From Octopus bimaculoides (Eukaryota): a stretch of DNA of 64,000 nt. Below the pieces are notes generated by a model. That model worked only from the letters and a program-made list of their open reading frames with translations. It did no database searches and had not been told where the DNA came from. The translations under genes were made by a program, and so were the position numbers. Numbering within the stretch: position 1 is the first letter of the stretch; each line of letters starts with the position of its first letter. Location: NCBI RefSeq assembly GCF_001194135.2, contig NC_068989.1, positions 81,912,049-81,976,048 on the forward strand, read 5' to 3'. Below, piece by piece: positions 1 through 64,000 of this stretch.

Positions 1-265
1 AAGTCCCAGGTGCCACAAGTTACCTACGACAGGAACAAAATGATGACTGAAGGAAAATACTCAGGTAAGAAGAGTGATAGTTTTAGACATGATTTTGTCT
101 TATTAGACACCTAAGTGTTTTATTGTTTACACAGATTTTTCAAGAACTAAATGACATTACCATTGTACTAACAAAGACTCAATTTCCAATAGATTTTAGA
201 TCAATTGTTAGTGTTGTCTTTCCTACATACACATTTATTTAACCAAACAGCAAATAACTCAGTAT

Positions 266-473
266 TCTTGTACTTGTTTCAGCCATTTGACTGCTGTCAT
301 GCTGGAGCACTGCCTTTAGTCAAACAAATTGATCCCAGGACTTATTCTTTGTAAGCCTAGTACTTATTCTATCGGTCTCTTTTTGCTGAACCGCTACGTT
401 ACAGGGATATAAACACACCAGCATCGGTTGTCAAGCAATGGCGGGTGGACAAACACAGACACACAAACATATA

Positions 474-508
<35 letters not shown>

Positions 509-688
509 GCATACATACATACATATGGTAGGCGTCTTTTAGTTTCCGTCTACCAAATCCACTCACAAGGCTTTGGTCAGCCTGAGGCTATAGCAGAAGA
601 CACTTGCCTAAGGTGCCACACAGTGGGACTGAACCCGGAACCATGTGGTTGGTAAGCAAGCTACTTACCACACAGCCACCCCAGTGCC
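266..688 (-). mobile_element. Full-length Octopus tRNA-derived SINE (head GGCnCnGGnGTGGCTGTGTGGTAAG, internal (TA)n, tail ...ATGACTGAAACAAGTA)
   Basis: Reverse complement of the copy at 11097-11500. Confidence 0.85.
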
Positions 689-1521
689 TATGCTATGTTT
701 TATCTATTTTCTTTTTTAATTTGCCATTAGATTATTTTAATTTGTACTAGATAATGTATAAATGCATTTCTCTCAAGCATACTGGAGCAATTGTCTACAA
801 AAGGTTACACACACACATTTTTATTTCATCCATCATTTTGATGTCCATTTGCATGGGCTGGATGGACTTTATTGAAGTGGATTTTCTACAATTGGATGCC
901 CTTCCTGTTGGCAACCATCACCTGTTTCCAAATAAGGCAATATTTCCCCCATAGCCAAACATATCCTCACAGAATATTGGAAATGAATGACACTTTTTGT
1001 ATGAGACAATTATTTTACAACTATTATGCAATGTCAAGACAAGGAAACACAAACATACACACACTCACACAAACATACATACATACATGCTGGTTGTTTA
1101 CTCCTTATGCAGAGTTTGACCACCTCCTGTACCTACACCTTAGAACCATCATGGCGTCTGATGTGGCTTTTTAAACCAGACAACATATTGAAAAAGACAC
1201 CCACATAGATTGCATATGCGATTTGGACCACCAAGAGCAGCAGATAAGTTCTGATCTTTGTAGATCTTAAAATGTCTTTTGAAAATCAAAAGTAAACAAC
1301 TGTTATGGGAAATGCCATTATTAATGAATTCACTTAACTACAAAGCTGCAATGTGATCAGTTGTCTATTTTTAGTATTTTATCTTCTTTCTTTGTGTTGT
1401 TAATTACTACTTCAATTACCAGCAGAGATTATGTATTCCTGTGTGAGTGGGAACACAACATGACAGGGTTAATAAGACAATTCTTATCTAGCAAAAACCA
1501 AATGTGTTTTAATAAAAATTT

Positions 1522-1688
1522 GTGCAGGAGTGGCTGTGTGGTAAGTAGCTTGTTTATCAACCACATGGTTCCAGGTTCAGTCCCGCTGCGTGGCACCTTA
1601 GGCAAGTGTCTTCAACTATAACCTCAGGCTGACCAAAGCCTTGTGAGTGGATTCAGAAGACGGAAACTGAAAGAAACCCGTCATGTAT
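1522..1688 (+). mobile_element. 5' half of the same SINE family
   Basis: gtgcaggagtggctgtgtggtaagtagc...ggttcagtcccgctgcgtggcacc; A/B-box-like head. Confidence 0.8.
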
Positions 1689-1689
1689 C

Positions 1690-2238
1690 ATCACCATCAT
1701 CATCTTCGTTTAACGTCTGCTTTCCATGCTAGCATGGGTTGGACGAGTTGACTAGGGACTGGCGAACCAGATGGCTACACCAGACTCCAATCTGATTTGG
1801 CAGAGTTTCTACAGCTGGATGCCATTCCTAATGCCAACCACTCCAAGAGTGTAGTGGGTGCTTTTTATGTGCCACCGGCATGGAAGCGAGACCGCTGCTC
1901 TGGCAGTGACCCCGCTTGGATGGTGCTGTCAGTGCTCCAATGGCATGGGTGCCAGTCATCGGATTTGGTTCAGTTTCAATCTCACTTGCCCCAACAGGTC
2001 TTTGCAAGCGGAGTTTGGTGCCCAATGAAGGAAGGTTGGCATGGGTGCCAGTCATCAAATTTGGTTCAATTTCGATTTCACTTGCCTCAACAGGTCTTCG
2101 CAAGTAGGGTTTTGTGTCCAAAGAAGGAAAGGTACGCATAAGCGGGCTGGTTACACCCTTGGTAAAGGCCACGGGTTATGGTCTCACTTGTCTTGCCGGA
2201 TCTTCTCACACACAGCATATTTCCAAAGGTCTCGGTCA
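1690..2238 (-). mobile_element. 5'-truncated RTE-type LINE 3' end: last ORF2 codons DRDLWKYAVCEKIRQDK*, 3' UTR with a 96-bp tandem duplication, (GAT)n tail
   Basis: Minus-strand translation at about 2170-2238; duplicated units 1941-2036 and 2037-2133; shared tail CATGCTAGCATGGAAAGCAGACGTTAAACGA. Confidence 0.7.
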
Positions 2239-2254
2239 TATATATATATATACA

Positions 2255-3440
2255 CCATAAAAACCCATGTAATTTATGCACTTTTTTTTGCAAAAACAAA
2301 AATAAACTTGGGGGGGGGGGGTAAATTACATGAATAGATCATTTCCAGAATCGTTCTGGAAATTTTTTTGTTGAAAACTGAAATTCATCACTTGCCGACA
2401 ACATCATAATTCATCCTTGCACATGTAAACTCACTAAATGAATATGACAGTGTTCCTACAGAAACCTTCATTTACCTTATATGGTGTTTAATGTTGTTTC
2501 ACATTCATGTTGAATTATGCACCAATCTTATGTTCTCTTCATAGAACACTTGTAATGTATTACCAATTCTTTTGGTATAGTAGATTTTTGCTATTCTTAT
2601 TTATGTCTCCTCACAGATATGTATATTCTAACAAGTTACTTCTTAAATTTCTCACCTCTCTTGTTCAATAACCACAGAGTTAAAACTTGCAAAGCCGTTT
2701 ATTTTCTCCTTTCGATTTTTAATGTTTATTTTAGCGGGTTACCAAACTATCAGTTTGGTCTCCTGGCTAAAACGGTAATGACAAATTTTTAAGTTTGCTT
2801 GACATTTTATAAGTGAGAAAGGGATTAAAATTTTGATTCTCCATATCAAAGGTTCCGACAAGAATAAGCAGAAAATCAGAGCTTCAGACAAGAAGACCTT
2901 TTTGACTAATCAGAATTCTGTTTACATAATCAGTTTGATCAGTCACCTTCCTCTGTTGGTTGAGTAAAGTGTCACCCAAGCTGATGTTTATTGGAAATTA
3001 AACTTATTTTGCAACACTTGTGTGTATTTATCAACTTTGTTTTTGTTGGTAATTCTTAACAACTTTTCCTGTGATCATGATTTGAGAAGACATACAGCAG
3101 TATGCTAAAGATTGGACATAATCTCTTGTGGGCAAGAAATGTAAAAATAAAGTTTATTATAAATAGCACAAACATTTCGTAATTTAATAGCTTTCAATGT
3201 GATACCTGTTAAACAGAAATTATCTTTATTTATTGAAAATTTAATAAGATCTAATCATTAGTAAGTGAAATTATGCTAAGTACAACTAAATTGAAAACCT
3301 TTGCCCTCTGGCCAGATTGGCAATTCTGAAAACTTTTGGGTGCGAATTTTACATGAGTAGAAGCTTTTTTTTAACAATTTTTATCTTCAAAATCACCTGC
3401 GTAAATTATACAGGTGTGCAAATTACATGGGTTTTTATGG
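2255..3440. mobile_element. Non-autonomous Tc1/mariner-superfamily (pogo/Tigger-like) element with 21-bp perfect terminal inverted repeats
   Basis: CCATAAAAACCCATGTAATTT (2255-2275) and AAATTACATGGGTTTTTATGG (3420-3440), in TA-rich flanks; interior not decodable. Confidence 0.7.
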
Positions 3441-3444
3441 TATA

Positions 3445-3650
3445 TACACATGTGTGTCTGCGTTTGTCCCCCCACAATCACTTGGCAACCAATACTGGTG
3501 TGTTTATGTCCCTGTAACTTAGCAATTTGGCAAAAGCGATGGATAGAATAAATGCTAGGCTTACAACGAATAAGTCCTGGGGTCGATTTGTTCAATTAAA
3601 GGCAGTGCTCCAGCATGGCCACAGTCAAATGACTGAAACAAATAAAAGAA
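3445..3650 (+). mobile_element. 3' half of tRNA-derived SINE
   Basis: Matches 11290-11500. Confidence 0.8.
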
Positions 3651-3682
3651 TGTTTTTGATAAACTTTCTTAAGATTTTTTTA

Positions 3683-4606
3683 TGACTCCACCTTTAACTT
3701 CAATGACTGCTTCAATATGGGACCAGAACTGTCGATATGCCTTCACTAAATTATCCTTATTCCTGTCAGATATCATCTGGAAGATGGTGGCTTTCGGTGA
3801 AGCTATGATATTGTGAGATTGTAGGTTGGTCTCTGTTTTGACAATGCTCTATAGGAATTAAGTTTGGCATGTTTGCTGCTACATGATAATAAAGACTGTC
3901 TGACATTTATTCTTAGGTTTGTGAAATGCTGAGTCTTGTTGAAAAATGTTTAGCCTTCCACTACTTCAGTCATTCAGAGCTAAACAACTGCCTCTAGCAT
4001 CTCAATGCATCCAGTGCTTTCTTAAAGCATCACAGTTGCTAGAAACAGTATGTATCACTCTAAGGACATCAGAAGGATCTGCCCACAATCATCTGTAGTT
4101 TCTCCTGTAAGACTTTTGGTCTTGGTTGAAGTTTTTCTCATCAGAGAAGGACCAAAGCATTCCATGATGGTGAAAGCTTTTTACTTTGTTATTTAATCAC
4201 TTGACACGGATCAAACAGTTTTCTTACATCTTTGCAGTCACTAATTGACCTCTCATTAGTATGTATGACTTGTATTGAATGCCATCATGCACCACAGTTC
4301 CAACAGGCTACCCGAAGTTCTTTGGCAATGGCCCTCATTGATTTTCCAGGATCATCATCGATAAGTTTTTGAAACCATTGGACGAATTATGGTGTCCTTA
4401 TAGTGTCCAAACGTTTACAATTTTATTTTTCTCTTTGAGACAGTTGGCACATTTCTGCCAGAAGCTTCCAATTCGATCCTAATTTAGTGTACATAAGATC
4501 TTGCAAAATTTAGAAAGTTGGCAATTTTTAAATGACTGTGTTATTCACATGTGACAACAATGACTGAATGTCTTCTCATTTCTAGTGTTAGCATCTTATC
4601 TACCAT
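3683..4606 (-). pseudogene. Degenerate Tc1/mariner (maT/DD37D-like) transposase with stops, frameshifts and internal deletion
   Basis: Minus-strand fragments MVDKMLTLEMRRHSVIV..., IRTP*FVQWFQKLIDDDPGKSMRAIAKEL, GMLWSFSDEKNFNQDQKSYRRNYR*LWADPSDV (first catalytic Asp in FSDEK), NLVKAYRQFWSHIEAVIEVKGG. Confidence 0.85.
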
Positions 4607-5304
4607 GGGAGATCTGAAAGAAATAAAACGTTTTGATTAGCTTGAAGAGAGTAATATGCTAACAAGTGCCTTCAAATAGCCCTTGCATCCTTTGTGTGTG
4701 TATTACTGGAAACAATTTGGAAACAATTTTAGGCTATACTCAAGTAACTGAATGAGAGTTATTAGCCATATCTAGACCTATAAAGCACTTATATCAAGGC
4801 ATCTACACCAAAATATCCATCTGTCTAATCACTAAAATAATATAATTATCTCATCTTAAATTCTACTTTCTTTTGTGATCCTTCACGTCATCAGTTTCAC
4901 ATTTTTCTTCACCTCCGTCTATTTTACTTGATTCTGTACAGTGCTATATTTAATAACACATACACACACAGAGGAATTTTGTGTAGTTCAGAAGTTTACT
5001 TTGCTACCACTTAGTTCAAGATTTGACCCCCAGTGCACAGGACCTTGATCAAGTATTTTGTACTTTGACTGCATGCTGACAAACGGCTTGTGAATAGAAT
5101 ATTTAGATGGAAACTGTACAAAAGCCTGTTGCATATATGTGTGTGTCTGTGTGCATATATGTTTACATATGTTTGTGCATGCATATGCATGTGTGTGTGT
5201 GTGTCTGTGCGTATTCAATGATCAACAAAAATGAATAAATGAAGCACTTGGAGGTTTTACTCCAACATGGACACAGTTCAGTACCTCCTGACTGGCCTTT
5301 GTGC

Positions 5305-5487
5305 TGGTGGCACGTAAAAGCACCCACTACACTCTCGGAGTGGTTGGTGTTAGGAAGGGCATCCAGCTGTAGAAACTCAGCCAAATCAGATTGGAGCCTG
5401 GTGCAGCCATCTGGTTCGCCAGTCCTCAGTCAAATTGTCCAACCTATGCTAGCATGGAAAGCGGACGTTAAACGATGATGATGATGA
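5305..5487 (+). mobile_element. RTE-type 3' tail repeat ending in (GAT)n
   Basis: gcacccactacactctcggagtggttggtgttaggaagggcatccagctgtagaaac...gcggacgttaaacgatgatgatg. Confidence 0.8.
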
Positions 5488-5945
5488 ACAAAGTGTACAT
5501 TTGTGCATCAAGTGGTTCCTTTTAAAGCTGAGGAAGTGGAGTTCTTCATCCCTTCCTTGCATGCAGAATTCTACTTAATGTATAAGTCATACAACTCTAT
5601 ACTTGATTTTAACTGCAAAAACTGGGGTGTAACTTATACACGGGGCAAAGCTAAAACAACGAAGAGGAAAAAAACTTTGTATCAAAATTTAATACTAAAT
5701 TAGGGGTGTGTCTTACATAAGTAAATAAAGTCACTAAAATTTCAGAGTTACCTCCCGTCCCTAGAAAAATGTTAATTAACCCTTTTGCTACGAAATGAAA
5801 TTTCGTGGTTATTCTGGTAATGATGTTAAATACCTATCAAAAAATAGAATGGGAATTTTCTTCAAGTCATGTTGCCTCAATAAACTTTCACATATCTCAA
5901 CAGCAAATAATTTCAAATATGACATTCCACAACAAAAAAATAGAT

Positions 5946-6135
5946 TGATGATGATCATCATCATTTAACGTCTGCTTTCCATGCTAGCATGGGTTGGATG
6001 ATTTGACTGAGGACTGGTGAACCAGGTGGCTACACCAGGCTCCAATCTGATTTGGCAGAGTTTCTACAGCTGGATGCCCTTCCTAACGCCAACCACTCAG
6101 AGAGTGTAGTGGGTGCTTTTACATGCCACTGGCAA
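5946..6135 (-). mobile_element. RTE-type 3' tail repeat, inverted relative to 5305-5487
   Basis: Reverse complement of 5305-5487 at roughly 90% identity by eye. Confidence 0.8.
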
Positions 6136-7541
6136 TATAAAACTACTTTCCACAGTTAAGGGCAATGAAGTCTTTGGAGGATATATCTGATTTCTGTAGT
6201 AAAAGGTTTAACATTAATTTTGCTCACTACATTAATTACATTCTCATTCACTTAATTATTTTATAAATGGATTGACTGAGATAAGCAAATTTATGGCAGA
6301 AGCAAGTTTTGAACTGCTGACTCTGTTTTCAGAGGACCACAAGCATCATCTGAATCACAAATCTCCACATTTGCATGAATAGTAAACAAGGAGTGACTCA
6401 CACAAACGCAAAAATACACAATCTCATAATTTTTCTAGACATAATTACAAGAGAAAACAGACGTCATTGATGGATGTGGAGACAACAGTTGATAGTGAAG
6501 CAGATGAGCAGTAGATGAAGACAATGAAGGTGGAAATGATGATGATGATGCTCAAGGTGATGGTAGTGGTGGTGGTGGTGGTGGTGGTGATGATGATGAT
6601 GGTGATGATAATAGTGATGATGGTAAGTTTCTGACTTTGGTACAACGCCAGCAATTTCAAGTGGTTGGAGTTTGTTGATTAAACTCTATCACTTGACAGG
6701 TACCTTATTTTATTGACCCTAAAAAGATGAAAACAAACTTGACCATGGCAGGATTTGAACTCAGAATGTAAGTAGTCAGAACAAAATCCACAAGGTATTT
6801 TTTTTCCGACTCTCTAACTATTCTGCCAGCTTCAAGACAATGAATTACGATTGTGAAAGCAAGAAGACAAATTTTAGAAACAGAAGTTGTAAGAAAGCCA
6901 AAAAAAAATAGAAAAGGACAAAAAAAAAAAAAAAACCAGACAAAGATTATTATTATAATTATTATTATTATTATTATATTGCATTTTTTTTTTGGTTTGC
7001 TTTGTTGGCAGAAATGTTTCAGAAATATACAATATTTTCTTCCCATTCATGCTCTCCTGACAATCTCACAAACTCCCATTGACAGAGACCCATCTGTTTT
7101 TTTTTTCTTTTTGTTTTTCTTTTTAGTTCTATAAAAAGTCATCAGCCCCAAAATTGGTTTTATACATGCGTAGGTTTTTGGAGTTTTCTCGTGGAAGTGG
7201 GGGAGACATGGAAAGGGCTCTGAAATCTTTTTTTCAAAGGAACAAATATATATATACCTTTCTCAATTATTTTTAGGGCTATTAATGTATATATATGGGA
7301 ATGGGATGAATCAGTGCAGTATATACACTTTTGTAGGTATGTAAAATATGTGTGGATGCTCGTGTATGTATGTATATAATTATTTACTCATTTGAAGAGT
7401 AGAAATTTGTATTTTTAAATTAAAAAAGGGACAACTTGCCCATTAATAGTCATCAATGCACTCTGTATGCATATAAGGGTGGGTGGGGACAGAGTCTTCT
7501 GCTGGCTCATAAGGGTTCACTTTATAATTACAATGCCAGCC

Positions 7542-9619
7542 TTATTTCCTTAATGTTTGCTCAATGGTTGGTTGAGCAGGGAAAGACGAATCTGATGAAC
7601 CGGTCTGAAGACTGTAGGCCTGTAACCAGGCCAGTGGAGAATAGTCATGAACCTCTTTGATTTTAGGAGTGGGCTGAAATGCTTCTTTAAAAATAGTACG
7701 ACTGGGGTCATCCTTGCGCTGTAATAGCAATACCAGTGTGTTATAATGTTCACTACCCCCAACCGTGTGTCGTCGCTTGCCTCGTACTTTCCTCCTCGCT
7801 AAAGGGGGTGGGGAATTGGATCGAGGTTTCGCAGTTGTGTTCACTTTGGCCAGTACTGTAGACCGTGGTGTCCACAACTGTTGACCACTAGCGGAATCTC
7901 TAAAGTTCTTACGTGTATTTTCAGATCTGTAGCCACCATTGAAACAGTTATTTTTGTTACAAGATGACTTTAAGTTTTTTTTTGAATGGCAATCTTTTGG
8001 AGGTGAAGCACTTGCTGAAGGGGACAAAGAATATATTTTACCTAAATTAGAAAGTTTAGAGTCTATATACTCAGTACAGAGTCCACCACCATTGCTACGT
8101 CGTTGGACCAGTTCCGAAGATGATGCTAAATGACTTGCAGCTATTGGTGCAGCACCATGTGTTATTATTGCCCGCTCACCCAAAACATGTGCTGTCGGAC
8201 TGGAGTTACTGCGTGTGAAACGAGAAGCAATACCTATTTTTGTCTCTGGTTTCTGAGAACGATGTAAACTGGGATCACGGAAACTATCAAAAACATCTGT
8301 ATTCTTTTTTGCCTGTCTACTATACGCCAAACCAAGGTTCAACATACGTGTACTCTCGGCTTGGGCCAACTCAAGACTCTCACTGGTACAATCATAAACA
8401 TTGCTGTTGGAAGGGACAATTTCATTGTTTTTCACAGCTGAATATGGTGGCACACCTATGTTGGATGGAGGCCGTGGTCTGGAACTACCATTTAATTTAT
8501 ATTTAGGATTTAATAGGATCTGCAGTTTCTGATCAAACGTTGAGGTTAAGCTTGTTAATAGGTCAGAACCATCTTCAGAATCAGTTGAAGCCCAGGACAA
8601 ACGATTCTCTTTCTTATCATAAAAGTCTATCATAGAATCTAGAGAACCTCTCCGTAAGCTATTTCTCCGTGTAAGGCCCAAGTCAGAATCATTTTGTGGA
8701 CTTAGCTCTCTGTCTTGTGTCTTACGAGCAACCATTGACAATGGAGATGACCAAACTTGACCCGTGTCAATAATTGTCTCAAGAGAATTTGACCTCTTTG
8801 CATTATCAAATCCTGTATTGAGGTATGATGTTCGGTCAGAGATCTTGCTGTTTCCAACACTAACAAAATACTTTCCACCACTAACTGGTTCAATTGCTTT
8901 AGAAGTTGACCAGCTCTTGCCCTGTAATTGATAAGAGTCTAATGAATCATAAGGCTTGGCATATGCAGCAGAGTAAGGGTGGTTAGTAGAGTACCATATC
9001 TTTCTTGGATTTAATAATTCTTCAAGACTATGTTTATCTTCCAACTCCATCTCATGCTTAGTACGCAGATATTCCTGGTCAAATTTCTTTGACTCTTTTT
9101 CTCTCACTTCGCATTCTCTTTTATGTTGTTCCTGAACTTTCTTGAGAAATTCCTGTTTGCTCTGAAGATTTGATTCGAGGCTGTGGCTGAAAGTTTTCTG
9201 GAGACCATATGAGAATTCCAGCTCATCACTTTTCTCCAATAGGGATTCATCTGAGAACTGACGAGCAAGATGAGGGTTTGAAGACTTGGAGAACACTTCA
9301 GAATCAGTGTAATCATCGAAGCCTATAGACAAAGAAGACACAGATGCCTTATGTTCACTGGTGAGACGACTATTGTAAGAAATAGTGTCCAGTTGGCTTT
9401 GAGAACCATCAGACTGTAGTTCCATTGAGTTAGCCAGAGCTTTGTTAGAATGAAATTTAGCAATCTCTGCATCAATATTGCGTTCTTCATATTTGGGACC
9501 AGGCGGTGTTGAAGAATCTGCTTCATCAAGGCCTTTGGTTTTCTTGTTGTGATTCTTATTCTTGGCAGCAGCGATCATAGCAGCAACTATTTCCAACGGA
9601 TTTGTTTCTTCAGATTCAT
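7542..9619 (-). CDS. ARHGAP21: Terminal coding exon (2078 nt): long low-complexity C-terminal tail with KRRHTVGG and AWLQ..LQT motifs
   Basis: Acceptor tttcag|ATGAATCTG at 9619, phase 1 (G+AT = Asp); matches the 712-aa ORF 7542-9680; TAA at 7542-7544. Confidence 0.9.
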
Positions 9620-11876
9620 CTGAAATGGCAAAAAAATATTTTGTAAACATATAATAACAAACATAATTACATAGGCACAAGGTTATACATCCGAGGGGGG
9701 GGGGGGCTGCAATCGATTATATCTGCTGCAGGAAGTTGAAAGATAAAGAAAATGGTGTTACTTTGTCGTGTGATCCACAACTTAAAGGGAGATTACTTTA
9801 GGTTACTTGTTAGTTTATTTTTCAATTTCTAAAAACACTTAAGATGATGGCTCAAGATTTTTTACAATGAATTCTTTTGTACATACTTAGCATTGTAAAT
9901 TTATTTTTTCAGAATCCTTACTATTTTAATAATCAAACCATGTTTCATTTATGCCTTAGTAAATAATAATAAAAAACCAAGAAAAACAATCTAATTAAGA
10001 TAAGCTCGTAGCTCACAGTTTGGCAGTCGTGAGTTTTACAACGTAAAGAAACAAAAAACTAACCTAAAGTAATCACCCTTGAATTTGTAGATCACACACC
10101 AAAGTAGCACCAAGAAAATTTTGGCAGGATTCAAACCAAGAATGTAAGGGTATAATGTAATGCTCTACAAGTCAACAATTTACTGTTTCTGCAAGAAATA
10201 ATCTCCCCCCATCCTTTCTTCCACTTTAACAAAAACAACAATAATAATATAGGCAAAAGGCCTTAAATTTAGATGGGAATGAATAAGATTTTAAACAATC
10301 AACTCCAGTACTTTACTGATACTTAATTTTATCACTTTCAGAAGGATGGAAGGAAAAGTTAACTTTGACAGGATTTGAACTCAGAATCTAATAAGGAAGA
10401 AGTATAGCAGAGTGTTTTTCTGATACTCTAACAATTCTGCTAGCAATACTAATAAAAATCCTTTCCATTATAGGCACCAGGCCAGAAATTTTTTTTGGTG
10501 GTGGGGCTAGTTAATTACATCAACCCCAGTGCACAACTGGCACTTACTTCCACTTATTTCAATGACCCCAAAAAGATAAAGGGCAAAGTTGACCTCAGAG
10601 GAATTTGAACTCAGCTGCTAAGCATTTTGCCCAGCATGCTAACAATTCTGCCAGCTCACCATCTTCATATGTAATATTAGAATAACAAAGTGTGAGAAAG
10701 GGCAAGAATAATTGATTTCATTTGACCCTAAGACATAAGAGGTATTTATTGAATGAAGCCCCTTTCCTCCACCCAGAAGGAGTGTGTGGGTAAAAGGCAA
10801 AATTTGTTGAAACAAGGTTATTTTAAAAATAATTTAGTTTCATCTATTAATATTTAAATGTGAAATTATGAATGATAGGCGCAGGGGTGGCNNNNNNNNN
10901 NAACAAAGTGTGAGAAAGGGCAAGAATAATTGATTTCATTTGACCCTAAGACATAAGAGGTATTTATTGAATGAAGCCCCTTTCCTCCACCCAGAAGGAG
11001 TGTGTGGGTAAAAGGCAAAATTTGTTGAAACAAGGTTATTTTAAAAATAATTTAGTTTCATCTATTAATATTTAAATGTGAAATTATGAATGATAGGCGC
11101 AGGGGTGGCTGTGTGGTAAGTGGATTGCTTACCAACCACATGGTTCCGGGTTCATTCCCACTGTGTGGCACCTTGGGCAGGTGTCTTCTACTAGAGCCTC
11201 GGGCCGACCAAAGGCTTGTGAGTGGATATGGTAGACGGAAACTGAAGGAAGCCCGTTGTATATATGTATATATGTATATATATATGTATGTTTGTGTGTC
11301 TGTGTTTGTCCCCCCAGCATCGCTTGACAACCGATGCTGGTGTGTTTACGTCCCCGTAACTTAACAGTTCGGCAAAAGAGACCGAGAGAATAAGTACTAG
11401 GCTTCCAAAGAATAAGTCCTGGGGTCGATTTGCTCAACTAAAGGCGGTGCTCCAGCATGGCCACAGTCAAATGACTGAAACAAATAAAAGAGTAAAAGAG
11501 ATTATGTTAGATATGTGATGTATCAGTAAAATTGCTAATCTGCTGGTAATGAAAGAAAGCTGACTGAATATCCAGAAATAAAGGGTACCCAAATACTTGA
11601 CCAAACCTGTGAAAAGGGAAACCCCAAATAAGGGAAATGTCCATCGCTTGTGTATGTATGTGTTAGTACACCTATGTATGAGTGTGTGTGTGATCACTTA
11701 CCAAGATCATCATCAGGAGTGGATGCCGGTGCCATAGGACTGACCGTTCCTGTAGGAACCTCAGCAGCTCCATTCTCATCCACAGGAACATGATCATCAA
11801 CATCCCATGAACTGAAGAACCAATCAGGCTGAAAACATCAAATAAAAAAAAAAACTGTATATGTATGTATGTGCGC

Positions 11877-11949
<73 letters not shown>

Positions 11950-11956
11950 ATGATGA

Positions 11957-11992
<36 letters not shown>

Positions 11993-14980
11993 AGAATTCA
12001 CAAAAAAACAACAGACAAAGACAGGTGGTGTAGAAAACAAACAGATTTATTAGTATAACGCTCGGGAATTCAGAATAGTAAACAGTTCAAACAATAGACA
12101 TTTTGAGTTCGGGGTCTAAGAATGGAACAGCCAGGTTTGATGTTGGTAGAAGTTATTAAAGAATATATTACTTACATGAAGAATCACACTCTCAATAATC
12201 CGACATTGATGAGACATGTCAATGGCCATTGCTTGTACGTCTTCATCATGGCGGCGCACTAAAGTTGGACCAAGAACTATGGCCAGGTTTCGGGCACACA
12301 TCTGAAACAGGAATATATACTAGAGATGTATGAGCATATACACATACTTACAACACTTATAGTCACAGCACCAGGATAATGTCTATACTTACAGTCACAC
12401 TAATAGAACAATATAATTAGTTACACCAATACACAATGTCTATACTTAGTCATGCCAATAGACAAGGTCTATATGTACAGTCACACCAACAGGACAATGT
12501 CTATACTTAGAGTCACACCACTTGGAGGATGTCCTTACCTTGTTGATATGGCTGTGGTCAGCTATTTTGCGTAAATGATGCGCCAAATGACGAAATGTTT
12601 CAAAGTGGACATCTGGCAACTGATGAATAACCCTCTTCAATGTCAGCATCCTTTTCTGTGGATTTTCTATCTGGTTAGCATTGATGAAGCTCTGGTATAA
12701 CTCTGTAACAAATGATATAGTGGTATGCATAAGCTGCAGATAATGTAGTGACATACATTAAGATGGTGATGTAATAGAAGCGTACATGATGTACCCTGTG
12801 CTGTGTACAATGTAACTACAGTAGAATGTTATACTGTGAAGGGAAGGCACATGGCTTAGTGGTTAGGGTGTTCAGCTTACAATCACAAGGTTTATTTGAC
12901 ACGTGAGTAGAACTATGTCTGGAAACCTCGTGACATACTTAGATTGTTGAAAAAAAAAATCGATAATAGGGCCCTTCCAATGGATCCTTCTATCTACTAC
13001 ATATTACTAATGTTTTATTTAAAGAACCTAAGGGAAATAACCCATACCACCTACAGATTTTAGTGAAGCGATTAATTTTTGATTCTCATGATCAGCCGAC
13101 CTAATTCTGCATTTCACTACTCACAGTTTTGAACTGCTAAACATTATTATTGTACTTCCTTAATTTGAATCTTAAACATTAAAGACTTCATTCGTACATT
13201 TCTATACACACATACTTTTTTGAATGCTCATTACTCCGATAATTCTGCATTTTTACAGTTACACTTTTTCCATGACAGTAGATAATTTTTTTATTCCACA
13301 ACGTATTTGTAGTGGCTTTATGCAGGCATGGCATGGATTCGATCCTCAATTGCCCAATTTCACTCAACACTTCAACAGCGCTTTTCTCATGGTAAACAAT
13401 AGTTTTTCTGCAAATGACAACAGTTATATATTTCCCAGATGCCTTCACTAAGCAGAATAATGTCTTTGCCTCTCACCAATCTCCGCCAACCTCTCTCACC
13501 AACCTCTGACAATCTTTCTCGCTAACCTCCAAGTACCTCTCTCGCCAACCTCCTCCAGCTGACAGTTTTTGTACTTTTTTGTGACGGTTATAACAAAATT
13601 GCTTTCTTATATCACAGTAATAAGGCGTTTCAATAGAACATCTTTACCACCGGGAATTACTGGGTACACCAGCTAGTATATATATAGTCTAATCTAAAGA
13701 CTCTACAGTTTCCCAAATGTGCAACCAATTTCTAAGACTGCAGTACAAAATAAGGTGAACATAATCTACTGGATGTATGATATTAGACTAAAAGAACAAC
13801 TGGGTATAGGAGTTTGATTTGGTTTTTTTTCTCAAGGGAAGAAACTGTGTTGGTATGGGGTATGTGATGTATGAAAAGAGTAATAGTTCAATAAAGAAGA
13901 AGCAAGTGATTTCAGAAGAAGGAACCTACAGAAAACACATGCATATATAGCAATGCTTACTCACCATTGGTAACTAATGGTTCTGGAAGTTTCTGGAAGA
14001 AAGACTTTAACAAACTACTGATTACATTCACATCTTGCCATTTTTCATTTTCTTGGTTGATGTATTCTAGACCCTGTAGTGAAGAAGAGAGAACAAATAA
14101 CAGTGAGGTGAGGATTTATAGTGAACTTTTACAGAAGCAGACAGGCTCTGTTGGGTACAAGATGGCGTGTCAATAACATTTGCAAAATGAATAATGAATT
14201 CTGTTGTTAAGAAAGGGCCACAATGTTGGATTATAGTAGAAGGTTAAAAGAGGTAGATCAAACAAAAAGGACACAAAAATCTACAAAAACAATGATATAT
14301 CAACATGAACTCAGGTTATGGGGAGAAACCATCACCCAGGGTAATTTGCAGTACTCCCCACAAAACTCAACATGCCAAAGGTAATAATTATAATAATAAT
14401 AGTAATATTTTCCATTATAGGCACAAAGTGAAATTTTGGGGGTAGAGGGTAAGTCCATTACGTCAACTGGTACTTATTTTATCTGAAATGACGAAAGGCA
14501 AAGGTGACTTTGCAGGAATTTGAACTCATAATATAAGGCTGGAAGAAATGCCACAAAGCATTTTGTCAAGCATGCTAACAATTCTCAGAGCTCTCTGCCG
14601 TAATAAAGGATTTAAATTTCAGCACAAGGCCTGCAATTTGGGGGAAGGGGGGTTTTTAATTCAATTACAGCGACTGGTACTTATTTTTATTGACCCTGAA
14701 AGGGTGAAAGGCAAAGTTGACCTCAGAAGAATTTGAACTCAGAATGTAAAGACAGATGAAATGCCACTAAGCATTTTGTCCAGTATACTCTCTTTCTTGT
14801 TTTCAGTCATTTGACTGCGGCCATGCTGGAGCACCGCCTTTAGTCGAAGAAATTAACCCCAGGACTTATTCTTTGTAAGCCTAGTACTTATTCTATCGGT
14901 CTCTTTTGCCAAACCACTAAGTTACGGGGATGTAAACACACCAACATCAGTTGTCAAGCGATGTTGGGGGACAAACAAAG

Positions 14981-15036
<56 letters not shown>

Positions 15037-15485
15037 GACGGGCTTCTTTCAGGAAAGTCTTTCTAAATATCTCCAGAGGAGTATGAACCTACAATTTAGT
15101 GGGTTCACAATTTTTAACCCCTGTTTGGCATTAGAAAGGGCATCCAGCTGTAGAAACTTTGCCAGATCACACTGGAGCCTGGTGCAGCCTTCTGGCTTGC
15201 CAGTCCTCAGTTAAACCGTCCAACCCATGCCAGCATGGAAAGTGGATGTTAGACGACAACGATGTAGCCATTATGCAAGATAATGAGGGATCCTCTATGG
15301 AGTCACTTGAGCTGTTAGAAATAGCAGTCAGCTCTCCCACCATCCTACTCTACCATGTTAAATAAAGAGGCTACATTGAGCAATGTTGTTCCTTATATAT
15401 AACAGGATGGATGGTCATAATTAAAATCCCTTTCATCACAGGTCTCTAAAATCAGGGCTGATCTGGAATTATGTGACAACAATAA

Positions 15486-15531
<46 letters not shown>

Positions 15532-18500
15532 GTAAAAAGTACAAACCTTGTTGAATTCCTCTTGCATGTTAGAAATAACCAACTTGTTGCCAGGAATTCT
15601 GTAAACACCAATAACCTTCAGTCCTCGTGTTTCAACAATACTGGTGCAGAGATCAATAACGAAGGGGATAGACTAGAGGGGAGAGAAAGAGAGAAAAACG
15701 GGGTCAATATTGATGTAATAGAGGACAGCATAGAAAAGAGAGAAAACAAAAAAAGGATTTGGGGAAAGTAAAACTTTATAATTTGAACATTTCTTACCTC
15801 TATTTGGTAACATTTAATAATTTAACCCTTTAGCATTCAGAATAATTACTCAGTCAAATTATAATAGAATACTTTTTTTATTCATATTATTTTGAATTAA
15901 TTATGCATTATCTCATAGCTTTGAGATTTTGATGATGTGATTGTATTTTTTAGAATGATATTGTAGGCTAGATGTGAGAGGCTGGATCTAGCTGGTTGTT
16001 GTTGGCACTCCGTCACTTATGACACAGTGTGACAAAGCTGGCCCTTTAAATTACAGGCACAACAGAAACAGGAAGTAAGAGTGAGAGAAAGTTGCAGTGA
16101 AAGAGTACAGCAGGGTTCGCCACCATCCCCTGCCGGAGACTCATGGAGCATTTTTTAGGTGTTTTCGCTCAATAAACACTCACAACACCCGGTCTGGGAA
16201 TCGAAACCGCGATCTTATGACCGCGAGTCCGCTACCCTAACCACTGGGCCATTACGCCTCCACATCTAGCTGGTATAAACATAAAAAAGCTATAACATAT
16301 TGTCCAGATATGGCCAAGTTAAATGCTAAAAGGTTAAGTTAGAAACGTGATAGTAGTGGTAGTGGGGTGATGGTAGATGATAGAAGTGGCGATGGAGGTA
16401 GTGATTGTGGTGGTGATGATAACAATGGTGGCAGTGGTTGTGGGGATATATTATGAAGGTAATGTGATGTTAGTTTTGTGATGGTGGTCTTGTGATATGA
16501 TTAAAGAAAACATGACTAGAACTCTAAAAACAAGTATCTACTCACTTCCTTATAGGGAGAAGGGGTACACAGCTCAAGATGGACTCCAAAAGAACCAGTT
16601 GCTTCTTCAGGGGCCGGTGGTTGGTTATTTCCCTTGTTTTTAAAACGAATCTTTTCTTTCCAACTTTTTGTCTTTGTACCATCTTCTGGAAAATACAGCA
16701 TCGTGTAGACAGGGGAAACAAGAATTTATTGATAACATTAGCACATGCACAAACTATTTGTAGCTGTTCAATACAAGTATTGAATCTACTCCACAGCAAC
16801 AATAAATTGAACAACCAGATATCATATGGGGGAATGTCCCATAGTATTAGTCTCGAATTTTGGCACAAGATCAGCAACTTGGTGAGAGTGAGGGTAAGTT
16901 GAATACATTGACCACAGTGCTCAACTGGTACTTATTTTATCGACCTCAAAAGGACAAAAGGCGAAACTGACTTTGGTGGAATTTGAACTCAGAACATCAA
17001 GACAAACAAAAAGTCACTAAGCATTTTGCCTGGCACATTAATGATTCCACCAGCTCACCACCTTAATGTCCTGTAAGAGTGAAGACCTAGTTAGAAGAGA
17101 TTTCAAGTAAGATTTCAAATCATTCTAGAAATCTTAAAAGCCTGAAGGAAAACAAAGCTTTTAACCTTTTAACATTCAGATTATTCAATCAAATGAAATG
17201 CTTATTTATTCACATTGATTTGAATTAACCATGCATTATCTCATAGATTTTGATGAGATGATGTGATTGTATATATTTTTAGAATGACATTGTAAAATAG
17301 GTGAGAGAGGCTGGATCTGGTTGGTTTAAACAAAACTGGTAGAATACTTGAGCCAGATATGGCTGATTAAAATGTTAAAGGGTCAAAAGAGTAAACACCA
17401 TCTTTTACTACATTTGGTTTGATTCATTTTGTGTTTGACTGTTGGATACCAGGTTGGTTATGTTTATCAGTGAAGGACAGAACTGAACTAATTAACCTTT
17501 GTTTCATGGAGGATTCATTGTAAAGATAAAGATGTCCTTCAACTGTTGCTGATTGCAACTTATCTCAAATGTTGGTAAATAACAACAATTTAGTTATTGT
17601 TTACACTCAGACCAATCCTAATTTAACTGATCAATGATCAATGTGATTCCAATCATGCCCATCTCACCTATGACAACATTTTCTTTTAAAGTGGTGGGAT
17701 GTGGTGAGTTAAGGTAGATTTGGCTGCTATTTCTAACAGATTGAACTATCACTTAGATGTCCCTTCCTTGGTTTATCAAGTGTTTAATAATACATATATC
17801 CAACTAATTAAGGCAATTTATTTAATCTCTGGACTTGTGCACCCTCAATATTTTAAAAACAGCCCCAAATGCCTGTTTAGCATTCTGTAACTTAAATTAC
17901 AAATTAGGTAATTTTTTTTTTAATATTCTGGAAACTGAAGAATGCAGTAATGAAGAAGGTGATTTAAGATATTATATGGACCAACATGGAGAGACAAACA
18001 GTTACACACACATACTTATATACATTCAACATTTTATATATGTGTGTGTTTGTGTGTTACTATAGAATCTTTGCCAATAAAAACAGATTAAGTAAATTCC
18101 ATAACTCAAGTTACCGATCTTTTTTCTACTGAATTTATTAAGAAGTATGTCTAACTGTAATACACACGTTCTAAATGCCAGCAATACTAACATAAGTCTA
18201 TGTTAATATAAAGCGATAACAGTATACATGTAATTATTTACAATGTTACCCCTCACTGTGTCAACAGTTGTAGATAATCAAGGTTGCCTCAACCATTCAG
18301 CAGTACAGCAACTACCTTTGCACCCCCCCTTCCCCACCACCACCACAACAGCAACAATTGATGAAGGTCAAATTGTTCAGATTACCTTTTGTTTTGGGTT
18401 TGCTCTTTAATATAAACAAACTGTTGGGTGAAAGAAGCAAGGACAAGTGCAACATTCAAAAGAAGGTATTTCTTTTTGGATCAGAATATAGCCTGTATGT

Positions 18501-19654
18501 CAAACAGAAGCTACCTCCATGTTAAATAGTGTCCCTGTCCTTATGTCAACCACAAGGTGCCCCTGTATCAACCACAAAGTGCCTTCTGCCAAATATTGTG
18601 TTTTATGCCAACATAAAGATGTTCTAAATCAGTGGTTCTCAACCTGGGTCCATTGACCTGTGAGGGTCCACATAATGAAATAGTAAATTAGGGATTCAAA
18701 ATGATATTTTAAGGGCCCCTGAAAAAATATTTGCTTTAGATGTATGTATCGGTATGTATTGCAAGAAACAGTTAAGTTTTTCTTTTACTCTGACAGTTTA
18801 CATAATTCAATCTACACAAATTAATGTGTGAAAATCAAAATAGGAATTTTGAAAGTAGTTTCTATAAAACCCGTTTTTAAACATTGAATGGCAATGGGGG
18901 GCCCACCAGAATAAAATAATAGTCAAAGGGGTCCATAAATAAAAAATGGTTGAGAATCCCTGCCCTATCAACCCTATATGGACCATTAGGTGTACCTGTA
19001 TAAAACACAAAGTAACTACATATCAACCCGCCAAGGTACTCCTATATCAAAATCAAAGACCCCTGTATCAGTCACTATGTCAATTTCAAGCTGACTGTGT
19101 CAATACAAAAATGTTCTTATGTCAAAAACAAACTCACCCTCAAGGTTCACCTCCCACCTGTAGAAATTACTCGATACTTGAAAGGACTTACCATTAGTTT
19201 TTCGTCGGCGAGTACTTGGGGAATGTGTCATTTTATGTCGAAAAGACAGCACTTGCAATTTCTTTGAACTTTTCACTGGCATCTGTGGGGAGCTTTTTAT
19301 GTTAGGTATATGGGTGGGTGTTGTTTCCTGTCAAAAACAAAATATTCAATAATTAATTGCAGAAGATTGTTAAGTCATTATAAATTATTTTATATTGATT
19401 GAAGTTTCTGTATGAAGCAGACCAGTCTCCTTTAAGTTTGAGAATTTTTTATTCACTCTCGGAAGAATGCATTCATTATTTCAGCCTGACTGTGTTTGTA
19501 GACAGTTGAAAAGAATACTTTTAACAAAAAAAAACCCAAAATAAATGACAGCATTGTAGTTGCTCGTGGGCCCCTTTAGTTTCCTGGCAACCAATATTTT
19601 TAGACCCAGTCCGCCACTGCATATATGTATATATTATAGATATGTAAGTGTGTA

Positions 19655-19706
<52 letters not shown>

Positions 19707-22700
19707 TACATATAGGGACAAAGAGAGAGACGTTTAGTTATATATGATGTGTAACACAATGAAATCTGCGTATCCTTTGATACAAGGTAATGATTAACTT
19801 GAAAAGCTGTGTACTTACATAATCTATTTCACTATCACTAGAGGATCTGAGGGCCTGAATCCAGGACCACATTGTGTCATTGTCCTCAGCCTGAAAGAGA
19901 AACTCTGACGCATGATTGTTGGTGGTCAGACGAAATACATTCTTCTTCTTGGTGTAATCTGTGGCCACCTCCACTGAAGAAGACTTTATAGACACAGGCT
20001 GATCAAACTCAGAGATCTGCAGAAAAATAAAAAAGACACAGGATGATCAATATTTGAAAGCTTCAGCTGAAAATTAAATAGAAAATCACTTAATATTTAA
20101 AGAAATATTTTGATTGTCTTTGGGAGATTGAGTTCTAGAAAAATTTCATTGTTTCAAAGGATTACCAATAGATTAGCACATATAAAAGTTATTTACAGTC
20201 CTCAAGAGAATTATCTTCAATTGTTATCTCATATAATCTGTGACTATGGACTGGTCCCTTACTGTGAGTGAACATGATTCGGAAACAACCATGCAAAATT
20301 ACATAAACAACATTGCATTTTCAAAGAGACAATATTTCTATGAATTAATGGCTAAAATTTGTTGTTCAGCAATGTTAGCTGGGCTGCCCTCTTATGTAAG
20401 TTGTAAATAAACTTTGAAATTTCGTTGATGTCATAAGAATTTCTATAAACTCCAAGAGAATATGAAATGATTCACTTTTGGAATGTTAGATCTTGAAGCA
20501 GTTAAGCTATAAATAATAGCATATAAGTGATGGGTTAAAAATCCCTATACATGCTATAATTTATAGCTTATTTCTTTCAAAATCCAACATTTCAAAAAAG
20601 AACCTTTGAAACATAAAATAACACACTCTGCTTTGAGATGTGTGGGGCAGTTTTTGATTTGCAGACACCTTAGCTGTAAGACAAGGAATACCTGTATGTA
20701 TGCATGTACATACATATCTACATATGTATGTGTGTATGTGTGTGTGCGTGTGTGTGTGTGTCTGTGTGTGTATATAATATGTGTAGTCTCATAAGTTAAC
20801 CGATTGGTTCTCTTCTCTATTTGAAGTTGATATTTGTAATATTAGTAATGATGGTTTTAATTTAAATTATAAGTTTAATTATGCTTTAACCATAAATATT
20901 AGGATACAATGAAAAGTTAGTTGATGTTTTACATAATGTCTACTTTGAATAATCTCTCTATTTTCTAATAAACAAAAATATTACACCCAAACTTATCTCT
21001 CGCTACATAGGGTGGGAGACTCTAGAAAGCTACCAGGTTTTCTTTACACCATACACCAAACAGAAACCAAGATGTAAAAGTCAATCGAAAGAGAATTATT
21101 CTTAGTCAAATACTTATTCTTTTGAATAAGAAACCATTATCTTTGATATGTAAGGAAAAAGCTTTAGCTTTAGAGACCAAACAGCTTAATGGCCTGGTGT
21201 GTCACAAATATTGTATTATAGAAATGAAGGACTTTGGTGGTGTTCTGTGAAATTAGTGATATGAGAGGTCAGAGATGAAAGAAAAACTCACAACTGAATT
21301 ATTGTCCTTGCGTTTGTCAGTGAGATAGAGTTCTTGGCCTTTCAGCAGCACCAAACATGGTTTCCAGGAGCGATCACTAGACCTCTGTAGAGAGACAGAG
21401 AGAGATAAGTAGGTAGAGATAGATGTAGCTAGATAGAGAAGCAGATATAGATAGATAGATAGATAGATAGATGGATAGATAGATAGATGGATAGATAGAT
21501 AGATAGAAACATATAGATAGATAAATAGTCAGACAGACAAATAAATAGATAGATATACATAGATACATATACATAAAAAGAGATAAATAGACACAGATAA
21601 ACAAAGAGACAGAGATAGAAAGATAACATCCAGTACTATTGTTTTCTTAGTTATATATCATTATCGCACATGCACATGTAAATATAAACACACATAGACC
21701 CATATGTTGATTTAGAGGTAAAGATACACATATCCACACACACACAGTCTCCTCCACAAATATAAACACACATGTAACTAATCCTTTTTAACAGTTGGGT
21801 GCACACCCACATACATAAATACAAATAATAACACAAATATATGTGCACACGCAGCTAAGATAATAGCTTTATTTAGCAAGAAAGAAGACAGACAGCTACT
21901 GCCATCTGGGAAATACTCATTCTTGATATGCATAAAAAGAATAAGTAGGAACTCTACACTGTGTTCTCAGTGTGGGCAGAAAAGCTATAGGAGGGTCATG
22001 GGCAGACTGACAGAGAAGAGGGACTTTGTATGTAGCAGATACTGCATAGGAGTAATTAACAGTTAAAATAACATGGAATAAATTACTTTAACGACCCTGG
22101 GAGTCTAAATAGAAGATAATTTTTTTTACTTTGATGACTATCAACAATGAAAGTGAGCATTCCAAAATCATTGTGAGAACATCCTCATCATTATTATCAT
22201 CATATAATTGTTTAACATTGGTTTTCCATGCTGGTATGGGTTGGATGACTTGACAGGAGTTGGCCAGCTGAGGAGCTGTCCAGACTCCAGTTGTCTGTTT
22301 TGGCATAGTTTCTACAGCTGGATGCCCTTCCTAACACCAACCACTTTGCAGAGAGTGCTGGGTGATTTTTTATGTGCCACTGGCATGGGTGCAATGACAC
22401 AGCACCGGCATGAATGCATAAACATGTGGCACTGGCACAAGTGCATTTTATGTGTGGAAAAATTTCATGCAGCTGCTAACAAAAGGGATTCTTTGTATAA
22501 TCGAAGAAAACTTTGGTTGTGGTGGATATGCAAAGGCTGACATGCTTTACTAAATATATTATGTTAATGTGCATGAATGGAAAAGGGCAGGTAATCTAAA
22601 AACACTTGCAACAATTATGTGCAGGTAAAGATGACTGACCCTGAACCTTTTGTATAAATTTGTCTGCTTTTTAGGATTACCTGACCCATGTTTGACTGCC

Positions 22701-25700
22701 ATTTGTATGGAATCCTGCTCCCTTTTGTATTTGTGTGTTTTGTCCAGATCTACTCAATCAGAACTGAATAGGATATACACAACAATAAATCAACACCAGT
22801 TAAGTCAATATTTCTTGACTTGTTCAATGCAATAGCCAAATACCCTTCAACACATCCCATTATAGCCAGAAATACTGATCAATATTTCACTGGCACCACT
22901 GAATCAGTTGAGTTGATCCAAAAGTGTTTTAGCAAGATATGCAGATAAGAAAAGAGTTTATGCTTAGAATTCTTTAACACCACTCTCATTATGGTTGATG
23001 TTGGTTGGGATGTCTATAAATGTCTGGTTAATGTTACATTTGTTGTGTTTCAGTCCTGTACGTCCCTATCAGACAGTCATGACCTGCCTTCCAACATTTC
23101 ATGCAACTACTCTCCAATGTTGACCGACTGCTAATAACTTCACAAGCTCAGGGCACCAACTTATAATACTTCAACAGCCACTCACATAACATGATCACAC
23201 AGTCACATCACATGACAACATGTCACTACATCACATGACCACACAACACCAATCATCTCTCTTGTATTAAAAAAAAAAGTGACAGAGTCTCAACTGACCT
23301 TTCCATCAATGATGGCATTCTTGCAGGATAAACATCCTTCTTTCTTTGCTTCTTTCGGTGGACTAGATGATTGCGGTGGGGTGAAGTCACTTCTGCTTGG
23401 TTCTTCTGCTATTGAGGAATTAGTCTAAGAAAAAAAGGGAAAAAAAACCCCGTTCAGATTACTTTTAATTCAGCCACAGAATACAGTTTTAATGATATCA
23501 CATTAACTCCTCTTTTAATGAGGGTTAAAAGGAAAAGTGAAGGAGACAGATGCAAGGATAGAGATGAAGGAGAGAACCAAAACAATTGCTGCAGTTATAT
23601 CTTTGCTGAGCAGTGTTTAAATGAAGGGTACTCAGTAAAAACAAAACCTGAGAATGGCTTAAAAGTCACCAGTATATCTTGTTAATAGACAATCACACTG
23701 AATGTTCACTAGTCATCAGTTACTAAGAGCATGACTTTAGAAAATAGAGCATGAATAAAGGAAGTTTTCTAACAAATAGATAGATGAGTGAAGCCTGAGT
23801 GAAGGCTATCTCTTAAGAAGGCAGATTATTAGAGACTTAGTGTAGTCTGACAATAGTTTGAATGAAGTTTGCTTTTTGAGTGCAGGCACGATTATGTGAC
23901 TATGGTTTTGGGCCTGATTGTGTAGCCTCACATAAACCAAGGTCTAGTGAGTGAAATTTGTGAGGCAAAAACTGTGTAGAAGCCTATCATAAGGGCCATT
24001 CCCACTTGGGGGTCTTAAATTTAATCCCTTGCTTAGTTTAATACCACTACACTGGCTCCTGATTGCCTTCAGTGGAGTCCAGTCTATTGCAAACACTTGG
24101 GTCAGCCTGAGGGTAATGCCCTTTCTTCCCTTACTCCTACCAGTCATGGAAGCACAGAAAAGGGTCGTGGGTGCACTCCTTCCTCCTCTGATTAAACCAC
24201 AAAAATGATTTCAATCCTGGATAGCAATTCACATTTCTCTCTATTTTAGATAGGAGTGGGGGAAAACAGATATTTCTGCTTTAATTACTTCACCTAAAAT
24301 TAATGAGTAATTAATTAGTATGATCACATCGTTGTTTACAATGAAGATGGCACAAACAACACTTACTTTTTCCTCAATTAGAATGGAAGACTTTAATTTC
24401 TTGGACTGAACTGTTTGTGAGGAACTGTCATAAATAGGTAAGGATCTGCAAAAGACAAAAGTAAAAACTTTAAACAAGGAATATAGTAACTTTCATGATA
24501 AATATTAACATGATTGAGGCATAGGTCTGTGATTAAGAAATTCATTTTGTAACCATGTGGCTCTGGGGTTCATTTAATTCTGTGGTACCTGAGGTGCCTT
24601 CTATCATGGCCTTCAGGAAAATCTAAAAACTGGAAATCTGTTTTTATATATATATCTATAAATTTAGTAAATGGAGTAAAACGCATATGTTAACTGAATA
24701 CTTTTATTACCAACATATGTTTCGAAGATTACAAATTATACCTTCCATAGGAATAGGTGATGTTGATAAGAATGTAATCTTCTCTTCAGGAAAATGCATG
24801 GGAACCAGCTTAAACGTAAGACATTTTAACCGAATATAAGAACTGTATTTGGAGAAGGTTGTTACGTAATTTATTTGAAAATTATATATATATATATATA
24901 TACTAGCAGAAATACCCGGCTTTGCCCGGGTTAAAGAGAATAATGAAATCTAAAAACGCCGTCTAGACTACGCAACCCTCAACTGTTAGTAGCTACGATA
25001 CCATATTTCTACANNNNNNNNNNNNNNNNNNNNNNNNNNNNNNNNNNNNNNNNNNNNNNNNNNNNNNNNNNNNNNNNNNNNNNNNNNNNNNNNNNNNNNN
25101 NNNNNNNNNNNNNNNNNNNNNNNNNNNNNNNNNNNNNNNNNNNNNNNNNNNNNNNNNNNNNNNNNNNNNNNNNNNNNNNNNNNNNNNNNNNNNNNNNNNN
25201 NNNNNNNNNNNNNNNNNNNNNNNNNNNNNNNNNNNNNNNNNNNNNNNNNNNNNNNNNNNNNNNNNNNNNNNNNNNNNNNNNNNNNNNNNNNNNNNNNNNN
25301 NNNNNNNNNNNNNNNNNNNNNNNNNNNNNNNNNNNNNNNNNNNNNNNNNNNNNNNNNNNNNNNNNNNNNNNNNNNNNNNNNNNNNNNNNNNNNNNNNNNN
25401 NNNNNNNNNNNNNNNNNNNNNNNNNNNNNNNNNNNNNNNNNNNNNNNNNNNNNNNNNNNNNNNNNNNNNNNNNNNNNNNNNNNNNNNNNNNNNNNNNNNN
25501 NNNNNNNNNNNNNNNNNNNNNNNNNNNNNNNNNNNNNNNNNNNNNNNNNNNNNNNNNNNNNNNNNNNNNNNNNNNNNNNNNNNNNNNNNNNNNNNNNNNN
25601 NNNNNNNNNNNNNNNNNNNNNNNNNNNNNNNNNNNNNNNNNNNNNNNNNNNNNNNNNNNNNNNNNNNNNNNNNNNNNNNNNNNNNNNNNNNNNNNNNNNN

Positions 25701-26324
25701 NNNNNNNNNNACATATACATCTCTCTCTCTCACTCTTTCTCTCTTTCTCTCTCTCTCTGAAAGTATCTGTCATTACAGTATCGAAATGTGATTGTTTCAG
25801 TTAGTAGAATAGTTTCATTTTTAAAGTGAAAGTATTTGACATGAGTGTTTTTGTTTCACTTTTGACACGTAATACTTAAATAGTGGAGGAGATATTATGT
25901 TGCTGTGGGCATCTGTAAAATTTGAATGAAATTGGTTGCGTAGTTCTCAAGTTTTAGGGATTCACACAGACAGACAGACAGACAGACACACATTCTCATT
26001 TTTATATATATAGATATATATATATATATGAGAAGTAAATGGATGTAATAACAAAGGGAAACTTGTGGTTTTCACTGGTATGCCTTTAATTTAATTAGAT
26101 AATTGTTATCTAATTAAATTAAAGGCATATCAGTGAAAACCATAAGTTTCCCATTGTTATTACATCCATTTTCTTCTCCTACATAACCTAAACTAGGGTC
26201 TACCAACCAAACCACCTGCTACCGTACAACTTTACAAAAGACTGTACCTACCCAGGTAATAACCAGGAGTGACTTTGGATTTAATTATCCCTTAGAGGTA
26301 TTAAACCCCTCTAACTGATACCTA

Positions 26325-26360
<36 letters not shown>

Positions 26361-26637
26361 GCCACTATCCTCTATGGAACAAATTTAATTTGTGTCCGTG
26401 GGAAGAGCTATTTTAACAATGCGTCCTGTCCTAACTCTTCAAAACGCCAGTGTTATAATGGTGACAGCTGATGAAGAATATGTTCTCTATGTGGCCTGTG
26501 TGTTTTTTGTATCTTGTTTATCATTTTGTCCATGTTTTTTTTGCAACGTCATGTACCCAGATATGCATCTATATATACATGTAGATGAAGGTATGTACAT
26601 ACATGTACATATATATGCATATACTCATATATCATTT

Positions 26638-26706
<69 letters not shown>

Positions 26707-27157
26707 AAGAGTTTTACTGAGTCATATCCTTTTATATCAAACATATTTTCTACAATAAATGCCAGACTGAAAAATGCAATTAAAGAATACACACATAAGG
26801 CTATCTAGATAAGATATATGGAGGTATATCAGTGTATAAATGTGTAGTAAGGTGCTGCACTATTGTGCAGTACAGTGTGCCATAGTATATATATATATAG
26901 TGTTAATGTGCCATTGTATATATAGTGTGCCAGAGTATGTATGATGTGTCAATGTGACATAAGGCACACTGCTGTGTAATGAAGGGCATCACTGACATGA
27001 TATTGGGTAGCAGATACTTACAGTTTATCTGGAGTGATGGAATTGAATTTGTTGATGGACTGCAACGGTGTGTTGAGATCTGAACGTTCTTTAGCGGTGG
27101 CCATAAGATAGGAGGTACGTCTCTGTAACTTGACAGCATCTTGTTCCGGGGACAAAT
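7542..27157 (-). CDS. ARHGAP21: Multi-exon gene (13 exons reconstructed) for a PH + RhoGAP protein of the ARHGAP21/ARHGAP23 (RhoGAP19D) family; 5' part not resolved
   Basis: Exons 27022-27157, 24367-24445, 23299-23424, 21292-21384, 19819-20016, 19192-19327, 16546-16685, 15547-15672, 13965-14073, 12539-12702, 12176-12301, 11702-11828 and 7542-9619 all have GT-AG ends, join in compatible phase and give one open frame. Motifs RRTSYL, PH (RSWK...KNVFRL...FQAED), GAP ([32 protein letters not shown]) and C-terminal RRHTVGG match ARHGAP21/23 as I recall them. The symbol denotes the 21/23 co-ortholog. Confidence 0.93.
10250..10660 (-). mobile_element. Two tandem copies of a second SINE family (head GGCGGCGAGCTGGCAGAATCGTTAG, core TTCTGAGTTCAAATT, tail (ATT)n)
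   Basis: atttgaactcag at about 10375 and 10605, separated by an AAT tract; a further copy lies at about 6640-6835. Confidence 0.75.
11097..11500 (+). mobile_element. Full-length, well-preserved tRNA-derived SINE
   Basis: ggcgcaggggtggctgtgtggtaag...ggttccgggttcattccc...tgactgaaacaaataaaagag. Confidence 0.88.
11702..11828 (-). CDS. ARHGAP21: Exon [42 protein letters not shown] (end of GAP domain, DWFF)
   Basis: ttttcag|CCTGAT ... CTTG|gtaagt; 127 nt, phase 0 to 1. Confidence 0.92.
12176..12301 (-). CDS. ARHGAP21: GAP exon [42 protein letters not shown]
   Basis: tttcag|ATG ... CAT|gtaagt; 126 nt; classic RhoGAP M..NLAIVFGPTL box. Confidence 0.96.
12340..12520. repeat. Degenerate ~30-bp minisatellite filling the 237-nt GAP intron
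   Basis: Recurring agtcacaccaa-nn-gacaatgtctatactt units. Confidence 0.8.
12539..12702 (-). CDS. ARHGAP21: GAP exon (E)[54 protein letters not shown]
   Basis: gttacag|AG ... AAG|gtaagg; 164 nt, phase 1 to 0. Confidence 0.96.
13000..13678 (-). mobile_element. Helitron/Helentron-like non-autonomous element
   Basis: Minus-strand 5' end TACTAGCTGGTGTACCCAGTAATTCCCGG resembles 24901-24930; lies next to (TA)n; left boundary approximate. Confidence 0.45.
13965..14073 (-). CDS. ARHGAP21: GAP exon [36 protein letters not shown]
   Basis: ctacag|GGT ... AATG|gtgagt; 109 nt; [17 protein letters not shown] is diagnostic of ARHGAP21/23. Not in the ORF track. Confidence 0.96.
14405..14785 (-). mobile_element. 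Two tandem (ATT)n-tailed SINE copies
   Basis: atttgaactca at about 14519 and 14731. Confidence 0.75.
14790..15052 (-). mobile_element. 3' part of tRNA-derived SINE, inverted relative to 11097-11500
   Basis: Reverse complement of about 11250-11500; followed by an RTE tail at about 15125-15265 (+). Confidence 0.85.
15547..15672 (-). CDS. ARHGAP21: GAP exon [42 protein letters not shown] with intact arginine finger (YRIPG)
   Basis: cccctctag|TCT ... AAG|gtttgt; 126 nt, phase 0 to 0. Confidence 0.95.
15822..16337. mobile_element. piggyBac-like MITE (TTAA-CCCTTTAGCATT...AATGCTAAAAGG-TTAA) interrupted by a SINE
   Basis: 15/16-bp terminal inverted repeats starting with TTAA; uninterrupted copies at 17161-17386, 29447-29650 (opposite orientation) and 40967-41195. 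The superfamily is inferred from TTAA+CCC ends only. Confidence 0.7.
15997..16263 (-). mobile_element. Young tRNA-derived SINE with (AAC)n tail and perfect 11-bp target-site duplication
   Basis: TSD ATCTAGCTGGT at 15986-15996 and 16264-16274; head GTGGAGGCGTAATGGCCCAGTGGTTAGGG (A box) and GGTTTCGATTCC (B box). Confidence 0.9.
16546..16685 (-). CDS. ARHGAP21: Exon (E)[46 protein letters not shown] (FGV.LE entry into GAP)
   Basis: ttccag|AAG ... GAA|gtgagt; 140 nt, phase 1 to 0. Confidence 0.93.
16850..17065 (-). mobile_element. (ATT)n-family SINE copy
   Basis: atttgaactcagaac at about 16981 with flanking family sequence. Confidence 0.75.
18630..18962. mobile_element. hAT (Charlie/MER5-like) MITE inserted in a degenerate minisatellite
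   Basis: TIRs CAGTGGTTCTCAACC and GGTTGAGAATCCCTG (13/15); TSD decayed (TTCTAAAT vs CCCTATCA); ccctgtatcaacc-like units on both sides (about 18495-18625 and 18963-19140). Confidence 0.75.
19192..19327 (-). CDS. ARHGAP21: Linker exon [45 protein letters not shown]
   Basis: tttgacag|GAA ... AATG|gtaagt; 136 nt, phase 0 to 1, fits both neighbours. Confidence 0.88.
19819..20016 (-). CDS. ARHGAP21: PH-domain C-terminal exon [66 protein letters not shown]
   Basis: ttctgcag|ATC ... TAT|gtaagt; 198 nt; KNVFRL and FQAED..M..WI PH signatures. Confidence 0.96.
21292..21384 (-). CDS. ARHGAP21: PH-domain exon [31 protein letters not shown]
   Basis: ctctacag|AGG ... GTT|gtgagt; 93 nt. Confidence 0.93.
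21400..21625. repeat. (GATA)n/(GA)n compound microsatellite immediately upstream of the acceptor of PH exon 21292-21384
   Basis: Direct reading. Confidence 0.95.
22210..22390 (-). mobile_element. RTE-type 3' tail repeat (diverged)
   Basis: tttccatgctggtatgggttgg...gtttctacagctggatgcccttcctaacaccaaccac; similar relics at about 58050-58130 and 58735-58910. Confidence 0.7.
23299..23424 (-). CDS. ARHGAP21: Exon [42 protein letters not shown] (start of PH, KEG.L)
   Basis: tttcttag|ACT ... AAG|gtcagt; 126 nt. Confidence 0.92.
24367..24445 (-). CDS. ARHGAP21: Exon (L)[26 protein letters not shown]
   Basis: ttttgcag|A ... AAA|gtaagt; 79 nt, phase 2 to 0, exactly the phase needed between 27022 and 23424. 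Confidence 0.82.
24901..26015 (+). mobile_element. Helentron/DINE-1-like (HINE) element spanning the N gap 25014-25710
   Basis: 5' TACTAGCAGAAATACCCGGCTTTGCCCGGG after (TA)n; 11-bp subterminal inverted repeat ACTACGCAACC (24967-24977) / GGTTGCGTAGT (25934-25944); (CAGA)n near the 3' end; ends TTTTATATATATAGAT. Confidence 0.6.
26030..26178. repeat. Near-perfect inverted repeat: 73-bp arms, 3-nt loop, 4 mismatches
   Basis: Arms 26030-26102 and 26106-26178, aligned base by base. Confidence 0.95.
27022..27157 (-). CDS. ARHGAP21: Exon (D)[44 protein letters not shown]
   Basis: attctgcag|AT ... CT|gtaagt; 136 nt, phase 1 to 2; the RRTSYLMAT motif resembles the pre-PH R..SYL.AT motif of this family. 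The ORF track shows this region in another frame. Confidence 0.87.
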
Positions 27158-28179
27158 CTGCAGAATCATAAAACAGTTTATTGACTTTTTTGGAGGGGTA
27201 AAAGTTAATGATTGATTGCTAGGGGTAAAGATTGAGCAAGTGATTAGTTAATGATTAATGATTAGTGGAACAAAGGTTATTAATTTCTAGAATCTTCTAG
27301 TTAAATAGCATAAGTAATTATCTGATACTTGTGTCCAAAACAGACATTAGTTAGGAGGGGACAGTGCCCTTTGCCTCCGCTGGCTGGTGAGACTAATGTC
27401 AGGTGACATTTACCACGAAAGGCATCGAGTAAATTTTGGACATACAGGAACTAAGGTTTTGGCTCTGAATTCTACATTTATGTTGAGAAACATGTCATCA
27501 TTGAACTCCTAGCGATGTACCATGTTATAGGTGTTAAACTCCTGGTCAAGTGCTATATTATTAGCAGTGAAGTATGGATTAAGAACAATGCTACCAGGTC
27601 AGAGTACTAGGTTAGAGATGGTGAGTATTAGGTATGAACACCACAACTTCTACTTCTCAAAGTCAATGGATACTTCCAATTATAGTATGAAATATGATAC
27701 TTTTATAAATTAGAAAGCATTTAGCAGATCAATATTAATGTAGAGCATTGTTTAGTCACAAGATATCTCTAATAACAGAGGCCTATGATCGTGCCATATG
27801 AGGATGAAAGGTAAAGTTGGCCTCAGCATAATTTGAACCAGGGACGTGCCATCTAGGTGGGTAAGATAGGCAGTGCTTACCTTGGATAAAATAGATTGAT
27901 AGCAACATTTTCCTTTCATGGCAAAATATGCACCTAATTCAATAAAGTTATGAAGGTTACTCTGATTACTATGCATAATTCACCCCAGCTTTTCAATCTC
28001 AGTATTTAAGCCACGCATAGTAATTATGTAGTACACAAGCTGTGTAAACTCCTCCAACACAGTTTTCTTTATATGCTATAAAAGCAAAAGTAAATCTGCC
28101 TTCAACTCAGTCACATGCCTGTGTTTTGCTTATTTATTTTTGTGTTTTACTCACCAACTTCCTACCCTGAGTAATCACT

Positions 28180-28299
28180 GATGGCACGCGCCTGATTTGA
28201 ACTCAGAATTTAAATACCGAAACAGCCACTTTCTTCAGCAGAGTTCTTCTGACTCTGCCAATCGACCACCATTGCAACAACAACAACAACAACAACAAC

Positions 28300-28335
<36 letters not shown>

Positions 28336-28699
28336 CCTTACTTGCTTTAAGCTTGAAATTATGTGGGTGGGAGTTAGTTGATTACATTGACCCTAATGCT
28401 TAAGGAGAGAGAGAGAAAGAGAGAGGGGGGGAAAGAGAGATAAAGAGGATTCTAACCTTCAGTCTTCTTACGTAGAGTGACTTGGTCTGACTCAAAGGTG
28501 CTATGTGAGAAGAAACTCTCTTTGTTTTCTGCACAACTGGACATGTTGAGCAAAGTGCTGTCAGCTGCAATATAAATAACATTAATGATGATAACAATAG
28601 TAACAATGACAGTAATGGTGAAATTTACTTAGCAATTCAATGGTTATTAACATAAGTTGTATATAAAAATTCCAGTACTACAACAGTAGTAGTAGCAGT

Positions 28700-28732
<33 letters not shown>

Positions 28733-28945
28733 CCTTTCTGCTATAGACACAAAGCCTGAAATTTGGGAGGAGGGGGTTAAGACAATTACATTGACCCCAG
28801 TATTCAACTGGTACTTAATTTATTGACCCTGGAAAGATGAAAGGCAAAGTTGACCTCGGTGGAATTTGAACTCAGAACATAGTGATGGGCGAAATACTGC
28901 TAAGCATTTTGTTCAGTGTGCTAACGATTCAGCCAGCTTGCTGCC

Positions 28946-28987
<42 letters not shown>

Positions 28988-29250
28988 GAAGATACTTGGC
29001 AAGAAATGGAAACTGAAAGAAGAAGAAAAATATAATAATCCTTTCTTCTGTAGGAACAAAGCCTGAAATTTGAGGGGAGTGGGACTACTTGATTACATTG
29101 GCCCCCAGTGCTCAGCTGGTACTTAAAAGACTTTGAAAGGATGAAAGGCAAAGTTGACTCTGGTGAAATTTGAACTCAGAATGTGAAGACAGACAAAAAC
29201 ACCAATAAGTATTTTGTTTGGTGTACTAAAGATTCTACCAGCCTGTCACC

Positions 29251-29283
<33 letters not shown>

Positions 29284-29285
29284 TC
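28180..29285 (-). mobile_element. Array of (ATT)n-family SINE copies and fragments embedded in (TAA)n tracts
   Basis: Full copies at about 28730-28946 and 29035-29252, fragments at about 28180-28265 and 28336-28400, each bounded by AAT repeats. Confidence 0.8.
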
Positions 29286-30103
29286 ATAATTATATCATGA
29301 AATTTAATTTCGCAGTTAAAGGGATAAGGTAACAGAATTTTCAAAGAAATAAACTATAAAAACATTTTAAAAGAAAATCTTTCAAGCAGTTCAAAAATCT
29401 AAAATACATCAAAGTTAAAACTAAAAATCTGAACAACCAAAGTAACTTAACTCTTTAGCATTTAAACCAGTAATATCCAGTCAAAACTAGCTAAATACAG
29501 TCTCTTACAACAACCCTACAATGTCATACTAAAAGTAAACAACCGTTTAATCTAAATCTCAAAACTACAAGATAATGCACGATTAAATCAAAACAATGTG
29601 AATAAATAAGCATTACATTTGACAGAGTAGTTTGAATGTTAAAGGGTCAACAAATGACGATTGTAAAAGAAAGAAACTCAATGAGATACATAACCTTTCC
29701 TTTTTGAGATTAAAGAATTGCTTTGAATAAGCGAAACATTACATGAAACGAAATAAAAATTGTGTTGTAAAATATGCAAAAATGTATCCTTTTGAAAATG
29801 AATTGAAGAATCACTGTATCTATATAGAATACAAGGTTAAAAGCCACTCGATAGGGCAGCTTTTAAGCTAGCTCCTGTGGAGGGTTCTTCATTGGGCCTT
29901 GGGCTCAACAATGACACTTCATGCATTGAGTACATATTAAGTTTTATTAAGCTTGACCAATATTTTTCAAGCATGGAACAATTTTCATCAAAACAATGAT
30001 ATAATTTGCTGACTTGGAACTTATTGCAAAACTGTACGATAAATAACATTTTTTTGTCTTCCCATTTGTGGGGTCACTACAATTTTTTTTTATCTAATCT
30101 CTT

Positions 30104-30136
<33 letters not shown>

Positions 30137-30962
30137 TGATTGTTTTCAACCATCACCATCACCAGTACTACCAACATCGCCACCACAATTGCCATACACA
30201 CACCATTCAGACTTCTGAAGCCACTACTATCAATACTTTTGACTTCGCCGCCTTCCCTTTCACCACCATCACCAATGTCTTTCATATCACTTACTATCAC
30301 TGTCATCCCTGACTGCCTTGGCCACCACCACCACCAACCACCACCACCCCACCACCACCACCATCATCACCGTCGCCTCTGCCTCTATCACAACTACAGC
30401 TCATACTATTACTATCACCCCGTTACCATCACAACCGTCAATCTGCTACCACCCTCACCATCTCTATGTCTACTGTTACTCTCACCCCAACATGAGGAAT
30501 AGTAGAAGTGTCATTGGATAGTGAGCGGGGGGGGGGGGAGCAAAGTGTGATACACTGACACAGAAATTCGTTTTGACATTTATTATTATAGAAGGGTCAA
30601 ATACAAAATCCAATGGCAAAATTGTCTAACATCTTGTTCTTAGAAGCAGAACTGTTTCTACTAGAACTTTCTTAACGCTGATATGATCATTTTCATCCCA
30701 GAAAATAATCAAATTAATATCTGTGGAATTGGACATTTTTCGGTGCTTTATATTATAACTTACACTTAATTTGAGTCAGAGTCAGTAAAACATGTACTGA
30801 CTCTGACACCCAATAATTGCTTCCAGTTCTACAGCCATGTGTGTGTGTAACAGAGTGGACAAATATTTGTCTTAAAGTTTACAAGTTGTGTATGTATGTG
30901 AGCATGTATAAATGCATGTGTGTGTATACTAATATGTGGAGGCGTGTGTGCACTAATATGAG

Positions 30963-30999
<37 letters not shown>

Positions 31000-31236
31000 A
31001 AATGTGTGCTCGTGTGTGTGTGTGTGTGTGTGTGTGTGGTTTCTGAGGAAACAAGATAAACCTCTCTTACATACAAAATTACTTTTAACAAATAAAAACC
31101 AGTTCAATATTTTATGTTTCCATGTCAGTACAACTTGAACAAGGATCACCTGGTCTGTCCCTGTCTCCACAATAACGATGACAGAAAAACAAAAAACAAA
31201 ACAAGCAAAGCTAAGGTGTATGCAGGACCAACTTAC

Positions 31237-31276
31237 CACAGAACATGTGTAAAATACCTGAGGGATGCCACACCAT
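31237..31276 (-). CDS. Candidate alternative first coding exon MVWHPSGILHMFC (+D from next exon)
   Basis: cataATGG strong start context, in-frame upstream TGA near 31328-31330, donor TGTG|gtaagt, and the phase-1 exit required by exon 27157. No homology support. Confidence 0.4.
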
Positions 31277-31807
31277 TATGACTGAAGCTGTTGTTGAAGT
31301 GTTGAAGGGTGAATGTAATGTGAAGTATCAGCACTGCACACATTGAGGTAGTGGTGGTGTTAATAGCTAGCACAAGAAATCAATTCAACTACGAACATCC
31401 AGGATGTGGTTTGCAAGTGGGACAGGAATTTAAGGAAAAACTGGGTCAAATAACAAAGTCCGGATATAATACAGATGTTAGCAGATTTGTTTCAACAAGA
31501 CATTTATATTTTGATCACATACACAGATGTATACACACATACACAGACATAGATTCTCATGTGCACACAGACTCACGTACACACAAACAGAAAAACATGT
31601 GTGGGTAGAGAGACAGAGCTGATCCTGATATACAAAAGATGGAATGGTCACAAAATTTCAGTCCCAGATTTGCTGGATCAGGATTAACCCGAGACTAAAC
31701 AACAACACACAAACAAAAACAGTTTGTGAAATTATACTAGTTTTAAATCATATTTGATATTCAATTTTACTTAAACAGATTGTTAATTATACATGGGAGT
31801 ACATATG

Positions 31808-31841
<34 letters not shown>

Positions 31842-32729
31842 GACAAAAATAAAACTGGTTCTCTAAGTTATTGACTTTGTGCCATGATAGAAATCAAATA
31901 AACATTTACTGCTAATCTTCACATGATTTTGAAATAAAAAGAAATAAAACTGCTGTTTGCTTTGTGAATCATTCCCATATGATAATAAATTTATGAATAA
32001 CAAGTTTTTCAAGACAACCAAATCAAACATTAATAAGAATTATCTAAAGCTTTAAATTGTACTTTTCAAAATGTGTGGTGTACCCAAATATTTCTTGTGC
32101 ACTGTTTCAGAACCACTGACACAGACAGACCTACTTCTAACATGGGTCCTGTATGTGACCTCCTGGGAAATATAGTAACCCTTTCAGATATTTGTTTGAA
32201 GGGGGTCACATTTATAAAATTATGCCTGTCATAAATATATGCAACTTGGTGTTTGCAACAGTAGAGAATAAAAATTTATATATGTAGTCACATACATAGA
32301 CATAATGATGTGCACAGGTAGACACACACACACAGATAAATGCAGTCACGTACAGTCATACTGTTTTTAGGAGCTATTTTTAGCAAGAGATGTAAAATAG
32401 GAATTGCTGAGAAAGAAAGTTAAGTCAGGGAGTGATTCAAACCTAAATTTAGAATTTAAAGACGTCCTGTTTGAGTTTTTATGACAATGAAATTATTATT
32501 TATTCCAAGTAGACTTGTAAGTAGGGAGAAATAATTAGGTAAAGAAAGTCTCTGCTGTTCCTGTCTTTCCTAATATGTCTTTCCAATGTAAACGGAGTAA
32601 AATGAAACTGTTTATGAGTAATGAAATTTCTCAATTATACAGACTAAAGAAAGATGACTATTAGTTAATTATCAATTATGTCTAACATTAGACTGTGATA
32701 ACAAATTAGTGAAGGACATAATTAATTCA

Positions 32730-33070
32730 ACTGATCCTAGCATTTTATGTGTGGTAGGAGGTTTGCTTCCCAACCTCATGGCTCTGGGTTCAGCCCAACT
32801 GCATGGCACCTTGAGGAAGTGTCTGCTACTATAGCCTCAGGCTGACCAACACCTTGTGAGTGAATTGGTAGACAGAAACTGAAAGAAGTCCATTGTATAT
32901 ATGCTTGTGTGTATGTGTGTTCATCTGCCATTTGACAATTGGTTTGGTGCGTTTACATTGCCATAGCTTAGTGGTCTGACAAAGGAATACTGCGGCTGAT
33001 ACATTTGACTTAAAATTCAAAGCAGAGCCCCAACATGGCTGCAGTCTAATGACTGAAACAAGTAAAAGAA
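32730..33070 (+). mobile_element. Diverged tRNA-derived SINE
   Basis: tgtgtggtaggaggtttgcttcccaacc...gactgaaacaagtaaaag; a similar 3' relic lies at about 51330-51565. Confidence 0.7.
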
Positions 33071-33839
33071 AAATAAATGATAAAGTTAAAAGCTTTGTCC
33101 CTATTACTCTACAAGTATCGACTCAGGATGCCCCAATCACCAATTTTTGTCAAATCTATTCATTTCCTGTCATCCTGTTTCTTTTGGAGTCTTCTATAAT
33201 AGACCGTCAGTTTTTTTTTTTTTTTAATTTATATGTTACCACTCAACTCCTGGATTTATAAATTTTATAAATGATTTTATAAATTTGTCAATGCCATTTA
33301 GTTTTGTTTTGTTATGAGATCCATTTCATTGGTTTCCATGGTCTTCCCACAGAATTTCCAAACTTCTAGTCTTCTAGTTTACCTTTTGCTTCTCAGGAAG
33401 CAAAAAGGTAAATCTAACTCTGGTGATGTTTCAACTCAGAATGCAGAGAAAAGTAGCTAAATACTGACATTCCATCATTTCTAAGATGGCAGTAATGATA
33501 TTAAATTGTGTAAATGAGAATGTAATGTCAAAGCAGAATCACAGCAATTGTAAACATTTATTTAAATAGCAAAAATATTTGTGTCATTAACAAATCTGCA
33601 TAGCAATCAAAGCATGTGGCTCTGAAGATAATGGCTCTAGACACTGCCTACTGCAACACTAGGAATATTGGATTATGAAACAGATTCTGGACTCCAGAAA
33701 CTGTAAAAACTACAAAGTGCAAAATTTGGAAAATCCTTTGAAATGCTATATAATGAGTGTATATCTTAAGAAGAGATAGTCATAGGGGATTATTAAGTGT
33801 TAGGGAGAAGCTTTCAATAATGCAGTTTTCAATGTTACA

Positions 33840-35380
33840 CATCTCGTTAGCATGCTGGGAAAAATACTGAGCAGCATTTCTTTCATCTTTACATTCTTAG
33901 TTCAAATTCCTCCAAGTTTGACTTCACTTTCATACTCTTGGGGTTGATGAAATAAGTACCAGTTGAGCAATGGGGTCATTGTTATCGACTTACCCCATCA
34001 CATGAAATTGCTGATCTCGTGCCAAAATTTGAAATCAATATTACATACCTCCTATGAACTGAATTCTCCATATGTAAAACTAAAAAAGATTGACTTGGCT
34101 GACTAAATCCAGACAAAATGGTACAGTAAAGACATATTTGTGATCCAGGACTAAAACAAAAGACATATCAAGTATTGCCTATGTTATATTTGAAAGAAAC
34201 AATACATATATATTAACCAGGATGTCCTATATTACTCTCATGAAAATGTACTTGGAGACACTATGATGTAACGAAAGTGCTCTACATACACCTACACATC
34301 AAATTTTAACTGTTGCAAGAAAAAAAAAAACTCTAGGGTACTTAACTAAAACCTCCAACTGTCCCAGAAAACAACAATAAAAAAATACTTGTACCTGACT
34401 GTTACTTTATAAAATTGACCTAGCAGGATTTGAACTCAAAATGCAAATGGAAGGAGATGCCATGAGTCATTTTGATACAGTGCTCTACTGATTCTATCAA
34501 TTATCACCATCTTCAACAATGAGGCTTTTTTTTTTTTTTTTATAGAAAAGACACAAAGCCGGTGATTTGGTAGAGTAACATTTGATGATATCTATGGTAG
34601 TACTTGATTCCTGACATTAAATATCAAAGTAGACTTATCATGTTGGTATGCAAGCTAATAAACTAATGCTGGCTGGGTTCATGCAGTCAGTAAAAGTCTT
34701 AAGGAGTACAATAGCCAACTGTGCGAATGTAGATGGCCCTTGCTTGTCTGACTGTTTGGAAACACAAGGCAAAGTGACTACACACACATACACACACGTG
34801 TGTATGAGTGCGCTGTTTTAGTGATAGACATACACTCACATATCTTCTATTTTTTCATTTGCCTCAGTTTTATATAGCAATCTCTTTTTTTGTTGAGGAA
34901 TGTCATGTTTGAAACTATTTGCTGTTGAGATATGCTAAAGTTTATTGAGGCAAACATGATTTGCAGAAAATACCAAAATAACAATTCTATTTCTTTTTTT
35001 TTGTTTGTTTTTGGTAGATATTTACCATCATTACTGGAATAACCATGAAATTTAATTTCACAGTGAAAGGGTTGAAACAACTATGCAGAGGTGGCCATAT
35101 TAGCAGAGTTGATCACATTTAAACATCTCTTAATAAGGAATATAGTTGCAGATGAAACGAAATTACAGAAGTTGTGGAATATCTGAGATATAATAGTGAA
35201 AGTATGGAGGTACCAAAGGCAGTAGCATTTCATCTGTCTTAACATTCTGAATTCAAACACGGCTGAGGTTAAGTCTCATGCTTTTGGGGTTGATAAAAGA
35301 AGCACCAGTTGAGCACCGGGGTAGATGTAATTGACAAGGCTTCTCCCCTAAATTTCCAGTCTTGGACTAATATTTGAAAC
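33840..35380 (+). mobile_element. The only two plus-oriented (ATT)n-family SINE copies seen (about 33840-34035 and 35215-35380)
   Basis: ttcttagttcaaattcc and ttctgaattcaaacac cores on the + strand. Confidence 0.65.
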
Positions 35381-36123
35381 CACCACCCTCATCATCATCA
35401 TTGTTATCATCATCAACATCATCATCCAGCTTATTCCCAAATAAATGATGTATGCTTTTGATTAAACCAGCCAAAGAGAGCAGAGCCTTTATGTAGTCTT
35501 GACGTCTACAAGAAATAGCTACCAAATCTTCCTTAAATCACATTTTGCCAACTTAAAAAGAAAAAATTTCACAGTGGATACATGTCTGAATACATGGTCC
35601 CAGCTGGAATACCCTTGAGTAAAGGTCAGATGGATCAGAATTAACCTGTAACTAAGCAACAGCAACTATAGCCACAGCTATACTAAACAAAAGCCAATGA
35701 AGCAGCCTCTACATGGTCATTCATCCTGCTAGAAACAGCAACCAAATCTTACCATTTTTTAAAAAAGAAACAACACTTAACATAATTGTAGATGTACAAA
35801 AAGGCAAGATGGTTACAGTTGGAATGTCTATGATTATAGGTTTACTAGATGAAGATTGAACTGGTGTTAAACTGTTGTATATAGTGATATCAACTACCCT
35901 GGGTCTAACGGTGGTAGAGAAAGACATCCTATGAATATATATACACATTGCTTATCTGTTCACCTTTCAATCTCATCTCCTTGACATCATAGGAGAAGGT
36001 GGGGGGAGTTGATTCACTGCCCCCGCTCCACAGGAATGGTGCAAACAAGTAAACTGATAAGTTCAAACAAGTGGTTTGTTATGTAATGTAGAAATATTTC
36101 TACACACACACACACATGCATAT

Positions 36124-36154
<31 letters not shown>

Positions 36155-36264
36155 ACATACATACAGAAATATATACACAAAGATATACACCACACCAAGA
36201 GACATAAGACACAAACTTGTACAGTTGTATATATATACAGATATCCATAGTAAGACACACATAA

Positions 36265-36313
<49 letters not shown>

Positions 36314-36921
36314 TACACATATACATACACACTGTAAGAAAAAATATTATGTCTTTCGAGAGAGAGAAAGATGTTAATAATTAATGACAGACACTAGCTG
36401 AGAGATAGGGAGAGAAAGAGAAAGAAGAGGGAGGGAGGGAAAAAGAGGGAAAGATGGAGGGAGGGAGAAGGAGGGAGGGGAGAGAGAGAGAGACATGCAA
36501 GGTATAATAATAGAGAGAATGTTAAATGGTGTGAATGTTCAATCCCAGATGATGTAACTTGGGTAAAATGAAGGCTGTGATGTGGGATGGGGAAGGGGGG
36601 GGGAGGTAGAGTTATTTACTCACATCCCACCCCTCCCCATTCCCCATTTTTGCCGTACTACACACAACAACAACGGCGACTATTACCACCATCAGATAAC
36701 AGTGGGAGGAGGAGGAGGAGGAGAGTGCGGAATAGTTAGGACTTTAATGCCCATATTTGTACACGGCACCTAGAATAGGGAGGCAGTGGGAAGATTGAAT
36801 GCAAGCACAGAGTACAATTGAACTATTTAACTGAAAGTGGTGGGTAGATGCAGGGGTGGGAGAGGGTGGTGAGATGCAGGGTGTTTTTGCTGGTTGAACT
36901 ATGAACACACACACACACATG

Positions 36922-36960
<39 letters not shown>

Positions 36961-38989
36961 GCAGGAAAAATGCGGGTGCATGAGTGATAATATTCTTAAC
37001 TGAACCTGAAAAAGTACATAAGAAATGGAAGCTTAAAAATATTGCAGGTTGGAATTTGCATTTAAATAATATGCCTTCTGGGTAGATTTTGGGTGAAGAA
37101 AAAAAAAGTAGAGAAAAGATTGAAGTGGGGTATGCACTTATGGAATATGTTGATCATGTGGTTAAATTTGAATGACCAGTTTCCCTACCCCAATATCCCA
37201 TCTCACATGCATGTTTATTTAAGATCAAACCCAGTGGTTTATACAAAGTCAAATGAAGATAAATGCTGGGCATTCTTGGGGAACAGAGATTAACCTATTA
37301 CCTACCAGTGATCTCATATGAGATCACTTAAAAATTACAAATTTCGTAATTATCTGTCAATATTTACACATATCTAACCTTTTTGCTATATCTACTAGGT
37401 ATATTTCTCTGATATTCAAATGAGGTTTGCTAATTTTTCACCCAATATCTTGTTTATTTCTATTTAAAATGTTATTTTGATCATTCCAGCATGTTTCTAA
37501 GGCTGTTTTATGCTAAAAATCAAAGTTTCATAAAAAAATTCCAGTTAATAGAATTATAGGAGGTAATGGGTTAATTGGTCAACTTTTATAGAAGACATGA
37601 GTGTTAAGGATGGTAGACTTTCAGGGTGTCAAGTATCCAAGTGTGTTGGATTTCCAGAGTTTCATAAGCATAAATCCTGAATTTTTGGCTCTAGAGGAGA
37701 TGAATTTTCTTTTTAAGGTGAAGACCAGTAGCCCTCACAAAAACCACAAGACAATTTGTTGTTTCAGATCTGACAAGATACTATGTTCTACTTAATTCTC
37801 ACTAAGTCAAGTAGAAGTGCATCTTAGTTGCTCTTCGTACCTCAATGAGTTCATATTTCTGAATACCTAACTGTTAGCTCAGCCAAAGTCGGAAAAACAT
37901 AAGAGGAAAGTAGCCGAACATCTTAAAATTTTTAAAAACAGAATTCATCTTCATTATATGAGTGTTTGAACTCCACTCCCATCATCCACTATATTTAATT
38001 TTTATAAGGAGTAGATACAAAAAAAGTTGCATACAAAATTGTTTTCATAGGGGAAATTAGAATCTAAAGAGGAGATACTTTTATATTTGAATGGAACAAA
38101 ATGCTACACCAACTTCAGCCGCTATATTTTTAAGTATCCACTTCTTCGCCTGAATTTTACCAGTTTCAGTTAAAAATATAATCACCCTTTTCCCTGCCAG
38201 TCCACTCTTTTTACAACCAAAAGTTAACTGCTATTGAGACAAAACTTAAAACAGTATAAAAGATACAAAAAAAACAAAACAAAACAAAAAAAAACTGAAT
38301 GCAGGTGGTGAGTATCTTTTTAAACCCTTGCCTAGTCCCAGTTTCCAGTGGGGACAATCATCAACAATGTCTTCTTGCCTTCAATGTTCATGTAAAGAGA
38401 CTTCAAGTCCCGTTGCAGATATTTTTGAAATAAATATGACAGGGCCTGTCCTGGTGTTTTCTTGGAGGATATTTCACCATTCAGCAGACCATTTCCCATC
38501 TGACATGCTGTGTACATAGACCAGACAGTGGAGACATCGTTGCTGTGGTAGGACAAGGAGGTCAGGTATCTGTGGACCAGCTAAGAGCTTCTAGTTGGTG
38601 GTTAAACCAGAACACACAATGTTCAAAATTAATCTCAGCTAGTGTAAGTGGAAGACATTGAGGCACTCTGGTCTGGAGTAGACGCTCTACAGCTCACTGC
38701 CATAAGTGTGCTGCACTTCTCTAAATTGTTTCAGGCAACCAAAATGTCAAATAAATATTCTTACTGAGGTAGAAAATGTCCTTGAAGTTACTCCATTCCT
38801 CTTTCCCATACTGCTTCTAAGTAGTATGATAGCTTTAAACTTGTCTTTACAGGATATAAAATGTTGAAGCCCTCAGTATAAGTTGAAATCTAGAATTGTA
38901 GTGTTGAAGCACAATGTTTTCCAGAGAGATTAAAATTATGAAGTACCAGGTCCTGAGTACAGAGGACTGGATGTATATTAGTTTTTATA

Positions 38990-39680
38990 AATATAGACAA
39001 GTGTTAGGAGAGTTTGTACACCTGATGATTGTGCGACAGTATCACATACCTTCATAGCACACTCTCAAAAATTGTTTCCATCAATGATGAAATCAATAGC
39101 AGAATTATTATGGTGAGCATATAAGTGAAGAAGGACTTTAGCACCAAATCGAGTTGAAGGTTTACAGAGTTGTCCTGCCAACTTTGCTGTTTGTTCATGA
39201 GGCGTGAGCTGTTTACAGCAGTTATGCCAAGAAATTCAACAAATTCTACCTGAAATGTCTGTGTAAAATGCTGTATATTATTAATTGGCAGGACATGGTC
39301 CTAGATACTGAGATCTTCAATCATACAATGTTATCTAGCATCTATACTCTCCTATGCAGAGACCAGGTGCACTGATCTGGTTACGTTGCCAAAATGAACA
39401 ACAAACAACTTCTGAAATATTTCTTGCATGGCATTTTGGTAGAGGAGACCCTTCCAGTCAGTGGAGAGTGCAACCATTACTAGGGTATTTTCAAGTCAAA
39501 CTCCCCTACTCAAAGCTGTCTTAGCAGTATTAAAGGCCTCTAGGTAAATCAATGCATTGGATCCTGAAATTGGCCCAAAATCAGTGAGGACCTTGGACAA
39601 CTGCCTACGCCTTAAGACAGCATGGGCACACTGGACACACCAAAAGAAAGATTTAAGCAATAATCCAGAGTCAGGGCAAT
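38990..39680 (+). pseudogene. Degenerate RTE-clade LINE ORF2 (RT motif and C-terminal region), antisense to the gene
   Basis: PDDCATVSHT (FADD-like), STLSKIVSINDEINSRII, KVYRVVLPTLLFVHEA*AVYSSYAKKFNKFYLKCLCKML..WQDMVLDTEIF; may extend upstream to about 38300. Confidence 0.75.
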
Positions 39681-39860
39681 GTTACTGGTGGGAGATCAGC
39701 CTGGTTTAGTCTGATAAGGGAAGGGGCCATACAATTGGAGCTGACAGGCTGAATAGAAGAGGAAGTTAACCTTCTCATTGGCAAAAAAAGGACTGGTTAA
39801 CCATTCCTGTATACACCTATGAGTGATATTGTGGTCATCATCCATATAGATATACAAACA

Positions 39861-39921
<61 letters not shown>

Positions 39922-42900
39922 CATATACACACACATACGTATATGGTGTGTGTGTGTGTACTTTTAACACTTTAGATCGATCTACCAATGACCACAGCTT
40001 CTGATTCTATGAAACAAAACTTACTTTAAAATGTTATTTAAACTTTCCGTTATAATTTTATCTGAAGAACCTTTGTGTCATATTCCAAAAACCAATTTTG
40101 TAAATCCTTTAGTCAATTTCTTTCTAATCTTTGAAATTAATTGGAGCACTTAGGCTGTGTATTATATTAAAGATGTGGTCAAAAATAAGGACCATGTATT
40201 GTCTTTTGGCTCCAGGATTTTAAGGAGGAGCATGAGATGAGTATCAGATTAGAGCCACTCTGCTATCTCAGGGGCCTGTTAAGAGGGCAGTTGTGTGTAT
40301 GCCTATGTGTATGTTTGTATGTGCATGCACGTATGTATGTGTGTGAGTTTGCATGGACATTTTTGTAAGATGTGTGTCCAAGTATGTGGTGCCTATACAG
40401 AAGTATGTGTATCTTTGCAGCTGTTTCTGCCATAAAGTTCCTCAGAGAAACTTTTAAACTAAGGAAAAAGTTAATTGAAATGGTTTTCTTGGTATTACTT
40501 TCAGAAATGAAATATTTGAAGTCTTTTGAAATACGAGAATAGAGTTGCTCTGTACGCGTATCTTTGTTAGCAGTGTAATACCTACCTCATCATAATGACT
40601 AACAGCTAATTAATGAACAGTATTCTTCAAACAGCAGGACATCAGATATTTTTTAGCTGTTATCTTGCAACTCTCGCATCAAATTTCAAAACATCATGCA
40701 ATGTATAGCGTAGACTTTCTTTTACTTAGAAAGATAACACAGATTATTTGCAGAGGAAAGGAACGAGATTGTGTAACAAGCATGCCATTCTTAAGGCCAT
40801 TTGTACTGTATACATAATGGACTGATGTCAGTCAACCAGAGGATCTTCATTGATGCATCATTACTCCAGATGTGACCATCTTTTAATGTGCCATATGTTG
40901 ACATCATATATCCAAGGCTATTTTATCTGGTATAGTAATCTATTTTTAAGATAGTAGAGTTAAATTGTAACCCTTCAACATTCCGATTTACTCTGTCAAA
41001 TGTAAAGCTTATTTATTCACAATGTTTTGAATTAATTATGCATTATCTCATAGCTTCAAGATTTCAATGATGTGATTGTTTAATCTTAGAATGACATTGT
41101 AGGATAGGTGGGAAAAGCTGGATCTAGTCAGTTTGAACATAAAACAGGTTGAATATTTTGGCCAGATATGGCCGGTTTAAAAGCTAAAGGGTTAAGGAAA
41201 TAACACTTATTTCTAGCAGGCTGAGCCAGAGGCTGAAAAATATAAAGGCTCTGTTACATTTCACCCTATGAATGTCTGTGTATACACTTCAACCTACAGA
41301 GAAAAACTGCATGTCAGAGTGTGCAATATGGTTATTAGTTCAACAATAGCAGGGTATAACTAGAACAATAAGCCAGGGATTACACCTAGTTGTTTCGTTA
41401 ATTATGTGTAAACCATGGGTCTGATTGATCAGATCTGAACTGGGCCTACAACATCAACTAGCTTGCAGACTCATTTGCATGGATCATACCACTGGTTTTA
41501 TAGCATTTACCAATAAACCAATTTCCTGTAGTAGGTAGGAAGAGTCCTATTTTAAGAGTTCAGCAAATTTCACTCAGGCTATGGTAGAAGACAATTGCTC
41601 AAGGTGGCTTGGCTCTAGTGTTTAGAAACAGAATCTCATGTTTAGACAAAGCATGGTGTTTATACAGATTATTATTTAGGTATTGTGTTTAAGCAGCAGA
41701 CTAAAATTAGAATCCTATTAAACAACAAACTGTGAATTTCATTATTATTATTATTATTATGGATTTACTTTTCTATGTTGGCATGGACTGGATAGATGTT
41801 TCTTAGTGTTTTAATGACTGGATACCCTTCCTATCACCAATCCTTTTAGATGCCTCTTACAATATGTAGGGATATGATGCATCTGTTATAAAACACTGGG
41901 ATGTTTGTAATTACAATGTTAATTCTCTTTACATTTAAATATAAATGAACTTCAGGACTGAGACATTTTGCCAAGGGACATTTAGAGAACTAACAAATCA
42001 GGCAATAGGCTGACCCTTGTATGATGGCCAATAAGATATTATAACTTTACTGAGGCTAGAAATTGCTATTTATAGCCAGGTCATCCATGATAAGTAGATC
42101 TTCCAGCCATGGCTATTCAGTCTGTCAGAAAGTGTTGTGTCCAATGTGTTCGTCCTTTTTTTTTAACATAGTAGGGTGTGACTTGAAGAAGATTGTGTCA
42201 TGTTGACCATATCCGTCATTGGTTCATGTTGTTACAAGATGTATGTCAGATGGTAAGTTCTGACATGCAATTTACACTTTAGCACACATGTACATACAGA
42301 CATATAAATGGACATACACAAAGATACAGACATACGTAGATGTACACATTCATACAGACAAAGGCACATACACAAACATACAGACACACCCACATGCACT
42401 GACATATTCATAGATACATACACTTACTAAGATACTCAGACACATACACATAGACACACACAAACACATATGCAAAGACACATAACTCATACACATACAC
42501 AGTGAGAAATGTCAATAATTAATTTGTTAATGTTATTTAATGACTAATTTGTTTTTATATGTGATGATTAATTTTATGTACATCTCATGCAGCACATCAT
42601 TCCTTACCACCCACTAGCTACCCAGGTATACATATATACTTGGGTGTGTCTTAGAGCAACACAATACCCACTTCTATCCTAGAATTTATCATTTCAAACA
42701 TCTACAGATCTTCAGTGAAATAACAAACAATTCATCGTCTTCAACAGATTCATGTTTAGAAGCTTACAAAACTTCACACAAGCTTTTAAAATGCTAATCC
42801 CGTTTTGGGTGGTAGTGGATAAGAATGGTAATGTTTTGAGGAAGGAATTACAGACAAGATTGTCCCTGGCTTTTGATAATCTGAGTGATGGTTTTCCTTG

Positions 42901-43329
42901 TCTGGAGGAGCTGAGACAGAATGGCAATATTTGGTGGTGTGGTAAGGGAAGGTTAAATTTTTGTAATTTGATACAGTTTAAGAAACACAAAAAAAAAAAA
43001 AAAAAAATCAACTTCAAAAGTTTTACTTGTTAATTTTGAAAGAAAAGAATACAATAGTTTTAAAAAGGAAGGAAAATGGAAGCAGGATTTAAGAAAAACA
43101 AAATTGTTGAAGTTAAAAACATTAATAATCCTGTGAAGGAAGATTTTGAGTGAGAGAGAGAGAGAGAGACAGACAAACAGACAGAGATAGTTTGGTAGTA
43201 TCGAAGACAGCTGAAACAGGAACATAGATAGAAGAAGAGTAAATATAATATTCTGTATAAATAAAACAGAGAAGTTGCCTGGTTACATAGAATGCTTAAA
43301 GGTTTACAGCAGGATTTATCTACGTATTC

Positions 43330-43912
43330 TCCAGAGATGTGTGTTACCTTCTACAGGTATGTGTGTGTGTGCATGTGTTACCCTTCAACAAATGTGCAAA
43401 TTTACCAATCTACAGATGTGTGTGATATTCTACAGACGTGTGTGATACCATTCTACAGATACGTGTGTTACCATCCTACAGACATGTTACCATTCTACAG
43501 GCATGTGTGATACCATTCTACGGACGGGTGCATTACCATTCTACAGACGTGTGTTACCATTCAACAAACGTGTGTTACCATTCAACAGACGTGTGTGTTA
43601 CCATCCTACAGATGTGTGTGTTACCATTCTACAGATGTGTGTGTTACCATTCTACAGATGTGTGTGTTACCATTCTACAGATGTGTGTGTTACCATTCTA
43701 CAGATGTGTGTGTTACCATTCTACAGACGTGCGTGATACCACCCTACAGATGTGTTACCATTCTACAGATGTGTCATTCTACAGACGTGTGTTATCATTC
43801 TACAGACGTGTTATCATTCTACAGACGTGTGTGATACCATCCTACAGATGTGTGTGATACCATCCTACAGATGTGTTACCATTCTACAGTGTGTGTGTGA
43901 TACCATTCCAAA
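43330..43912. repeat. 23-bp minisatellite, consensus TTACCATTCTACAGATGTGTGTG, with a homogeneous core and degenerate edges
   Basis: Exact units at 43621-43712; variant units differ mainly in GT number. Confidence 0.95.
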
Positions 43913-44054
43913 GTCACTACAAGTGAAGGCTACAAGAATCTAATTAAAAGATTTACTTGATTTAATTCGCTTAAATATTAATGCTTTAGGTGATGGCCTC
44001 CAGGTTGCTGCAATGAAACACAAATATTCAATAAATAACAATAAAAACGGTGGT

Positions 44055-44520
44055 TTCAAATTTTAGCACAAGGCCAGCAATTGCAAGGGCGGAGTTAAGT
44101 TGATTACATTGACCCCAGTGTTCAATTGGAATTTATCTTATCGATCCCCCCCCCCACCAAAAAGAAGGGATGAAAGGCAAAGTTGACCTTGGTGGAATTT
44201 GAACACAAAATGTAAAGACAGACAAAATACAGCTAAGCATTCTGTTGGCATGTTAATAATTCTGCCAGATTACCACAATAATAATACTACTAATAATAAT
44301 AATCCTTTCTACTATAGGCACAAGGCCTGAAACTGGGGGGAGGGGGATAGTCGATTACATCGCTCCCCCACCCCAGTACTCAACTCGTACTTAATTAAGT
44401 GACCCGAAAAGGATGAAAGGCAAAGTCGACCTCGGTGGAATTTGAACTCAGAACGTAACAGCAGACAAAATACCACTAAGCATTTTGCCTGGCATGCTAA
44501 TGATTCTGCCAGCTCGCCAC
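44055..44520 (-). mobile_element. Two tandem (ATT)n-family SINEs
   Basis: Cores at about 44199 and 44440, separated by an AAT tract. Confidence 0.8.
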
Positions 44521-44553
44521 CTAACTAACAATAACAACAATAATAATAATAAT

Positions 44554-44650
44554 GGAATAACAACAGAAAAAAGATGGTGTAGGCACACGCCAGAAAAGGT
44601 CACAGAAAATGAGAAAGCAACCATACTTTGGGACATGCCAATACATATAG
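44554..44650 (+). pseudogene. Short fragment of an RLE-type (HERO/NeSL/R4-like) non-LTR retrotransposon
   Basis: GITTEKRWCRHTPEKVTENEKATILWDMPIHI, alignable with KWYEHKPEGVTENKEYKIL at about 45305; starts right after (AAT)n. Confidence 0.65.
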
Positions 44651-45299
44651 CTGTATAACTTTGAGGCTTATGATACAAGGCATAATTTCAAGAATAATAT
44701 CAGCTTCCAGAGTTTGTTAAATGAATATTTTTCATAAAATGACATTTTTTTTAATATACCAGTATAATTAAAAAAAAAAAAAAAAATGAAGCGATTTTGT
44801 TGGTATGGCTGTTTGGAATGCTACAAGCATTACAATAATAGCTATGTGATCACTGCTATTTCTTGCATGCTAAACGTAGTTGGGTTACTTTGAAGTTTGT
44901 TTAAGATATATTACAACTATGATAAATTACTGAAAGAAATATTTACTAAGCAAGTGAGATTTTTTATAAATTGAAGTTTTCAGGAAAATATACTTTCTGA
45001 ACTTCCTTTTACTATTGAATATTTCAGGTTCACAAATTTAAATATTCGGTACAAGATAGTTTTTAATGAGTTTTTATTTATACAATTTTTTCATTTCGTG
45101 TTTACTTCATTCATTGTGTGCAATGTTCTCTCTCCCCACCGTCTCTCTCACACACACTGTCTCTCTAATATAAACACACACATTATATTATTAGAATTGG
45201 GAATCAAATGTGAAAACATTATCACGTGGCTAGCAGAAAACCGCCTGGAGGGCAGTCTTTCTTTAAGTAATAATAATGCTGATGATGAGGATCTTGAAA

Positions 45300-45848
45300 G
45301 GACATTGAAATGGTATGAGCATAAGCCAGAAGGTGTCACTGAAAATAAGGAGTATAAGATCTTGCGTAATTTTACAATTCAGTGTGATTCAGTGATTGAT
45401 GCTTGGAGACCAGACATTGTTGTAGTTGATAAAATGATGAAGGAAACCAAGATGATAGATATTGCCATACCTAGGGATGTACGAGTGGATGATAAAGAAC
45501 TGGCAAAGACTGAGAAGTACAAGCTATTAAAAAATGAAATCGCATGAATGTGGGCACTGAAGAAAGTAGCTGTCACCACAGTAGTTGTAAGGGTACTACT
45601 GGGAGCATTAGCAACCAGTCTCGAGAAATTTGTTGGAGAAATTAGGATTGACATAAGGGTAGAACATGCTCAGAAAACTGCTTTATTGGGGACAGCGAGG
45701 ATTTTGAGACTGGTACTTGGATGTGAAACATCGTGGAAAGAGACCCTGTACCAGTGAAAACAGGTTGTTGTCTGCTTTTACAGAATTAACCAGAGCAAGT
45801 GAAATCGAGAGCTCTGAGAAGTAAAATATAAAAAGTATCATAATGATG

Positions 45849-45880
<32 letters not shown>
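45300..45880 (+). pseudogene. 3' end of an RLE-type (HERO/NeSL/R4-like) LINE: restriction-like endonuclease domain, 3' UTR and (TAA)n tail
   Basis: KWYEHKPEGVTENKEYKILRNFTIQCDSVIDAWRPDIVVVDK...IDIAIP...KTEKYKLLKNEIA*MW...LLGAL...QKTALLGTARILRLVLG: PD-(D/E)xK motif and the typical QK.ALLGTA.ILR.VL end; one in-frame TGA at 45545-45547. Confidence 0.85.
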
Positions 45881-46310
45881 TCTTTCTACTAGAAGCACAA
45901 GGCCTCAAATTTGGGGGAAGGGGTTTAGTTGATTACATTGACCCCAGTGCATAACTGGTACTAATTTTTTCGACCCCTGAAAGGATGAAAGGCAAAGTCG
46001 ACCTTGTAGGAATTTGAACTCAGAACGTAGAGACAAACAAAATACTACTAAGCACTTTGCCCAGCGTGCTAACGATTCTGCCAGCTCACCACCTTAATAA
46101 TAATAATAATAATAGCAATATTAACAACAACTACAGTTCCAAATTCTGGTACAAGGTCAACAATTTTAGTGATCCCAGTATTTGTCTGGTATTTCTTGTA
46201 TTGGTCCTGAAAGGATATAAGTTAACTCTGACTGAGTTTGAACTCAGAGTGTAAAGAACTGGAACAAATCCTGCAAAGTGTTTTTCCAACATTCTAACAT
46301 TTCTGCCAAA
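45880..46310 (-). mobile_element. Two tandem (ATT)n-family SINEs, tail-to-tail with the RLE LINE relic
   Basis: Cores at about 46013 and 46236; another copy at about 50120-50338. Confidence 0.78.
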
Positions 46311-46550
46311 CCATATCATGGCTGAATCTTAGAGAAATTGGGTTATGGCCTCATTTTGGTGAAAATTGACCCTTTTCTGTGATACTATGTTAAAGTAAGG
46401 ACTATAGTGTTTGTTTGGTGATAGTATGGATATGTACAGATGTGTGCGTGTGTACTCAAGTACTTGGCTATGAGTGCATTGCATATTGTAGTAGAAACAG
46501 CTGTAAGCTAATGAAGTCTATGACAATTGTTTATAACTATCGCAATTTCG

Positions 46551-46581
<31 letters not shown>

Positions 46582-46912
46582 ACACATATATATGATGGTA
46601 GAGCTGTTGGTGATAATGAGGTGATGATGATGACGGTGGGTGAAACAAGTGGCTTGTAGAGGTGATGGTGGTGGCAGGTAGGGGTGGTAATAACTGAGAG
46701 AGAAGATCAAGGAAATGCTGGTAGTTAGATTAGAGACCAGAAAGTTAGGTTTCATATCTGGAGGAGGAGGAAGAGTACCTCTAGTTTGTTGAGGAGAAAA
46801 CATCTAATATGTTAGTACAGAGAAGGGGAGAGAGAGAGGAAGAGGTCATGATGATGTGTGCTATCTCTAGGTGGTGGTGTTGTATAATATGCGTGCATGT
46901 GTATGTATGTAA

Positions 46913-46960
<48 letters not shown>

Positions 46961-48069
46961 NNNNNNNNNNNNNNNNNNNNNNNNNNNNNNNNNNNNNNNN
47001 NNNNNNNNNNNNNNNNNNNNNNNNNNNNNNNNNNNNNNNNNNNNNNNNNNNNNNNNNNNNNNNNNNNNNNNNNNNNNNNNNNNNNNNNNNNNNNNNNNNN
47101 NNNNNNNNNNNNNNNNNNNNNNNNNNNNNNNNNNNNNNNNNNNNNNNNNNNNNNNNNNNNNNNNNNNNNNNNNNNNNNNNNNNNNNNNNNNNNNNNNNNN
47201 NNNNNNNNNNNNNNNNNNNNNNNNNNNNNNNNNNNNNNNNNNNNNNNNNNNNNNNNNNNNNNNNNNNNNNNNNNNNNNNNNNNNNNNNNNNNNNNNNNNN
47301 NNNNNNNNNNNNNNNNNNNNNNNNNNNNNNNNNNNNNNNNNNNNNNNNNNNNNNNNNNNNNNNNNNNNNNNNNNNNNNNNNNNNNNNNNNNNNNNNNNNN
47401 NNNNNNNNNNNNNNNNNNNNNNNNNNNNNNNNNNNNNNNNNNNNNNNNNNNNNNNNNNNNNNNNNNNNNNNNNNNNNNNNNNNNNNNNNNNNNNNNNNNN
47501 NNNNNNNNNNNNNNNNNNNNNNNNNNNNNNNNNNNNNNNNNNNNNNNNNNNNNNNNNNNNNNNNNNNNNNNNNNNNNNNNNNNNNNNNNNNNNNNNNNNN
47601 NNNNNNNNNNNNNNNNNNNNNNNNNNNNNNNNNNNNNNNNNNNNNNNNNNNNNNNNNNNNNNNNNNNNNNNGGGGGGGGGGGGGAGAGGAAGAATAAATG
47701 AAGAACAATTAATTCATGTGGTTTTAATTGAAGCAGTCTGACCAAAATGATCCAAGTTATACAATGACCTTATTTAGGGAATAGCTACTGGCGCTTGTTG
47801 ATTTTGATAAACATACTGATGATGATGATGATGATGATGATGATACTAACCGAAACAAGGTCATAACGAGGTCATCTTATTCAAGGAGAAGCTGACTTTA
47901 TATTGGTTGGTTGTTTCAAATCTTAGGAAAGTACTGTTATTCAATCTAATCCCCACTACCAGTACTACCACCACCATCACCACTACCACCACCTCCAGCA
48001 CCACCACCTGGCATCACCGTTAATAACTTTATTAGTTCTTTACAACTGTTGTAGGTTGATAGACATATA

Positions 48070-48400
48070 ATTATGTTATTATAATTATTGTGCTATTAAA
48101 TACATACATCACTATTGCCAACATCATCATCATCATCATATTGCCAATATTGCCAATATCATCATCATCATCATCATCATCATTCTCGCTATTGCCAACA
48201 TCATCATCATCATCATTCTCGCCATTGCCAACATCATCATCATCATCATCACCACCATTGTCAATATTGTTGTCATCATAACTACTGCCATCATCATCAT
48301 CATCATTATCATCACTACCACTATTGCCATTGTCGTCATCGCCAATGTCATTGTCGTCATCATTATCAACATTGTTGTCGTCATCATCATCATCGACAGA
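48070..48400. repeat. Cryptic (CAT)n/(CAC)n trinucleotide low-complexity tract with repeated attgccaacatcatc units
   Basis: Direct reading; explains the poly-His, poly-Asp, poly-Met and poly-Ser ORFs. Confidence 0.9.
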
Positions 48401-49406
48401 ACACTGATACAAAAACCGTAAACGTCATCAGATCAAATACGAAAAGGTTAACACATGCTTCAATCTTCCTAGCTACGGTCATGCTGCAGCACCGCTTTCA
48501 TGTGTGTCGACCCATTTACAATATTCCATTGGTGGAACGGTACAAAGTGGATCATACCATTTGCATAGTTTGCAAGGGTGGAGACAAAGCTTTCACAGTT
48601 GGTTGGCAACAGGAGGCTAGAAGAGTTAAAAATGCAATAACCAAGGCATTGTCTAACATTGTTTTAACTATTAATATTTCCATTATCTAACTAGGGTTAA
48701 TACACAAATAGAAAATCAAATCTTTTGGCCTACGTGGTTAAGATGAAACACTAATGCTCTCTCTCTCTCTCTCTCTCTCACTCTATCTCTGAAAAACTGA
48801 AGTGAGCTGTTGTTTTGTTACAGCATAATAGCACCATTCCACCTGAAACAACACCACCAGAAGTAGTAGTAGTAGTGGTGGTCGTGGTGGTCGTGGTGAT
48901 GATGGTGGAACTGTGTATAACAGTTATGTCAGTGAATTGGCTGTTGCTATAGCCATGACATGTTTTGCTAGCAATGACTGTTATTTCTAGCATTGAATGG
49001 ATAATTATTAACATTCAAACACTGCTTCATATGTTGAGGGTTGGATTATATATTATATAAAAATGCAACTGTGTATGTATGCACACACACACACACACAC
49101 ACGCATTTGTGTGCGTGCTTATTTACGTATGTAGGTGAGCATGTGTGTGCTTTTGTACGCATAAGTGTTCATGTATGCAGGAGTGTGAGCATGTGCAGAT
49201 AATTGCCTGAGTATGCAGGTTTGTCTTGTCTAGGTAAGTATGTTAATGTAAATCTTGTGTCCAGATGGCATTTTATATTATAGGGGTGTGAGAGAGAGAG
49301 AGAAATAGAGATGCAAGTTTATCTTGTGTAGGCAAGTATGTTAACATAAAAAATTGTGCCCAAATGCGTAAATATGGGCACATGTATGTCACTTAATATT
49401 ATAGAG

Positions 49407-49438
<32 letters not shown>

Positions 49439-49732
49439 TAGAGTTGGAGTGTTTAGCCTTGAACACTGAAATCCTGATGAAATTTTAGGGGAACTAACTA
49501 TTGCGACAGATTGCATGCCTTGGGTAGGTTCTAAACATACCAGTGCTCATCACTCTCTGGGTCTGATACAGATCATTTGAGAGACAGGGGGTGAGGAGAA
49601 GAAAACGTCATGGTTTCATCTTAAACTCATAGGCAAAACCATTTTTGTATCATTGAAAGCATGTGTGCACATGTGTATGTGTAGGTGTTTACACATTTCA
49701 ACATATACACACAAACACACATACACACACAC

Positions 49733-49966
49733 ACGCGGTGGCCCAAAAGTAGGTTTACAGTTATTCAACTATCTCTTTCGCATTCATATATTAAGTTTAG
49801 ATCTTAATTATAAAAAAATTTGAACCCATTATTCTATGCTAATTTAGTTAATTCTGTCAAGCTCCCTTTTCAGCTTGTAAGATAGAAATTTGAATGTAAT
49901 AACATATTTTAAAAGGAATTTAAAGTGCCTACATGATAATTGTAAACCTTCTTTTGGGCCACCCTG
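49733..49966. mobile_element. Tc1/mariner MITE
   Basis: TIRs GGTGGCCCAAAAGTAGGTTTACA and TGTAAACCTTCTTTTGGGCCACC; right end followed by TA. Confidence 0.8.
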
Positions 49967-51104
49967 TATATACACATGCACATAACACATATATGGTCCA
50001 ACCCATGCTAGCATGGAAAGCGGATGTTAAACGATGATGATGATATATATATATATCTATATACACACATATACACACACATACATTTTCTATATATCTA
50101 TTCAGGCAACTGAATGATGCTTTCTACTATAAGCGCAAGGCCTGGAATTTGGAGGGAGGGTTGGCAGCCAGTTGATTACATCAACCCAAATGTTTAACTG
50201 ATACTTATTTCAGCGACCCCATAAAGATGAAAAGTAAAGTCAACCTTGGCCGTATTTGAACTCAAGACATAGAGACACATGAAATGCTACTAAGCATTTT
50301 GTTTGGCATACTGATGATGATACCAGTTTGCTGCCTGAGGGAAGCTGAATAATAAATATTTATTCTTTAATATAAAATCATGAAAATAAGGAAAATGATT
50401 GCTTCACTTCAACACGTGATCTGTATTTTATGAATTTTGATAAACATACGACGGTTTATTTGGTGCGCATGTAACCCCTAACTTGAGAACCTTTGCCTTA
50501 TGTTACCATATATAGACAAAAATAATTGAGATATAATCTTTAATCACACTCTCCTCCTCTTACACACACACATGGACATAAAGAAACACAAGCGTAAGCT
50601 GATTTAAAGACGAATATGTAAGATGTTGTCATGGTTACACACGGCCTTGTTCTCTCCAGTCTGTGTGTCAGCTAAACAAAGTGAAACAAGTAGGTGACCA
50701 ACATCAAGTGACAAGTAGGTCTGTTGCTCTCCTTTAGTTGCTGCCATTGAAGGAGATTCAACAAGCAACTCTTAGACAATAAGGAAACACTGCTCTTTTG
50801 ACCGTTTCCTGAGACCATCTTCAGTGACCAGGTGGGTGGTGGTGGTGGAGGTGATGGAACGAGTAATGGAGTAATGGAGTATGAGGCTGTGTTAATTAAA
50901 ACTTCAAACTAACCAGTAAATTTGAAACCATTCAGAAGGTAAGGGCCAGTCTGACCTTGGTGATGGAGAGAGGTCAGATTTCAAAGTAAAGCAATCAGCT
51001 TTTCCTCAATACAAGGAATGATCTTCCTATATGTAGCATTACCTTTCAGGTACAGAGATGACCACATTGTATTACATATATAACTATTCTGTACAACACT
51101 ACAA

Positions 51105-51135
<31 letters not shown>

Positions 51136-54100
51136 GTATACATACAAACATATATATCGTCAGTGGATCATATATCTGGAAAAGAAGCACACTCTAAAAT
51201 AGTGATTCCCAAAGTGGGCGGTACTGACCCCTTAATCACTCGCTTTCTTTATTCAAAATTCGGACAGAACTTACGGATGACCTGATATGTATGTATATAT
51301 ATATATGTAGATATCTAAATCTGTGTGTGCATGTATGTGTGTGTTGCTTTATGCCTGTTTTGTCTCCTATCACCACTAAACAACTGATGGATGTTGGTGT
51401 GTTAACACTCTCCATAACCTAACGGTTCAGCAAAAAAGATTGAGAGAATAGGTACCTGGCTTCAAAATTATTAGTACTGAGGTTAATTTGCTTAACTAAA
51501 ATTCTTGAAGGCAGTGCCCCTGCATGGCCACAGTCTAAGTGGCTGAAACAAGTAAAAGATAAAGAATATTATGCTGTATTATTCACTATTCACATGTTAC
51601 AGACTACTCGCAATACACTATACAAAACTCTATAGTATATATTACATTATACAATAATATTTACACTGTATTATACTATGTTATAAACTGTATAATTTAC
51701 ACACAGTCATACACTAACCCTGTCTACAATATATGCTTAGATTTTAGCTAGGCAAGAAGTTCCAATAATGAGAGACTGAAGAGTGAAATAAATATCATAT
51801 TGCCCTGTTTAGGCTGATATTAGAGCAAAAACATCATGTTCAGAAGAAATAAAAGAAATATTACGTAGGTATTTTAATAACAACCACATGTGGTTTACTG
51901 GCATGTGTGGGTGTATATATGTACTCTGTATGTGTATGTGTACACAGTGTGTTGTATATACATGTGTTGGTTATTTATAAAACAAAGTCTTAGATTGAAG
52001 TCTACAGACATTTATACCATTTCAGTCCTACACAAACAGACCTAGTTATAAAGAGGCAGTGATCACTGCAGCTAAGTGGGTGAGGTTTTGAGGCTTGGGC
52101 TGTCGAGCAGAGGTAGATGGGTTCAGAACCATGCAATGACTCATTGGTGAGAGCAAAGAAAATAAGAAAGGAGAACAGTGTAGTTTCACTAGAGATGTTA
52201 AAAGTATGAAGGTTGTTCATCTGGTTACAATGATATGTTTTGGTAAGTCAGGCGTAACAGACGAAGTTTGAGAATTACACAACCATAGCTATATCTAGGT
52301 ATGCACATGTATGTACAAAAAGACAGAGGGTGGATGAGAGCTGTATAAAGGTGGAGAGGCACCTAAGCTGGTGGTGTAGATGAAATTTCTTTGTCTAAAC
52401 GGTGTCCAGTGGATGTAGCAAATAAACTGAAAATATCAGAACTACTAACAATGTAGATATTGCAAGTTCAAGTTTTTAGGCTCTCATTCCAATTATGACC
52501 ATCCTAACTCTCAAAGCTGATCCTTATAACTAGATAATATATTAATATTATAACTAAATATTAATCTTGTCTGCTCCTCATTAAACTTGTTCATGCCACT
52601 GTAAAATCTATACAATAACTTTCATTATATCCACCCACTTGTTTTGGAATCAATAATTGTAAATATTAATGATTATTGAAATGACAAAGGTCCTGATTAA
52701 AGTGACTGACAAATTAATCACTCGTAACTGAGCCATCCTTAGGAAGTTTAATTACACAAGGGCAAGATGGACAGCATGAAAGATGAATGTTTGCTGTCAA
52801 TTTGTCTATTGTACAGCTTGACCACTGTGGTAAAAGTTAGGCAATGAAGAGGAGTTCATTGCATCAAAACTTACAGTAATGAAGCTGGTACACTGACTGA
52901 CGGAAGTGATACAGTTTGTAAAAGAAAAAATAAGTTTGGGTACTATGAAGAAATAGGAGTTTTGAGAAGAATTTTTACAAATTATATTTTTTGCTGTTAA
53001 CGACCTTAACCAGTTTTCTTGGACTTTATTTTGTTTTTGCCTGCTTAAACTGACAAAATAACTGTAGTATGAAGAGTTAGACCAGAGAATATATAAATAA
53101 TAATAGGTTCATATCTAGAGACATTGATTGAGTCGTATGATTGAGATGACACAAGATTAAGACAAGCAAGGTTATACTCTATGAAAGCTATGGTAATATA
53201 CAGAAATATATATATATATATTCAAAGTGAAAATACTCTTTTAAAATCGAAATGTTAGGAGAACTAGGTTAAGTCTTGTATGATAGCTCAAGTAATTTAT
53301 TATGTTGGGGGAGTGATTGTATCACTGCCTTATCTACACCAATCTGTCACACACACTTTCATCACGTTTCTCAATAATTTTCTTCTACACACTTGAACTC
53401 TTCCAGAACTTTCTTCCTATATATCCTATCAGATCATTAATCAACAATAATTCAAATAGAATACTAAACTTGAAGTTTAATCTAAAATGGTTTGACAAAA
53501 AGGAGGAAAGAAAAGATTTAAAGCAAGTCCTAGCAGTCCAGTGGAAAGACCTTGCATTAGAAAGTTAGACCTGTTAAATGAAAACCCACACCATAATAGA
53601 TTGTTATGTAACTATTCTAACACTGGTGTGTCCAGAACTATATAAATGTAAGGTCAATGGTAAGGTCAAGCTGTTTGGTGACACACCCTGAGTTAATTCA
53701 CAAACAACATTGTACAACAAATAATAAAAGTTGTTCATCAAATTTCATTCAGAGACACATGAGAAATACACTTCACTTCCAGGTTGTGTGATATTTATGT
53801 CGACTTTTAAAATAATCTGGGTCAGCTTAGGATGTTTCCAAGGTTTAAGATTTAAATAAGGTTTAACATTTTTATGTGCAATTATATTGAAATATAATCT
53901 GGAATTGAGAACCAAGATGTTATTTTTTTTTTTAGTAGGCAAGAAGAGAACAACACATTTATCTTCTATTAAGCTGGTTCATGCTGTAGATTCTTTGATA
54001 TGGGATATATCATTATAATGCAGGATGTATCATGGTGGTTTTTCTGACAGAACCTCAACACTATGGCTGACCAAAGTTCAACAAAGAGATTATCTCGGAT

Positions 54101-55414
54101 GAGAAAGAAATATGCTCTTACGATTAGAACAATTAAAGTAAGTTGTGTCCCACAGGGAAGGGCCCTGCCCATCACCTACTGGCAGAAAACTGCCCCAATT
54201 CTGTTGGTGGGAAATATATTAAGAGTTGAATGCTAGGGTATATCTATCTGTCTGTGTCTGATATGTGCACACACATACACACACACACTTATACAGACAC
54301 TAGTATTATATACATGTGACACATATCAGTATGATCAAGGATTTATAACAATTTATAACTGTCTCTTTGTCTATCACACAGGTGGTGGAGTGGTAGTGGT
54401 TGTAGTAATGGGGGTGGTAAGGGTGGCAGTGCTTTTCTTCCTGCCTGTGTGTAGTAGTTTCAGTCTATGCAATCTGAATCCATTCTTTAGGCTTGGAAGT
54501 TTAACCATAATGGCTCAACAGGCTAAGATGGCAGCAGTGATCAGAAAGTTGCAAATTTTACATTGGAGAGACCTTCTCTTAGACGAATTGTCTTATAAGA
54601 CTAGAGAGCCCCACCTATCCTGGAGTTACCAGAAAGGGGTCAAAGAGATTACCAGACTTCTTGAGAGACTCCACTCCTTTATTTGCTTTTGAGGTTGACT
54701 CCCTTAGAGTTTCTTCCATAACACGCTAACTAACACACAGGTGGAACCTTGACAGGTGTTACTACTCTAGGCCAGGGTAGAACCAGGAATTCCCACTACC
54801 AGACGTGGTTTAAAGTCAGACCTTTCTACACTCTTGAAATATCATATTACTTTGATGCAGGTGTTGAGCAGACAGGATGTGGAATATTAATGAACCATGG
54901 GGTGGGGTGTAGAATACGTTTAGTGTACAATAAGACATATAAGCTTTGTGGAGTTGGCTGAGGACACCTGTTGAGGTTGTCAACCTACAAAGAAGTCTTA
55001 TCAGTCTCAATACTCCTGTAAAGGTGAGAAAATAATGGAATTTATCATAACTTGGTTGAATAAATAATTGATGCCTAATTAATTCTATTCAAATATTGGT
55101 TTGATTTATTCCAGTCTATTTGGTTTTGACTGGTATATTAACATGAACAGAAATGGTGATGATATTGGTAATTAATTGCTGGGACACCATATTTTGTTAT
55201 GCAACCGTAATATACCACCAAGTGTATTAAAGGCTTGTAAGTCGATATTGTGCCTCACCTGCGTTAGCATTGCTATTAATCCTCTTTTTAAAGTTATCTC
55301 TACAGATATTCTATAAAAATTAGGGCCAGCACTGATTTGTTACAATGTCTTGTACTCAGATATGTCTATGCAAAGAATGTAACTGAAGATAAAAAAATAT
55401 CTACTAAGGTGGTT

Positions 55415-55615
55415 ACTGGGAGACTGTACAGTGATGAGGCTAGAAGTAGACACTGTTTAGTGATGTGATTTAGAGGGAGACAATGTCTGGTGATGTAACA
55501 GGAAGGAGACCATATCTAGAGATATGACTACAGGGAGACCATGTCTAGTGATGCAGCTAGGGAAAGCCCATACCTTGAAATGTGACTAAAGAAAGATCTT
55601 GCCAAGAGATGTGGT
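55415..55615. repeat. Degenerate ~26-bp minisatellite (gggagaccatgtctagtgatgtgact-like)
   Basis: About six recognisable units. Confidence 0.65.
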
Positions 55616-56109
55616 ACAGCACAGACAGTTTCAAATTCAATACAGCAATGTTTTCTTTCATTGTGTCTTACTTTTGATGCTAGGGTAGGATCCACGTATT
55701 GGGGTTAAGTTGAAAATGCAACCCTCAATCTAATATGGTGCAGACCGCATGTATTCAGTATATCTGTATAACTGAAGCATACTTGTGATATCTCTGACTA
55801 AGATATGTCTCAGCCAGAAACTAGTTGATGTTTTAGCTCAATCAGGAAATGGTTTTAGAAATAGCAAATGATGGAGAACTTGTAAAATTAGTTGGCATCT
55901 TTGCTTGTTGTCTTTATATATGCAAAAGTGTATGTGTGTATGTGTATGTATGTATATGAATGGTAGTAGGACAATGGTGAATTACAAAAAGGTGAAAGAG
56001 AGTACTCAATACTGTTAAATAGAGCAGAATAATATTTATTCAAAGTTGAGTTTATATAAGAACAAAGTTGTGTGTGCATGAGTGTATAGAGGTATATAAG
56101 AACAATGAT

Positions 56110-56158
<49 letters not shown>

Positions 56159-56626
56159 AGATATTAAAACTGATTCCATTTACTTCCTGTTCCATTTCAA
56201 ACATTTCTTACATTTTAGAGACGAAGGAATTGTATTGAGAGAAAGACTAAGTGTGTTTCGTTTCTAAGAAGCCATGACATCATCACCACCACATCACTAC
56301 ATGACTACATCACACTATGGCTGCCTCCACCACCCACCACCATTACCACCACCACAACAACAACAGAAACAGTCTAAGTCATTCATGAGGACACAGTCAT
56401 TTCTTAAAAGGAAGAACTCGGTGAAAGTTTCAACGAAATAAAAACAAGACTGTTTTATAATTTTGGCTGTAAAAATACAAAATAGATTATAGAGGCGTTG
56501 TTGTTGGAGGTGGGTTGCGAGAGCTGGTATGCTTCTCTGAAAGAGAGAAGGAATTCTACCGAAATAATACGGTGATAGTTATAGAAGTTTCATCTTTCTA
56601 GTCTTTCTGAAGTGGTAGGACAACAG

Positions 56627-56712
<86 letters not shown>

Positions 56713-57501
56713 ACTGGGGAGAAAGACAGCTGCTAAAGCAGTTATGGTGATGATGATGATGATGATGATGAAAGTTAGCAAGGACAAAAACAGCAGCAGG
56801 AGCAGCAACAAGGTCAAGGAACAGAAGCATTAAATAATCCAAGTGGGAAGAGAGCGGAAGAGGAAGAAGGATTGGGGATGTTGCAGGGATAGACGTAATA
56901 ATAAGGAAATAATTGTTGTGTGTGTGTGTGGGGGNNNNNNNNNNGGGGGGGGTTGGATTGGAGTGGACAGCAGAGTCAGTGGCAGGAGTAGGGAGTGATG
57001 GAAAAATCTATTTAGATACAGATAAAAGGTAATTATATCAATATGGTATGATGATGAGATAGAGGGAAAGAAAGGGAGATGAGAGAGAGAGATAGGGGGA
57101 TGATGATGATGAAAGAGACTTGAGGGAGAGGTAGAGATAAAAGATCAACAGGCAGATAGAAAGGGTGTGTAGGTAACCATAGCAATAATAGACACTTGGA
57201 TAAAAGAGCAACAGTCTGGTAGTGCACATCAAACATGTTTTATGTGTGCAGTTGATGGGCAGTTGATGAGTGACATGTTGACAGAGTGGCCTTGGCGACG
57301 TGAGTGTGAGTGTGAGTGTGTGTGTGTGTGTGTGAGTGCTAGAATCAAGTTTGAGTAAGAATGGTAGTAGGGATTAGCGTAGCCATAACTGGAGTCAAGA
57401 ATGATGAGATAGAAATGAGGAATCTACTCCCTTATTTTATCTTATCTCCCACCCAATGGGTTACATAACGTCTTGTCAGACAGGGAGGGGTGGTGGGGGG
57501 A

Positions 57502-57535
<34 letters not shown>

Positions 57536-59123
57536 GGGCAATTAGGGAGTAGCCTACTCCTACATGCTACAAAATCAGCAGACAGAAAGGGTTGGCAGAG
57601 AAGAATTCTGTCAAAGACAGGAGGAAGTTGGTAAAACAAGGAATTCCCCTGTCACAAACATTACTATATCCTGCTAGACATAACTTTCCAAATGCCAGTC
57701 TACACACACACACACATGTATGTAACCATCCCATATTATCAGCAATAGATTTAGAATTACAGAATGTAGTGGTACTCATACATCTTCCATTGTTACTAAT
57801 TGAAGAAGTACAAATAAATTTACTTTTTGTCAGAGAATAGTCACTTGTCATCGCAAGAGAGAGAAAGAGAGAGAGAGAAAGAGAGTATATTGTTCTCTCT
57901 ACACACATACATACATGCATATACACACATATACCTATACACATGTTATCATCACCGTAATCATCATTTTACATCTGCTTTTCATGCAGACAGGAATTGG
58001 ATGATTTGACAAAATCCAAAAGCTGGAGAAGTGCATCATGTACTAATATCTCTATTTTGGCACAGTTTCTACAGCTGGATGCCATTCCTAATGCCAGCTA
58101 TTTTACAGGGTGTACTGGGTGCTTTTTCTGATAGCATCAGCACTTGTGAGGTTGCCTCACAACCTGCAAGAGTAAAAAGCATAAATATGGAATGGAGAGG
58201 GGAGTGGGTACAGTGTTTCAGGTTAGTGAGAAAGGGAGGGGCAATGTAGCAAAGGTGATAAGGTGGGTTGTGTAGTTGGGATCCAGTGATATCTTGCATT
58301 ATGGTCAAGGTGGGTGGAAGGTATGAGGGGAAGGAGAGATGAAAAAGAGAAATAGATGTGGGTGATGATATTGAAAGAAAGGGAGGCATGGGATGGAAGG
58401 ATGAATAGATGGATGGATACACACCTACATACATATATCATTAAATGTACACAGTATTAAAATAAGAGCTACTAATGGTTTCTTGCCATTTAGATATGTG
58501 GTTAGGCAGATTTTTATCATATACCTTGTGCCACCAAGCACTCTTCAGGCTCTGAGTACATGGTTTGTTCTATTTGAAAACACACACACACACACACATT
58601 TAAATACATAGCTGTATGATTAAGAAGCTCAATCACTTTGTAATCAGATGGTTTCAGGTTCAAATTGAATAGGTTGTACTTTGAGCAAATGTCATCTATT
58701 GGACCCTTGAGTTGACCAATGTCCATACATACACCGTCATTATTTAATGTCCATGTTCCATGCTGGCATGTGATGGATGGTTTCGTAGGATCTGAGGAGT
58801 ACAAGGACTATTGCAATCCAGTGTCTGCTTTGGCATGGTTTCTATGATTTGATGCCCTTCCCAATGTCAGCCACCTTACTGCATGAATCGGGTGCTTTTA
58901 TCCATGCAGTTTGCTAGACCACAAACACTGAGGGAGTGGGGTGGATTTATGCAAGGGAGATAAGGGGTTAAAACATGAGAGAAGTGGGTACAGGTTCTTG
59001 TAGAGGAGCTGCATGGCTACTCAAATTGAGAAAAGAGGAGCCATAGGCTGAGCAAAGTTTTCTGAGTCAATTGGTAGACAGAAACTGAAAGAAGCTCATC
59101 GAATATATATATATATATATGTA

Positions 59124-59339
59124 TGAGGGGGTGCTGAAAGTTCCTGGCTTTGGGTAAAAGAAAATACAGGAGGAGCAGTTAATTAAGGATTTTATTCAAC
59201 GCATTTCCCTCTCAGATTCACACACTTATTGCAGCGGTCCTTCAGATTTTCTAAGCTCTGTAAAAGAAGTCGGAAGGTTGCACCTCCAACTAGGTCTTTT
59301 GTGATACCCTTGAAGCCAGGAACTCTTTAACAACCCTTG
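59124..59339. mobile_element. mariner MITE with TA target-site duplication
   Basis: TA|TGAGGGGGTGCTGAAAGTTCCTGGCTT ... AAGCCAGGAACTCTTTAACAACCCTTG|TA. Confidence 0.8.
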
Positions 59340-59609
59340 TATATAGATGTAACTATGTTTGTATATGTATGTGTGTGTGTGTGTGTGTATACCTTTGTCT
59401 TGGTACCATTGACAGTTGTAAATAAGCAACACCATCATACAAGTAATATTCATTTCCAGTTTTCCATGGAAAACATGTCTGGTTATGGGAAATATTACCT
59501 TCTCTTGGAAACAGATAAGTATTAGTTACAGGAACAGTATCTGGCTGTAGAAAGCCTACCTCAACAAATTATATGTATATATTGTACATAATATATATCT
59601 ATTCGGTTC

Positions 59610-59975
59610 TAAATGCAGAGAATATGTGAAGACTAGACAGGAATGAAGCTAGTGTGCTCTGTTGGGTGTGCAATGTCAGTGTGCATGTGTGATCAAGTGC
59701 TATGGTAGTGAGAGAAAAATTGAGCATAAAAGCAATCAAATGTAGTGTGCAAGAGAGGAGACTGTGCTGATTTAGTCATATGATGCACATGGATGAGAAC
59801 AGCTGTATAAAGAAATACCAGTTGCTTAAAGTGGATGGAACTTGTGGGAAACATGGGATGAAATAACGAAGGCTGATCTCACGATGTTGAGCTTTACAGA
59901 TGAGATGACAAAGGACTGAGAGGATTGATGATTCACTATACTTGAAAAGATCTGTCCATCACAGCAACATATGAT
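59610..59975 (+). pseudogene. Degenerate RTE LINE ORF2 C-terminus
   Basis: CSVQERRLC*FSHMMHMDENSCIKKYQLLKVDGTCG...ADLTMLSFTDEMTKD; same family as the DRDLW..AV.EK end at 2170-2238. Confidence 0.7.
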
Positions 59976-62953
59976 GTCCTAAAATTACTTTGGCTATGCT
60001 TGTATGCATGTAACCCTGTCCCTCCACCCTTTCCATCTTGTCAAGCATTCACCTACAATTTATCCCTGAATACACATCATTCTCCTATCTACAGCGTTAC
60101 TCAGCTGCTGCAATCACTTGAGAGCAGAATCAGTGCATACTACATCCCCCACTTTCTTTACTCTTCCAGTTAATGCCCTCCCCACCGGAACCACTTCCAT
60201 TTCCCATTTGCATTATCATCCCATGGCATACTATTTTCACTGAACTTCTCTTGTCTGTACCTTCAACCATCGCACCCTCTCCTGCTATACTCCATCTCAA
60301 CACCTCTTCATATTTGCCATTATTCTCAACACACTCTAACTGCCATCACACTCCACCTATTATAGCCCCTTACCCCTTTTGTGCATATGTGAGTGTGTGT
60401 ACTAAAATGAAGTTGTTATTTTAAAACTACTTTAAGCATGTGAAAGGAATATTTCCTGATGGGGGTGACCCAATACTGAAAGTACAGTCAAATTTATTGT
60501 AAACTGAAGCTGGCTCAGACTTATTTTCACCTCACAGTTTAATGAAGCAAACCAGTTGAATAAGCTGTTATAGAAAACATGAAACCCCAGTCAAAATAAA
60601 CTTTACATTCACAGTTTAACTGAAACCACTATTTTATTTGATATTTATTTTATTGACCATGAAGGAGTAAAAGGTAGCATTTGAACGGAGGACTGCCAAA
60701 AAACTAGCCAAACTGGTAACCGTCTACATCAACTTCATTACTGAAGTAGCAGCAACAACGACAGTTGTAACAACAATTACATGTGTCTCTCATTAAAACA
60801 AAATCTCTTGGGTAATTAATAATAAATTATGCTAATATTGTAACTGAAACAGTAGTGTAAGAAAAAGAGAGACAGAGTAAGGGTGATGGAGAAACAGACA
60901 GACAAAGAGAAAGAAAGAAATTAATATACGGTAATGATTATTATCAGCTGACACTTAGGCTAACTATCTATCCCAGATATCTCCAGAAGTCATTAATTAA
61001 TTGAGAGTATTTGACTTAATTTTTTTAAAGAAAAATACTTAGTCTTCTAGGTACAAACTTGCCCCACGCCCATAAAGGCATTTGCACTTCTATTTAGGGG
61101 TGCACAAGTAGCTGTGTGGTCTAGATATTTGTTTCACAACTACAGTTTTAAGTTCTATCCAACTGCAGAGATCAACCAAAACTTTTCAAGTGGAATTTTA
61201 TAGACAGAAGCCATGTTGAAGCCTATTGGATGTTGTGAGGTGGGGACACTTCTGTTCTATCTTCTAATTTAACACCACCTTCTGATTCTTGGACACCATT
61301 AGTTCTGCATGTATTGAAGCCATGTTACTAGTCTTCTCTTCTTCCCACAAATTCTGTGGGCTGTGCAAAAGGTTACAGATGCTACCCTTCATCCTCTCAT
61401 ATTTCAAACATGTCTCAGATTGATGTTGTGAGAGAACAACTACAGAGTCACATGACCTATTATTAAAGAATACATTAAATAATGTAGTCCTAGATAAACT
61501 CTGAGCAAAAGACAGGATGGTCACAGATGGAATACCTTTAATCATAGGTTTTTTAGAACAGGGACTGATCATATAATAAACAGTAACTTGGCTGAATATA
61601 TCTGAATTCCAAATCATAGCAAATGCACTGAAGTGAAACTTAATTCATATATTTAGGTTAATACAATGGGTTTACATACGAAAGAACTCAGTAAAAAGGA
61701 CTAACATTTAGCATTATAATTCTGATTTTGACTCAAAGAAATTACTAAGACAGCGCTAACACTTCAGTTCATTATTATTATTATTATTATTATTTTATTA
61801 CTAGTGTTGAAACACCCAAAACTGTGGCTTTGAATTCTTTTGTATCATATTCCTGGCATATTCTTTTGTATCATATTCCTTCTCAAGCCCTATGTTCTGA
61901 AAGTGGCCCCTTCCCTAAAGTATTCACATGCTTGGACAATTGTTTCCATGTTTCCAAAGTTATCAAAGAAGTGGTGGTGGTGGTGGTGGTGGTAGTAGTA
62001 GTAGTGATGGTTGTGGTGGTGGTAACAGTACTAGTAGGAATGCTGATGGTGTTGGTACTTGTGTTAGTGGCGGTAGTAGTAGTCGTGTTGGTAGGGATGG
62101 TTAAGCTGGTGGTAATTGTGGTGGTGGTGATGAGAGTAGTATTGATCCTGGAGGTAGTGAGTTCAACCAGTCATTATCTGAGATATCGGTTTACCGTCAA
62201 ACTCTGCTTTTGCATGTGTTTACCTCCAGACACTAGTTTTACAACAATTTGTCAGGAAAATAAACTGAAAAACTACCATATTTCCTAGTATATAAGGTGA
62301 AACTTTTAGACCAAAATTTACAACCAAAAATAGCAAGTTGACTTAAAGACGACTTTGGAGGACCAAAAATTCTATGTGAAATGCAGAAAAAATTGGAAAG
62401 ATAATGACCATGTTTGAATGTTTACAAAACATGTATACACTATACATTACATCAACTTGGATGCTGGAAAATACAGTACATCTCATCAGCAAATGAAACC
62501 AAAGATGAAAGTTTAGTGATGGGAACCCATAGTTTGTTGGTGACAGCGGTGACCAGGGAGGCAACCTGCTAGTGTTGATAGCCACAGCATTGACCACCAA
62601 GGTCATGTTCACTGTTATAAGATCCATAATGGGACTTCCTTGAGTACTTCTAATGTTGCTTTACTGTTATATAATTACCCACTACAAAAATGGAAGCAGC
62701 AGTCGTCAGTGTTATTATTGTACTAACAAGTCATTACCATCAAGTCACTGTAGTAGTCATTGCAATGTTTACTAGTTATAGTAAACTGTATGTAATCTTT
62801 AACTAGTTACAGCTGTAGTAGTTTTAAAGTCTTAGCGTTAATTAAACAAAGTGCTAGGATAAGTTGGTATGTAAGGTGGGTCATGTTGGGATCGAGTATC
62901 AAATAAATAATGTAGTTTTGCTGTGTGGTAACCGGTGTAATGTTGGGGTAGAT

Positions 62954-63458
62954 CAGGGGTGGGGAAACCCCTGCCTATGGGTGCAATTGCGCCTGCGAGC
63001 ACATTCTGTTGCGCCCGCAGGCTGATGTATTCTTATGTACAAAATATAATAATTTTTTCAATCATAAAATTTATACAATATTCATATGCCTATTTGCGAC
63101 ATAGGTCGTGTTTCCACTGTGACTTAAAACGGTTAGACTCGAACAGAAATCGTCCGGTATTTGCCATTTGAATGGAAATTTTGTTTTCACTATAAAACAC
63201 ATATTGCTAGGTTTGTACCATCTCCCTGAGCCCAACTACACTTTAGCTGAAAAATATAGAATACCGCATAAGAAATATAAATGTCCTAAATTCAGGGGTG
63301 GTGTTAACGAAGATGTTATATGTTAATTTAATGTATATCGAATTATACATAGATATATACAAAATTTCCACATATAAGAGTTAGAACTTGAGGTCCGCTT
63401 GTGGACCTTTGCCATTGGAAATTTTTGCCTGCCACACTAAAAAGTTTCCCGACCCTTG
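62954..63458. mobile_element. hAT MITE with perfect 8-bp target-site duplication
   Basis: TSD GGGTAGAT at 62946-62953 and 63459-63466; TIRs CAGGGGTGGGGAAAC and GTTTCCCGACCCTTG (13/15). Confidence 0.9.
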
Positions 63459-63968
63459 GGGTAGATTGTTGTGGTTATGGTTGAGTATTGAGGTAAATTG
63501 AACTGAAGAGGGCAGGAGAACTTTGAGCTTCACTGACAGTAAACAAAAATGATTGATTTTATGGAATATATTCACTAATGTTGTTGTTGTTGATGACACA
63601 GGAAGTGGTCTTTAGTATTCTGTCACTTAAATGTTGTAATTTTTCTTTTAGTTTGTAAAATTGGTCGTTAGAACTTCTAAATATGTGGTATGGTATCAAA
63701 AATGGAACATACCAGCAAGATGTGGAGGGTAGTAAATTGGAAGAAGAACTGATTCAGTGGACAAAAAGATGATGATAAAAGGATCCATAAGAAATGATTC
63801 AGACAAAAATAGCATTAATTTTCTAGGTTGTTCAATTATTCTGAACCGATCAATGGGCTGATTGAACAAATCTATCAATAATGAACCTATAATTACTACT
63901 GGAAACAACTATAAGTCAAATAAACTTCAATAAAGAAATATATGTAATGATCATTGTTTATGCCTTGT

Positions 63969-64000
<32 letters not shown>

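Follow-up and report, generated by a model that had tools for sequence, protein, structure and literature searches.

The RhoGAP domain of p50RhoGAP contains Lys319 and Arg323, which have both been named as critical binding determinants, together with Asn391 (reviewed in PMC8305018). The same Lys/Arg pair, part of a K-x-x-x-R-x-LP motif, is seen in DLC1, which reads LKQYFRDLPEPL in PDB 3KUQ. When the equivalent Arg of DLC1 is changed to Ala, the resulting R718A variant behaves as a 'GAP-dead' control (PMC4259810), and p85, which is without the Arg, shows no detectable GAP activity (PMC8305018). We refer to this Arg position as Lys+4, and to the position five residues after the catalytic arginine finger as finger+5.

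The two p190 proteins, p190A and p190B (ARHGAP35 and ARHGAP5), are efficient, highly active RhoA GAPs. They have nevertheless lost the Lys+4 Arg naturally, with a Ser in p190A (MKSFFSELPDPL, PDB 3FK2 and 5IRC) and an Ala in p190B (LKAFFADLPDPL, PDB 2EE4), while the finger Arg, the Lys and a Lys within a GNK motif at finger+5 are all kept. Both belong to a RhoGAP subfamily and domain architecture other than those of the ARHGAP21/23 proteins, in which PDZ, PH and RhoGAP domains with the finger Arg, Lys and Asn are found in vertebrates and invertebrates alike (for example, C. elegans PAC-1 and Drosophila RhoGAP19D).

An Arg can also be specified at the RNA level. At the GluA2 (GRIA2) Q/R site, a CAG codon becomes CIG and is read as Arg, in a manner that depends on an intronic complementary sequence; as for the neighbours of the edited A, ADAR enzymes mildly favour a 3′ G and are neutral to a 5′ C. 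Among coleoid recoding sites, those that are restorative ('harm-permitting') are enriched, and their editing is both more frequent and stronger than that of the remaining sites (PMC6881472, PMC8382921), with a median restorative editing level below 2.5% (PMC6881472). Here we describe an octopus ARHGAP21 gene with a Gln codon at Lys+4, and compare it with these systems.

Results

An ARHGAP21 gene with Gln at Lys+4

In the window (the whole 64,000-nucleotide stretch of Octopus bimaculoides DNA analysed here), the minus strand reads CAG at 13995-13993, where the plus strand reads CTG, just as the preliminary description had reported. This codon is Gln1209 of XP_014782142.1 and lies inside a properly spliced 109-nt exon (GAP exon B, Table 1), which begins GGT CTA after its ag acceptor, reads TTC TTC CAG AAA CTT CCA around the codon and continues GAA CCA TTA GTT ACC AAT G up to the gtgagt donor. 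Gln1209 occupies the Lys+4 position, the equivalent of p50RhoGAP Arg323 and DLC1 Arg718.

When the four GAP exons are spliced together, the 175 residues obtained are 100% identical to residues 1141-1315 of XP_014782142.1 in an exhaustive search of cluster representatives, and the cluster look-up names this protein of 2049 residues 'rho GTPase-activating protein 21 isoform X2 [Octopus bimaculoides]'. The exon model derived from the window thus equals the RefSeq model. Exons for residues ~803-2049 are carried by the window, and the PDZ exon and the long exon for residues 1-802 fall outside it.

Pfam assigns a PDZ domain to residues 136-221, a PH domain to 937-1042 and a RhoGAP domain (PF00620) to 1143-1291 of XP_014782142.1, the last with a score of 155.8 bits against a cut-off of 24.5 (E = 9e-46). 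In the PDB, 45 RhoGAP chains were matched by the domain at E ≤ 0.001, with chimaerin (3e-32) at the top. With PDZ, PH and RhoGAP domains in one protein, and with named ARHGAP21/23 orthologues as its best matches (50-65% identity in the GAP domain to those of bivalves, a brachiopod, a nemertean and insects), the protein belongs to the ARHGAP21/23 (PAC-1) subfamily, and its gene is a coleoid ARHGAP21 orthologue, already annotated and otherwise ordinary. A pseudogene was rejected since every exon is open, a RefSeq model exists and the dN/dS ratio of the GAP domain is low (see below), and a divergent paralogue was rejected on the grounds of the family architecture and of the close named relatives, all of which are annotated as ARHGAP21/23.

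Table 1. Positions in the window of the octopus ARHGAP21 exons and of the codons discussed in the text.
Feature	Position	Strand	Remarks
CAG, Gln1209, Lys+4 position of the RhoGAP domain	13993..13995	-	A at 13994
GAP exon B, 109 nt, ag acceptor and gtgagt donor; 36 residues plus first base of next codon	13965..14073	-	
AAG, conserved Lys (p50 Lys319 equivalent), kept	14005..14007	-	K in 147/150 best relatives
GAP exon A, 42 residues, bears the arginine finger; upstream of exon B	15547..15672	-	
AGA, catalytic arginine finger (p50 Arg282 equivalent), intact, GVYRIPGN	15598..15600	-	
AAG, Lys at finger+5 ('GNK')	15583..15585	-	rare in ARHGAP21/23 family
GAP exon C, ends HSHINK	12539..12702	-	
GAP exon D, ends ESVILH; conserved Asn (AAC) 12289-12287; Cys (TGT) 12298-12296	12176..12301	-	
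Coding exon after exon D	11703..11834	-	tblastn, boundaries approximate
Terminal coding exon, ~692 codons plus stop at 7544-7542	7542..9620	-	5′ boundary approximate
Upstream coding exons, residues ~803-1140 including PH domain	16546..28565	-	approximate
Individual upstream exons	28565-28446, 27158-27021, 24444-24364, 23424-23287	-	approximate
Individual upstream exons (continued)	21387-21286, 20016-19810, 19327-19190, 16683-16546	-	approximate

Lys+4 Arg is conserved in the family and dispensed with elsewhere

A word-indexed protein search with the spliced GAP domain gave distant matches only, missing the cephalopod orthologues, and all 23 homologues from this first search have Arg at Lys+4. 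The cephalopod orthologues were recovered by an exhaustive HMMER search with the same query. Among its best 150 representatives of 50%-identity clusters, 146 have Arg at Lys+4, three have Gln (the octopus gene included) and one has His; the conserved Lys (K65) is found in 147 of these relatives and the conserved Asn (N138) in 148. The octopus domain has both of the latter, and its arginine finger is intact, as had been noted before, so that among these RhoGAP determinants it departs only at the Lys+4 Arg.

The preliminary description had built on a K-x-x-x-R-x-LP motif with a near-invariant Arg. The motif itself agrees well with the DLC1 structure and with the p50RhoGAP determinants cited above, and near-invariance is an apt term for the Arg within the ARHGAP21/23 family, but it does not extend to RhoGAPs generally, as the Ser of p190A and the Ala of p190B make clear.

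Gln is fixed in Octopus and derived from Arg

The Gln (FFQKLP) is carried by each of the 15 members listed for the 90% cluster, which are isoforms of O. bimaculoides, O. sinensis and O. vulgaris. The three genomes were separately assembled and annotated, the evidence from O. sinensis and O. vulgaris being at the protein level, and XP_014782142.1 is 97% identical to the proteins of these two species across its length. Since the three Octopus genomes agree, the Gln is neither an assembly error nor a private SNP, and it was fixed before O. bimaculoides split from the O. vulgaris/sinensis lineage. A 92%-identical octopod genomic assembly (SRR11869390/94) supplies the terminal exon only; exon B was not matched there by a query of concatenated ORFs around the exon, including an antisense ORF that covers the codon.

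In another cephalopod, represented by the Logan transcript contigs L002 and L003, the corresponding stretch is LLKGFFRKLPDPL, with Arg encoded by AGG (FFRKLPDPL); its identity to the octopus protein is 74% over the GAP domain and falls to 51% over the tail. A further relative, L001, encodes the Arg with CGG. Among the named orthologues, Arg is present in bivalves (Mytilus, Argopecten, Mya and Pinctada) and gastropods (Candidula and Batillaria), where it had been expected, and likewise in a brachiopod, a nemertean and insects. Every bivalve and gastropod sampled has Arg, the Gln is not shared by any sampled non-cephalopod mollusc, and this distribution indicates that the octopus Gln is derived from an ancestral Arg.

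The same replacement has occurred in crustaceans

Besides octopus, Gln is borne by two malacostracan representatives, namely ARHGAP21 of Penaeus vannamei (XP_069992698.1, MLKQFFQKLPDPLF) and pac-1 of Hyalella azteca (XP_047738021.1, LLKQFFQRLPEPLV). The Penaeus protein is the closest relative of the Hyalella one, and the named proteins closest to the two are orthologues from insects, all of which have Arg; therefore, the Arg-to-Gln change was fixed independently in malacostracans. These proteins thus resemble that of octopus in family, in the change itself, in its position and in having a Lys at finger+5, but their Gln is of separate origin. Penaeus and Hyalella are not known for mRNA recoding on the cephalopod scale.

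Since Gln has become fixed in malacostracan ARHGAP21, and since p190A and p190B do without the Arg, a Gln at Lys+4 need not be harmful or in need of repair. This weakens the premise, put forward in the preliminary description, that the genome encodes a weakened GAP which has to be restored.

A Lys at finger+5 accompanies the loss of Arg

All three Gln-bearing representatives have a Lys at finger+5 (YRIPGNK), compared with nine of the 143 Arg-bearing representatives, in which Asn, Thr or Ser is the usual residue. The nominal Fisher p value is 0.0004; given about three independent events among 175 tested columns, we take the covariation as no more than suggestive. Lys at finger+5 is also found in p190A (YRVSGNKSEME) and p190B (YRVSGNKTDQD), and is in fact present in every RhoGAP examined here that is without the Lys+4 Arg. 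One of the nine Arg-bearing representatives with this Lys is the other cephalopod; therefore, the Lys preceded the Gln in cephalopods.

From these comparisons, the nearby basic Lys may be permissive or compensating for the loss of the Arg. In a more speculative reading, the finger+5 Lys would repeatedly have taken over the structural part of the Lys+4 Arg, giving an alternative substrate-binding configuration common to p190A/B, Octopus and malacostracan ARHGAP21.

The GAP domain is constrained

Comparison of the octopus GAP domain with that of the other cephalopod gave a dN of 0.18 and, with synonymous sites saturated, a dN/dS of ~0.07, which indicates strong purifying selection on the octopus domain. 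Conservation reaches 85% or more in 55 columns, and octopus departs at five of them. Two of these are conservative Val-to-Ile changes, and Leu143 and Ala159 are common to the other cephalopod; in these 55 columns, Gln69, which is the Lys+4 Gln, is the only departure that is both radical and Octopus-specific.

RNA structure around the codon

An A-to-I edit of the octopus codon, CAG to CIG, would be read as Arg, which is the residue of the other cephalopod and of 146 of the 150 relatives and thus the ancestral one, as had been proposed. In this respect the site is like the GluA2 Q/R site and the coleoid restorative sites. However, unlike at GluA2, neither an editing-complementary sequence nor a stable duplex is predicted. 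The fold of 300 nt of pre-mRNA centred on exon B was no better than those of shuffled sequences (z = +0.65), nor was that of 301 nt of spliced mRNA (z = +0.78), and no inverted repeat within 12800-15500 touches exon B. Every predicted fold places the A at one end of a 4-bp hairpin or in some other pairing that is purely local. These calculations do not predict an editing-type dsRNA substrate at the site, although such prediction cannot exclude long-range pairing.

Synonymous codons identical to those of the other cephalopod amount to 18 of 26 in exon B and 47 of 97 in the other GAP exons. The difference is not significant (p = 0.08), and we have rejected it as a sign of RNA structure. As to published sites, the supplementary text of PMC8382921, PMC9068888 and PMC9989829, in the portions available, which do not extend to the full octopus site lists, makes no mention of ARHGAP21, ARHGAP23 or RHG21.

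Discussion

We hold with good confidence that Octopus ARHGAP21 has undergone a lineage-specific Arg-to-Gln replacement in its RhoGAP domain which is hard-wired in the genome and tolerated, so that the enzyme would still work and editing would not be required. Its most likely last step would have been a single G-to-A transition from CGG to CAG, a CpG-type change; CGG is the codon used by L001. The residue replaced is a substrate-binding determinant and not the catalytic residue, and the protein would remain a working PDZ-PH-RhoGAP enzyme, perhaps with altered affinity or preference for Cdc42 or RhoA. The probable reason why the loss of the Arg was tolerated is the finger+5 Lys, which was in place beforehand in the finger loop, an arrangement also seen in crustacean ARHGAP21 and in p190A/B.

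A counterweight to this explanation comes from the literature: DLC1 R718A is GAP-dead (PMC4259810) and Arg323 is critical (PMC8305018), and removal of the Arg can therefore have serious effects in certain contexts. If the Gln were to cripple substrate binding as R718A does, Octopus ARHGAP21 would serve chiefly as a PDZ/PH scaffold, its GAP activity would be slight, and no editing would be involved. The absence of detectable activity in p85 (PMC8305018) fits such a reading, as do the other odd changes of the octopus domain (a Cys at position 135, where Glu or Asp is usual, and a Leu instead of Phe at 143), and DLC1 R718A does concern the same structural position. It is, however, an engineered Ala in another subfamily, whereas the octopus Gln was fixed naturally under purifying selection. 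If the domain were dead, one would look for drift at the finger Arg, the Lys and the Asn, such as p85 shows (PMC8305018), but all three are kept in octopus, and a dN/dS of ~0.07 speaks of strong selection on the GAP domain. In addition, p190A and p190B lack the Arg and are efficient RhoA GAPs all the same. We therefore regard a scaffold with little GAP activity as unlikely, though it deserves some weight.

The preliminary description had offered a different solution, in which ADAR deaminates A13994 so that CAG is read as CGG (Arg), restoring the ancestral determinant in some tissues or conditions. The codon would then represent a restorative or harm-permitting Q/R site that may work as a regulated switch. 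In favour of this, the codon is editable to Arg and has G as its 3′ neighbour, the species is a hyper-editing coleoid, the Gln is derived from Arg, and restorative sites are favoured in coleoids (PMC6881472, PMC8382921); the weakly raised synonymous conservation of exon B (p = 0.08) may be added to these. Against it stand the positive z scores of the folds, the lack of an inverted repeat and the mere 4-bp hairpin, together with the low median level of restorative editing (PMC6881472) and the silence on ARHGAP21 and RHG21 in the available portions of the three supplementary texts, full octopus site lists being outside them. The Gln of the crustacean orthologues and the Ser and Ala of p190A/B likewise argue that repair is not needed. 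Editing at 13994 is thus unlikely, and it is the prior that speaks for it. We consider it quite improbable that editing would be detectable at this position, slightly more so that restoration of the Arg by ADAR is the explanation of the codon, and distinctly more so that there is a functional Q/R switch by which neurons convert a weakened ARHGAP21 to the ancestral Arg form for a tissue- or temperature-tunable inactivation of Cdc42/Rho. The editing switch is a legitimate and cheaply testable hypothesis, to which the computed evidence gives no support. As for an assembly or sequencing error, or a polymorphism private to the sequenced individual, the window is of draft quality and contains N gaps, but Gln is encoded in every listed isoform of three separately assembled genomes, and we give this reading next to no credence.

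A tolerated, genome-encoded replacement would have consequences beyond Octopus. Reviews recommend mutation of this very residue for killing RhoGAP activity; in nature, it has given way to another on at least three occasions (Octopus, malacostracans and the p190 lineage), always on a background with the finger+5 Lys, and this bears on the design of 'GAP-dead' mutants as well as on the calling of RhoGAP pseudo-enzymes from sequence. Should the codon, on the other hand, prove to undergo editing, octopus would provide a clear invertebrate counterpart of the GluA2 Q/R site, located in the substrate-binding surface of an enzyme, and would offer a concrete test case in the debate on whether cephalopod recoding is harm-permitting or adaptive.

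Apart from Lys+4, the octopus domain differs from other ARHGAP21/23 proteins in two further respects. The acidic residue of the KM[E/D]ARN motif, three residues before the conserved Asn and Glu or Asp in 137 of 149 relatives (92%), has been lost in cephalopods, with Gly in the other cephalopod and Cys (TGT) at position 135 in octopus, a change that A-to-I editing cannot undo. In the IVFGP motif, Leu takes the place of Phe at position 143.

A lysine at finger+5 and loss of the Lys+4 arginine

The conserved RhoGAP arginine four residues after the Lys (Lys+4, equivalent to Arg323 of p50RhoGAP) is Gln in Octopus ARHGAP21, and the fifth residue after the catalytic arginine finger (finger+5) is Lys. 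Loss of the Lys+4 Arg and presence of the finger+5 Lys occur together in ARHGAP21 of Octopus, Penaeus and Hyalella, and in p190A and p190B. Of 143 relatives that bear the Arg, just 9 have the finger+5 Lys. This Lys may permit loss of the Lys+4 Arg or compensate for it.

Other residues and codons of the GAP domain

A second unusual change of the GAP domain is a Cys near the conserved Asn, at a position occupied by Glu or Asp in 137 of 149 relatives and by Gly in the other cephalopod; A-to-I editing could not undo this change. The Phe of the IVFGP motif is kept in 142/149 relatives, and since the Leu of Octopus is common to the other cephalopod, its replacement looks like a cephalopod-wide change.

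Synonymous codons identical to those of the distant cephalopod transcript make up 18/26 in exon B, the 109-nt minus-strand exon at 13965-14073 carrying the Gln codon, and 47/97 in the other GAP exons, an excess that is not significant (p = 0.08). Splicing enhancers of this short exon could be a source of such conservation.

Features of the GAP domain and of the surrounding DNA
Feature	Position	Strand	Remark
Lys at finger+5 (GNK)	15583-15585	-	considered together with 13993-13995 (-)
Cys (TGT), KMCARN motif	12296-12298	-	alignment with relatives
Leu for Phe, IVLGP vs IVFGP	12272-12274 region	-	alignment with relatives
N run, 10 bases	10892-10901		assembly gap
N run, 697 bases	25014-25710		assembly gap
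N run, 711 bases	46961-47671		assembly gap
N run, 10 bases	56935-56944		assembly gap
ORF, repeated ...CYHSTDVC.../...ILQMCVLPFYRCV... units	43438-43857	+	
ORF, 149 aa, end ...RPDIVVVDKMMKETKMIDIAIPRDVRVDDKELAKTEKYKLLKNEIA	45098-45547	+	

Related contigs and intronic DNA

Two octopod genomic contigs (L004/L005, Logan SRR11869390/94) match the window at 7462-9945 with 92% DNA identity over the terminal exon and adjoining intron; their amino-acid identity is ~95% to O. bimaculoides and about the same to O. sinensis/vulgaris.

The four assembly gaps lie in ARHGAP21 introns and upstream of the gene. The 149-aa ORF is similar to the C-terminal portion of retrotransposon ORFs widespread in invertebrate genomes, and is therefore probably an intronic transposable-element fragment; the ORF of repeated units appears to be an intronic tandem repeat. 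The introns are rich in (CA)n/(TG)n and (TA)n microsatellites (for example 14982-15035, 15487-15528, 11880-11989 and 56630-56707), some of which form trivial inverted repeats, none overlapping exon B, about 1 kb upstream of that exon.
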